Translations under genes and position numbers: made by a program
Part shown: positions 1 to 48,972 of the stretch, piece after piece
Numbering within the stretch: the stretch's first letter is position 1
Layout: each line of letters begins with the position of its first letter
DNA from: an uncultured Clostridia bacterium
Lineage (GTDB): Bacteria; Acidobacteriota; Aminicenantia; UBA2199
Assembly: GCA_964573895.1 (NCBI GenBank)
Contig: CAZNLS010000003.1
Location: 6,976 to 55,947, forward strand
DNA length: 48,972 nt
Reading direction: 5' to 3'
Notes under the pieces: generated by a model
What the model saw: only the letters and a program-made list of their open reading frames with translations
What the model was told of the DNA's origin: nothing
Databases searched by the model: none

Positions 1-114
1 AGATTTGTGAAAGTATTGAGATCACTTGTCGGATATTAAATTGAGTTTATTAAAATCCGCATTGTATAGATTGAAATAGAGGGACTACTCTGCTAAAATC
101 AACTGATTGTTGCA

Positions 115-1404
115 ATGACCGCCGTGAAGGAGATAAATTTGAATTTAGGTGTAATGGGACTTCAGTGGGGAGATGAAGGCAAGGGCAAAGCTATTGATTT
201 TCTCGCAAAGGATTTTGATGTCGTTGTACGTTACCAGGGTGGTCATAATGCCGGACATACTATATATTATAAAGGGAATAAAATTGTTCTTCATCTTCTT
301 CCGTCAGGAATTTTTTCAGATAAAACCGTCTCAGTAATCGGAAATGGTGTTGTTATCAATCCTGTAGAACTTGTCAAAGAAATAAACAGGATTAGGGAGT
401 TCGGAGTTAAATTTAAGAATCTTGTTATCAGTTCAATGGCACCTGTGATTCTTCCGTTTCATCAGCGGCTTGATACAATTTTTGAACAATCCGGAGTCAC
501 CGGAATCGGTACTACTAAACGGGGTATAGGACCTGCTTATGAAGATCTTACGGGAAGAAGATCGGTATTTATCCATGATCTGATAAATAAAGAGATATTC
601 AGGAAGAAGGTCACTCGATTAAGTGAATATTATAACAGAAGGATTGAATTATATTCAGGTGAAAAAATTTCCGATAATGATTTTATTGATGAATATATTT
701 CCGCAGGCGAAGATATAAGTGAATATGTAAAGGATACCGTGGCATATCTGAATGAATTAAACTCAAACGGGAACAAAATTCTGTTTGAAGGAGCCCAGGG
801 TGCACTGCTTGATATTAATTTCGGAACATTTCCATTTGTAACTTCTTCGAATCCTACCGTTGGTGGAATTTTAACCGGGACAGGTTTATCCCATCGTGCA
901 ATAAATAAAGTTATAGGTGTCACAAAAGCTTATACTACGAGAGTAGGAAGCGGTCCGTTCCCATCTGAATTGAAAAATGAAAAAGGAGAGTATTTAAGGG
1001 AAAAAGGAAAGGAGTATGGTGCAACAACAGGGAGGCCTCGCAGGGTGGGATGGCTTGATCTTGTTGCTCTGAAATATGCTGTAATGATAAATGGGATTAA
1101 CACACTATTCCTGACAAAAATGGATGTTCTGGATGAATTGGATTCGATAGATGTAGTTACTTCATACAAAACCGGGGGAAAACGTTCGGGTTTTCTGCCT
1201 CATGCGGAATATTTAGAAAATGTAACCGTCGAGCTTTCCAGCATTGAGGGATGGAAAACAGATATAAGCCGGATTTCTAATTATTCAGAACTTCCGGTCA
1301 ATGCAAAAAAGTATATTGAATTTATTGAAGATTTTATTGGAATTTCAATAGAATATGTCTCTAATGGTGCCGGTAGGGAGCAAACATTAAAAAGAACTAT
1401 TTAA
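115..1404 (+). CDS. purA: adenylosuccinate synthase
   Basis: 429-aa ORF. It has the N-terminal GLQWGDEGKGK P-loop plus GGHNAGHT and GATTGRPRR motifs typical of PurA. Confidence 0.95.
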   Translation: MTAVKEINLNLGVMGLQWGDEGKGKAIDFLAKDFDVVVRYQGGHNAGHTIYYKGNKIVLHLLPSGIFSDKTVSVIGNGVVINPVELVKEINRIREFGVKFKNLVISSMAPVILPFHQRLDTIFEQSGVTGIGTTKRGIGPAYEDLTGRRSVFIHDLINKEIFRKKVTRLSEYYNRRIELYSGEKISDNDFIDEYISAGEDISEYVKDTVAYLNELNSNGNKILFEGAQGALLDINFGTFPFVTSSNPTVGGILTGTGLSHRAINKVIGVTKAYTTRVGSGPFPSELKNEKGEYLREKGKEYGATTGRPRRVGWLDLVALKYAVMINGINTLFLTKMDVLDELDSIDVVTSYKTGGKRSGFLPHAEYLENVTVELSSIEGWKTDISRISNYSELPVNAKKYIEFIEDFIGISIEYVSNGAGREQTLKRTI

Positions 1405-1405
1405 T

Positions 1406-2437
1406 ATGTATGATAAAAAACAGATTATCAAAGAAATGCAGCGAATAGCTGCGGAATTGGGGAAAGACAAACTTGAGAGAAGTGACTTTATATCAAGAAC
1501 ACTGATACCTGAAAAAACTATTGATTTTTACATAGTTTCCTGGCCGGATGCTTTGAAAGAGGCCGGACTTGGCAGCATCCAGACAAAAGAAAATGATATA
1601 TCCGATGCAAAACTTCTTGAAGATCTCGTAAGGTTGCATAACCGCTATGGTGAAATCCCGACTTTGTCGCTTATTGAAGACAGTGGAAAATATCCAAGCG
1701 GGGAATATACTAAGAGATGGCGGACCCTTGATGAAGCAATGAAACTTGCAAAAAAAAAGTTCCCGGATTTTGTAACCGAAAAAGATAAATCAAATAACCA
1801 TGAAATTGAGACATTTAATTCGGATTCGTCGGTTTTCAATCTTGATGATACTCTTGTTTCGGTGAACAGAAATGATCTTATCCTTAATGGCGGCAAATTC
1901 AATTCAAAGAGTGTAAGTGAAAACAAAAAAAAGAGACTGGAAATTAACGAAGAAAATTCATCCGGGGAAGACTCCGGGATTGATTTTCGCACTGATAATG
2001 TAAATTTAGATAACCTGATCTCCGAAATTCGCAAAAAGAAAAAGAAGGTTAAAATTATTCCTAAAACAGTAAAGCCAATTCGAAATATAGATAAAGTAAA
2101 TTTTCGCGGATTAAAATCTCCCCCTTCAAATAAAGGTGAATTGATGCTTATTTTCGGAATTGTATGTGAAGAGCTAAGTTTCATGATTGAACAATTCCCG
2201 CAAAAAGGAGAATTCTTCCGGGCTAAAAGAAAAACCGGAGATAAAAGTAAAACATGGGAAAGTATTATTGCCAACTTTTCTCTAAGAAGTTCTGATGCGG
2301 TTGGAGATAAGAGCATTATTGATAAATGTGATATATTAATATGCTGGAAGAATGATTGGCTTGACTGCCCTCTTGAAGTACTTGAATTAAGTAAAACATT
2401 GACAGAACTTGAAAATTATTCTCCCGAGCTGGAATGA
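1406..2437 (+). CDS. hypothetical protein with two N-terminal homing-endonuclease-associated (HNH_repeat-like) helical repeats, a Lys-rich linker and a C-terminal PD-(D/E)xK-like domain that looks degenerate
   Basis: 343-aa ORF starting 2 nt after purA. The pattern (IxxLxxxAxxLGK...SxxDF...W.DALKEAGL) occurs twice, at about aa 6-55 and 70-115. The C-terminus ends CDILICWKNDW, resembling the CDxIVCWEHNW tail of a small nuclease-like family. Assignment is from memory of the family. Confidence 0.55.
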   Translation: MYDKKQIIKEMQRIAAELGKDKLERSDFISRTLIPEKTIDFYIVSWPDALKEAGLGSIQTKENDISDAKLLEDLVRLHNRYGEIPTLSLIEDSGKYPSGEYTKRWRTLDEAMKLAKKKFPDFVTEKDKSNNHEIETFNSDSSVFNLDDTLVSVNRNDLILNGGKFNSKSVSENKKKRLEINEENSSGEDSGIDFRTDNVNLDNLISEIRKKKKKVKIIPKTVKPIRNIDKVNFRGLKSPPSNKGELMLIFGIVCEELSFMIEQFPQKGEFFRAKRKTGDKSKTWESIIANFSLRSSDAVGDKSIIDKCDILICWKNDWLDCPLEVLELSKTLTELENYSPELE

Positions 2438-2439
2438 TC

Positions 2440-2468
2440 TTGACCAGGGGTGGGATTTGTTGTATAAT
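2440..2468 (+). promoter_or_regulatory. sigma70-type promoter for thioredoxin gene
   Basis: TTGACC (2440-2445), a 17-nt spacer, then TATAAT (2463-2468). AAGGAG RBS at 2487-2492 and ATG at 2497. Confidence 0.6.
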
Positions 2469-2496
2469 TAAAATTTAACAATAGAAAAGGAGTAAT

Positions 2497-2853
2497 ATGG
2501 AACACCTGACAAAAGAGAGTTTTATTGAAAAAATATTTGATTATGAGAAAGAGAAAGAGTGGAAGTACAAGGGTGAACTACCATCCATAATTGACTTTTA
2601 TGCTGACTGGTGCCAACCCTGTAAAATGGTAGCTCCCGTTCTTGAAAAACTTCAGAAAGAATATGAGGGAAAAGTAAATATATATAAAGTAGATACTGAG
2701 GCAGAAAGAGAACTGGCCGGTGCATTCCAGGTCACAAGTATTCCTTCAATCCTTTTTTGCCCCAAAGATGAAAAACCTCAAATGGCTATGGGAGCATTGC
2801 CCAAATCCAGTTTCGAAGATGCAATTAAGAATGTCCTGAAAGTTGAAAAATAG
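2497..2853 (+). CDS. trxA: thioredoxin
   Basis: 118-aa ORF with a WCQPCK redox motif (variant of WCGPC) and the thioredoxin-fold pattern VDTEAERELAGAFQVTSIPSILF. Strong RBS. Confidence 0.9.
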   Translation: MEHLTKESFIEKIFDYEKEKEWKYKGELPSIIDFYADWCQPCKMVAPVLEKLQKEYEGKVNIYKVDTEAERELAGAFQVTSIPSILFCPKDEKPQMAMGALPKSSFEDAIKNVLKVEK

Positions 2854-2862
2854 ATAATTCCG

Positions 2863-4947
2863 TCAGGTTCCTCCGCATCTGGTCCATGCACAATTGGGAC
2901 ATGTGGGACATTTTTCATCAGGAAGTGTTGCTCCGCACATGGGGCAGTTAATAGAATTAACATCGCTATTTTTTAAAGATACTTCCCCTATATGCTTTTC
3001 AAGAGCCTGGGCTATTGCATCGGGAATTGACTGGATTAATGCACCGTTGTGGAAAGTAGGTTCCGAACCACCTATACCTTTTAACTGACTGACAACATCA
3101 GCTGCTGATATACCGCTTCTTAGTGCAAGGGATGTCAGTCTTCCGATGGCTTCTGCATCAGCCATAGTTGTATAACCGCTCTTACCAATTGAGCAGAACA
3201 CTTCAAAAGGCTGGTAGTTAAAATGAGTAATTGTGATGTACAGTCTGCCGAGTCCGGTCGAAATTTTATGGGTTGTTGAGGGGAGTGAATCGGGTCTGTC
3301 CATTGGTTGTGGAGAGTCACCCTGGTCCATCTTATTTAGTACCTGAGTAGCTCTGCATCCGTCTCTGTAAACTGTTATCCCCTTAATTTGCATATCGAAG
3401 GCTGCAAAGTACGCATCAGCGATATCATTCCTTGAAGCACTATTTGAAAAATTTATAGTTTTTGATACTGCACTATCTACACTTTTCTGGAACATTTCCT
3501 GCATTTTCAGATGGTCCTGCGGAGAAATTTCTGATGCTGTTACAAAATAATCAGGAATCTCTTTGCCCTCATTTTTTTCTTCCCACTCCTGATATAGCGG
3601 GTGGTAATCTTTTATTTCACCGTCAAGAATTTTTGAAATAATCTTAAATGCAAATACCGGTTCAATACTTGAGGAACAGCCTGCTATCCTGGATATAGTC
3701 CCTGTAGGGGCGACTGTCAGAATGGTGGCATTCCGCATCTTTTTCCCTTTATAGACAGATTTTTCTATGTTAGGAAAACTGCCTCTTTCCACAGCAAGTT
3801 GTTCCGATGCTATAGTCGCCTCTTTTTTCAGAAAGCGGGCGATGTTTTCTCCAAACTTTCTTGCCTTATTAGTGTTATATTTGATCTTTCTTTTAATCAA
3901 AAGATCTGCAAATCCCATGACCCCGAGACCTATACGCCTGTTTGATTTTGCGATTTCGTCAATTTGTTTGAGCGGATATATGTTCATATCAATCACATTA
4001 TCAAGAAATCTGACTCCCATATTGATCGATTTGGCAAATCTGTCCCAGTCAAATTGGTCTTTTCCGTCTTCTTTAAAATAATTTGAAAGATTTATTGAAC
4101 CCAGATTACATGATTCATAATCATGCAGAGGCTGTTCCCCGCATGGATTTGTAGCCCTTATGGGCCCCTGCAAACGTGTTGGATTCAATTTGTTTACTCT
4201 GTCAATAAATATCAGACCCGGGTCTCCGTTTCTCCATGCGGAATCGACTATAAGGTCGAAGATCTCCTTTGCCTCCATTTTTCCACTTGATTTTCCTGAA
4301 GAAGGATCAATCAGGTCATAAAGTGATTCTTTCTTCAGTGCTTCAACAAACTTTTCGGTGATCGCTACTGAGATATTGAAGTTTTGAGCAGTTCGGCCGT
4401 CGAGTTTCATGGTAATAAATTCTCTTATATCGGGATGATCTACCCTGAGAACCCCCATATTAGCTCCCCTTCTTGTTCCTCCCTGTTTGACTGCCTCTGT
4501 TCCGGCATCAATAACTTTCAAAAATGAAACCGGACCTGATGCAATTCCCTGGGTTTTTTTTACAAAACTTCCCTGTGGACGAATCCTTGAAAAATCAAAT
4601 CCTGTCCCTCCTCCTTCTTTATGAACCAGAGCGGCATTTTTGACAGTTTCAAAAATATTTTCCAATGAGTCTTCAATGGGGAGAACGAAACATGCGGAGA
4701 GGCACATCCCCCTGTCAGCGCCGGTTAATGTTGGTGAGTTAGGCATAAAATCACGGTTCATCATTGATTCGAAAAAGATCTTTTCCCACTTCTTTTTCTC
4801 TTTTTCCGTTTTTTCGGCTTTTGCAATATATTTTGAAACCCTTGAGAACAGATCAGAGGGTTTTTTTTCTAGAAATGATCCGTCTGCATTTTTTTTAAAA
4901 TACCTCGCTTTCAGGATCTTTAACGCGTTATCTGGAAAATTTTCCAT
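2863..4947 (-). CDS. nrdJ: adenosylcobalamin-dependent (class II) ribonucleoside-diphosphate/triphosphate reductase
   Basis: 694-aa ORF. It has the SPTLTGA..MCLSACFVLP, NPCGEQPL and VAPTGTIS motifs of class II RNR, and a C-terminal Cys-rich tail CPMCG..CPTCPNC..C. GGAGG RBS at 4952-4956. Confidence 0.93.
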   Translation of the reverse strand: MENFPDNALKILKARYFKKNADGSFLEKKPSDLFSRVSKYIAKAEKTEKEKKKWEKIFFESMMNRDFMPNSPTLTGADRGMCLSACFVLPIEDSLENIFETVKNAALVHKEGGGTGFDFSRIRPQGSFVKKTQGIASGPVSFLKVIDAGTEAVKQGGTRRGANMGVLRVDHPDIREFITMKLDGRTAQNFNISVAITEKFVEALKKESLYDLIDPSSGKSSGKMEAKEIFDLIVDSAWRNGDPGLIFIDRVNKLNPTRLQGPIRATNPCGEQPLHDYESCNLGSINLSNYFKEDGKDQFDWDRFAKSINMGVRFLDNVIDMNIYPLKQIDEIAKSNRRIGLGVMGFADLLIKRKIKYNTNKARKFGENIARFLKKEATIASEQLAVERGSFPNIEKSVYKGKKMRNATILTVAPTGTISRIAGCSSSIEPVFAFKIISKILDGEIKDYHPLYQEWEEKNEGKEIPDYFVTASEISPQDHLKMQEMFQKSVDSAVSKTINFSNSASRNDIADAYFAAFDMQIKGITVYRDGCRATQVLNKMDQGDSPQPMDRPDSLPSTTHKISTGLGRLYITITHFNYQPFEVFCSIGKSGYTTMADAEAIGRLTSLALRSGISAADVVSQLKGIGGSEPTFHNGALIQSIPDAIAQALEKHIGEVSLKNSDVNSINCPMCGATLPDEKCPTCPNCAWTRCGGT

Positions 4948-4959
4948 TCCACCTCCTTA

Positions 4960-5006
4960 ACTTCATATATAGTTATTTTAAGATTGTAGAGCACTAGATA
5001 TAGGGT
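4960..5006. promoter_or_regulatory. two putative NrdR boxes (tandem, centres 31 bp apart)
   Basis: Box 1 (4991-5006, gcaCTAGATATAGggt) matches 14/16 of the remembered NrdR consensus acaCwAnAtnTwGtgt and fills the -35/-10 spacer. Box 2 (4960-4975, actTCATATATAGtta) is weaker, at about 11/16. Confidence 0.45.
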
Positions 5007-5011
5007 GTCAA
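4983..5011 (-). promoter_or_regulatory. sigma70-type promoter for nrdJ
   Basis: On the minus strand: TTGACA (5006-5011), a 17-nt spacer, then TACAAT (4983-4988), about 35 nt upstream of the ATG at 4947. Confidence 0.6.
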
Positions 5012-5071
5012 GAAAAAAAATAAAAAAAAATTTTTTTTTTTTTTAAATTGCACATTTTTTTTTGAAATTTC

Positions 5072-5101
5072 TTGACATTTAAAGTATATATATATTAATA
5101 T
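5072..5101 (+). promoter_or_regulatory. candidate promoter of the dcw cluster (Pmra-like)
   Basis: Perfect TTGACA at 5072-5077, an 18-nt AT-rich spacer, then TAATAT at 5096-5101. The choice of -10 element is uncertain in this AT-rich stretch. Confidence 0.4.
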
Positions 5102-5103
5102 GA

Positions 5104-5129
5104 ATGGGAGAAAATGGGACAAAATGGGA
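5104..5129 (+). promoter_or_regulatory. putative MraZ operator: three direct repeats (A)ATGGGA with 10-bp periodicity
   Basis: ATGGGA occurs at 5104-5109, 5114-5119 and 5124-5129, each preceded by AAA. This resembles the TGGGN x3 array with 10-bp spacing bound by E. coli MraZ. Confidence 0.5.
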
Positions 5130-5605
5130 TAATTAAGCGTTTTAGGGGGAGTTTTACCCTGAAAATCGATGACAGGAACAGGATAAAAATACCCTCAAAA
5201 TATATGGGTATTTTAGAAAATCAGTTTGGAAGGGATGTATATCTGACCTCAGTCAATGGAGATCATATACTCTTCTATCCGCTTTCGATCTGGGAAAAGA
5301 TCGAACAGAATATCGAAAGATATAAATTCAGAAGCAGAAAAATAGAGGATTTCATAAGATTAACCTCTTATTGGGGAACCGAAACCGAAATAGATCCCAG
5401 GGGAAGAATTTTAATTCCTCCGAAGCTTAAAGAAAAAGCAGGAATTCTGGAAAATGTGCTGATCATTGGACAAATTGATTATATAGCTATCTGGAACTGT
5501 GAAACATATGAAGATAAATATGCATCCCGCTCATTTTCCGACCGGGAACTGGATGAAATTTCCGGGATATTAAATGGAGACTTATCATTTTCCGGTAATG
5601 AATAG
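5114..5605 (+). CDS. mraZ: transcriptional regulator MraZ
   Basis: 163-aa ORF with two SpoVT/AbrB-type repeats, each carrying a DxxxR motif (KIDDRNRIKIP and EIDPRGRILIP). It is the first gene of the dcw cluster. The start lies inside the repeat array, so it is uncertain. Confidence 0.85.
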   Translation: MGQNGIIKRFRGSFTLKIDDRNRIKIPSKYMGILENQFGRDVYLTSVNGDHILFYPLSIWEKIEQNIERYKFRSRKIEDFIRLTSYWGTETEIDPRGRILIPPKLKEKAGILENVLIIGQIDYIAIWNCETYEDKYASRSFSDRELDEISGILNGDLSFSGNE

Positions 5606-6458
5606 AGAAGTTATCTCTGTTCTAAGCCGCAGAACCGGGGGTGTTTTTATTGATTGTACAGTGGGACTCGGAGGGCATGCAGGATTAATTTTGGAAAAGA
5701 TCCCGGATTCCATAGTAATAGGGATAGATATGGATAAAGAAAGTTTGAAGATTGCCGGAGAAAATCTGAAGAGATTTAAAGGACGTGTAACTTTGATCAA
5801 TTTGCCTTATGAGGATATATTTGACTCAGGAAAGATTGAGTGGGATAAAATTTCAGGAGTTCTAATTGACCCGGGTTTGTCCATGTTTCAGCTAAAAAAT
5901 GGATCCAGGGGATTTTCTCATATATCGGATTCAAAACTTGATATGAGAAAAGACCGCTCTTCAGAACCTTCCGCTCATGAAGTTATAAATAAATTCAAAG
6001 AGGCTGATCTGATGACTATATTTTCGGATTTTGGAGATATTTCATCCCCGGATAAACTTGCAAAGAGAATTATCGAAAAAAGGTTGTTCCATCCAATTGA
6101 TACTACAGGGGAATTAAAAAATATAGTCGAAGAAGTATACGGATGGAGACCGGTAAGAGGCAGGTCACATCCCGCAGCCAGGGTATTTCAGGCACTTAGA
6201 ATATTTGTGAACCGTGAGTTGGAAAGAGTTGAGGAATTTATAACTAAAATTCCGGATTACCTTGGTAAGGGTGCACTGTTCATATTTTTAACTTATCACT
6301 CAATTGAGGACAGGATTGTAAAAAGAACAATGAAATCAGAGGCATCAAAGGGAAGACTTGATTTGATAAAACCATTTCCCTTTAAACCTTCGGATGAAGA
6401 GATTTCAATGAACTTTGCTTCAAGATCGGCAAAAATGAGGGCAGCATCTATCCAATGA
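5574..6458 (+). CDS. rsmH: 16S rRNA (cytosine1402-N4)-methyltransferase
   Basis: 294-aa ORF with the N-terminal HFPVM..EV motif, the SAM-binding motif DCTVGLGGH, and DPGLSMFQL. Sits in the conserved position after mraZ. Confidence 0.93.
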   Translation: METYHFPVMNREVISVLSRRTGGVFIDCTVGLGGHAGLILEKIPDSIVIGIDMDKESLKIAGENLKRFKGRVTLINLPYEDIFDSGKIEWDKISGVLIDPGLSMFQLKNGSRGFSHISDSKLDMRKDRSSEPSAHEVINKFKEADLMTIFSDFGDISSPDKLAKRIIEKRLFHPIDTTGELKNIVEEVYGWRPVRGRSHPAARVFQALRIFVNRELERVEEFITKIPDYLGKGALFIFLTYHSIEDRIVKRTMKSEASKGRLDLIKPFPFKPSDEEISMNFASRSAKMRAASIQ

Positions 6459-6736
6459 AGAAAAAAAAATACTTCGGAAGAATTATTATTTTTTTTTCAA
6501 TAATTATCTTTTTTCTTCTTTTCACATATTCCAGCCTGAACCTGAAAAATATTGACTATGGTTATGAACAGCAAAAGATGATTCTTGAACAGGAGAGACT
6601 TCAGGAAGAAATAGATATACTCGAGGCAAAAAAAGCAAAATTAACCGAACTTGGAAGAATAGAGAAAAGAGTGAAAAGCAGACTTGGATACGTATACCCT
6701 TCGGGAAAGCAGATCATACGTATTTACGGAAACTAA
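6455..6736 (+). CDS. ftsL: cell division protein FtsL-like (single TM plus coiled coil)
   Basis: 93-aa ORF with an N-terminal TM segment (IIIFFSIIIFFLLF) and a heptad-like EQERLQEEIDILEAKKAKL. Sits between rsmH and ftsI and overlaps rsmH by 4 nt. Confidence 0.6.
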   Translation: MKKKKYFGRIIIFFSIIIFFLLFTYSSLNLKNIDYGYEQQKMILEQERLQEEIDILEAKKAKLTELGRIEKRVKSRLGYVYPSGKQIIRIYGN

Positions 6737-6741
6737 TAAAA

Positions 6742-8442
6742 ATGAAGATAAACCGGTCTGAGAGAAAAAGAGTTTCAATTGTTTTTTCGATCTTCATGAT
6801 TTGGATTATTGCAATTGTTTTTATGTTAATAAAAATTCAGGTTCTGGGATTCAATAAATATCTCGGTAAGATCAGGAGTCAAAGCAACCGAACTCTGACC
6901 CTTCATCCGAAAAGAGGAACGATTTTTGATTACAATAATGAAGTGCTTGCTATCTCAATCCAGTCAAAATCTCTGTTTATTTCAAACAGGAGCAGAAAAA
7001 GTTCTTTGAGTCTGTTTAAAAAAATCAGGAGAGTGATCAGGATCAGTTCTTCTTCAGCAAAAAAAATTCTTATGAGAATAAAAAAAGGGAAAAATTTTAT
7101 CTGGATAAAGAGAAAATTAAGTGAGAAAGAATATAATGCAGTGAAAAGTCTGAACCAGTCAGGTTACACATCAAAATATTCATTTGTCGATGAATACAAA
7201 AGGATATATCCTAATTCACAACTTGCAGGTCATATCCTTGGCGGAGTTGGAGTTGATGAGCAGGGTCTCGCCGGAATTGAATACTCAATGGAATCCGTAA
7301 TCAGGGGGAAAGGTGGAAAAATCAGTGCCAGCATTGATGCCCGGAGTAAAATATTTAAATTTGAGAATATAAGTGAAAGGGTGACAGGAAAAGATCTTAA
7401 ATTAACAATAGATTCTGCTGTTCAGTTCTTTGTTCAGAGTGAATTAAAAAAAACAGTAAAAAAATATAATGCGGTTTCAGGTTCTGTCATTGTAATGAAC
7501 AGTTCAACGGGATCCATAATAGCAATGGCGAGTTATCCCTTCTATAACCCCGGGAGGATTAGATATACCAGCCCCAAAATTGTTAAAAATAATTCTCTCT
7601 CTTTTCTCTATTATCCAGGCTCTACTTTCAAGATTATACTTGCATCTTCCGCTCTCTTGCATAATGTCTGCAATTTTTCTGAAACTATAAACTGTTATAA
7701 CGGAGTTTATTCAATAAACAATCTTAAAATAACCGATGAACATCCATTTGAACAACTGAGTTTTAGAGATGTGATAGTCCTTTCCAGTAATATCGGTGCA
7801 GCAAGAGTCGGAATGAGAATAGGCGATAACAGGTTTTATAATGATTTAAAAAAATTCGGGATCGGGTCTGCACCCAATATCCGTCTACCGGCGGTAGAAA
7901 AGGGTATTCTCAATCCTCTGGAGAGATGGAACAGGTACTCATCGGCCTATTTATCACACGGTTATGAAGTTTATGTTACACCTATTCAAATGACCAGGGC
8001 ATTCAATGTAATTGCTTCCGGCGGTTTTCTTGTGGAACCGGTAATATTAAAGTCGGTAAAGGGATACCTTTTTAAAAAATTAACCAGGAAAAGAATAATC
8101 TCCCGGGAAATTGCCGCTAAATTAAGAGATGTGATGGTCGATGTAGTTAAAAGAGGGACCGGGAAAAAGGCCTTTTTGAGTACTGTTGAAATAGCCGGAA
8201 AAACAGGTACCGCAAAAAAATTCAGGGGAAACAGATTCATTAATAAATATGTCTCTTCTTTCGGAGGTTTTTTCCCGGCCGGGAATCCTGTTATTACAAT
8301 GTTTATCGTTATAAATGAACCGAAGGGAAGCTTTTACGGAGGAGATGTTGCTGCACCGCTTTTTAAATCAATTGCAAAGCGAATAATCATATTGAAAAAT
8401 ATAGACGTTAAGCTAGATAGCGGGACGGGGATGAGGATATAA
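6742..8442 (+). CDS. ftsI: penicillin-binding protein 3-type peptidoglycan D,D-transpeptidase
   Basis: 566-aa ORF with an N-terminal TM segment and the three class B PBP motifs: STFK (GSTFKI), SSN (LSSNIG) and KTGT (GKTGTA). Confidence 0.9.
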   Translation: MKINRSERKRVSIVFSIFMIWIIAIVFMLIKIQVLGFNKYLGKIRSQSNRTLTLHPKRGTIFDYNNEVLAISIQSKSLFISNRSRKSSLSLFKKIRRVIRISSSSAKKILMRIKKGKNFIWIKRKLSEKEYNAVKSLNQSGYTSKYSFVDEYKRIYPNSQLAGHILGGVGVDEQGLAGIEYSMESVIRGKGGKISASIDARSKIFKFENISERVTGKDLKLTIDSAVQFFVQSELKKTVKKYNAVSGSVIVMNSSTGSIIAMASYPFYNPGRIRYTSPKIVKNNSLSFLYYPGSTFKIILASSALLHNVCNFSETINCYNGVYSINNLKITDEHPFEQLSFRDVIVLSSNIGAARVGMRIGDNRFYNDLKKFGIGSAPNIRLPAVEKGILNPLERWNRYSSAYLSHGYEVYVTPIQMTRAFNVIASGGFLVEPVILKSVKGYLFKKLTRKRIISREIAAKLRDVMVDVVKRGTGKKAFLSTVEIAGKTGTAKKFRGNRFINKYVSSFGGFFPAGNPVITMFIVINEPKGSFYGGDVAAPLFKSIAKRIIILKNIDVKLDSGTGMRI

Positions 8443-9902
8443 TGAGAATATCGGAAATTTTAAATAAAGTTGAGTTTATCTCATTTTCAGGTAACTCAAA
8501 TAAAAATATTACAGATATCCACTATGATTCTCGTCAGATTGTTCCGGGATGCTGTTTTACAGCAATTGAAGGATCAAGATTTAACGGGAACAATTTTATA
8601 GGAGATGCGGTTTCGCGCGGAGCCGAAATGGTAGTTTCATGCAATGAAAGTGACAGGAATTATAAAAATCCGGCTTGGCTAAGGGTCAAGAATGTAAGAA
8701 AAACACTTGGTGTTTTATCTGAAATAATCTTTAACTATCCGCTTAGAGAGAAAAATGTGATTGGTGTCACGGGGACAAATGGGAAAACCAGTGTGGTTTC
8801 AATGATATACGGGATAAAAAAAAGAATTGAAAAACCGGTAAAGATAGGAACTCTCGGGATGGAAATAAATAATATTCATAAAAAATCTTTTCTTACTACT
8901 CCCGAGATAAGTGATCTATTCAGATTTTTATCTATTGATTGCAATAATAATTTTGATTCGGTAATTATGGAAGTTTCATCTGCTGCATTAGCAATGAACC
9001 GGGTAGAAAATATTGAATTTTCTCAGGCGGTATTCACAAATTTTTCAGGAGATCATCTCGATTTCCACGGTAATATGAACTCCTATTTTGAAGCCAAGCT
9101 ATCTCTGTTTGACAGATTGTCCGGAAACGGGACTGCTGTTTTAAATATTGAAGATCCAATGTCAGATAAGATCATAGACAGAATTAACAGTAAGTTTATA
9201 ACTTATGGATTCAATAAAAATGCAGATGTATATCCAATTGATTATAAGTTAAGTATGAATGGAATTGAAGCAAAAATAGAAACACCTGCCGGAATGATCA
9301 GGATAGACTGTCCTCTGCTTGGCAGAATTAATCTTCTAAATATTTTAGCGGCGGTTGCGTCATCAACTGTTTCAGAAGTAAGGATAGTTGATATTGAAGA
9401 TGGTATTTCCGGATTTCAGCAGATTACAGGCAGATTAAATGTAGTTTATAAGAATGATTTCACTGTACTTGTTGATTATGCTCATACCGATGATGCATTA
9501 AAAAATCTTCTGATATCTCTCAGGGAACTAACTGAAAAGCGGATTATTCTTATCTTTGGAGCAGGCGGATCACGGGATAAAACTAAAAGGCCAAGAATGG
9601 GAAGGGCAGCTTGTGAGTATTCTGATTTTGTTATAGTTACAAGTGATAATCCGAGAAATGAAGATCCGATGGAAATTATTTCTGATATCAAAAAAGGATT
9701 TTTAGATGGTTTTTCGGAATATGTTGTTGAAGCCAACAGAAAAAAAGCTATATCAGCCGCTATTTCGGAAGCGGATCCGGGTGATATAGTAGTGATCGCA
9801 GGAAAAGGACATGAAGACTACCAGATATTTAAAGAGCGAACAATTCACTTTGACGATAGAGAAGTTGTAACTTCAATTATTAAGGAGGGTTTCAGTGCCT
9901 GA
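8442..9902 (+). CDS. murE: UDP-N-acetylmuramoyl-L-alanyl-D-glutamate--2,6-diaminopimelate ligase
   Basis: 486-aa ORF with the Mur ligase P-loop GVTGTNGKTS and the DNPR motif (SDNPRNEDP) that marks meso-DAP-adding MurE. Has a TAATG overlap with ftsI. Confidence 0.93.
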   Translation: MRISEILNKVEFISFSGNSNKNITDIHYDSRQIVPGCCFTAIEGSRFNGNNFIGDAVSRGAEMVVSCNESDRNYKNPAWLRVKNVRKTLGVLSEIIFNYPLREKNVIGVTGTNGKTSVVSMIYGIKKRIEKPVKIGTLGMEINNIHKKSFLTTPEISDLFRFLSIDCNNNFDSVIMEVSSAALAMNRVENIEFSQAVFTNFSGDHLDFHGNMNSYFEAKLSLFDRLSGNGTAVLNIEDPMSDKIIDRINSKFITYGFNKNADVYPIDYKLSMNGIEAKIETPAGMIRIDCPLLGRINLLNILAAVASSTVSEVRIVDIEDGISGFQQITGRLNVVYKNDFTVLVDYAHTDDALKNLLISLRELTEKRIILIFGAGGSRDKTKRPRMGRAACEYSDFVIVTSDNPRNEDPMEIISDIKKGFLDGFSEYVVEANRKKAISAAISEADPGDIVVIAGKGHEDYQIFKERTIHFDDREVVTSIIKEGFSA

Positions 9903-11280
9903 TCTTTCATTCAGGGAAATTGCCGATGCAATTGGTGGTGATATATACAATTTTTCAAAAGATTTTATTATATCTGATTTCCAGTTTGACTCACGAAATA
10001 TAGTTGAGAAGCCCACACTATTCTTTGCACTTAATTCCGATTCCGGTGACGGTCACAAATATGTCCCTGATCTTAAAAGAAGTGATGTCGGGGCGGTTGT
10101 AAACAATGATTTTGATAAAAATTTGACAAATATTCCTCTAATATCGGTCGATAACACGTTGAGTGCTGCTCACAAATTAGCATCATTTATAAGGAGTAAA
10201 TTCAGTAAGATCAGGTATATAGGAGTAACCGGCAGTGCCGGAAAAACAACCACGAAAGAATTCATTGCAGAATTATTGTCTGAGAAATTCAAAGTTTTCA
10301 GATCATTTGAAAACTGGAATAACTGGATAGGGATGCCGTTTTCCTTAATGGGAATTGACGGAGATGAAGATTTTGCGGTTTTCGAGCTGGCTATGAGTTA
10401 CCCCGGTATAGGAGAAATCGATCTACTTGCAGAAATACTGAGACCGGATATTGCAATAATATTAAATGTATTTCCCGTTCATATGGAGTTTTTAAAAACT
10501 CTCGAAAATGTAGCAAAGGGAAAGATTGAAATTCTGAACTACCTTGATTCTGATTCAATTGCATTTGTTTCCGGAGATTCTGATCATATTCTTGATGCGG
10601 CACAAGGCAAAAAAGGGAGAATAATCTTTTTTGGAAGAGATTATGAGAAAAACAATATTGTATTGGACAAAATAGAGAGAGGAAAAACAGGTTCAGTAAT
10701 AACTGCTGATTTTTTTGGAATTGAATCCGATTTTAATACTTCTCTGATTAACAGTGTCCATCTTGAAAATTTGTTCCCGGCGATTTTAACTGCCCAGAAC
10801 TGCGGAATGAAAAACTGGGAAATACAAAAAGCAATAAAAAATATTAAACCGATATCCAACAGGGGAGCGGTTAAAAAACTGGGAAATTTTACAGTTATTG
10901 ATGAAACATATAATTCAAATCCCATTGCATTGGAAAAAACACTAAAGTGGGTTGACTCTGAATATTCAGAAAAAAAAATTGCAGTTATCGGAGATATGCT
11001 TGAACTGGGCGAATTAGAAGATTCCTTTCATAGTAAAGCAGGAAAATATTTCGCAAGCCTTGACTATTCCCGCCTGGTAACGGTTGGGATCAGAGCAAAA
11101 AAGATAGCTGAGGGTGCAAGCCAGGAGGGGTTTCCCGAAGCTCATATAAACTCTTTTGAAAATGCAGTTGAAGCGGGAAAATTTTTAAAGAATTTCAATA
11201 GTGAAAAATATGTAATACTCTTTAAAGCCTCCCGGGGAATAGCACTTGAGAATGCGATGAAGGAACTGGACAATGAATAA
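9895..11280 (+). CDS. murF: UDP-N-acetylmuramoyl-tripeptide--D-alanyl-D-alanine ligase
   Basis: 461-aa ORF with the GVTGSAGKTTTKE P-loop and the IDETYNSNP motif. Sits in the conserved position after murE. Confidence 0.9.
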   Translation: MPDLSFREIADAIGGDIYNFSKDFIISDFQFDSRNIVEKPTLFFALNSDSGDGHKYVPDLKRSDVGAVVNNDFDKNLTNIPLISVDNTLSAAHKLASFIRSKFSKIRYIGVTGSAGKTTTKEFIAELLSEKFKVFRSFENWNNWIGMPFSLMGIDGDEDFAVFELAMSYPGIGEIDLLAEILRPDIAIILNVFPVHMEFLKTLENVAKGKIEILNYLDSDSIAFVSGDSDHILDAAQGKKGRIIFFGRDYEKNNIVLDKIERGKTGSVITADFFGIESDFNTSLINSVHLENLFPAILTAQNCGMKNWEIQKAIKNIKPISNRGAVKKLGNFTVIDETYNSNPIALEKTLKWVDSEYSEKKIAVIGDMLELGELEDSFHSKAGKYFASLDYSRLVTVGIRAKKIAEGASQEGFPEAHINSFENAVEAGKFLKNFNSEKYVILFKASRGIALENAMKELDNE

Positions 11281-12652
11281 AGGAATTGGAATTGTCGGAT
11301 ATGGAAAAACAGGGAAAGGTGTTCTCAATTTTCTTGCAGAAAAAGGATTCGGAGAGCCTGTAGTAATCTATGATGATAACTTAAAAAAAAAGATTGATAC
11401 TCAAAATTTTAATTCTTTGGCCGACATTACGGTGCTCAAAGGTCCCAATGAATTTGATAAACTTAAAACCCTCGGGACGATTGTTCTCAGTCCGGGTATA
11501 AACGGCCGTGAATCGAGGTTTGACACTCTGCGTAATTCAAATGTTGAAATAGTATCTGAAGTTGAATTTGCTTCAAGATATATATCAAATCCAATCATTG
11601 CCGTTACCGGAAGTAACGGGAAGTCAACAACGGTAAGCCTGATCCATCATTTCCTTCAACATGGAGGGAAAAAATCTGTTTTATGTGGAAATATAGGCAC
11701 TCCGTTTATATCTGTGATCAGCCTCATTGATGCTGATGCTATTGTTGTCATTGAAGTATCAAGTTTTCAGCTTGAAGAGATAAAAAAATTTAAACCCTTT
11801 GTTTCTGTTTTTCTTAATATTACGCCAGATCACCTGGACAGGTATCCGGAATTTGAAAATTATAAAACAGCAAAGATGAATTTACTGAAAAATCAGACAG
11901 AAGATGATTATATTATATTTAATTTTAATGATAGTGAACTTCAAAATTTTTATTTGCGGAATAGTGAAAAAATTCTGTCGAATTTGCTTTGGTTCCGGGG
12001 AAGAGAATTTAAACCCGAATTAAATGCATACTTAAAAGAGGGCAAAATTGCTATTGAAATTAATGGGACAAATGAATTGATTAATCTGGCATCTAATCCC
12101 CTTATAGGAGATTACAATGTTGAAAATATCATGGCTGCGGCTCTTGCAGCTGCAATCACCGGTGCGGATATAAAAGCTTTTTCCAAAAGTTTATCGAGTT
12201 TTTACGGTCTGCCTCACAGGGTTGAATTTTGTGGTTCGATAAACAATGTAAATTTTGTGAATGATTCAAAAGCTACAAATATTGATGCTGCATTGAAGGC
12301 AGTGTCAGGAATCGAGGGGGACATTGTAATTATCGTCGGGGGAAAAGATAAGGGTGGTGATTTTACGGCATTTTCAGATTATATTGGCAAAAATGTCAAA
12401 AAAGTTCTCTTAATTGGAGAGGCTTCAAAGATAATTGAAGATCAACTTTGTGCAAAGAAGAATTTTCTAAAAAACATTAAATCAATGTATGAGGGAGTTT
12501 TAACCGGATATTCGATCCTGAAAGAGTCGGGAGGGACTCTGTTATTATCACCGGGATGTGCCAGTTATGATATGTACAATAATTTTGAGGAACGCGGCAA
12601 TGATTTTAAATCGGCAGTAAATAGATTTATAGGTGAAATGCAGAATGGTTAA
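11273..12652 (+). CDS. murD: UDP-N-acetylmuramoylalanine--D-glutamate ligase
   Basis: 459-aa ORF with the N-terminal Rossmann motif GIVGYGKTG, the AVTGSNGKSTT P-loop and the MurD hallmark NDSKATN. Confidence 0.93.
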   Translation: MNKGIGIVGYGKTGKGVLNFLAEKGFGEPVVIYDDNLKKKIDTQNFNSLADITVLKGPNEFDKLKTLGTIVLSPGINGRESRFDTLRNSNVEIVSEVEFASRYISNPIIAVTGSNGKSTTVSLIHHFLQHGGKKSVLCGNIGTPFISVISLIDADAIVVIEVSSFQLEEIKKFKPFVSVFLNITPDHLDRYPEFENYKTAKMNLLKNQTEDDYIIFNFNDSELQNFYLRNSEKILSNLLWFRGREFKPELNAYLKEGKIAIEINGTNELINLASNPLIGDYNVENIMAAALAAAITGADIKAFSKSLSSFYGLPHRVEFCGSINNVNFVNDSKATNIDAALKAVSGIEGDIVIIVGGKDKGGDFTAFSDYIGKNVKKVLLIGEASKIIEDQLCAKKNFLKNIKSMYEGVLTGYSILKESGGTLLLSPGCASYDMYNNFEERGNDFKSAVNRFIGEMQNG

Positions 12653-13751
12653 AAGTGTAGGAATTGACAAGGTCCTGATGATAACATTAACGATGCTTAT
12701 ACTATTCGGCCTTATCATGGTTTACAGTTCAACAATGATAATTGCAAAAGAGAGGCATGGGGACAGCTTCTATTTTTTGAAAAGGCAGCTTCTCTGGCTA
12801 TTTTTAGGATTCATAATCTTTTCAATCATTGTTTCCCTGAAGAAGCCGCTATTTTTAAAAAGGAATTTTGTATTCTTTTTTTTACTTTTATGCTTGGCGG
12901 GATTGATTATGGTATTTTTTACCGGAAAAATAAATAACAGTTTCAGATGGATAAAACTCGCTGGATTTTCGATCCAGCCCTCAGAATTTGCAAAAATATC
13001 CGTAGTATTGTACCTTGCATTCAGCCTGAGCAGAAAAAAATCAGATGTAAATGACCTGAAAAAGCTTGCAGTAATACTTGCTCCTGTTATAGTCGCTGAA
13101 ATTCTTATTCTTCGTGAGCCGGATTTTGGAACATTTGCACTGATACTTCTTGTTACAGTTGTTATGCTGTACGTTTCAGGTCTACGGATATCTTATATTT
13201 TTACCAGTCTTTTCTTCCTCCTGCCATCATTTATTCTTCTCATTAAAATGAATCCTGAAAAGATGAACAGGATCCTTGCTTTTATGAATCCTGAAGCATA
13301 CTCTTCCACATACGGATTCCAGACTCTTCAGTCCATTTATGGTATTGGTTCAGGGGGGATATTCGGGCAGGGACTTGGGAATTCGGTACAAAAACTATAC
13401 TTTCTCCCTTATGCATACTCAGATTTTATTTTTTCAGTGATTGGAGAGGAAGTAGGTCTGATCGGATCCATTCTAATTTTATCACTGTTTTTTATTTTTC
13501 TTGCCCGTGGATTGAATATAGCTAAAATGTCCGGAAACAGCTATACATATATGCTTGTAACGGGACTTACTTTTATGATTGTTTTTCAGGCAATGATAAA
13601 TATATCGGTTACAATAGGACTATTTCCGACAAAAGGTATTCCGCTGCCTTTTATTTCCAGCGGGGGAAGTTCGCTGATATCAAGTATGATTATGACAGGA
13701 ATCATTCTGAATATATCAAGACATAGGAAAATGGTGCTCTTAAATGATTAG
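12633..13751 (+). CDS. ftsW: peptidoglycan glycosyltransferase FtsW (SEDS family)
   Basis: 372-aa polytopic membrane ORF with SEDS motifs (QPSEFAK, GLGNS, LPYAYSDFIF, GIPLPFISSGGSS). Confidence 0.9.
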   Translation: MKCRMVKSVGIDKVLMITLTMLILFGLIMVYSSTMIIAKERHGDSFYFLKRQLLWLFLGFIIFSIIVSLKKPLFLKRNFVFFFLLLCLAGLIMVFFTGKINNSFRWIKLAGFSIQPSEFAKISVVLYLAFSLSRKKSDVNDLKKLAVILAPVIVAEILILREPDFGTFALILLVTVVMLYVSGLRISYIFTSLFFLLPSFILLIKMNPEKMNRILAFMNPEAYSSTYGFQTLQSIYGIGSGGIFGQGLGNSVQKLYFLPYAYSDFIFSVIGEEVGLIGSILILSLFFIFLARGLNIAKMSGNSYTYMLVTGLTFMIVFQAMINISVTIGLFPTKGIPLPFISSGGSSLISSMIMTGIILNISRHRKMVLLND

Positions 13752-15129
13752 ATTCAGCAAGGTTAAAAGAATACATTTTGTCGGGATTGGCGGAGCAGGA
13801 ATGTCCGGGATAGCGGAAGTCTTAAAAAATATGGGATTTTCAGTTACCGGGTCCGATATAGCGGAGAGCAGTGTTATTAACAATTTAAGAGACAAAGGGA
13901 TAAAGATCACTATCGGGCATAAACCCCAAAACATAGGTCTTGCTGAAACTCTAGTTTTTTCAAGTGCTATAACCCGCAATAACCCTGAAATAAAAGAGGC
14001 ACTGAAAAATAAAATCCCGGTTATCCCCAGAGCAGAAATGCTGGCAGAGTTGATGAGAGTTAAATATTCAATTTCTATTGCGGGAACTCATGGTAAAACG
14101 ACTACTACATCAATGCTTGCAACAATTCTAAGCATGGCCGGGAAAGATCCGACCTATGTTGTAGGCGGAAAACTAATGATGCAGGAGAGTGGAGCAAAAC
14201 TTGGAAAATCCAATTACCTTGTAGCTGAAGCAGATGAATCTGATGGAAGTTTTCTTAGTCTTTTCCCTACGATTGCAATAATAACAAATATTGAAGATGA
14301 TCATCTTGACTATTATAAAAATATAAACAATCTAAAGAAGGCATTTAAAAATTTTGGCAATAAGGTTCCTTTTTACGGTCTAGTTGTGATGAATTCAGAT
14401 TGTAATGTATCGGGCAAAATTATAAAAAAGCTTAATAAAAGAGTGAGGTTGTTCGGATTGTCGGAAAAGGCTGATATCAGGGCAAAGAATATAAAAACCT
14501 CCCTGAGAAATTCTGAGTACGATCTGATGATTGACGGGAAACAGGCGGGGAAAGTAAAAATGAAAATTCCCGGGCTTCATAATATCATGAATTCGCTGGC
14601 AGCTGTGGCTGCATCCATCGAAGCGGGGATTGAACCGGATATTATTATAAACGGACTAAAAAATTTCTCTTTACCCGAACGAAGGCTTCAGACCCTGCTT
14701 GACAGGGGAGGAGTATTTGTTGCAGATGATTACGCTCATCATCCGACTGAGATAAAATCAACTCTTAGTGTGTTTGAAGGAAGCGAATACAAAAGGGTTA
14801 TTGCCGTTTTCCAGCCACATCGGTTTACCAGGCTGCAGATATTTATGGGAGAGTTTGGAAAATCATTTGGTGCTGCTGATCTTGTTATAATTGCAAAGCT
14901 TTACGGAGCAAATCAGAAGGAAATAAAAAATGTGAACAGCGGAACTCTTGTTAAAATGATGAAAAAGGATAGTAATAAGAACGTAGTCTATATTGAAGAT
15001 TTTGAGGAAATCAAATCTTTTTTACTCAGAGAGGTTAAATCCGGAGATGCCATAGTATTTCTTTCGGCAGGGAATCTGACGAAGACCGCACATGAGTTTG
15101 CAGATCAACTTGGAGAAAAGATAAAATGA
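13744..15129 (+). CDS. murC: UDP-N-acetylmuramate--L-alanine ligase
   Basis: 461-aa ORF with IHFVGIGGAGMSGIAEVL, GTHGKTTTTSM and DDYAHHP motifs. Confidence 0.93.
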   Translation: MIRFSKVKRIHFVGIGGAGMSGIAEVLKNMGFSVTGSDIAESSVINNLRDKGIKITIGHKPQNIGLAETLVFSSAITRNNPEIKEALKNKIPVIPRAEMLAELMRVKYSISIAGTHGKTTTTSMLATILSMAGKDPTYVVGGKLMMQESGAKLGKSNYLVAEADESDGSFLSLFPTIAIITNIEDDHLDYYKNINNLKKAFKNFGNKVPFYGLVVMNSDCNVSGKIIKKLNKRVRLFGLSEKADIRAKNIKTSLRNSEYDLMIDGKQAGKVKMKIPGLHNIMNSLAAVAASIEAGIEPDIIINGLKNFSLPERRLQTLLDRGGVFVADDYAHHPTEIKSTLSVFEGSEYKRVIAVFQPHRFTRLQIFMGEFGKSFGAADLVIIAKLYGANQKEIKNVNSGTLVKMMKKDSNKNVVYIEDFEEIKSFLLREVKSGDAIVFLSAGNLTKTAHEFADQLGEKIK

Positions 15130-15917
15130 GGCAGATTGGTTTGAATCCGGGAAATGAGATTGAATTTTTAAGAAAAAATAATAACAGAAATCTTCATAAG
15201 AGCAAGAGAATAAGGTCGATAAAAGTCAGATCGTTTCACCTGGTATTAATAATACTCATTTTTATTTTTACCGGATATGGTGCATTTAAAGCGGGCAAGT
15301 TTATCACCGGCTGGGATTTTTTATCTGTAAAAAAATATAAACTGATAAATTCACCTGTTTTTATGAAGGTCAGAATAGAGAAAATTCTCAAAAAACACAG
15401 AGGTAATATCTTATCTATAGACCTTGGAAAGTTAAGAAGAGATCTGTTGACAATTAAAGAAGTCAGGGAGGTAAATATTTCAAGAAGGCTGCCTTCTACG
15501 TTATCAGTAACTTTTTTTCTCAGAAAGCCGGTTTTTCAATTTAAGAAAAACGGAACATACAGAATTGCAGACAGAGAAGGTGTTGTCATTTCCAGAATGA
15601 AAAAACCCGTTCCCGGACTTATTAACATAAAACTCTCGGAAAAGGGAACAATGGAAAAGATCAATTCCAGTCTTGCGGAAATCAGCCATATTAAGAATAT
15701 GATTGAATATGTGACTTATAAAAATCCCTATGGAATTGTCTTGAAATTAAAGAACTTTGAAGAACTTTTTTATACAGGTGATAAAGGATTTATCCCGGGA
15801 ATAAAAAGATATCTGAAATTAAGGAAAATGTTTATTGATAAAGAAAACAGGTTGACAGTCGTTGATCTCAGGTTCAGGGGAAGGCTCTATCTTGGATATG
15901 AGAGGGAGGTTATCTAG
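15126..15917 (+). CDS. ftsQ: cell division protein FtsQ (POTRA domain)
   Basis: 263-aa bitopic ORF with a TM segment (FHLVLIILIFIFTGYGAF). Sits between murC and ftsA and overlaps murC by 4 nt. Confidence 0.7.
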   Translation: MRQIGLNPGNEIEFLRKNNNRNLHKSKRIRSIKVRSFHLVLIILIFIFTGYGAFKAGKFITGWDFLSVKKYKLINSPVFMKVRIEKILKKHRGNILSIDLGKLRRDLLTIKEVREVNISRRLPSTLSVTFFLRKPVFQFKKNGTYRIADREGVVISRMKKPVPGLINIKLSEKGTMEKINSSLAEISHIKNMIEYVTYKNPYGIVLKLKNFEELFYTGDKGFIPGIKRYLKLRKMFIDKENRLTVVDLRFRGRLYLGYEREVI

Positions 15918-17141
15918 ATGAAAAATAATTTTTTAGTTGGCATTGATGTAGGGACGAATAAAGTCAGTACTATAATCGGGCAGGTAAAAACCGAAGACGG
16001 TAAAGATGAAATAGAGGTAATAGGATATGGTGTTTCGGATTCCTCGGGGATGAAAAGAGGAGTTATCGTTGACATGAATAATACTGTCGAAGATATAAAA
16101 AAATCTGTTAAGGAAGCCGAACTTACAGCGGGAGTGGAAGTTGAATCCGCATATATCAATATTTCCGGAAGTCATATCCAGTCTATTAGTGCCAAGGGAA
16201 GCATAAATATAACAGGCAGCAGGAATCGTGAAATCACAAAGGATGATGTAGACAGAGCGATCACACATGGCAGCAGCATTATGCTTCCGAATAATAAAGA
16301 TATAATACATGTTCTTCCTCAGGAATTTATCATTGATTCGCAGGAAGATATAAAAAATCCTGTTGGAATGACAGGAACCAGCCTTGAAGTGTACATTCTT
16401 ATTGTAACGGCTGCAAGAGCTGCAACCAGGAACCTCCTCATCTGTTTGAAGAAGGCAAAAATTGATGTTTTGAAAATGGTGCTGTCACATATTGCTACTT
16501 CCGAGGCAGTACTGACACCCGATGAGAAGGAACTGGGTGTATTGATGATTGACATAGGCGGTGGTACAACTGATTTTGCAATATATGAGAAGGGAGCTTT
16601 GAAGTTTTCTTCAACAATCGGAGTCGGTGGATTTAATTTTACAAATGACCTTGCAATCGGAACCAGGACGCCGATTGACAAAGCGGAAATGATCAAGAGA
16701 AAATTCGGAAGCGGACTTGACCCTAATCTCAGAAATCAGAATATCGAAATCCCGAGTGTCGGGGGGAAAAAGATCAGACTGATCAATCCATCGTTATTAA
16801 CGGAAATTTTAAAACCAAGGGCGGAAGAAATTTTTGAAATGGTTAAATCCAGGATCGAGCAGGAAGGTCTTGAGAATAAAATAAATGCCGGGGTTGTTCT
16901 TACCGGAGGGACGTCACAACTGGATGGACTTCTTGAGATAGCGGATGAAATATTTGCTGCTCCGATCAGGATAGGTAAACCTTTTGGTCTCGGAGGCTTG
17001 ATTGATAAAGTTGATACTCCTGATTTTTCGACATCTCTGGGATTAATAAAATACGGTCTCCTTGATATGAGGAACCGAGGCGTAATAACCCGGTCATCAA
17101 CCGGTATTGTTCAAAAAATTAAAGATTTTTTGGGGTTTTAG
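15918..17141 (+). CDS. ftsA: cell division protein FtsA
   Basis: 407-aa actin-fold ORF with VGIDVGTNKV, DIGGGTTD and VLTGGTSQL motifs. Confidence 0.93.
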   Translation: MKNNFLVGIDVGTNKVSTIIGQVKTEDGKDEIEVIGYGVSDSSGMKRGVIVDMNNTVEDIKKSVKEAELTAGVEVESAYINISGSHIQSISAKGSINITGSRNREITKDDVDRAITHGSSIMLPNNKDIIHVLPQEFIIDSQEDIKNPVGMTGTSLEVYILIVTAARAATRNLLICLKKAKIDVLKMVLSHIATSEAVLTPDEKELGVLMIDIGGGTTDFAIYEKGALKFSSTIGVGGFNFTNDLAIGTRTPIDKAEMIKRKFGSGLDPNLRNQNIEIPSVGGKKIRLINPSLLTEILKPRAEEIFEMVKSRIEQEGLENKINAGVVLTGGTSQLDGLLEIADEIFAAPIRIGKPFGLGGLIDKVDTPDFSTSLGLIKYGLLDMRNRGVITRSSTGIVQKIKDFLGF

Positions 17142-17150
17142 GAGGTATAA

Positions 17151-18428
17151 ATGAATGATGAAGTAAAGATCACCATGAAAAAAGAGAGAAAGAAAGGAGC
17201 TGTCCTGAAAGTTATCGGGATTGGCGGAGGAGGCGGAAATGCGATCAACAGAATGATAGAGGAAAAACTTTCCGGAGTGGATTTTATTGCTGTTAATACC
17301 GATCTTCAGGATCTCTCCACGATAATACCTCCCGCGTTTCCTCTTCAAATAGGTGAAAAGCTTACAAAAGGACTTGGAAGCGGATCAAATGCGGAAATTG
17401 GCATGCAGGCAGCTCTCGAAAGCACTGATATCATTACCGACACTCTTGAGGGAGCAGACATGGTATTTCTCACAGCTGGAATGGGAGGCGGAACCGGAAC
17501 CGGTGCATCCCAGGTCATTGCAAATCATGCCTCTTCCATGGGCATCCTCACAGTTGCGATAGTAACTAAGCCTTTCGAATTTGAGGGGAGCCACAGACTG
17601 GAAGTAGCTGAAGATGGAGTTAAAAATCTCATTGGAAGTGTCGACGCCATAATTGTTATTCCCAATGAAAAACTGTTTGAAATTGATGAAGAAGATATTC
17701 CTCTCAGGGATTCTTACAGGAAAGTTGATGAAATACTGCTGAAGGCTGTGAGGGGAATTTCAGATATTATAAATACTTCAGGTTTTCAGAATGTGGATTT
17801 TGCAGATGTGAAGTCAACCATGGCTGAGAAAGGAATGACAATGATGGGCACAGGCGAATCAAAGGGCGAAAACAGGGCAGAGGAAGCTGTAAATAAAGCT
17901 CTTAATTCACCGCTTCTTGACAATATATCAATTGACGGGGCAACCGGAGTGCTTTTTAATATTACTACTTCACCAGCTTATCCACTGAGAAGGGATGAGC
18001 TGAAGATTATTGCAGAGACAATACGCGGGCAGGTTTCTCCCAATGTAAAGAGTAAATTCGGTGTGGTTGAGGATGGGAATATGGGCGATATATTGAGGGT
18101 TACTGTGATTGCTACCGGATTTGGCAATGAGAAGAGTTCAAGAAAAGTACATCAAAAAACTCTTCTCGAAGAAGAAATAAAAGCCCCGATAAGAAGAATG
18201 CCGACTCCGGCAAGTGTAAATGGGGATGATGTTTCGAGCCGGAATTTCATGCGAAATGCCGGTAATGAAAATCTCTTAAGAGAGAGGGATGTAACTCCGC
18301 TTAACCTTGTCAAAAACGGGAGGGAATACCTTTCGGAAGGAAATCATCCTAATATTACTCATAGTGATGATATCCCGGAAGAAGATATTCTGGATGTACC
18401 AACATTCCAACGTCCCAAAAGAAGATGA
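17151..18428 (+). CDS. ftsZ: cell division GTPase FtsZ
   Basis: 425-aa ORF with VIGIGGGGGNA, the tubulin signature GGGTGTG, and a C-terminal anchor peptide DILDVPTFQR. Confidence 0.96.
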   Translation: MNDEVKITMKKERKKGAVLKVIGIGGGGGNAINRMIEEKLSGVDFIAVNTDLQDLSTIIPPAFPLQIGEKLTKGLGSGSNAEIGMQAALESTDIITDTLEGADMVFLTAGMGGGTGTGASQVIANHASSMGILTVAIVTKPFEFEGSHRLEVAEDGVKNLIGSVDAIIVIPNEKLFEIDEEDIPLRDSYRKVDEILLKAVRGISDIINTSGFQNVDFADVKSTMAEKGMTMMGTGESKGENRAEEAVNKALNSPLLDNISIDGATGVLFNITTSPAYPLRRDELKIIAETIRGQVSPNVKSKFGVVEDGNMGDILRVTVIATGFGNEKSSRKVHQKTLLEEEIKAPIRRMPTPASVNGDDVSSRNFMRNAGNENLLRERDVTPLNLVKNGREYLSEGNHPNITHSDDIPEEDILDVPTFQRPKRR

Positions 18429-18431
18429 TAA

Positions 18432-19709
18432 ATGATAGAGATTGATCTGTTAGTAAAAAATATAAAGGAGCTTGTAAATCCTTCATCCGATCATTTTACC
18501 CGTGGAAAAGAGCTGAATTCAATAAGGAGAAGTGAAAATGTATGGATCGGAGCAACGGGAGAACTTGTTACATATATCGGTTTTGAAAATGATTTTAATA
18601 AAAATTGCAGGTTGAAGGATAATGCGGTAGTAATAGATGCATCGAAATATGTTGTGATCCCCGGGTTGGTTGATCCTCATACTCATCTGCCTTTTGCAGG
18701 AACAAGGCAGCATGAATTCAGGAGAAAATTGCAGGGAGAGAGTTATCTTGAGATCGCTAAAGATGGTGGAGGAATTAAAGAGACTGTAAGACGGACAAGA
18801 AAGGCAGAGTTAAATGAATTGATAAAAGAGTGTGAATGGAGACTGGACAGGATGCTGCTTTCAGGAACTACAACAACGGAAGCCAAAAGCGGTTATGGAC
18901 TAAATATGGAATCGGAATTGAAACAGCTTGAAGCACTGAAGGTTCTGGATTCGTTTCACCCGATAGAAATTGTGTCAACATTCATGGGTGCTCATGATAT
19001 ACCGGATGAATTTAAGGGCAGAAACAGAGAGTTTCTGGAGTATATGTCAGATGAGGTTTTGAGAAGTGTTTCCGCCAGAAAACTTGCTGAATTTGGTGAC
19101 ATTTTCTGCGAGGAAGGTTATTTCTCCTATGAAGAGACTGAGTTTTATATTGATAAATTAATAGATGCCGGATTAAAGGTTAAAGTTCATTCCGATGAAT
19201 TTATTTCTAACGGAGCAGCTGAACTTGCAGCCAGAAAGGGGGCAATATCTGCAGAACATCTGATCAAAATAACCGATTCGGAAATAGATATTCTTTCAGC
19301 ATCAGATACTTCCGCAGTTCTTCTTCCCGGAGTATCATTCTTTTTAAAAATGGGTGAATATGCTCCAGTGAAAAAATTAATAGAAAAAAATGCAATAATC
19401 GCATTAGGTTCCGATTTTAATCCCGGGAGTTCTATGGTATCTTCCCAGCTTTTTATTTTTCATCTTGGAATCTATCAGATGGGTTTAACTATTGAACAGG
19501 CATTTAATATGGTTACAATAAATGCAGCCTATGCAATAGACAGAGCCGGCAGCTGCGGTTCATTAGTCCCGGGGAAAAAGATGGATCTTCTTTTACTGGA
19601 TATTCCGGATTTCAGCTACATTGCATATCATCTGGGTATTAATCCGGTATGCAGTGTGATAAAATCAGGAGAGATTGTCGTTGAAGACGGAAATATGACA
19701 TTCAAGTGA
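18432..19709 (+). CDS. hutI: imidazolonepropionase-type amidohydrolase
   Basis: 425-aa ORF with DPHTHL, TTTEAKSGYGL, DIFCEEG, SAEHL and GSDFNPGSS motifs matching the HutI pattern. Starts 3 nt after the ftsZ stop. Confidence 0.8.
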   Translation: MIEIDLLVKNIKELVNPSSDHFTRGKELNSIRRSENVWIGATGELVTYIGFENDFNKNCRLKDNAVVIDASKYVVIPGLVDPHTHLPFAGTRQHEFRRKLQGESYLEIAKDGGGIKETVRRTRKAELNELIKECEWRLDRMLLSGTTTTEAKSGYGLNMESELKQLEALKVLDSFHPIEIVSTFMGAHDIPDEFKGRNREFLEYMSDEVLRSVSARKLAEFGDIFCEEGYFSYEETEFYIDKLIDAGLKVKVHSDEFISNGAAELAARKGAISAEHLIKITDSEIDILSASDTSAVLLPGVSFFLKMGEYAPVKKLIEKNAIIALGSDFNPGSSMVSSQLFIFHLGIYQMGLTIEQAFNMVTINAAYAIDRAGSCGSLVPGKKMDLLLLDIPDFSYIAYHLGINPVCSVIKSGEIVVEDGNMTFK

Positions 19710-19715
19710 GGCTTT

Positions 19716-20519
19716 ATGGTTAGGCAACCTGCCGTTGCAGATATGTTTTATCCAGGTGACGAGAAAGATCTCAGGCTGCAGATACGGGCATTTATTGATG
19801 AGGAAAAGGAAACAGAACGGGCTTTAGGCCTGATCTCTCCCCATGCCGGATATGTCTATTCGGGAGGCAGTGCAGGTGCCGGATTTTCTGCTGTTAAGAT
19901 CCCGGACAGGATAGTGATCCTTGGTGTTGATCATCGGGGCTCGGGAAGTGATATGTGTCTGGACGGGTATTCGGCCTGGGAAACTCCATTGGGAACAATT
20001 CAGGTTGATACAGATTTTATCGGTAATATTGCTAAATATTCTGAAATATTTACAACTCTGCCGGGTGCCGGCTCTGATGAACATTCGATTGAAGTCCAGG
20101 TCCCTTTTATTCAGTTCCTCAATCCAAATGCAAAGATAGTCCCAATCCTTGTATCTTCCTTTGATCTTGAAGATATGAATTCCGCTGCTGTTATTATTGC
20201 TGATGCGGTAAAATCCGGGTCCGTAGAAACTTTGGTAATTGCATCAACTGATATGAGTCATTATGTCAGTGCAGATGAGGCCAGGCTGAAAGATTTCAGA
20301 GTGATAAAAAAAATAGAGAGCCTGGATCCCGAAGGGATGATTCAGACTGTAAAAAGGCTGCAGGTTTCCATGTGCGGAGTGACTACAGTCTATACAATGA
20401 TGAAGACGGTTCAGAAACTGGGAGCAAAAGTAAGTATGATCCTGAACTATTCCAATTCAGGGGAAGTAAGCGGAGATATGGACCAGGTTGTAGGCTATAT
20501 GAGTGCTGCAATTTTTTAA
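19716..20519 (+). CDS. amrB: AmmeMemoRadiSam system protein B (Memo-like)
   Basis: 267-aa ORF with the N-terminal RQPAVADMFYPGD..L and SPHAGYVYSG motifs characteristic of the Memo/AmrB family. Confidence 0.85.
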   Translation: MVRQPAVADMFYPGDEKDLRLQIRAFIDEEKETERALGLISPHAGYVYSGGSAGAGFSAVKIPDRIVILGVDHRGSGSDMCLDGYSAWETPLGTIQVDTDFIGNIAKYSEIFTTLPGAGSDEHSIEVQVPFIQFLNPNAKIVPILVSSFDLEDMNSAAVIIADAVKSGSVETLVIASTDMSHYVSADEARLKDFRVIKKIESLDPEGMIQTVKRLQVSMCGVTTVYTMMKTVQKLGAKVSMILNYSNSGEVSGDMDQVVGYMSAAIF

Positions 20520-20521
20520 TT

Positions 20522-21235
20522 GTGACAACTTTCCTTTATGCCGAAGAACTTAAAAAAATTTTCAATGTCTTTGGCAGTTATTATAATTTGATAGATAAAA
20601 GCAGTGGAATAACTTACTGCAGAAATCTGCTGGAAATATACTCGAATGAAATAGTTCATGTGAAAACAGAGAATTCACTGTTTTTTGGAATTCCAGATGC
20701 TATATTTGTGATGATGAATCCCGGCTCATCTGAACCAAGAGAACCCGGATATGTTGAACCGCAGCTGAATATCACCGGTTTTGAAAAAACACTTTTGAGA
20801 AACAGGAATGTTAAAGCAAAACCCGATGTTACCCAGTATCAGGTTATGAGGATAATGGCGGAGAAGAAATGGAAGCATGTCAGGGTGGTGAATTTATCTG
20901 ATATACGTGAACCGAAAAGTTTAAAATTTTTCAAAAATGTAAAGGAATTTGAAAAAAAATTTGGAGATGTACATACAATTTTTTCTAATTCCAGAAGAAT
21001 CGAGAGAGAGAGAGCCTTTAAAATGAAACATACGGACTCCCCCGTAATTCTTGGCTGGGGACTTGGCACTCCTTTAGTACCGCTTGCAGTTCGGGCAATG
21101 GATTTTTTAAGAAAATTCAGTCTTTTTGGAGTTCAATCAAAAAAAAATCCTCTTCTTTATTCTCACCCCAGCCCTAATATACAAATTGCAAAAGAAAAAT
21201 GGATCAAGGAAATATTGAGACAGTTAAAAGAATAG
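20522..21235 (+). CDS. DUF1643 domain-containing protein
   Basis: The ORF is open from 20372, but its first 148 nt overlap amrB. GTG at 20522 is the first start after the amrB stop; no SD is visible, so the start is uncertain. The FVMMNPGSSEP motif and a downstream KPDVTQ motif resemble the DUF1643 signature (MLNPS..D.T). Confidence 0.6.
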   Translation: MTTFLYAEELKKIFNVFGSYYNLIDKSSGITYCRNLLEIYSNEIVHVKTENSLFFGIPDAIFVMMNPGSSEPREPGYVEPQLNITGFEKTLLRNRNVKAKPDVTQYQVMRIMAEKKWKHVRVVNLSDIREPKSLKFFKNVKEFEKKFGDVHTIFSNSRRIERERAFKMKHTDSPVILGWGLGTPLVPLAVRAMDFLRKFSLFGVQSKKNPLLYSHPSPNIQIAKEKWIKEILRQLKE

Positions 21236-21277
21236 TTTACCCTTTAGTTGCAAGATACCCGGATCAGTGAAATGTTT

Positions 21278-23104
21278 TTATTCTACTGTTACCGATTTTG
21301 CCAGATTCCTGGGTTTATCTATATCACACCCCAGGTGGTCGGCAATATAGTATGCAAAAAGCTGAAGTGGAATCACATTTAAAATAGGTTGAAGTACGGG
21401 GAGAGTTTTGGGAACAATTATAGTATCATCTGAAATATTTTCAACTTTCTCAATTCCGCTGTTAGTGATAGTCAAAATCTTTCCCTTCCGCGCTTTTATC
21501 TCTTCCATATTGTTGATCATCTTGTCTACAACCTGATCATCGGTTGCGATTGCGACAGTTGGGAAGTTTTTATCAATAAGAGAAATCGGGCCATGCTTCA
21601 TCTCGCCCGCAGGGTATCCCTCCGCATGGATGTATGAGATCTCCTTCAATTTCAATGCGCCTTCCATTGCAGTAGGATAGTTAAAATGCCTCCCGATAAA
21701 CAAGAAATCACGAAAGCCTGAATATTTAAGTGCGATCTCTTTTATACTTTTAGAATTACTTAGAATCTCTTTAATCTGATCCGGGATCATCTTCAGGTGT
21801 TGAATGATCTCTCTCCCTTCCGTGAAAGAGATACTCTGGTACCTTCCGATAAGAAGTGCTATCAGGGTTAAAGTGACCAGTTGAGAAGTATAGATTTTTG
21901 TAGAAGCAACACAAATCTCCGGCCCTGCATGGTTGTAAACTCCCGCATCAGTAATTTGTGCAATCGAAGTACCCACAGAATTAACTATCCCAAGAAGCAG
22001 AGCTCCCTTACGTTTTGCCTCCTTCAAAGCGGCAATAGTGTCTGCCGTTTCTCCGGATTGAGAAATTGCAAGAACTCCTACATTCTTATCAAGTTTCAAT
22101 TTTCGATAGCGAAATTCAGAAGCCATTTCAGTCTCAACATCGAGTTCCGTCAGGTGTTCAAATATATATCTTCCAATTAGACCTGCATAAAAACTGGTTC
22201 CGCAGGATATGATAATAAGTTTTTTTATATTTTTCAGTCTGTCAACCACTGGTTCAAGGCCTCCGAGTTTTGAGACTCCTTCACTCTCAATGATCCTTCC
22301 TCTGTAGGCATTTTTTACACTTATTGGTTGTTCAAAAATCTCTTTCAGCATGAAATGATTGAATCCTTTTTTATCTCTTGCATAGGATTCAGGGTCGAAT
22401 GTTTCAACTTTTTTTTTAAGGATCTCATTTCGGAAATTTTTGATATAGTAACCTGAAGAATTGATAACTGCCATTTCGTCATCACTCAGTACTATCATCT
22501 TGTTTGTATAAGGAGAAATTGCAGATGAATCAGATGCAGCATAATAGCCGTCATCACTGATCCCAATGATTATAGGGCTGCCGCTTTTAACAAGTACAAT
22601 TTTATTTTTAACATCCGAATGCATTACGGCAAGGCCGAAAGTTCCCGAAAGTTTTTCGACCGTGTGAAGAACCGACTGTTCCAGATCACCATTGAAATAT
22701 TCTTCAACAAGGTGAGCGAGTACTTCCGTGTCAGTATCTGAACTGAAGTTGTGTCCTTTTTTAATAAGCATCTCTTTTAATTCTTTATAATTCTCAATGA
22801 TCCCGTTATGAACCACCATGATTTTACCCGAACAATCTCCCTGTGGGTGTGCATTTTTTTCAGAAGGGACTCCGTGAGTAGCCCACCTGGTGTGAGCAAT
22901 TCCGACTACCGCATTCGATTCTAAATGAGAGACTTTTGCTTCCAGGTTTGAAACTTTCCCTTCAGCTTTGAAAACAAGGAGTTTCCCGTCTTCCTCAATT
23001 GACAGTCCGGCGGAATCGTATCCTCTGTATTCAAGGTTTTTTAATCCTTCAAGAAGTATCGGTAATACTCTCCGTTTTCCACTATAACAGACAATTCCGC
23101 ACAT
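21278..23104 (-). CDS. glmS: glutamine--fructose-6-phosphate transaminase (isomerizing)
   Basis: 608-aa ORF with the N-terminal nucleophile MCGIV and two SIS domains. The C-terminus ends KSVTVE. Confidence 0.96.
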   Translation of the reverse strand: MCGIVCYSGKRRVLPILLEGLKNLEYRGYDSAGLSIEEDGKLLVFKAEGKVSNLEAKVSHLESNAVVGIAHTRWATHGVPSEKNAHPQGDCSGKIMVVHNGIIENYKELKEMLIKKGHNFSSDTDTEVLAHLVEEYFNGDLEQSVLHTVEKLSGTFGLAVMHSDVKNKIVLVKSGSPIIIGISDDGYYAASDSSAISPYTNKMIVLSDDEMAVINSSGYYIKNFRNEILKKKVETFDPESYARDKKGFNHFMLKEIFEQPISVKNAYRGRIIESEGVSKLGGLEPVVDRLKNIKKLIIISCGTSFYAGLIGRYIFEHLTELDVETEMASEFRYRKLKLDKNVGVLAISQSGETADTIAALKEAKRKGALLLGIVNSVGTSIAQITDAGVYNHAGPEICVASTKIYTSQLVTLTLIALLIGRYQSISFTEGREIIQHLKMIPDQIKEILSNSKSIKEIALKYSGFRDFLFIGRHFNYPTAMEGALKLKEISYIHAEGYPAGEMKHGPISLIDKNFPTVAIATDDQVVDKMINNMEEIKARKGKILTITNSGIEKVENISDDTIIVPKTLPVLQPILNVIPLQLFAYYIADHLGCDIDKPRNLAKSVTVE

Positions 23105-23112
23105 ATTTCCCC

Positions 23113-24492
23113 CTATTTAAAGTGAGTTAATTTTTTCTTCCCCAGCGGATAAACATTAAACCCGGTATCGAAAAGATTCCCGTGGTCGAGAATATTCCTG
23201 CCGTCAAATATGAATGCCGGTTTTTTCATTCGGGTGAAGATTTTTTTATAATCAAGTTCCTTATAAATTTTCCATTCTGTTATGACTGCAATTGCGCTTG
23301 AACCCTCAGCGGCTTTATAGGGATCTTTTTCAAATTCTATTTTATTACTGAGAACTTTCAAATCTGTTTTTGCATTCTCCAGAGCCTTTGGATCTGTAAC
23401 TGATATCCGGGCTTTTTCTTCAAGAAGATATTTAGCTATATCAAAAGCCGGAGATTCCCTCGTATCACCGGTATCTGCTTTAAATGCAAAACCAAACAAA
23501 GCGATCTTCTTACCAGCGACAGTATTAAACATCTCTTTAACAATCTTTCTTACAAATCTTTTTTTCTGATATTCATTCATACGAACAACAGATTCCCAGT
23601 AATCAGCAACTTCATAAAGGCCGTAACTTTTAGAGATGTATACAAGATTCAGAATATCTTTTTTAAAACATGATCCGCCGAATCCGACACTTGAATTTAA
23701 AAATTTAATGCCGATTCTTGAGTCAGATCCTATTGCTCTTGATATTTCTGTTACATCGGCATCAGTTTTCTCACTCAGAGCGGAAATTGAGTTAATAGAT
23801 GATATTCGCTGTGCAAGAAATGCATTTGCTATCAGTTTAGAGAGCTCGGAAGACCATAGATTTGTAGTAATTATTCTTTCCTTGGGAACCCAGTGCTCAT
23901 AAATTTCGGAAATTTCCTTTGCAGCTCTCAATCCCTCTTCAGTCTGGTGGGATCCTATGAGTACCCTGTCCGGTTTAAGCAGGTCGCTGATTGCTGTCCC
24001 TTCGGCAAGAAATTCCGGATTCGAAACAACTTCAAACCTGGTTCCGTTACTGCTGGATTTAAGAATTCTCTCCATTGCTTCTGCCGTTCTCACCGGGAGA
24101 GTGCTCTTTTCAACAATAATCTTATTGCTGCTGGAATTTTCAACGATTTGATGAGCCGTCTCTTCCCAGTACTGAAGATCGGAAGCCATTCCCGCTCCTT
24201 CGCCGAAAGTTTTTGTAGGAGTATTAACTGAAACGAAAATTATATCTGCTTCATCAATTTTAGCAGTAATATCTGTTGAGAAAAAAAGATTTTTTCCCCT
24301 TGCCTCTTTTACGGTTTCGGGAAGCAGCGGCTCGAATATCGGAAGTTCATCAGAATTCCATTTCCGGATCCTCTCTTCATTGATATCAACAACATCCACT
24401 CTGTACTCCGGGCACATTTTTGCAATAACAGCCATTGTAGGTCCTCCCACGTAACCTGCCCCGATACAGAGAATCTTCTTTTTAAAATCCAT
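23113..24492 (-). CDS. ugd: UDP-glucose 6-dehydrogenase
   Basis: 459-aa ORF with the CIGAGYVGGPT Rossmann motif and the catalytic-Cys motif GFGGSCFKKD. Lies 8 nt upstream of glmS. Confidence 0.92.
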   Translation of the reverse strand: MDFKKKILCIGAGYVGGPTMAVIAKMCPEYRVDVVDINEERIRKWNSDELPIFEPLLPETVKEARGKNLFFSTDITAKIDEADIIFVSVNTPTKTFGEGAGMASDLQYWEETAHQIVENSSSNKIIVEKSTLPVRTAEAMERILKSSSNGTRFEVVSNPEFLAEGTAISDLLKPDRVLIGSHQTEEGLRAAKEISEIYEHWVPKERIITTNLWSSELSKLIANAFLAQRISSINSISALSEKTDADVTEISRAIGSDSRIGIKFLNSSVGFGGSCFKKDILNLVYISKSYGLYEVADYWESVVRMNEYQKKRFVRKIVKEMFNTVAGKKIALFGFAFKADTGDTRESPAFDIAKYLLEEKARISVTDPKALENAKTDLKVLSNKIEFEKDPYKAAEGSSAIAVITEWKIYKELDYKKIFTRMKKPAFIFDGRNILDHGNLFDTGFNVYPLGKKKLTHFK

Positions 24493-24597
24493 TAATTTTC
24501 CTTAATAGAAGCGATAAGTTCATCAGTTCAATTTTAGCACAATTTTATATCATTAAGAAACTCATATGACTGAACCGTTTTTATAAAAAAAAAAATT

Positions 24598-25770
24598 CTA
24601 AAAGAATTTTTTAACATTAATGAGCAGGATGATTGCAAAAACTATAATGAAAAGAATATTCATCACAATACTATTCTTATATTCTCCGGATTCTTCCGAA
24701 TTAAGCAGGTAAAAGACAAAAATTGATACGATGGGAATCAGGAGTGCATTTGCAATCTGGGCTAAAATGATCAGTTGCAAAGGTTTAATTTTAATCAGGC
24801 TGAGAATTATCCCTGTTCCGATTACTCCTGTATAAACTGATTTGAATCCGGGGCCGTTTTCTTTTAGATTGAACAGTCCCTTTGCTGTCCAGGCAGCCGC
24901 ATATGGGGCTGTTATCGCCGAAGACAGTCCTGCGGAAAACAGACCAATTCCAAACAGCCATTTTGCCATATTTCCGAAGAGCGGCGCCAGTTGCATCGAG
25001 AGATCAGAGGGAGAATTTATGTTTACCGATTTAAAATAATATGCCGAGGCTGCCGTAACAACAATTGCCCCTGTAATAATGCCTCCCAGTCCGATCGCAA
25101 GGATTATATCCCACCTCATCAGTCTCATATCCCTGCTATTCCATTTTTTCAGAACTGTTGAGGAGTGGAGGAATATATTGTATGGAACGATTGTCGTACC
25201 AAGGAGTGCAAGAATAAGATATAGAGAATTTTTTGGAAATTTGATCTTAAGACCACCCAATAATTTTCCTAATCCGGGTGAAACAATGATCCCGGTAATA
25301 AAAAAGCTTATTCCCATCAATATAACAAGTCCGATCAAAAACCGTTCAATAAATTTATATTTACCGGCAAAAAGAATAAAAAGTGCAGTGAAACTTATGA
25401 TAACCACCCAAAGCCTGATACCGGTCCCTGTAAGAATATTCATACCCGCACTCCCTCCTACGATGTTTCCTGCTTCATATGCTGCACATCCGATAATTAT
25501 TGCAATAAATGCAAGTATAGAAAATACCTTTCTTATCCATAATTTTTTGGGGATTTTAATAAGTGCAGAGCCAATGTCAATTCCGGAAGAAAGTGCAAAT
25601 CTGCCTGCCATTTCCTGAATAACTATTGCCGAACACAGTGCAAGCAGAACAACCCACAGAAGAGAATATCCGAAGTGTGCACCTGCAAGTGTTGCTGATG
25701 TAACTGTTCCGGGACCAATAAATGCGGCGGTCACCAGGAATCCGGGTCCGAATTTACTCTTTTTTGCCAT
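24598..25770 (-). CDS. NRAMP-superfamily transporter with non-canonical binding-site residues
   Basis: The preferred start is ATG at 25770 (MAKKSKFGPGF...), preceded by CAGGAGGAGGAGGAT. The N-terminus aligns by eye with MntH (GPxF..A.GYIDPGN..T...AG..FGY.LLWVV), but DPGN is GPGT here. The TM6 motif MPH is VPY (GTTIVPYNIFLHSS). Confidence 0.85.
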   Translation of the reverse strand: MAKKSKFGPGFLVTAAFIGPGTVTSATLAGAHFGYSLLWVVLLALCSAIVIQEMAGRFALSSGIDIGSALIKIPKKLWIRKVFSILAFIAIIIGCAAYEAGNIVGGSAGMNILTGTGIRLWVVIISFTALFILFAGKYKFIERFLIGLVILMGISFFITGIIVSPGLGKLLGGLKIKFPKNSLYLILALLGTTIVPYNIFLHSSTVLKKWNSRDMRLMRWDIILAIGLGGIITGAIVVTAASAYYFKSVNINSPSDLSMQLAPLFGNMAKWLFGIGLFSAGLSSAITAPYAAAWTAKGLFNLKENGPGFKSVYTGVIGTGIILSLIKIKPLQLIILAQIANALLIPIVSIFVFYLLNSEESGEYKNSIVMNILFIIVFAIILLINVKKFF

Positions 25771-27295
25771 ATCCTCCTCCTCCTGGAGTTTCAATTCTAA
25801 GGATGTCACCTTTTCTCAGATCTATATTCACTTTTGAACTGAGAATTATTTTTTTGCCTCCACGGATTAATGTATTTCTGCCGCATTTGCCATTTTCACC
25901 TCCTCCGATCCCCCATGGCGGAAATTTCCTTCTTTCAGTTAAAAGGCTTGCAGTCATGTCTTTCAGAAATTTGTATTCCCTTATAATTCCGTCACCTCCG
26001 TCGTGTCTCCCTTTGCCGCCTGAGGCTTTTCTTATTGAGTAGGTTCCCATCAGGACAGGAAAATTTCTCTCCAGAATTTCGATTGGGGTGTTTAGGGAAT
26101 TTGTCATATGAGAATGAACGGCTGAGATACCGTCTCCATAAGAAGAGGCCCCTGTACCACCTCCGATTGTTTCATAATATGCAGAATCTCCTTCACCGAA
26201 AGAGATGTTATTCATTGTACCCTGTGATGCGGCGGGAATTACTCCTTTAAGTGCGGAGTCCATTGCCATTAGAATAACATCGGTTATTCTCTGTGATGTC
26301 TCCACATTTCCTCCTGCAATTGCAGCAGGTCTCACAGGGTTAACGACTGAACGTGAGGGAAGAATCAGTTTCACATGTCTCATTACTCCTGAATTTATAG
26401 GAATATCCTCTTTAAGAAGTGTATTTAAAACATAGAGTACTGCAGAGTATACAATTGCCCGGTTTGCATTGATCCCGCCGTATGTCTGGGGATCTGAACC
26501 TGTAAAATCAAAAGTGATTTTTTCCGTTTCAATACTTATTTTAAGTCTGATCCTGACTCTGGTTTCGGAAAATCCGTCATTGTCCAGAAAATCTTCACTG
26601 ATGTAAATCCCTTTTGGTATTGATTTAAGAAAATTCATAAATAGTGTTTCAGTGTACTTTATCAAGCTGTCAGACAGCCGGAGGATATTTTCAAAACCGT
26701 ACTTTTTAATCAGTTCTTCCAGTCTCTCTTTTCCCCTTCTGTTTGCAGCAATTTGTGCCATGAGGTCACCGTTTCTCTCAGATGGGGTCCTCACATTTGC
26801 AAGAATAATTGAAAGCAGATCCTTATTGAGTTTTCCTTTTTCAATAATCCTGACCGGAGGAATTATTAATCCTTCCTGATAGATTTCGGAAGCGAGGGGC
26901 ATGGACCCTGCTTTCATCCCGCCGACATCTGAGTGATGTGCACGGTTAGCAACAAAGAATTGAACACTCCCGTTTATGAATAACGGAGTGATTAAAGTAA
27001 TATCCGGAAGGTGAGTTCCTCCGCTGAAGGGGTCATTAAGTATAAAAGTATCCTCCGGGTTGAACTCGCATGTCCCGGTTATTGCCTTGACAGAGAGAGG
27101 CATTGCACCGAGATGAACGGGAATGTGGCTTCCGAATGCAAAACTCTCGGAATTATTGTTGAAAAGTGCGCAGGAATAGTCGAGCCTCTCCTTTATATTT
27201 GGAGATTGCGATGAGAGTCTGAGAATTTCCCCCATCTCACTGCAGATTGATTCGAAGAGGTTCCTGAATATTGAGGTTTCGATTGAATCCATCAT
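25754..27295 (-). CDS. hyuB: hydantoinase B/oxoprolinase family protein
   Basis: 513-aa ORF with DPFSGGTHLPD, the C-terminal ETPGGGGYG and other HyuB-family patterns. Overlaps hyuA by 4 nt. Confidence 0.88.
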   Translation of the reverse strand: MMDSIETSIFRNLFESICSEMGEILRLSSQSPNIKERLDYSCALFNNNSESFAFGSHIPVHLGAMPLSVKAITGTCEFNPEDTFILNDPFSGGTHLPDITLITPLFINGSVQFFVANRAHHSDVGGMKAGSMPLASEIYQEGLIIPPVRIIEKGKLNKDLLSIILANVRTPSERNGDLMAQIAANRRGKERLEELIKKYGFENILRLSDSLIKYTETLFMNFLKSIPKGIYISEDFLDNDGFSETRVRIRLKISIETEKITFDFTGSDPQTYGGINANRAIVYSAVLYVLNTLLKEDIPINSGVMRHVKLILPSRSVVNPVRPAAIAGGNVETSQRITDVILMAMDSALKGVIPAASQGTMNNISFGEGDSAYYETIGGGTGASSYGDGISAVHSHMTNSLNTPIEILERNFPVLMGTYSIRKASGGKGRHDGGDGIIREYKFLKDMTASLLTERRKFPPWGIGGGENGKCGRNTLIRGGKKIILSSKVNIDLRKGDILRIETPGGGGYGKKE

Positions 27296-29253
27296 TTTCT
27301 CTCCATTATGATATTTTTGTTCCTGTCCATATATGCATCATATTTTTTATCAATCACTATTGTTGAACTGTCGGAACAGATCACTGAGGGGGATACAATT
27401 TTATCATCAGGAGAAATTGAATTCCTTTTTATGAATGTGAAATTTCCCTTTTCCCCTTTGTAAAACACCTCTTTCAATAATCTATTTTGCCGTTTAGTTT
27501 TTTTGTTTTCATGTCTGATCTCAGGTTTAGTATCAAATATATTCAATGAAGCGATCAGGATAATGTTCTCTATCTCAACAAGAGAGTCATCCAGGCTGTA
27601 GGAAAATAATTTTTTATGTTTATCGTGATAGTTCTTTAGGAAGTCATCATTATATTCCACCCTGATACTGTTTTCCTGCCCCCGGTACTTAAGTTCAAGC
27701 AGGTAATCATAAACAAGACCACTATCCCTTCTCAATTCTTCTTTAAAGTGTTTTACTGCAGAACTTTTTAGCTCTGAAAAGATTTTATCTATCTTATCTG
27801 AATCTGACCCTTCAACTGATGAAAGAATAGGATAAGAAAACTCTTTCTTTAATTTTGAGAATAACATACCATATGCTGAAAAAAGACCACTGAGAGATGG
27901 GAAAATAATTTTTTTTATATCCAGCTTCTCAGCTACTAATCCTGCAATAAGGCCTCCTGCTCCTCCGAACGGCAGAAGAGCAAAATTTCTCGGATCCTCT
28001 CCCTTTTCCACAGTCACTGCCCTCAAAGCACCGGTTATTGAAGAAGCAGCAATTTCAATAATACCATCAGCGGTTTTATTCAAATTTTTTCCGATTAGAT
28101 TTGATATTTTTTTTATTGCCGAAATGCTTTTTGATGGAAACAATTTCATTTTTCCCCCCAGGAAATGTTCAGGTTGAATTATACCGTTCACCACAAAAGC
28201 ATCAGATATTGTCGGAATATCTGATTTCCCGTAACAGGCCGGTCCGGGAACAGCGCCTGCACTTTCCGGTCCAACTCTGAGGACTCCTGCACTGTCTACG
28301 GATGCGATTGAGCCACCTCCTGCGCCAATGGTTTTGATATCAATCATTGGAATATGGACCGGAAGGTTGTTCATTTTCATATTTTTTGAAATAGATTCAC
28401 AACCATTCCTGATTACCGAGACATCAGTTGATGTGCCTCCCATGTCGAGGGTGATCAGGTTTTTGCCGAAATTTCTCCTCTGAACTGTTTTTGCAGCAAC
28501 TATTCCGCCGGCAGGCCCTGACAGCAATGTATAAACCGGTTCTACTTTCACATATTCCGGTGTAGTAAGTCCTCCGTCTGAACGTGTTATGTATAGTTTT
28601 TTTCCCTGTAGTGAATCCCCGAGGCGATTCATATAATCGGACATTACCGGTTGAAGAGCAGAATTCAAAACCGTTATGACCGCACGTTCGTATTCTCTGG
28701 GCTCCGGGTGGATTTCACCTGATATTGTAATGTGAAATTCGGGATCCAGAAAACTCTTTACACTTGTCTCATTTTTTATATTTGCATAAGAGTGAAGAAG
28801 AACAACGGCAACCGATTCAACTCCCCCTTTTTTTAGTGTATCATTAATTTTTTCTATAGAGGTCTTATTTGGTTTTATTGAAATTTTGCCTGTGAACAGG
28901 GTGCGTTCTTCAACGGGGAAACACAAATTTTCAGGTACAAGTTCCGGTTGTTTTTCGGGATATAGCGAAAATATATCTCTTCTGTTTTGTCTTCCAATAC
29001 GAAGGATATCTTCAAATCCTTTCGTTGCAAGAAATGCGGTCTTTCCCATTTTATTCTCCAGAAAAGCATTTGTTGCAACGGTAGTTCCGTGAATAAGAAT
29101 AAAATCTTCATTAATAAAAGGTTTTATTCCTTTCAATACTGTTTTTTCGGGTGACCCGGGAGTGGATGGAAGTTTGAAAGATTTTAGGGAACCCCCGTCC
29201 CAAATTACAAAATCCGTAAATGTTCCGCCCGTATCTACGCCAATCAGTACCAT
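27292..29253 (-). CDS. hyuA: hydantoinase A/oxoprolinase family protein
   Basis: The ORF is open from GTG at 29271. ATG at 29253 gives the typical N-terminus MVLIGVDTGGTFTDF. An internal DMGGTSTD motif marks the second ATPase fold. Confidence 0.88.
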   Translation of the reverse strand: MVLIGVDTGGTFTDFVIWDGGSLKSFKLPSTPGSPEKTVLKGIKPFINEDFILIHGTTVATNAFLENKMGKTAFLATKGFEDILRIGRQNRRDIFSLYPEKQPELVPENLCFPVEERTLFTGKISIKPNKTSIEKINDTLKKGGVESVAVVLLHSYANIKNETSVKSFLDPEFHITISGEIHPEPREYERAVITVLNSALQPVMSDYMNRLGDSLQGKKLYITRSDGGLTTPEYVKVEPVYTLLSGPAGGIVAAKTVQRRNFGKNLITLDMGGTSTDVSVIRNGCESISKNMKMNNLPVHIPMIDIKTIGAGGGSIASVDSAGVLRVGPESAGAVPGPACYGKSDIPTISDAFVVNGIIQPEHFLGGKMKLFPSKSISAIKKISNLIGKNLNKTADGIIEIAASSITGALRAVTVEKGEDPRNFALLPFGGAGGLIAGLVAEKLDIKKIIFPSLSGLFSAYGMLFSKLKKEFSYPILSSVEGSDSDKIDKIFSELKSSAVKHFKEELRRDSGLVYDYLLELKYRGQENSIRVEYNDDFLKNYHDKHKKLFSYSLDDSLVEIENIILIASLNIFDTKPEIRHENKKTKRQNRLLKEVFYKGEKGNFTFIKRNSISPDDKIVSPSVICSDSSTIVIDKKYDAYMDRNKNIIMERK

Positions 29254-29318
29254 GATCCATATTATTATCACTGATTTCTATTGTCAATAAAACCGGAATT
29301 CTTGTTAGTGGAAATAAT

Positions 29319-29741
29319 ATGCTGTATAATGACTTTATGAAACCATATCTGATCTTTGCTTTGTCCTGGTTTATTCCGGGCTCCGGTCACCTTATTCAAA
29401 AGAAAAAAGTTAAGGCGGCGGTTTTTTTCTTCTCTGTTCTTCTTCTGCTCCTGCTTGGGATTATCATGGAAGGAAAGTTCTTTCTTCCATACACGGAGAC
29501 GACAAATAATTTTGGGGTTATGCAGCGTCAGTATCATCCTTTATTGATCCTTGGATATCTTGGAGATCTTGGTTGCGGTATATTCTACTTCATGTTGTCA
29601 TTTTTAGGTTTGGCGGCGGGGAATATTGCTGCAGTCACTTACCAGTATGGAACAGCCTATATGGTTACTGCAGGACTCCTTAATTATCTAATCGCCTTGA
29701 ATGCATTTGATCTTGCAAAGGGGAAAAAAAATGATATTTAG
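29319..29741 (+). CDS. hypothetical small membrane protein (3-4 TM)
   Basis: 140-aa ORF with several hydrophobic segments and a WFIPGSGHL motif. Family unknown. Confidence 0.55.
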   Translation: MLYNDFMKPYLIFALSWFIPGSGHLIQKKKVKAAVFFFSVLLLLLLGIIMEGKFFLPYTETTNNFGVMQRQYHPLLILGYLGDLGCGIFYFMLSFLGLAAGNIAAVTYQYGTAYMVTAGLLNYLIALNAFDLAKGKKNDI

Positions 29742-29904
29742 AAGCCATCTTATATCAATGGTCGTTTATGCGGTTATTGTTTCAACGGTTATTGCATTCA
29801 TTCGGCATGATGAAAAAAAAATGATAATCAGGGAAGGGATTAAACTTTTTCTCTATATGAGCGGTGGTGTAATTCTGGCGAGCTGGATCATTAATTTTCT
29901 GTAA
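29731..29904 (+). CDS. hypothetical two-TM small membrane protein
   Basis: The ATG at 29731 is preceded by AAGGGGAAAAAAA and overlaps the upstream stop by 11 nt. It encodes 57 aa with two hydrophobic helices. The ORF track starts it at 29701. Confidence 0.4.
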   Translation: MIFRSHLISMVVYAVIVSTVIAFIRHDEKKMIIREGIKLFLYMSGGVILASWIINFL

Positions 29905-30027
29905 AATACGTTAAAATCATATTTTTTTTTACTTTTCTACAGTACTATAATAAAATAGTATTCTTGAAATAATCTTTTCACAGAAGAAATGATTTAATAT
30001 TCTGAAAAACAAGAGTTTTTTGGATTA

Positions 30028-30837
30028 TTGATAATTTCCCGGAGTTATAAATTGACTTTAAAACGTGTTCGAATAATAGTTTTTATGATAATTTTCATTC
30101 TTCCAACTTTTAAGATTTTCTCAATGACAGGCCCTGAGATCATGCAAAAGGTCCTGGATAGAGACGAGGGAAAAAAAATCAGAATGGAACTGGAAATGAT
30201 TCTGATCAACAAACAGGGTGGTAGGAAAATAAGAAAACTAACTGTTGCCCGAGAAATCGGGAACAAGGAGATAAAAACTCTGTTTGAATTCAATTCCCCT
30301 TCAGATGTCAAAGGAGTCAGGTTTTTGTCCGTTGATCCAAAAACCGGGAAAAAAGAGAGCCGGCGCTGGATATATATGCCTGCCTTAAAAAGAGTACGCA
30401 GGATAAGCGGAAGTTCAAGAAATGACTATTTCATGGGATCTGATCTGACTTACAACGATCTGAGAAAAAGAGATGTAGGATATGAAAATCATAAACTGAC
30501 CGGTGAAAAGGTTATTGATGGTTCCCCCTGTTTTAAGGTTCTTTCAATTCCGAAGAAAAATAGAGATTTCTATGGAAGGAAGATCAGCTACATAAGAAAA
30601 GACTTTTTTGTTACGGTTTATGTCGAGTTTTTTAATAAAAAAGGAGAACTTGTAAAGACAATGAAAATGTCCGATATCATAAAAAGGGATGGAATTTGGC
30701 TGATTAAGTCTATAGTTGTGAAAAATCTTAAAAAACAACATCGGACTATTCTCAAATTTACTTCTATTGTTCTGGGTGCCAAATTACCAAATTCTCTTTT
30801 TTCTCCGTCAAGACTCCCCGGAGCAAGACTTAATTGA
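30028..30837 (+). CDS. outer-membrane lipoprotein-sorting (LolA-like) family protein
   Basis: 269-aa ORF with a TTG start and a signal-peptide-like N-terminus. The RWIYMPALKRVRRISGSSRNDYFMGSDLTYNDL motif is typical of the LolA_like family that accompanies MMPL/RND exporters. Confidence 0.75.
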   Translation: MIISRSYKLTLKRVRIIVFMIIFILPTFKIFSMTGPEIMQKVLDRDEGKKIRMELEMILINKQGGRKIRKLTVAREIGNKEIKTLFEFNSPSDVKGVRFLSVDPKTGKKESRRWIYMPALKRVRRISGSSRNDYFMGSDLTYNDLRKRDVGYENHKLTGEKVIDGSPCFKVLSIPKKNRDFYGRKISYIRKDFFVTVYVEFFNKKGELVKTMKMSDIIKRDGIWLIKSIVVKNLKKQHRTILKFTSIVLGAKLPNSLFSPSRLPGARLN

Positions 30838-32057
30838 GAAGGTCAAAGATCCTTTTCATTCTTTTTTTTTTCCTTCTCTTTTCCGAAAAAAAGATTTTGC
30901 CGGCTACCAATATTGATATTAAAGGTTATTTTGATGTATTTAACTCCATTTCCGTAAAAAAAGATATTGGATTGCAGAGTTTAAGAGCAGATCTAAAAAC
31001 CGATCTCACTCTAAAATCAGAGAAATATTTATTTAATTTTTCAGCTTTTACTACCTGGAATCCGTTTCTGAAATCTTCAATAGAAGTAATCTTAAGTGAG
31101 GCATACCTCTCTGTTCCGGTCTCTTCGTCCTTTGAATTAAAGGCTGGGAAGCAGATTATTTCATGGGGCAGTTCTGATCAGTTCAGCCCTGCTGACCTGG
31201 TGTCGCCTTATGATCTTAGAGAATTTATTGCGTGGGATAAAGATGAGAGCAGGATTGGTCTCAACTCGGTTAGCGGAACGTATTTTGCCAATGAACTTAG
31301 ACTGGATCTTATATGGTCCCCCCGTTCTTCACCTTCAATTCTGCCTGAAGCGGACAGTTCATGGAGTATTTTAAATCATCCGAAAGAGTCTGTTACAGCT
31401 TCTTTGCTTGATTCCGAAGGTGTTACAAGCCGAAGCTCCGGAAATAGTTTTTTTGGAAAATTTTCATTTTTTCTAAAAGGATTTGATTTCTCATTTATAG
31501 GCTTTTCATACTTTAACTATGTTCCTTTAGATATTTCAAATGATGTGGCAGGAGCACTTCCGGAATATGAAAAATTCAGGGGGTTGGGATTTTACTTCTC
31601 AAAACCATGGGATTTTATTGTCTTTCGGGGTGAATTTATTTTGTATAAAAACAGGCTTGTAAATAACAGAAAACAGGAAGGGAATATGTTAAAAAAAGAT
31701 AGATCCGAAGTGCTGATCGGTGCTGATATTTTCCTCAGAAATGAATTAGGTATTACAATTCAGTTGCTTATTAACTCATTCCCGGGTCAGTATATAATGG
31801 CAATTCCATATGATAAAAGCACTGCTATAACGACTTCAGTTTCCGGGAAAATTTATGGTGATACATTAAGATTCAGAACTTTTTTTTGCTATCTTCTAAA
31901 AGGGAAAGGATCATATGGCCGCATAGTTTTAAATTTTCCTCTTGATGACTCATTTAGTATTTCCGGAGGATCAGATTTCTTTTCCGGACCCGGATCATTT
32001 TACGGCAGGTATTTAAAAAATTCTCAAATATGGTTAAAATTTAAGTATATTTTCTAA
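30834..32057 (+). CDS. hypothetical outer-membrane beta-barrel-like protein
   Basis: 407-aa ORF with a TTG start inside a TTGA overlap and a signal peptide (MRRSKILFILFFFLLFS). It shows alternating amphipathic strands and a C-terminal ...KFKYIF ending in Phe, as in BAM substrates. Confidence 0.55.
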   Translation: MRRSKILFILFFFLLFSEKKILPATNIDIKGYFDVFNSISVKKDIGLQSLRADLKTDLTLKSEKYLFNFSAFTTWNPFLKSSIEVILSEAYLSVPVSSSFELKAGKQIISWGSSDQFSPADLVSPYDLREFIAWDKDESRIGLNSVSGTYFANELRLDLIWSPRSSPSILPEADSSWSILNHPKESVTASLLDSEGVTSRSSGNSFFGKFSFFLKGFDFSFIGFSYFNYVPLDISNDVAGALPEYEKFRGLGFYFSKPWDFIVFRGEFILYKNRLVNNRKQEGNMLKKDRSEVLIGADIFLRNELGITIQLLINSFPGQYIMAIPYDKSTAITTSVSGKIYGDTLRFRTFFCYLLKGKGSYGRIVLNFPLDDSFSISGGSDFFSGPGSFYGRYLKNSQIWLKFKYIF

Positions 32058-32065
32058 AAAGTAAA

Positions 32066-34402
32066 ATGGCTGGAAATCTTAAGAAAATAAATCAGTGGTA
32101 TATTAATGGCGGCAGGCTGATAATTAAATACCGATGGTTTTTTTTGATTGCAATACTTGCTCTGGATATTATTGCTTTTTTCGGATTGGGAAAGATAAAA
32201 ATAAATGCTTCCGATCAGGGCCTTTTTTTAAAAGACAGTGAATTAAGATCCAATACGAAATTATTTGAAAAATATTTTGGAAATAATGATTTTCTTGCTC
32301 TGCTTGTAGAATCGGATGATATCTTTAATCCGGATGTCCTAAAAATGATCAGAGAACTCGGGGAAACCTTGCAGGAAGAAATTCCTCTGTGTGATGCTGT
32401 TATTTCTCTTGCCAATTTTGAGATACCTGTTCCGACACCTGACGGATTTAAAATCACTCAACTGATTCCGGATTCAATTCCTAAAGGACGAGCAGATTTA
32501 AAGAAATTGAAAGAAGGAGTATTTTCCAACAAAATATTGATCAACAAGCTCTTTTCCGATGATTCAAAACAGACCTGGATAATTGTCTACCTGAAACCCT
32601 ATCCTGAAAACTGGGAAAAGGATTATCCTGATCATCCCGAGCAGATGATAGGAGCAAAAGTAACAGAGATCCTGAAACGAAAAAAATTCAGGAATTATAA
32701 AATCAATGCCGGAGGTTATCCTGTTACTCAGTATGAGGCCAAGATCTTTTTCTTAAAAGAGACCGGCAGAGATATTCTGCTCTCAATTTTAGTTTCTATT
32801 TTGCTTCTTGCTCTCTTTCTTAGATCTGTAAAAGGTATTCTATTCCCTCTTTTTACAACGGCCAGTTCACTTCTTATTGTCTATGGCGCGATGGGATATA
32901 TTGGAACGGAAGTTAACAACATGGTTATTACAATACCAGTATTTCTCGGAATGGCAATATCAATCGGTTATTCGGTTCATATATTCAATTTTTTCAGATA
33001 CAGGTTTCGTTCAACCGGGAAAAGAAAGGAGTCGATCCTGTATGCCCTGGAGCATACGGGCTGGCCGATATTTTTTACAGCACTCACAACTTTCGGATCA
33101 TTACTCTCATTTACATTGATTCCAATTGCAATACTCAGATGGATGGGATTGACTACTGCTCTCATTGTAATAGTAATATATCTAATTGTAATAACAATTA
33201 CTCCTGCTTTACTCAGTTTCGGAAGGCAGGAAAAAGAAAAAGAGCGGTATCTGGTACCAAAGAAATACTCCTCTCAAATGCTCTCTTTCCGTCTTGGAAA
33301 ATTCATAATGAAAAGGTCCGGACTTATGGCAGGTATTTTGATTTTTTTAATACTAATATTCATTTTTTTCTCATTCGGAACAAGAATCAATGTTGATCAT
33401 AAAAACACTTTCGGAATGAAACTGAATTATATAAAAAAGGCCCATTATATAGCAGGAACAAAGATTGGATCGCTGTATTGTTATAATGTTACTCTTGAAT
33501 TTCAGGATGAGGACAGGGTAAAGGACCCGGTTATTTTAAAGAATTTAGAAAAATTCATAAGCTATGCAAAAAGTTTGGATTTAATAAAAAGAGTGACATC
33601 TGTAAATGATATTGTAAAAGAGCTTAATATGGTAATGCATGGAGGCAAAAATAAGTTTTTCACAGTACCCGATAACCGGGAGTTGGTCTCACAACTTTTT
33701 CTTCTCTATGAAATGTCAGGAGGAGATGAAACCAAACGCTGGGTGGACTATAATTATAAATTTCTCCGAATCCTCATGGAGATAAAGGATTATGACACAA
33801 CACTGATCCTTGATGAACAGCTGAAACTTAACAAAATTGCGAAAGAACTATTCCCGAATGCGAAGATAAGATTTTCAGGAGTAGTTTACAGGGTTGCGCA
33901 TATTCAGGACTATATAGTTAAAGGTGAACTGATCTCTTTTGGTGCGGCGATGCTGATTGTATTGATACTAATGTCTCTTGTATTCAAAAGTATCAAAGCG
34001 GGACTTATCGGTGTTACTCCGATTCTGTTCTCTTCAATAGCAGTTCTTGGAGTATTGGGAATTTTCAATATCCCCCTCAATCTGATCACCATGACTATAA
34101 TACCAATACTACTGGGGATTGGTGTTGATGACTCAATCCATTTTATTAATCATATGAAGTTTGAAACCGACAGAGGTCAGAACACTCTTGAGTCGATTTT
34201 AAGGTCGTTTAAAGCCGTTGGTTATGCACTCTTTATAACATCCTTTATCCTGGTATCCATATTTTTTATCTACACTACATCTATTGTCAAAATGTTTGTT
34301 CACTTTGGACTGGTTTCTTCTGCCGGCGTAATTGCTGCGCTTGCCGGAACCTATATTTTTATCCCTATCCTTATACGAAAGATAAGACCTTTCGAAGATT
34401 GA
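32066..34402 (+). CDS. MMPL/RND-superfamily exporter (COG1033-like)
   Basis: 778-aa ORF with two blocks of about 6 TM segments, each preceded by a large loop. Has a GIGVDDSIHF motif in the second block. Confidence 0.85.
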   Translation: MAGNLKKINQWYINGGRLIIKYRWFFLIAILALDIIAFFGLGKIKINASDQGLFLKDSELRSNTKLFEKYFGNNDFLALLVESDDIFNPDVLKMIRELGETLQEEIPLCDAVISLANFEIPVPTPDGFKITQLIPDSIPKGRADLKKLKEGVFSNKILINKLFSDDSKQTWIIVYLKPYPENWEKDYPDHPEQMIGAKVTEILKRKKFRNYKINAGGYPVTQYEAKIFFLKETGRDILLSILVSILLLALFLRSVKGILFPLFTTASSLLIVYGAMGYIGTEVNNMVITIPVFLGMAISIGYSVHIFNFFRYRFRSTGKRKESILYALEHTGWPIFFTALTTFGSLLSFTLIPIAILRWMGLTTALIVIVIYLIVITITPALLSFGRQEKEKERYLVPKKYSSQMLSFRLGKFIMKRSGLMAGILIFLILIFIFFSFGTRINVDHKNTFGMKLNYIKKAHYIAGTKIGSLYCYNVTLEFQDEDRVKDPVILKNLEKFISYAKSLDLIKRVTSVNDIVKELNMVMHGGKNKFFTVPDNRELVSQLFLLYEMSGGDETKRWVDYNYKFLRILMEIKDYDTTLILDEQLKLNKIAKELFPNAKIRFSGVVYRVAHIQDYIVKGELISFGAAMLIVLILMSLVFKSIKAGLIGVTPILFSSIAVLGVLGIFNIPLNLITMTIIPILLGIGVDDSIHFINHMKFETDRGQNTLESILRSFKAVGYALFITSFILVSIFFIYTTSIVKMFVHFGLVSSAGVIAALAGTYIFIPILIRKIRPFED

Positions 34403-34573
34403 TCCTATTTAAAAACTATTGAACTTATCTTTTCTCCCTTGTATGGAGAAATATTCATGAATAGAATTTTACTGTTAATTAGAAATGAAATGTTTTTTTT
34501 ATTCGTTTTTAATGAATCAACTGAATTTAAAATTATATTTAATAATTTTATATTTTTTGAATTTTTGGATTCG

Positions 34574-34587
34574 GAATATTAATATTC
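34574..34587. promoter_or_regulatory. perfect 14-bp palindrome GAATATTAATATTC upstream of the GYD gene RBS
   Basis: The two arms GAATATT and AATATTC are exact reverse complements. The palindrome ends 4 nt before AAGGAGG. It could be an operator or a chance match in AT-rich DNA. Confidence 0.25.
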
Positions 34588-34601
34588 TATAAGGAGGAGA
34601 G

Positions 34602-34898
34602 ATGAGTATGTATGTGCTTATGACAAAAATGACACAGGAGATATCGGCCGATTTAAAAAGAAGAGAAGCGATTGGAAAAGAGTGGAGAAAAAGAGTTGAT
34701 AAATTGTGCCCTGATGTAAAGTGGATAGCTCACTATGCTCTGTTGGGGCCGTATGATTTTATGGATATATATGAAGCAAAAGACGATGAGACAGCGGCTA
34801 AAGTTTCACTTATAACAAGGTCCGGAGGTGCACTCACTGCAGAAAGCTGGCCGGCTATCTCCTGGAAGAGATATACGGATATCATCAAAGGAATTTAG
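34602..34898 (+). CDS. GYD domain-containing protein
   Basis: 98-aa ORF with an AAGGAGG RBS. Has the LLGPYDFMDIYEAKDDETAAKVSL pattern of the GYD family. Confidence 0.8.
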   Translation: MSMYVLMTKMTQEISADLKRREAIGKEWRKRVDKLCPDVKWIAHYALLGPYDFMDIYEAKDDETAAKVSLITRSGGALTAESWPAISWKRYTDIIKGI

Positions 34899-34929
34899 TC
34901 CGGGAATTTAAAAAAAACCCGGATTTTTT
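34899..34929 (+). terminator. rho-independent terminator for the GYD gene
   Basis: Stem TCCGGG (34899-34904) pairs with CCCGGA (34918-34923) across a 13-nt loop, followed by TTTTTT (34924-34929). Confidence 0.55.
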
Positions 34930-34942
34930 CCTATTTCCCGGG
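34910..34942 (-). terminator. rho-independent terminator for the C1B peptidase gene
   Basis: On the minus strand, a CCCGG/CCGGG stem (34938-34942 with 34918-22) is followed by U8 (complement of A8 at 34910-34917). It shares an arm with the plus-strand terminator. Confidence 0.5.
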
Positions 34943-34943
34943 A

Positions 34944-36107
34944 TTATATTCCCAGTTTTTTCTTCATCTCATCTGTAAGAGTTGCTTTGTGAATCCCTAT
35001 GCAGATTGTCTTGAGCCTGAAATAAGGGATGGAGACATAGTAGTATCCTTTATACTTGTGATCGGTTCCCCATGAATTTTTCATTATGAAAAACTCTTTT
35101 CCTCTCTGATCTTTTGCAAGACCTGTTATGTGCATCAGATGATCATCAGTCGTTGTCCAGTTTTCAAACGATTCCTGTCTCATTTCCTGAGTTATTGTTT
35201 TTTCTTTTACAGGCTCTTTTATCTTTGCTTCTCTCTCTTTTCTTGTCTTTCTATCCCACTCTTTCTTTGGGACGACCGCAACATCTGTCCTGTCCTTAGA
35301 AAAGAATTTCTCACTGACATCTGCATCCCAGACAAATGTATACCCCTTTTTAAGTGATTCCTTTACTATTTCAACTAATTCATCAATAGGGACATTGTAA
35401 TAATTGCGGTCAGAACTCCAATTATCAGGAACTTCAAGTCTGAACTTCTTATAAAATGGATGATGTGTATAGGAAGCTATTTCAATATAATTATCAGGAT
35501 TGATTCCCAGTTCATCCCTGAATTTTTGGGGAGTATATGATTTCCCTCCGAAATTAAATGATTCCGGGATTTTTCCCAGATAAACGTCTAGTATTGAATT
35601 CATAGCTTTCATCCAATAAGTAGTAAGTTTTCTTCCTCTTCTTTTTATAACGCCCTTTAAAAATCCATCCAGAACTGAACCCAGTTCACCATGATTATGC
35701 CTGAACTGGTTTTTTAATTTACCGGGATATATTGAATCGGGTACAAGTCCGTGGTCTCTTACCTGGTCCAGTACATCATGAAATTGGCCTCCGGGACCGA
35801 AATTTGCCATTCCGTGCATAAATACATATTGGCTGGCTTTGTGCGGATAAGAATTTCTTGCAATGAACATCTCTGAAAGATCAAGCTCTTTTCCGCCTTT
35901 ACGTAGAATTTCCGATTCAATGAAGGATATAGATGAAAAGATCCAGCAGGTTCCGGTTGATCCCTGGCTTTTCATTGTTGTTGCCGGCAGCCTGATTATA
36001 TCTTTAAAAATATATGCAGGTTTCTTTTTTTTCTTGGCAATTGCCGGTGAAAAAAGGATTACAAAAGCCAAAAGTAAAATAATTAAATTGAATTTTTTAG
36101 AGTTCAT
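34944..36107 (-). CDS. exported peptidase C1B (aminopeptidase C / bleomycin hydrolase-like)
   Basis: 387-aa ORF with an N-terminal signal peptide (KFNLIILLLAFVILFSPAIA) and the papain-type active site QGSTGTCWIFS. Paralogous to 46828-48108. Confidence 0.85.
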   Translation of the reverse strand: MNSKKFNLIILLLAFVILFSPAIAKKKKKPAYIFKDIIRLPATTMKSQGSTGTCWIFSSISFIESEILRKGGKELDLSEMFIARNSYPHKASQYVFMHGMANFGPGGQFHDVLDQVRDHGLVPDSIYPGKLKNQFRHNHGELGSVLDGFLKGVIKRRGRKLTTYWMKAMNSILDVYLGKIPESFNFGGKSYTPQKFRDELGINPDNYIEIASYTHHPFYKKFRLEVPDNWSSDRNYYNVPIDELVEIVKESLKKGYTFVWDADVSEKFFSKDRTDVAVVPKKEWDRKTRKEREAKIKEPVKEKTITQEMRQESFENWTTTDDHLMHITGLAKDQRGKEFFIMKNSWGTDHKYKGYYYVSIPYFRLKTICIGIHKATLTDEMKKKLGI

Positions 36108-36132
36108 TTCTTCTCCTGATATTTAAATATGA

Positions 36133-36161
36133 ATCATAAATGAACTGAAAATTAATTTCAA
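36133..36161 (-). promoter_or_regulatory. sigma70-type promoter for C1B peptidase gene
   Basis: On the minus strand: TTGAAA (36156-36161), a 17-nt spacer, then TATGAT (36133-36138). AGGAG RBS precedes the ATG at 36107. Confidence 0.5.
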
Positions 36162-36171
36162 TAATTATTTG

Positions 36172-36200
36172 TGGAAAATTTTTATTTTTTTGAATATAAT
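36172..36200 (+). promoter_or_regulatory. candidate promoter for C69 dipeptidase gene
   Basis: TGGAAA (36172-36177), a 17-nt spacer, then TATAAT (36195-36200). Its position argues for the ATG start at 36228. Confidence 0.45.
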
Positions 36201-36227
36201 AACTCCTTATTATTCATAGGAGATTAT

Positions 36228-37841
36228 ATGAAAATCAAGTATGTCATTTTTGCAGTATTTATTCTGTTTGTTTTCTTTCAAACCGCCCCAGGGAATTCTG
36301 AAAGTAATCCGGGTGATATGTCCGACAGCTGCACAAGTATTATGGTCGGGAAACAGGCATCTTCCGACGGATCAGTCATTACATCCCATACCTGTGATGC
36401 AAATTACAGAACATGGGTAGATGTTGTTCCCGCAAAAGATCATAAACCGGGAGAACAGTGTGAAATCTATAAAGGATTGCTGCATACAGGTTATTCTACG
36501 GATTCGAAAGGTTTGAAAGTTCTGGGAAAGATCCCTCAGGTGTCACATACATTTAAGTATTTTAATACAGCCTATCCAGCAATGAATGAATTTCAGTTAA
36601 TGATGGGAGAGTCCACCTTTGGCGGAAAAAAAGAGTTAAAGAGCGATAGAGGAATTTTCCAGATTGAAGAACTTCAGAGAATTGCTCTTCAACGGACAAG
36701 GACAGCAAGAAAGGCAATACAGCTCATGGGTTACCTGATAAAGAAATACGGATATTGCGACTACGGTGAGGCCTTAACCATTGCTGATAAGGATGAAGTC
36801 TGGCAATTTGAAGTTGTGGGTCCCGGAAAGGGAAGATTGGGAGGAATATGGACGGCAAAAAGAATTCCGGATGATCATGTAAGTGTTGCAGCAAATATCA
36901 GCCGGATAGGGGAGATTGAGAAAAATAATCCGAATTTCTTTATGTATTCCAAAAATGTGATTAAACAGGCTGTAAAGCTTAAATTGTATGATAAGAAAAA
37001 AGATGGAAAATTTAAATTCTGGAAGGCTTACGGCGCCTCATACAGTAAAAAACCTTTTTCAATCCGTGAATTCTGGATATTGAGTAAACTTGCACCTTCA
37101 CTGGGGTTAAAATATGAATCTGAAGAATTGCCATTCTCTGTTAAACCGGAAAAGAAGGTATCTTTGAAAAAAGTGATGGAGCTTTACCGCACTACATATG
37201 TCGGGACAGAATATGACATGAGAAAGAATCTTCTTGTTGAAAAGAAGTATAAAGAGAATGGTAAAGAGATGGTTAAAAAAATTATAAGTCCGATCGCGAC
37301 TCCATGGATGTCAAGAGACCTCAGGAAACTTTTGAATACTCTGAAGAAAGATTCAGTAAAAAGGTACAGACCTGTTGCCGTGGAGTATTGTGCATACCAC
37401 ACTATTCTTCAAGCCAGAAAATGGCTTCCGGATGAGATCGGAGGTATTATGTGGTTAGGATTCGATAATCCTGCTCTGACTCCCAAGTTTCCTGTCTACT
37501 CAGGAATGGATGAACTGAATGAAAGACTGAAGATCGGTTCACAGCACCGCTTCACATTAGATTCACCGGCCTGGATATTCAGACGGGCAAGTAAACTTGC
37601 ACAGGGAAGATGGGATAAAGCAAAAAAAGAGATAGTAAAAACAATGAAATATTTTGAAGAGAAAATGTTGGATGAATCACTGAAGATTGAAAAAGAGGCT
37701 TTGAATTTTATAAAAAAAGATCCTGAAACGGCAAAAAAATTACTTTCCGATTTCTCTGATAATTCTTTAAGGTCGATGCTGGATAAATACAGGGAACTCG
37801 GAAATAAATTCTGGATGTTCTACCGGTTCAGAATGAGGTAG
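36228..37841 (+). CDS. exported dipeptidase, peptidase family C69
   Basis: The ATG at 36228 has an AGGAG RBS; the ORF track starts at GTG 36171. Has a signal peptide (MKIKYVIFAVFILFVFF) and the Ntn-type nucleophile context DSCTSIMVGK..SSDGSVITSHTCD. Confidence 0.85.
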   Translation: MKIKYVIFAVFILFVFFQTAPGNSESNPGDMSDSCTSIMVGKQASSDGSVITSHTCDANYRTWVDVVPAKDHKPGEQCEIYKGLLHTGYSTDSKGLKVLGKIPQVSHTFKYFNTAYPAMNEFQLMMGESTFGGKKELKSDRGIFQIEELQRIALQRTRTARKAIQLMGYLIKKYGYCDYGEALTIADKDEVWQFEVVGPGKGRLGGIWTAKRIPDDHVSVAANISRIGEIEKNNPNFFMYSKNVIKQAVKLKLYDKKKDGKFKFWKAYGASYSKKPFSIREFWILSKLAPSLGLKYESEELPFSVKPEKKVSLKKVMELYRTTYVGTEYDMRKNLLVEKKYKENGKEMVKKIISPIATPWMSRDLRKLLNTLKKDSVKRYRPVAVEYCAYHTILQARKWLPDEIGGIMWLGFDNPALTPKFPVYSGMDELNERLKIGSQHRFTLDSPAWIFRRASKLAQGRWDKAKKEIVKTMKYFEEKMLDESLKIEKEALNFIKKDPETAKKLLSDFSDNSLRSMLDKYRELGNKFWMFYRFRMR

Positions 37842-37850
37842 ATTTAAGTC

Positions 37851-38912
37851 CTATTTTATTGCCGACTTTATTATTCCGCCGCCAAGGACTGTATCTCCGT
37901 CATAGAGGACAACGGATTGGCCCGGGGTTACAGAAGATTGCTCTTCATCAAAAATGATATCCATACCCGTTTTTGTTATTTCGATTAAACAATCTTTTTC
38001 TTCTGCAGAAGATCTTATTTTTGCTTTAGCCTTTTCGGGAAGCATATCGACGAGTATGTTCACATCTTCAGACCGAAGGCCCTTTGAGAATAATTCTTCT
38101 CTCCTGCCAAGAATTATATTATTTGTCTTTGCGCTTATTGCTATTACATATAGAGGATGTGGTCCGGAAATTCCAAGTCCTTTTCTTTGACCTATTGTAT
38201 AGTTCCATATCCCGTTGTGTTCTCCCAGGACTTCACCGTCTAAATTTAAAAAACTGCCTTTTTTTGGTTTTGATTTTATGAGGTCGCTGTAATTTCCCGA
38301 ATAAAAATCCTGGCTCTCAGGTTTATTGTACACAGGAAGGCCGGAATCTTTTGCTATTTTCCTTACTTCATCTTTTGTATAATTTCCAAGTGGGAACAGG
38401 GATCTTGATAACTGCTCCTGAGTAAGCCTGTACAAGAAGTAGGATTGGTCTTTTTTTGGGTCTTTTCCCTTTTTTAAAATAAAATTTCCGGTTCCTGCAT
38501 CCTCGATTGCATTTACATAATGACCCGTTGCAAACTTTTCAAATTTCATTCCCGATTTGAAAAGAAGTGCGGGCAGTGCTCCGAATTTTATATTTTTATT
38601 GCAGAGTATACACGGATTTGGTGTTCTCCCTTCAGTATATTCACGATTGAAATTATCAAGAACAATGCTTTCATACTCTTTTGAACAATCAATTTGCTTA
38701 AAAGGAATCTCAAGGAAATCACAAACTTTTTTCGCCTCTTCAATATCATCTTTCTCATCAGGACCGTAACAGGCATTTCCTTTTGTTGTTTTTGCATCTC
38801 CACCCTTCCATAATGTCATTATAGTTCCAAAAATTTCGTGTCCTTCTTTTTTAAGTAAATAAGCGGCAACTGCGGAGTCTACTCCGCCACTTAATCCAAC
38901 CGCAATTTTCAT
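37851..38912 (-). CDS. mnmA: tRNA 2-thiouridine(34) synthase
   Basis: 353-aa ORF with the PP-loop motif GLSGGVDSAVAA, the catalytic NPCILCN motif and ATGHY. Confidence 0.95.
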   Translation of the reverse strand: MKIAVGLSGGVDSAVAAYLLKKEGHEIFGTIMTLWKGGDAKTTKGNACYGPDEKDDIEEAKKVCDFLEIPFKQIDCSKEYESIVLDNFNREYTEGRTPNPCILCNKNIKFGALPALLFKSGMKFEKFATGHYVNAIEDAGTGNFILKKGKDPKKDQSYFLYRLTQEQLSRSLFPLGNYTKDEVRKIAKDSGLPVYNKPESQDFYSGNYSDLIKSKPKKGSFLNLDGEVLGEHNGIWNYTIGQRKGLGISGPHPLYVIAISAKTNNIILGRREELFSKGLRSEDVNILVDMLPEKAKAKIRSSAEEKDCLIEITKTGMDIIFDEEQSSVTPGQSVVLYDGDTVLGGGIIKSAIK

Positions 38913-38961
38913 GATCTCACCTCTATAGATAATTGAAGATAACTTTCTCTCAAAGCGACTA

Positions 38962-38990
38962 ATTATAATGAAATTGCATCATAGGGTCAA
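38962..38990 (-). promoter_or_regulatory. sigma70-type promoter for mnmA
   Basis: On the minus strand: TTGACC (38985-38990), a 17-nt spacer, then TATAAT (38962-38967). It lies between the kinase-like gene stop (39021) and the mnmA ATG (38912). Confidence 0.6.
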
Positions 38991-39020
38991 ATTGAAAAAT
39001 TATCCTGACATTAATTTATA

Positions 39021-39941
39021 TTAATGATCTAATTCTTTTATAATTTCAATTTTTTTTAGAAAATCCGAATTCAGTTCGAACTTTAGAGAATAAGCTGGAA
39101 TATTTTTTACAAAAAAATGAATATTTTTGAAGCACCTAGTATTCAATTTTATTATTTCCCTTTTATCAAGTCTTGAAATGAGTAATTCATTTGATTGCCT
39201 GGCGAGTTCATTAAGGAGGCATAGTGCTTCTCCCTGCCCTTGTCTCTCTATTTTTGCACCCAAACCGTGCTCAAAAAATAGTACTGCCTTGAGTGGGGCT
39301 CTCTTTATTGCATTCCATCTTCTTTTTTTAATTGAGTTTTTTTTCCCAAATATACTGCTCCAGGTAGGCATGGGAACGGCATCGAAACTAAAACCCTCTC
39401 CCGGAATAACAATCGAAATATCATCTGAGTGAGATATCCAGGGCGGTTTGAAAGATTTGCTCATTGTGGTTTTCCCTGACCCGGATGCCCCTGCCAGAAG
39501 AATGCCATCGCCTTTGTATTCGGATAGTGCAGCATGGATCAGGAATCCGCCAGATTTAAGAAGATATCCTGCGACAACAGAAGTCAGGATGGACAATTGA
39601 CGCCATAGCCATTCGGTTCTGGTCATGAATTCCTGCTTACGATGATTTTTGTTTTGTTCTCCAGGGTCTCTTAACGGAAATCTTGAGAGATTTTCAGGCT
39701 CAAGGTAGAGAATAGAATCTGAGCTGGCAGAATTTTGAATGTAGCCTATTTCGGATTTTCCATCTGCTGATTCTATCCTGATTCTATGTTTTATTCCAGC
39801 CTGGATTTCCGAATCACCGATTGTTAAAAATGCATCAGAGAATTTATTAAGTACCTCTAATGAATTATTATCAACTGCTTCAATAAGGATCTGATTCCCG
39901 GTTGGTAATTTAAAATAATATTTCTTTAATTTACCAGTCAT
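39021..39941 (-). CDS. HprK-related P-loop kinase-like protein (RiPP-cassette type)
   Basis: 306-aa ORF. The Walker A motif LLAGASGSGKTT (39468-39491) is followed 12 aa later by ISHSDD, the same arrangement as GxSGxGKS...ADD in the HPr kinase C-terminal domain. Has an ATGA overlap with the PqqD-like gene. Confidence 0.7.
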   Translation of the reverse strand: MTGKLKKYYFKLPTGNQILIEAVDNNSLEVLNKFSDAFLTIGDSEIQAGIKHRIRIESADGKSEIGYIQNSASSDSILYLEPENLSRFPLRDPGEQNKNHRKQEFMTRTEWLWRQLSILTSVVAGYLLKSGGFLIHAALSEYKGDGILLAGASGSGKTTMSKSFKPPWISHSDDISIVIPGEGFSFDAVPMPTWSSIFGKKNSIKKRRWNAIKRAPLKAVLFFEHGLGAKIERQGQGEALCLLNELARQSNELLISRLDKREIIKLNTRCFKNIHFFVKNIPAYSLKFELNSDFLKKIEIIKELDH

Positions 39942-40246
39942 AAAATATCTTCAAACTTCTTTGATTCATCCCTGCTTTTTACTATGAATAATCTTCTGTA
40001 AAGTGTATCGGCAAATTTGGACACATCACTAAGAGCCGTAGAATTGTTTATAGAGAACTTAACGGCGATCTCATCTGCTATATCTCTAATAGATTTTTTC
40101 CCGTCGAGTAGATTCCATATAGAAACTGCAGTTTCATTAAGGCCGATTGTTTCAGCAGTAAGTGGTTGAAAAAGTACGCTATAATCTGAAAGATCGTTAA
40201 TTAGAATAACGCTTTTTATTTTTTCAGGTTTTAACTCGCTTTGCAT
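39938..40246 (-). CDS. PqqD-family peptide chaperone (RiPP recognition element)
   Basis: 102-aa ORF. The pattern LNETAVSIWNLLDGKKSIRDIADEIAVKF...ALSDVSKFADTL matches the PqqD winged-helix signature (N.t...iw.l.dG..t..ei...l......DV..f...L). Confidence 0.75.
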   Translation of the reverse strand: MQSELKPEKIKSVILINDLSDYSVLFQPLTAETIGLNETAVSIWNLLDGKKSIRDIADEIAVKFSINNSTALSDVSKFADTLYRRLFIVKSRDESKKFEDIL

Positions 40247-40279
40247 TTGAAGTATTTAATTAAGATTCACAGACAAAAC

Positions 40280-40567
40280 TCAGGGAGTAACAAACATTCC
40301 CGATCTGCAGCCATCCGGATCACTCGTTCCGCCTCCGCCTGCTTCACAATACCAGGGACTTCCCCCTGTTACACAGTCACCCTGCCCGGGTGTTGACCCG
40401 TTGCTACAATAAGAACCGGTCCAGCCATTGCCTCCCGATGCGCACTGTTCCGGATTCGGGCCTGCAGCACTACCCTGAAAACACCCCATTGTATGATCCT
40501 GACCCGTTACAGAACGGGATTTAGACCCAAGGTCAACACACACCGGGGGTTCATATTTTTTCTTCAC
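40280..40567 (-). CDS. Cys/Gly-rich candidate RiPP precursor peptide
   Basis: 95-aa ORF with a GTG start and a GGAG 7 nt upstream. The leader MKKKYEPPVCVDLG carries a YxxP motif. The core has six CxxG units (CFQG, CASG, CSNG, CVTG, CEAG, CRSG), 20 Gly and 7 Cys. By hand count, 40321-40500 contains 104 G+C in 180 nt. Confidence 0.6.
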   Translation of the reverse strand: MKKKYEPPVCVDLGSKSRSVTGQDHTMGCFQGSAAGPNPEQCASGGNGWTGSYCSNGSTPGQGDCVTGGSPWYCEAGGGGTSDPDGCRSGMFVTP

Positions 40568-40743
40568 TTGCTTTCTCCAACTGAAAATCTCAGATACCAG
40601 TTTAAAATGAGTACAATAATGGATAAATTATATAAAACTGATGCTAAAAAGTCAATACTCTCGGGTTGATTATTGACAAAAATTGTCAATTTATCAGCTG
40701 TTTTGTCAACAGGATTCATTGTGTCATTCTGTTTTATCATCAT
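40564..40743 (-). CDS. possible 59-aa small membrane protein (not in the ORF track, which stops at 60 aa)
   Basis: Hand translation gives MMIKQNDTMNPVDKTADKLTIFVNNQPESIDFLASVLYNLSIIVLILNWYLRFSVGESK. GAGGA lies 5 nt before the ATG at 40743, and the stop overlaps the precursor GTG (GTGA). Against it, the same DNA holds a consensus promoter and a palindrome. Confidence 0.3.
   Translation of the reverse strand: MMIKQNDTMNPVDKTADKLTIFVNNQPESIDFLASVLYNLSIIVLILNWYLRFSVGESK
40627..40655 (-). promoter_or_regulatory. near-consensus sigma70 promoter upstream of the precursor gene
   Basis: On the minus strand: TTGACT (40650-40655), a 17-nt spacer, then TATAAT (40627-40632). This predicts a 5' UTR of about 50 nt before the GTG at 40567. 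Confidence 0.55.
40672..40690. promoter_or_regulatory. 19-bp palindrome ATTGACAA-AAA-TTGTCAAT (candidate regulator site)
   Basis: Perfect 8-bp arms with a 3-nt centre. The centre lies about 60 nt upstream of the predicted transcription start of the 40627-40655 promoter. Another TTGACA copy sits at 40704-40709. Confidence 0.4.
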
Positions 40744-40768
40744 TATTTCCTCTTCATTCCAAAGTTAA

Positions 40769-40783
40769 CATGCATAATGCATG
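40769..40783. promoter_or_regulatory. perfect 15-bp palindrome CATGCATAATGCATG
   Basis: CATGCAT and ATGCATG are exact reverse complements around a central A. It lies about 26 nt upstream of the 59-codon ORF, in the divergent region. Confidence 0.35.
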
Positions 40784-40895
40784 CCAAAACTGAAGAGTTT
40801 ATATTTTGTATATAAATAAGTGATATTCCTAAAAAATTACAATATAATAAAATATGACAGGGGTGAGACAAAATTTGCAAACAGATGATTTATTA

Positions 40896-40913
40896 CCAAT
40901 TAAAACTAATTGG
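40896..40913. promoter_or_regulatory. inverted repeat CCAATTA-AAAC-TAATTGG
   Basis: 7-bp perfect arms with a 4-nt spacer, about 45 nt upstream of the ATG at 40957. Confidence 0.3.
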
Positions 40914-40956
40914 ATAATAAAAATTATTCCTGATATAAGTCAGTTGGGGAGTAACC

Positions 40957-41766
40957 ATGAAAATTAAATATTTTATTGTTTCCGCATCGATCATATTTAT
41001 CTTTCTTTTCACATGTCAAAGCCAGGCTGCACCGGATAATGCTTCTATAATTAGAAATAATAAATCTCTTGCCGGGAACTGGACCGGACATGGAGCCGGC
41101 GAAGAGGTGAGGTTCAGGCATAAAGCAGGTCTTCTTACACTTACTGTCAAACACAAAACTGAATTTGTTTTTAATATTGATAAGAACGGGGAAATCAAAG
41201 GTGAAGGAAGTATTGAGTACAATCTTGACAATAATACATCCGGATTGGATGATCTGGTTGCTTCCGTTCATTCACTGATGGGCTTGGCTCAGGTTCCCGG
41301 AATAGGGGTCAAGGGTCCGCTGGGTGATGCTGCAAAGGATATTGGCAGCAAGGCTACCGATGTAAAAGGTGTTACAAAGATCCAATATCAGGCTCCACAC
41401 CTCAAAAACGGTCCTGAAATCAGGCATTTTAAATTTAAAGGCAGAGTAAAACCAAGCAATGTAAATTCCGGGTCAGAGGAAAAATCAGCGGGATTTTTAA
41501 TTGAATTGGATGAAGTTAAGAATTTTACAATGGCCGGCGGGAAACCCGACAACACCCTAATCGCGGAATATGAGGTTAACAGAGTAAAAACAGAATCAAA
41601 ATTTCCATGCTGGTCTCCTTTTATAGATGGATCCGGAGTTGTCAGAAAGGGTCCCGGGAACATGTATATTGCAGAATTTCAAAAGAAGGGGAAACACAGA
41701 AAAGGAAAAAAAGTCTGGCAGGAATTCGGATATGTCTGGATTGCGAGGAGGATCTCGGAAAAATAG
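40957..41766 (+). CDS. secreted hypothetical protein
   Basis: 269-aa ORF with a GGGGAG RBS and a signal peptide (MKIKYFIVSASIIFIFLFTCQSQA). No family recognised. Confidence 0.7.
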   Translation: MKIKYFIVSASIIFIFLFTCQSQAAPDNASIIRNNKSLAGNWTGHGAGEEVRFRHKAGLLTLTVKHKTEFVFNIDKNGEIKGEGSIEYNLDNNTSGLDDLVASVHSLMGLAQVPGIGVKGPLGDAAKDIGSKATDVKGVTKIQYQAPHLKNGPEIRHFKFKGRVKPSNVNSGSEEKSAGFLIELDEVKNFTMAGGKPDNTLIAEYEVNRVKTESKFPCWSPFIDGSGVVRKGPGNMYIAEFQKKGKHRKGKKVWQEFGYVWIARRISEK

Positions 41767-41771
41767 TGAAC

Positions 41772-42806
41772 TTACTTTTTGTTAAGATCTATCATATATA
41801 ACTCCCATGTTTCAGTATCTGCATTCTCCTTAAAATAATAGAATCTTTCTTTAGCGATGGTATAGGGAGAATATGCAATTTCAGATAATTGTGCCTTGGG
41901 AAGCCAGACTGATCTGATTGTTTTTCCTTCTAAATTAGTAATTATCCATTTGAACCTGCTATCTTTTTCATGATAAGTCTGTACAAAGATTTTATTGGAA
42001 TCAATGAAGAAATTCTTAACCGTAGGAAAAGTTTCAGGGAAATAGATATGGTCTTTCATATAGTTCCAGTAGTTTTTATAAACCGGATCGGTTCTGTAGA
42101 ATTTTTTTACTCTATCTTTGAATCTCCCCGGAACTTTTAATGCTTTTTCCCGAATCTCAATGATTTTTATTTTTTCCCCATTGCTGTCAAATACGGATAT
42201 CTCCCCTTTTTCAGTGCCGGTAGATATATAAATTTTTTCATCTTTTACAATATATTTGAAGTTATAAGAAGGCACCATTATCCTTGCACCCATTCCTATC
42301 GGAACACCGCTCTTAAAAATGGCTTTTCTTTTTTTAAAATTTTTATCATACAGACAAATTGAAAGTAGAGGGAAAGATCTCTGAGACGAAGTGCTGCAAT
42401 TGCTTATATATCTTTCCCGGACAGGAATGAGGTAGCTCAACGGGGGGATTTTTACTTCGCTGATTAATTTGCCCTGCATACTGAATCTGGACAGCTTAGT
42501 GGAACTATTAATATATAATTCATTTTTAATAATGTCGATCTTTAATGAACCTGCACCATGCCCCATTTTAAACTCACCCGGACCTTCACCCTCTTTACCA
42601 AAACTTACAACAAGGGATCTGCTTTTCAAAGAGTAGATATATATTGTTTCATCTTCGCTGATTACAGCATTTACTCCGCTGATGATAAGAGTTTTCGGAT
42701 TGTTTATCTCCCCGGGGACCATGATAAGTTTCGCGGATAGCACCAGTGAACTGAAAATAATTAGTATAAATGTTATCTGTTTTTTCACTCTTCTCTCCAG
42801 TTGCAT
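41772..42806 (-). CDS. 6-bladed beta-propeller-like protein (membrane-anchored or exported)
   Basis: 344-aa ORF with an N-terminal hydrophobic anchor. The FGKEGEGPGEF motif and repeated strand-rich units resemble the Bacteroidota 6-bladed beta-propeller (BF3164-like) family. Has a TAATG overlap with the upstream gene. Confidence 0.5.
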   Translation of the reverse strand: MQLERRVKKQITFILIIFSSLVLSAKLIMVPGEINNPKTLIISGVNAVISEDETIYIYSLKSRSLVVSFGKEGEGPGEFKMGHGAGSLKIDIIKNELYINSSTKLSRFSMQGKLISEVKIPPLSYLIPVRERYISNCSTSSQRSFPLLSICLYDKNFKKRKAIFKSGVPIGMGARIMVPSYNFKYIVKDEKIYISTGTEKGEISVFDSNGEKIKIIEIREKALKVPGRFKDRVKKFYRTDPVYKNYWNYMKDHIYFPETFPTVKNFFIDSNKIFVQTYHEKDSRFKWIITNLEGKTIRSVWLPKAQLSEIAYSPYTIAKERFYYFKENADTETWELYMIDLNKK

Positions 42807-45205
42807 TAAAATATTTCCTCTAATGCATTAAGTATATTTTTAAAAAACATTTTTATTGTCAGTTTATCTTTAATGATCCGGTCTGATAAACTGATTCTTT
42901 TACGGTTGTCTCTAATCCAAATACCGAATGCTGAATTTTCAGCAGAAGACCTGACATATATTTCCAGGAAGAGCTTTTTGTTTTCAGGTGAGGCATATGG
43001 ATACCAGAATTTTTTTAAAAAAAAGAGAAAATCAACACTCTTTTTCAATTGAGCACTGTCTGTTGTTTTAAGGAAATTTTCAATTCCTTTATCCAGGTTT
43101 TGTTTGAATCCTCTTTGCAGAAAGAATCGAAATTTTGCAAGAGTCCTTCGTGAAAGGTCCCACAATGTCCCGTATTTTGTTTCTGCCAGACTGTTCCAAA
43201 TTTTAAAAGGGGTCTTACCGAAAGTGAGACCTCTGTATACAAGATAAGGGAAAGGAGCGGATTTTTCATGACCCGGCCTGCCTCTCTCTTTTAAGTTGAT
43301 TCGGGCAACAAAGTGTTCATTGAGACCAAGTTTGTCCAAAACATGGACCCGGGGACCTGAATAATATCCGATATAGCCTACTGTATTATATGCAACCCTT
43401 ATTTTTACTTTAGTTCTCTCCGAGAGATCTCTGTAATTTTTCCCGATTGTCTTCCACATAAAAATAATATCATCATTGATAATATCTTTCAGAGGTATTA
43501 TCCTGTTATGATAAAATGTATATCTCTCATCGGATATTCCGTTAACAAATCCGGTTGTTCCTCTTTTCTGCACGGGGATTACTGCTCTTGATACGAAAAA
43601 CAGTATTACTATTAAAGTAAGAGCCATGTATTTTTTTGCTCGACCTCCCGAAAAAAAGTTGTCAAACATTCCTGATGAAGATAGTGTGAGAAGAATTACC
43701 GAAGGAAGCAGGAATCGTCCGTGCATAAAATCTCCTCCTCCTCGTATTATGAAAAATGTATAAAAGAGTGCTGCAGAGAATAGAATATATCTTTCGTTTT
43801 TCTTTTTCCTGTCAGAATTCTTTTCAAAAAGAAAGATTGACAATGATATTAAAATGATCAGGATAAAAGCACTGCCTTTTAACAGATCGGCAAAGTATTT
43901 AAATCCCTGTGAAAAGTAAGCAGCACTTCCGGATTTTGCATAGAAAGGATTGGGGAACAACGCCCCGTAATATCCCATTCTGAAAATCTCATAGGCGGAA
44001 AGAATAACAATCGGAAGAAGAAGAAATTTCATCAATAACCTGATGCTGTATTTTTTTTTATAAATTTCAAAAAGTATAAGCAGAATGGAGAAGATGAAAA
44101 ATATCCCGAAATCCGGTCTGTTAAGGATAAGGAGAGTTAATGTTATACCGAATTGAAAAGGTTTTTTTATATATGATCTTTTGAATATTTGAAATGCAAA
44201 GAGTATCAGGAGGAGATATGACAATGATGTTTCCAGTCCGCTTGTTCCGAAATCGATAAAACAGCTCATCCCGATCAGGACTGCTCCTGAAAAATTCAAT
44301 GATGGAGTATTTGTCTCATCATCCCTTTTAAATCTGAAGAAAAGAAAGTATAGAAAAATACCTGAAAATAGAACACCGGGAATAACCATTGCACCTTTCG
44401 GGGATAAACCGACTGCTCTTAAAAATGATAATATATAGAACCACAGTGTATGTGTATATCCTTCAACCCGTTCTCCAACATTGAAAACAGGTCCCCTTCC
44501 GGATAAAAAATTTTCTACATGCCTCATTGTTATGAAAGCATCTTCCGAGACCCATGCCAGTCTGATCACAAGATAGATCCCCATATAGAAGAGAAGCATG
44601 GCAAGGGAATATTTCCATCTTTTATTATCTGAATAAATCAGAAATATTGTTGTAAACAGGAGAAAAACCGGGGGAAATATATAAAGAGATTTTAGTGTGA
44701 GGTAATTCCATGGAATTATTTTGTTTATTCTTTTGATTTTGACTTTACCGATAGTAATTTCACGATTTCCGGAAAGAAATTTTATCCGGGGCTCTATCTC
44801 AGTTCTTTTATCGATTCTGTATTCAATATTTTTTTTAGCCGGGAACACTGCAAGAGAATAATTTTCCGAATAAGTGATTTTTTTCCCTTTTTCTGTACTT
44901 ATCTCTATTATGCAATGAAGCGGTCTCTTTACTTCCGATAGAAATGTGAATTCAATTTGGTACAATCCCGGGTTCAGAGATATATACTTTGAGTAAGCAG
45001 CATATATCTCTTTTCTGTTAATATCTCCGGAGTAAATCTCACTCCCGGCGGGCTCTGTTTTTACAAGATCCGATTTAAATCCGGATAGTTCGATAATTCC
45101 TGAATTACCATTGTTGATTAAATCTTTACTGAAGAGTATAAAAAAAACAGTACAAAAACTTAATAAAAGAATGATCGATATAAATTTCCACTCTCTTCTG
45201 TTCAT
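42806..45205 (-). CDS. large polytopic membrane protein, GT-C-fold glycosyltransferase-like
   Basis: 799-aa ORF. It has TM1, a soluble N-terminal domain of about 150 aa, then more than 10 TM segments. The first loop carries WVSEDAFITMRHVENFLSGRGPVFNVGERVEGYTHTLW, which resembles the DDAFI..RY..N...G.G.VFN.GERVEGYT motif of arabinofuranosyltransferase-like GT-C proteins. This assignment is from memory. Confidence 0.5.
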   Translation of the reverse strand: MNRREWKFISIILLLSFCTVFFILFSKDLINNGNSGIIELSGFKSDLVKTEPAGSEIYSGDINRKEIYAAYSKYISLNPGLYQIEFTFLSEVKRPLHCIIEISTEKGKKITYSENYSLAVFPAKKNIEYRIDKRTEIEPRIKFLSGNREITIGKVKIKRINKIIPWNYLTLKSLYIFPPVFLLFTTIFLIYSDNKRWKYSLAMLLFYMGIYLVIRLAWVSEDAFITMRHVENFLSGRGPVFNVGERVEGYTHTLWFYILSFLRAVGLSPKGAMVIPGVLFSGIFLYFLFFRFKRDDETNTPSLNFSGAVLIGMSCFIDFGTSGLETSLSYLLLILFAFQIFKRSYIKKPFQFGITLTLLILNRPDFGIFFIFSILLILFEIYKKKYSIRLLMKFLLLPIVILSAYEIFRMGYYGALFPNPFYAKSGSAAYFSQGFKYFADLLKGSAFILIILISLSIFLFEKNSDRKKKNERYILFSAALFYTFFIIRGGGDFMHGRFLLPSVILLTLSSSGMFDNFFSGGRAKKYMALTLIVILFFVSRAVIPVQKRGTTGFVNGISDERYTFYHNRIIPLKDIINDDIIFMWKTIGKNYRDLSERTKVKIRVAYNTVGYIGYYSGPRVHVLDKLGLNEHFVARINLKERGRPGHEKSAPFPYLVYRGLTFGKTPFKIWNSLAETKYGTLWDLSRRTLAKFRFFLQRGFKQNLDKGIENFLKTTDSAQLKKSVDFLFFLKKFWYPYASPENKKLFLEIYVRSSAENSAFGIWIRDNRKRISLSDRIIKDKLTIKMFFKNILNALEEIF

Positions 45206-45215
45206 TAAAATCCGG

Positions 45216-46808
45216 TTAATTTATATATCCCAGGCTCTTCAACCTCTGCTTCTCCTTTTCGGATAAGGGTCTCTTCCTTCCGGCACTTTTTCGGACTGTT
45301 CTGTTCTCCCGCTCCCATTTCTTCAGTAATATTTTCAATTTTGATTCTATTTTCCAATTACTTCCATATATGTTTTTTCTTTCAAACGAGTCTGTTTCAA
45401 TATTATATAGCCTGTAGCTGTTGTCCATTAAGTTCTTTATCATTTTATAATTTTTCCATATTACAGAAATAAGTTCTATGTGAGATCCGAATTCTTTCTG
45501 TGATACTTCTGCAAAAACCGGTCTTGGAGATATCGATTCCCCAAACAGGTCTTTACCTGAACTTTCCGGTAGAGTACCTATTTTTAAAATTGAACATATT
45601 GTAGGTACGATATCAATATTCGAAACATTATCAGATACCCGGAGAAAATGTCCCTCTTTGAAGTCCGAAGGTGGTTTTATGATTAATGGAACGGAAGTCT
45701 GTTCTCTGTTTAATCCGGTACTATGACCAAGCCAGCCTCTCTCAACGAACTCTTCACCGTGATCGGATGTTATTATTATCAGTGTGTTATCAAACAGATG
45801 TTCCTGTTTTAATGTCTTGATAACCTTAGCAATATATTTGTCTGTAAAAGCAATCTCCGAATCATAACAGTATTTCAGATATTTCAGATCAGTATCAGTG
45901 TACTCTTTTTTCCTTATTTTTTCACGAAGAAAACTGATATCTTTAGATGTAAAAGAGCCTGAATATCCGGATTTTTTTAAGTGGTCGAGATAGATATAGT
46001 GTGGATCAAAATAGTGAAGGAAAAGGAAAAATTTCTCCTTTCCTCTATTTTTTAAAAAATTTATTGCATCCCCGGTTATCCCCGGTGAGCTTATCGAATA
46101 GTGGTTGCCGAATTTTTTGGCTATATTTTCTTCGTTAAAAATATCGAATCCCTGTGAAAAGCCGTAAACTTTCTTTAAGAGTATATGACTGACAATTGCG
46201 TGGGTAAGGTATCCCTCTTCCTTCAATTTTTCTGCAATAGTAAACTCCCTGTCGGCAATTTTGGACACGAGGTTTCTAATTCCGAGTGAAGATGGATATC
46301 TGGATGTGATGAGTGATGATATTGATGGCAAAGTCCAGGGCGAGTTGGAATGAGCACTGCGAAAATATATCTGTTTATTTCCAAGAACGTTTCTGATCTT
46401 TTCTGTGGTTTCTTTTGAAGGACTTTCGAATGATGTGTGATCGTCTCTCAGGGTATCGATAACTATAACAAGGACATTAGGTCTCTTTTCCATTTTTTTT
46501 AGTGTTTTAATAATAAAAAGAGAAAAAGTCAGAATTATCAATATCACAGATATAAATTTGAGTTTCTTATGATTTTTTTTGTGAATCTTAGGGAAAAATA
46601 TCATTAAAAACAGGAAGATGATTATTGCCGGGAGCAATATAATCAAAAATTTATCAAAGAACATTTTAATGATGGTATTAAAATACCCCGCTTCCAAATA
46701 TCTGTTTGAAATAATTTTTCCGAACGGCAATAAAACTACGGATATTATTGTCGATATGGGAATTGCAATAAAAACCGAATTGGAAATTATTTGCAGGCTC
46801 TTTCTCAT
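45216..46808 (-). CDS. membrane-anchored alkaline-phosphatase-superfamily (sulfatase-domain) hydrolase/transferase
   Basis: 530-aa ORF with three N-terminal TM segments. Has the metal-site motif NVLVIVIDTLRDDH, the nucleophile region SNSPWTLPSISSLITSRYPS, and SDHGE later on. Confidence 0.8.
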   Translation of the reverse strand: MRKSLQIISNSVFIAIPISTIISVVLLPFGKIISNRYLEAGYFNTIIKMFFDKFLIILLPAIIIFLFLMIFFPKIHKKNHKKLKFISVILIILTFSLFIIKTLKKMEKRPNVLVIVIDTLRDDHTSFESPSKETTEKIRNVLGNKQIYFRSAHSNSPWTLPSISSLITSRYPSSLGIRNLVSKIADREFTIAEKLKEEGYLTHAIVSHILLKKVYGFSQGFDIFNEENIAKKFGNHYSISSPGITGDAINFLKNRGKEKFFLFLHYFDPHYIYLDHLKKSGYSGSFTSKDISFLREKIRKKEYTDTDLKYLKYCYDSEIAFTDKYIAKVIKTLKQEHLFDNTLIIITSDHGEEFVERGWLGHSTGLNREQTSVPLIIKPPSDFKEGHFLRVSDNVSNIDIVPTICSILKIGTLPESSGKDLFGESISPRPVFAEVSQKEFGSHIELISVIWKNYKMIKNLMDNSYRLYNIETDSFERKNIYGSNWKIESKLKILLKKWERENRTVRKSAGRKRPLSEKEKQRLKSLGYIN

Positions 46809-46827
46809 AACCAGCTGTTCAGAGAGA

Positions 46828-48108
46828 TCATTTTAGTCTTTTTAAAACTCCTTTAAGCATATCCTTATGAATTGTATAGGTTAACATTTTCAGTTTTACA
46901 AAATCTTCACGGAAAAAATAGTATCCCTCGAACTTCCCGTATCTTCCGGAACGTCCTGAGTCTTTGATGAGAAACCAGTCTTTTCCTTTATATCTTTTAT
47001 AACCAACAAGATGTATTCCGTGATCATCATCGGTTGTCTTGTTATAGATCCGGTACTCCCTTGAGTCCTGATTTATATATTTTTCAGGTATATCGAAATC
47101 AGGAATAAAGGCTATGTCTTTCTCACCCAGTTTCCCGGGTTCTGATACATCCCCGCCAATGCAGATAGTATATCCTTGTTTAATTGAATTTTTAATAATA
47201 CCGTACCATTTGTATAGCGGCAGGTTTATATATTCTTTATTGTGCCACCAATTATCCGGGACTTTAAATTCCTGTCTGGTGTAAAACGGATAATACTTCG
47301 TTGACATTATTGAATAGTAATCGCCCATTCTCAACCCGGTGTAATTGTTCAGGAAGCTTAAAGGAGTATATTTTTTCCCCTGGAATGAGAACTCAACCGG
47401 CGGTTTCCCCATATATTTGTCGAGAATAATTCTTATATGAGATAAGTTGTTTCCAATATCCCACAAATTGTTCTTCTTCACATAATCAAGATATGATCTT
47501 AATTCTCTCATCAAAGGAATATGGTCATATTTTTTATTCTTTACTACAAACCCGTTATAGATTTCAGCCGGTACTATTCCATATTTTTTCCAAATCCTTA
47601 TGAGTCCGTTAGATTCTCCTCCTCCGGCTACCAGAGAGTATCCTCTCTCTTTTAAATATCTTGCGGATTTTTCCAGAAGTTCATAATAGACTGTCCACAT
47701 TTCCGATAGTTTGATTTTTTTACCTGTTAGACGATAGATCTCCGATTCAAAATATGAAGTTGTTGAGAAACTCCAGCATGTGCTTGTGTAATATTGAGCA
47801 ACGGGAGGAAAGTGGAAAAGTTTTTTAAAAGCAGAAACTGATTTCGGGGGAAAGACTCCATTCATATCCGTTGAAATGATCTTTCTGTTTTCTCTATCAG
47901 CTTTTTTCAAAGCGGAATTCTTTTTAATTATCTCCTCTGTAATCTTCTTTTTCTCTTTTTTAATATCATTTCTTTTGTTTGCAATAGCTTTTAGAACTTT
48001 GTCTTTTTTATACTTCTTATATTTGACTTTGTTATTGGCGTTCAGATTATTTCCCGACAATAACACACAAAGAAGTAAAAATAATGTTAATGCAATTTTT
48101 TGTCTCAT
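46828..48108 (-). CDS. exported peptidase C1B (aminopeptidase C-like), second paralog
   Basis: 426-aa ORF with a signal peptide (MRQKIALTLFLLLCVLLSGNNLNA) and the active site QYYTSTCWSFS. AAGGAG RBS. Confidence 0.85.
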   Translation of the reverse strand: MRQKIALTLFLLLCVLLSGNNLNANNKVKYKKYKKDKVLKAIANKRNDIKKEKKKITEEIIKKNSALKKADRENRKIISTDMNGVFPPKSVSAFKKLFHFPPVAQYYTSTCWSFSTTSYFESEIYRLTGKKIKLSEMWTVYYELLEKSARYLKERGYSLVAGGGESNGLIRIWKKYGIVPAEIYNGFVVKNKKYDHIPLMRELRSYLDYVKKNNLWDIGNNLSHIRIILDKYMGKPPVEFSFQGKKYTPLSFLNNYTGLRMGDYYSIMSTKYYPFYTRQEFKVPDNWWHNKEYINLPLYKWYGIIKNSIKQGYTICIGGDVSEPGKLGEKDIAFIPDFDIPEKYINQDSREYRIYNKTTDDDHGIHLVGYKRYKGKDWFLIKDSGRSGRYGKFEGYYFFREDFVKLKMLTYTIHKDMLKGVLKRLK

Positions 48109-48141
48109 TTCATCTCCTTGTAGAAAAAATATCAGACAAAA

Positions 48142-48169
48142 ATTATATCATTGAAGTCATTAATTTCAA
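48142..48169 (-). promoter_or_regulatory. sigma70-type promoter for the peptidase/envelope operon
   Basis: On the minus strand: TTGAAA (48164-48169), a 16-nt spacer, then TATAAT (48142-48147), about 33 nt before the ATG at 48108. Confidence 0.55.
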
Positions 48170-48193
48170 ATCAGGGTGGGTTAATTGGTAAAA

Positions 48194-48265
48194 TAGCCCG
48201 TAGGGGAATCGAACCCCTCTTGCAGGGTTGAAAACCCTGTGTCCTAACCGATAGACGAACGGGCC
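48194..48265 (-). tRNA. tRNA-Glu (anticodon UUC)
   Basis: Hand-folded 72-nt cloverleaf. Acceptor stem GGCCCGT/ACGGGCT, D stem GTCT/GGAC, anticodon stem CAGGG/CCCTG with loop TTTTCAA, 4-nt variable loop, and T arm AGGGG-TTCGATT-CCCCT. No CCA is encoded. Confidence 0.93.
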
Positions 48266-48281
48266 AAAATTGTGAAAAATG

Positions 48282-48354
48282 TGAGCCGTGCTGGGCTCGA
48301 ACCAGCGACACCCGCCTTAAAAGGGCGGTGCTCTGCCAACTGAGCTAACGGCCC
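48282..48354 (-). tRNA. tRNA-Lys (anticodon UUU)
   Basis: Hand-folded 73-nt cloverleaf. Acceptor stem GGGCCGT/ACGGCTC, D arm GCTC-AGTTGGCA-GAGC, anticodon stem CCGCC/GGCGG with loop CTTTTAA, and T arm GCTGG-TTCGAGC-CCAGC. No CCA is encoded. Confidence 0.93.
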
Positions 48355-48367
48355 GCATAACGGGAGT

Positions 48368-48396
48368 AATTTAACATAAGTTGCCGTTCGTGTCAA
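48368..48396 (-). promoter_or_regulatory. candidate promoter for the tRNA-Lys/tRNA-Glu pair
   Basis: On the minus strand: TTGACA (48391-48396), a 17-nt spacer, then TAAATT (48368-48373), 13 nt before the tRNA-Lys 5' end. Confidence 0.5.
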
Positions 48397-48431
48397 TAAA
48401 ATGGAGTAGATACAAATGTTTAATTTTACAG

Positions 48432-48647
48432 TTATTCTCCCATTTTCTGCTTGAGTTTTTGAACTTTTGCTTTCGGTATATATTGAGTGATGAATCCGCA
48501 ATTAAGGCAGACAAATGACCTTGTTTTAAATCCATAAACAGTAAACACATTACTCGGGACAAAAATATTTACTCCTCCGCTGAGATAACCAAAACAGAGT
48601 TCTTTACTTCCACATGCAATACACGATGGGTCTACTTCGGAAAGCAT
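48432..48647 (-). CDS. small zinc-ribbon protein, unknown function
   Basis: 71-aa ORF with a GGAGGTG RBS 6 nt upstream. Has two CxxC pairs (CIAC and CLNC). Preferred over the overlapping ORF at 48371-48562. Confidence 0.65.
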   Translation of the reverse strand: MLSEVDPSCIACGSKELCFGYLSGGVNIFVPSNVFTVYGFKTRSFVCLNCGFITQYIPKAKVQKLKQKMGE

Positions 48648-48757
48648 GAACCACCTCCATTTAAATATTGTAACAGAGAAAAAAACTTATTTAAACAGTT
48701 AAATTACTGTAACAGAACAGTGTTTTTATATATAATCGCTAAAACAGGAAAATAAAA

Positions 48758-48972
48758 GTGAAAGTATATTTTGCAATTCTAATGGCTGTTGTGGCATATA
48801 CTGCTTTATCATCGGGATTCGTACTCCAGAAAAAAGGGATTGGCTGGATTGGCTGGGAAGGGAAAAAAGAACGAAAATTTTATATTTACTTCATCATCTT
48901 GTTTTTTGGGTTTTTTATAAAGAATATATATAGGACTCCGAGTGCCATTGCACTCACAACAATCTCAATCCC
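48758..48972 (+). CDS. partial (5' end only) membrane protein, possibly DMT/NIPA-like
   Basis: An open frame runs from GTG at 48758 to the window end (VKVYFAILMAVVAYTALSSGFVLQKKGIGW...). It is hydrophobic and truncated by the window edge. Confidence 0.35.
   Translation, partial: MKVYFAILMAVVAYTALSSGFVLQKKGIGWIGWEGKKERKFYIYFIILFFGFFIKNIYRTPSAIALTTISI

Follow-up and report, generated by a model that had tools for sequence, protein, structure and literature searches.

SynChlorMet (SCM) cassettes comprise a precursor peptide, ScmA (TIGR04252), together with ScmC (TIGR04249; PF27840), the PqqD-like protein ScmD (TIGR04248), and the radical-SAM/SPASM enzymes ScmE and ScmF, with the canonical gene order being peptide-PqqD-...-ScmC. 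No mention of SynChlorMet or Scm was found in the open-access literature, and within what could be searched the definition of the cassette is solely bioinformatic; literature searches on RRE plus HPr kinase, or on Aminicenantes plus RiPP, returned nothing beyond lasso-peptide papers. In lasso-peptide systems, the HprK-type kinase BsfK phosphorylates a precursor with a YxxPxL leader much faster when the PqqD-type protein BsfB1 is present, and the BsfK motif H148-G163-G166-G168-K169-S170-D186-D187 has been validated by mutagenesis (PMC10368454); the HprK homologues of lasso systems act on linear precursors (PMC8498205). PqqD-like proteins are likewise paired with HprK-like P-loop proteins in HPr-rel-A (TIGR04352/TIGR04353), HprK-related kinase B (TIGR04355), and GeoRSP PqqD (TIGR04302).

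The locus described here lies in a 48,972-bp window, this being the whole stretch of DNA that was analysed, and very probably represents an SCM-derived peptide/PqqD/ScmC module (Table 1). The ORF coordinates, the GTGA overlap at the start of the peptide gene, the 33-nt gap between the peptide and PqqD genes, and the ATGA overlap were all found as claimed in an earlier, sequence-only reading, as was the separate promoter of mnmA. The start codon of the ScmC gene overlaps the stop codon of the PqqD gene in this ATGA, and the third gene is translationally coupled to the second.

Table 1. Features of the locus, in positions of the window.
Feature	Position	Strand	Details
Precursor peptide gene	40280-40567	minus	95 aa, GTG start
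PqqD-like gene	39938-40246	minus	102 aa
ScmC-like P-loop gene	39021-39941	minus	306 aa
59-codon ORF, non-gene	40564-40743	minus	59 aa; holds peptide-gene promoter
Operon sigma-70-type promoter	40627-40655	minus	TTGACT-17-TATAAT; ~60 nt upstream of peptide start codon
Perfect inverted repeat TTGACA-ATTTT-TGTCAA	40673-40689		17 nt upstream of -35 box
mnmA	37851-38912		own promoter TTGACC-17-TATAAT at 38990-38962

The operon had been read as containing four ORFs; it was found to contain three genes, each with homologues in many genomes and each under purifying selection, whereas the 59-codon ORF is not conserved as a protein. The possibility that this ORF is a fourth gene or a second peptide was rejected, with a conserved promoter lying inside it and its substitutions relative to the 90%-identical locus L100 appearing neutral. 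On a reading of the alignment, its differences from L100 are mostly non-synonymous, and its conservation does not exceed that of the upstream non-coding DNA. Furthermore, no equivalent ORF is present in L005 or L006, although the promoter occupies the same position there. This promoter scored 11/12 in the promoter scan, and both of its hexamers and their spacing are kept 5′ of the peptide gene in L005, L006, and L100. The inverted repeat is identical in L100 and near-identical in L006, and is, judging from its sequence, a possible operator site. No structured RNA was detected in the leader region by Rfam.

With respect to the 102-aa protein, its assignment to the PqqD family was borne out by a PF05402 match well above the cut-off (E = 1.6e-13; 51.2 bits against 23.4), and its best NCBIfam match is ScmD (TIGR04248), at 48.3 bits against a cut-off of 100. 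A PqqD profile built in this analysis matched the lasso B1 protein BsfB1 with 51 bits. The 306-aa protein was matched best by ScmC (TIGR04249; 111.4 bits, E = 4.9e-32), the family already suspected, with the score falling under the equivalog cut-off of 125 because the match spans only the C-terminal 173 residues. PF27840 ("ScmC") is precomputed on a 90%-identical relative, P0001, and on 49 of 50 family matches. PF07475 (Hpr_kinase_C), also among the family searches that had been proposed, gave no match to the 306-aa protein at E <= 1. Membership in TIGR04352, TIGR04353, TIGR04355, or TIGR04302 was rejected, with scores of 18.7, 16.6, 18.6, and 22.8 bits against cut-offs of 200, 35, 200, and 100, respectively. 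An anti-phage defence system was also rejected, PADLOC returning only generic P-loop and wHTH noise at 17 bits.

In the ScmC-like protein (ScmC hereafter), an alpha/beta domain at the N-terminus is followed by a nucleotide-binding domain of the HprK/PEPCK type at the C-terminus, and both motifs picked out previously, GASGSGKTT and ISHSDD, are present in it. Its identification as an HprK/PEPCK-fold P-loop protein was upheld: HPr kinase/phosphatases ranked first in a profile search of the PDB (E = 3.9e-6), and PEP carboxykinases ranked first in a Foldseek search (E = 2e-7) with the AF2 model (pLDDT 82.7). The motif residues—H136, G151-x2-G154-x-G156-K157-T158, D173-D174, and PxPTWS (190-195)—are invariant or nearly so among 75 family representatives, with the His, the Lys, and the first Asp invariant and the second Asp being Asp in 72 and Glu in 3. 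Every catalytic residue validated by mutagenesis in BsfK is kept (S170 of BsfK corresponds to T158), and H136-G151-G154-G156-K157-T158-D173-D174 is spaced as in BsfK except for a one-residue difference in the stretch from the Lys to the Asp pair. The predicted ATP-binding and phosphotransfer site of ScmC is, on this comparison, intact. The similarity to BsfK (20 bits) is confined to the catalytic core, and the relationship of ScmC to HprK and the lasso kinases is no more than distant. The ScmC family is large, comprising 1,066 clusters at 50% identity, mostly from uncultured anaerobes.

The Cys/Gly-rich ORF upstream of the PqqD gene, which had been suggested as a substrate, proved to be a conserved partner of PqqD and ScmC that resembles a precursor, with a lasso-like YxxPxL leader. 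Its leader, MKKKYEPPVCVDLGSKSRSVTGQ, follows the pattern YxxPx[L/C]xxxG, in the form YxxPxCxxxG, and precedes a Gly/Ser/Thr-rich core of ~70 aa with six invariant CxxG motifs, at C29, C42, C54, C65, C74, and C87. The GTG start, with GGAG 8 nt upstream, aligns with ATG in relatives, and homologues are 70-80% identical. In an alignment of 14 peptides, Y5, P8, G22, and the CxxG skeleton are invariant and the segments between the Cys residues are variable; in the broad family, likewise, six CxxG motifs come after a YxxPx(L/V/C) leader. A conserved leader and a variable core adjoining a PqqD-type RRE protein are what is generally expected of a RiPP. A folded mini-protein was considered and rejected, AF2 predicting disorder (pLDDT 33), which is weak evidence given an input alignment of only 3 sequences.

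Peptides of this family accompany ScmC in 33 of 41 informative loci, and homologous peptides adjoin ScmC in loci with no, one, or two radical-SAM genes. The window-type and canonical ScmA-type precursors were matched to each other by hhalign (96% probability, E = 3.7e-9), and one canonical peptide matched the curated ScmA model, TIGR04252 (29.2 bits, E = 8e-7), against which the window peptide itself gave no match at E <= 1 (cut-off 35 bits). The window peptide is, by profile homology, a divergent ScmA homologue missed by the TIGR04252 model. The statement that cassettes of this kind have no substrate peptide assigned did not hold, since NCBIfam already contains TIGR04252 as "SCM_precur_ScmA".

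The absence of any other maturase from the whole window, which the sequence-only reading had noted, was corroborated by three kinds of search. No ORF of at least 30 aa in the window matched HMMs of verified ScmE or ScmF proteins, no CxxxCxxC motif was found in window ORFs of at least 150 aa, and Pfam scans of all large window ORFs detected no Radical_SAM or SPASM domain and no lasso cyclase, leader protease, or ABC exporter, these ORFs instead corresponding to the dcw cell-division cluster, housekeeping genes, peptidases, a sulfatase, and an MMPL transporter. The window therefore lacks the two radical-SAM proteins expected of an SCM cassette (ScmE, with SPASM, and ScmF), and also the leader peptidase and/or exporter expected of a RiPP locus. 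Related cassettes carry a PqqD-signal-peptidase fusion, an S24-like peptidase, or an ABC transporter, as well as nucleotidyltransferase and sulfotransferase-like genes typical of RiPP tailoring.

Comparison with related loci places the window locus within the diversity of SCM cassettes. Most ScmC loci contain two radical-SAM genes, and the peptide co-occurs with two such genes in 33 non-redundant loci. In the sister locus L039, a radical-SAM/SPASM gene lies between the PqqD and ScmC genes; L024-L026 have radical-SAM genes in exactly this position; and L012 is another relative with radical-SAM/SPASM enzymes encoded alongside. Thus, with relatives combining homologous peptide, PqqD, and ScmC with adjacent radical-SAM/SPASM enzymes, the locus derives from a known class. 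The window locus itself falls within a monophyletic clade without radical-SAM genes, in which the PqqD gene adjoins the peptide gene in all members, and the triad is found in three genomic contexts, never accompanied by a radical-SAM gene. Radical-SAM genes were also lost independently in other branches (L011, L034, and L053); they come and go, and the peptide and ScmC are the only constant pair.

The position of the radical-SAM genes in L039 and L024-L026 speaks for the triad being a non-functional SCM leftover after deletion of those genes, and the earlier reading had allowed that such neighbours in relatives would make the locus a decayed fragment of a known class. The first part of that proposition stands and the second does not. 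The reading frames of all three genes are intact in at least 7 divergent genomes, the catalytic motifs and the promoter are conserved, and synonymous sites are saturated while dN/dS is well below 1 in all three genes of the clade. The precursor is more conserved than either enzyme (dN/dS = 0.05-0.15, about 0.1), the corresponding values being 0.16-0.52 for the PqqD gene and 0.19-0.31 for the ScmC gene. Decay is thus effectively refuted by the selection analysis and is very improbable. As part of a monophyletic clade without radical-SAM genes, found in three contexts and under purifying selection, the window locus is not a decayed fragment, nor does it found a new class; it is a conserved radical-SAM-less variant of a known, uncharacterised cassette.

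One alternative is a split cluster, in which ScmE/ScmF-type radical-SAM/SPASM enzymes encoded elsewhere would cross-link the six Cys residues, and ScmC would be accessory, as in canonical cassettes. The strict retention of six Cys residues without the expected enzymes is easier to explain if radical-SAM enzymes act in trans; indeed, the CxxG Cys residues are invariant in the radical-SAM-less clade, in a pattern nearly identical to that of the radical-SAM-bearing sister L039, and the joint occurrence of the peptide with two radical-SAM genes in so many loci fits this as well. However, no radical-SAM gene was found near the window operon, over 9 kb in one direction and 39 kb in the other, nor over 10 kb in each direction in another five members of the clade, nor on the 5.3-kb contig of the closest relative, L100. 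The constancy of this absence in three neighbourhoods, the repeated independent losses elsewhere, and the coupling of PqqD directly to ScmC—translational here and by fusion elsewhere—also speak against a split cluster, which is considered unlikely, if the more serious of the alternatives.

In the conserved variant, the peptide is likely to be a direct, leader-guided substrate of ScmC, because PqqD-ScmC fusion proteins occur in several lineages (P0010, P0012, P0017, and P0021; L011, L027, L042, and L050) and the peptide/ScmC pair is constant. By analogy, the most likely mechanism would be PqqD-guided, ATP-dependent phosphorylation of the peptide by ScmC. The PqqD protein would dock the leader, a binding that is itself inferred, and present the linear peptide to ScmC, which with ATP would phosphorylate one or more core hydroxyl side chains. 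Among the candidate acceptors, Ser/Thr residues within the CxxG motifs recur most often. Two radical-SAM enzymes, of which one carries SPASM, would in addition have acted on the peptide of the ancestral cassette, presumably at Cys, and the window lineage would since have lost both. As no protease or exporter is present, the product may remain intracellular and keep its leader. Phosphorylation as the chemistry, jointly with no involvement of a distant radical-SAM enzyme, is rated at somewhat less than even probability.

The invariant residues of the peptide family are Cys, Gly, Tyr, and Pro alone, with no Ser or Thr among them that would single out a phospho-acceptor. A C-terminal Ser/Thr as a general acceptor, as in paeninodin, was rejected, the Thr being kept only in the radical-SAM-less clade. 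This lack of a conserved acceptor would fit a ScmC that is no peptide kinase at all but puts ATP to another use, as a chaperone or scaffold for a disordered precursor, a phosphorylase, or a kinase of another protein or a small molecule; the peptide would then be no RiPP but a small metal- or redox-active protein rich in Cys. The best fold matches, PEP carboxykinases, are small-molecule enzymes, no protease or exporter is encoded within the window, and the 95-aa length and six regularly spaced Cys residues would suit a metal binder. Against this, the RRE-ScmC fusions argue for leader-guided action on the peptide, all catalytic residues of HprK-type peptide/protein kinases are retained, and related cassettes contain RRE-fused signal-peptidase-like proteases, ABC transporters, and nucleotidyltransferase and sulfotransferase-like genes; a ScmC without peptide kinase activity is therefore judged quite improbable.

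Overall, the best explanation, and one held to be moderately probable, is that the locus is a three-gene operon with its own conserved promoter, derived from an SCM-type RiPP cassette and devoid of radical-SAM genes. A bolder and rather unlikely extension is that the peptide and ScmC, with PqqD free or fused, form the autonomous core of the SCM superfamily, the window clade being a kinase-only, leader-guided pathway with a phosphorylated Cys-rich 95-aa product that is neither cleaved nor exported. If true, this would be without precedent outside lasso peptides as a stand-alone peptide kinase system dependent on an RRE, and its product might serve inside the cell as a redox- or metal-active factor and not as an antibiotic.

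ScmC represents a large family of no known function in a widespread radical-SAM RiPP cassette, and the window clade is the smallest natural version of SCM—peptide, recognition protein, and ScmC—and is clearly under selection. With only three genes, the function of ScmC becomes directly testable without oxygen-sensitive radical-SAM chemistry. The precursor family now extends well beyond the curated ScmA model, and the radical-SAM enzymes are dispensable accessories in several branches, which alters the choice of core enzyme for the system. This is an incremental advance rather than a new class.

Among known systems, HprK/P provides the closest solved structures by sequence profile (PDB 1ko7, 1knx, and 1jb1; E = 3.9e-6), and its catalytic His, P-loop, and Asp-Asp pair align with those of ScmC. 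ScmC differs in lacking a PF07475 match, in its N-terminal domain, and in its context, a RiPP-like operon rather than carbon catabolite control. The lasso kinases BsfK/BsfB1, PadeK, and ThcoK (PMC10368454, PMC8498205) share the H...GxxGxGK[ST]...DD motif with the window ScmC, and their systems combine a PqqD-type RRE that boosts phosphorylation, a YxxPxL leader, and a linear precursor as the substrate; for both lasso-kinase and SCM systems, some related clusters include sulfotransferase-like and nucleotidyltransferase genes. A lasso peptide was nevertheless rejected for this locus, in which the lasso cyclase, B2 protease, and ABC exporter are missing, the ~70-aa core has six Cys residues and does not have the ring-forming Asp/Glu pattern (position 7-9). 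ScmC also has family-specific motifs such as PxPTWS. As for the SCM cassette, the two enzymes of the window score best against ScmC and ScmD, the window peptide is homologous to canonical precursors in both leader and CxxG repeats, and NCBI names P0018, a relative from an Aminicenantes MAG, "ScmC". Unlike in the canonical cassette, both radical-SAM genes are lacking, and the window proteins fall below the family cut-offs (111 vs 125 and 48 vs 100 bits, with no ScmA match). The window peptide exceeds the canonical precursors in length and has a "GQ" junction, six CxxG motifs, and one additional Cys in the leader, and the PqqD gene is coupled directly to that of ScmC.

The minus-strand locus is a real three-gene RiPP-like operon, and its transcription unit consists of a promoter followed by the peptide, PqqD, and P-loop enzyme genes, because the 59-codon ORF at its 5′ end is not a gene. 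The sequence-only reading had described four packed ORFs; its coordinates, the GTGA overlap (59-codon ORF/peptide), the 33-nt gap (peptide/PqqD), the ATGA overlap (PqqD/ScmC), and the GASGSGKTT and ISHSDD motifs are all correct, but the genes number three, since the fourth ORF is promoter region. That ORF was ruled out as a gene by the conserved promoter inside it, by the lack of any counterpart in L005 and L006 (L numbers denote loci from other genomes carrying ScmC homologues), where the promoter occupies the same position 5′ of the peptide gene, and by mostly non-synonymous changes relative to the 90%-identical L100 (alignment read by eye); between the window and L100, the region is conserved no better than the non-coding DNA 5′ of it. 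Upstream of the promoter −35 box, at a distance of 17 nt, lies the perfect inverted repeat TTGACA-ATTTT-TGTCAA, which L100 shares exactly and L006 nearly so; it may be a regulator binding site. Downstream of the triad, mnmA has its own promoter (TTGACC-17-TATAAT), as proposed.

Features of the operon and its promoter region, in window coordinates
Feature	Position	Strand	Description
59-codon ORF	40564-40743	minus	59 aa; not a gene
Peptide gene	40280-40567	minus	95 aa, GTG start
PqqD-like gene	39938-40246	minus	102 aa
ScmC-like P-loop enzyme gene	39021-39941	minus	306 aa
Operon promoter	40655-40627	minus	TTGACT-17-TATAAT; inside 59-codon ORF
Inverted repeat	40673-40689		candidate regulator binding site

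The predicted PqqD recognition protein was confirmed (PF05402, E = 1.6e-13), with its top NCBIfam match being ScmD (TIGR04248; 48 bits, cut-off 100) of the SynChlorMet (SCM) cassette, which comprises the ScmA precursor, ScmC P-loop enzyme, PqqD-like ScmD, and radical-SAM (rSAM) proteins ScmE and ScmF. The proposed HprK-like kinase is best matched by ScmC (TIGR04249; 111 bits, E = 4.9e-32, below the cut-off of 125) and is HprK-like in profile and fold, but PF07475 gave no match and HprK_rel_A and HprK_rel_B only ~18 bits. PF27840 ("ScmC"), a newer Pfam family, occurs on a 90%-identical relative and on nearly all family matches. The best solved structures for a 25-sequence ScmC profile are HPr kinase/phosphatases (1ko7, E = 3.9e-6), with the alignment spanning the catalytic His, the P-loop, and the Asp-Asp pair. 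The AF2 model is confident (pLDDT 82.7, pTM 0.83), and its top structure matches are PEP carboxykinases (E = 2e-7, TM ~0.5), whose fold superfamily includes the HprK catalytic domain. Among 75 representatives, H136, G156, K157, and D173 are invariant, and T158/T159, D174, and a family-specific PxPTWS motif nearly so. The motif H148-G163-G166-G168-K169-S170-D186-D187 of the lasso-precursor kinase BsfK, the importance of which was shown by mutagenesis (PMC10368454), is matched by H136-G151-G154-G156-K157-T158-D173-D174, with the spacing off by one residue. At the level of sequence, these residues show an intact HprK-type ATP-binding and phosphotransfer site in ScmC. An exhaustive phmmer search yielded 1,066 representatives at 50% identity (E <= 0.001), only seven of them at E <= 1e-30; within this large family, the window clade is thus a small and divergent branch.

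ORFs in 100 sequences (99 loci plus the window) were classified with HMMs built from verified examples, leaving 81 ScmC loci after redundancy removal. The pairing of the peptide with PqqD and ScmC was borne out: homologues at 80% and 70% identity stand in the same peptide-PqqD-ScmC order in other genomes, and a peptide match was found in 33 of the 41 loci in which a PqqD gene is preceded by 500 nt or more of sequence. Similar small ORFs accompany distant ScmC genes in L014 and L018, and L012, also with a distant ScmC, has the full cassette: peptide, PqqD, rSAM/SPASM, a Wzz/GNVR/ParA-type gene (6777-8459; akin to bacterial tyrosine kinases), a second rSAM, and ScmC. In L011 (7852-9710), from a Chloroflexi MAG, a PqqD-ScmC fusion comes after three paralogous precursor genes in tandem, with no rSAM gene within 10 kb; its neighbours are PHA synthase genes.

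Window-type peptides have an invariant skeleton made up of leader residues Tyr5 and Pro8 (YxxPx[V/I/L/M/C]xx[L]), a G-Q junction, and six CxxG motifs; in canonical peptides, repeated C(T/S)AG motifs come after a KYE(S/A)PxxVPLGExAKGSG leader. The two groups align in profile-profile comparison (96% probability, E = 3.7e-9, 64 columns). The curated NCBIfam model TIGR04252 (SCM_precur_ScmA) recognizes one canonical peptide with 29 bits (E = 8e-7) and others with 14-17 bits, and does not detect the window peptide, which is a divergent member of the family that the model misses. With TIGR04252, a precursor has already been assigned to the SCM cassette, and the enzyme pair is not, as had been suggested, an orphan without a substrate. 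Alone, the peptide is predicted to be disordered (pLDDT 33, shallow alignment), as expected for a precursor. Cys10 (40538-40540), in the leader motif (YxxPxC), is an extra Cys invariant in the rSAM-less clade, including L005, L006, L008, L009, L020, and L100; all other family members have V, I, L, or M there.

The statement that the window contains no other RiPP maturase held: HMMs made from verified ScmE/ScmF proteins matched no ORF of at least 30 aa, CxxxCxxC is absent from every ORF of at least 150 aa, and Pfam scans of the large ORFs found no RiPP-related domain besides the triad. These ORFs encode purA, ribonucleotide reductase (large subunit with a C-terminal TSCPD domain, 2863-4947), a dcw cell-division cluster, oxoprolinase subunits, glmS, peptidases, a sulfatase, and an MMPL transporter. 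The gene directly after purA (1406-2437) encodes 343 aa and includes an HNH homing-endonuclease-associated repeat (PF18780). The dcw cluster (5114-18428; mraZ-rsmH-ftsI-murE-murF-murD-ftsW-murC-ftsQ-ftsA-ftsZ) lacks mraY and murG at their usual places between murF and murD and between ftsW and murC, respectively. PADLOC and Rfam found no defence system or structured RNA.

Two rSAM genes were found in 33 of the 81 loci, at least one in 13 loci on cut contigs, and one, in a complete PqqD-rSAM(SPASM)-ScmC arrangement, in three (L024, counted as contig-cut, is likely a fourth). Seven loci, on contigs that extend 3 kb or more upstream and at least 1.5 kb downstream, have no rSAM gene, two have none within 2-3 kb upstream, and 23 lie on short contigs that do not allow classification. 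The window forms one clade with L005, L006, L008, L009, L020, and L022 in a neighbour-joining tree built on the catalytic domain, and rSAM genes are absent from every clade member with enough flanking DNA. The sister locus, L039, has peptide-PqqD-rSAM(SPASM)-ScmC and an almost identical core peptide pattern; related loci such as L039 and L012 do carry rSAM genes. Independent loss also occurred in L011 and in L034 and L053, where a sulfotransferase-like gene comes after those for the peptide and ScmC. Members of the rSAM-less clade lie in three contexts: the window and L100, with mnmA downstream but different upstream genes; L005 and L006, sharing upstream genes with the window; and L001, L008, and L009, flanked by an M48 peptidase and a PF03618 kinase. 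Among relatives with a label, the closest are Candidatus Aminicenantes MAGs, with two others labelled "uncultured Clostridia". Within this clade, dN/dS spans 0.05-0.15 in the peptide, 0.16-0.52 in PqqD, and 0.19-0.31 in ScmC, with synonymous sites saturated; these low values indicate that selection maintains the triad and constrains the peptide most. The six Cys are strictly retained without the enzymes expected to use them, which keeps alive a split cluster, with rSAM enzymes encoded elsewhere in the genome, as the alternative to a triad acting by itself.

For the triad itself, we propose that PqqD would bind the peptide leader and ScmC would phosphorylate hydroxyl residues of the core. PqqD is translationally coupled to ScmC in the window, the peptide has a conserved lasso-like leader, and peptide and ScmC are the only constant pair across cassette types. 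PqqD-ScmC fusions occur in several lineages; in RiPP systems, fusion to a recognition element (RRE) usually points to the enzyme that depends on the leader. Across the peptide family, no Ser or Thr is invariant, and ScmC, with 20 bits to BsfK, is only distant kin of characterised kinases.

Further genes accompany some cassettes. L031 (2540-3496) encodes a fusion of a PqqD domain with one resembling signal peptidase I (TIGR02228, 53.9 bits), and L018 (10854-11462) an S24-like peptidase after ScmC; both are candidate leader peptidases of the SCM superfamily. A ~390-aa protein starting "...FLHIPKTAGLT", sulfotransferase-like by a weak Gal-3-O-sulfotransferase match, follows ScmC in rSAM-less loci (L034, 2984-3334; L053, 3222-4415; L032, 1110-2291; L031, 1343-2491). 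In L016 (5011-11569), a canonical cassette with a 522-aa ScmC has three PqqD genes and another, divergent ScmC-like gene upstream of it; an N-terminal extension of ~230 aa is found in many canonical ScmC proteins.

Overall, the earlier outline was right and its novelty overstated, given three genes, an existing precursor model, and rSAM genes in relatives. By descent, the locus is, on its sequence affinities, an SCM cassette, but it lacks the defining rSAM pair and scores below the cut-offs of three curated models. The cassette, of which no mention was found in the open-access literature, is known as an uncharacterised system with a precursor model; the variant without the rSAM pair is new and, being minimal, under selection, and amenable to experiment, gives a way into the function of a large family of orphan enzymes. 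Phosphorylated lasso clusters likewise contain nucleotidyltransferase and sulfotransferase-like genes, as seen beside some ScmC genes. In such systems, the PqqD-type BsfB1 greatly speeds phosphorylation of a YxxPxL-leader precursor by the HprK-type BsfK (PMC10368454), and for other lasso HprK homologues the substrate of phosphorylation is the linear precursor (PMC8498205). By analogy, the window locus may work like these PqqD-assisted HprK-type peptide kinase systems.
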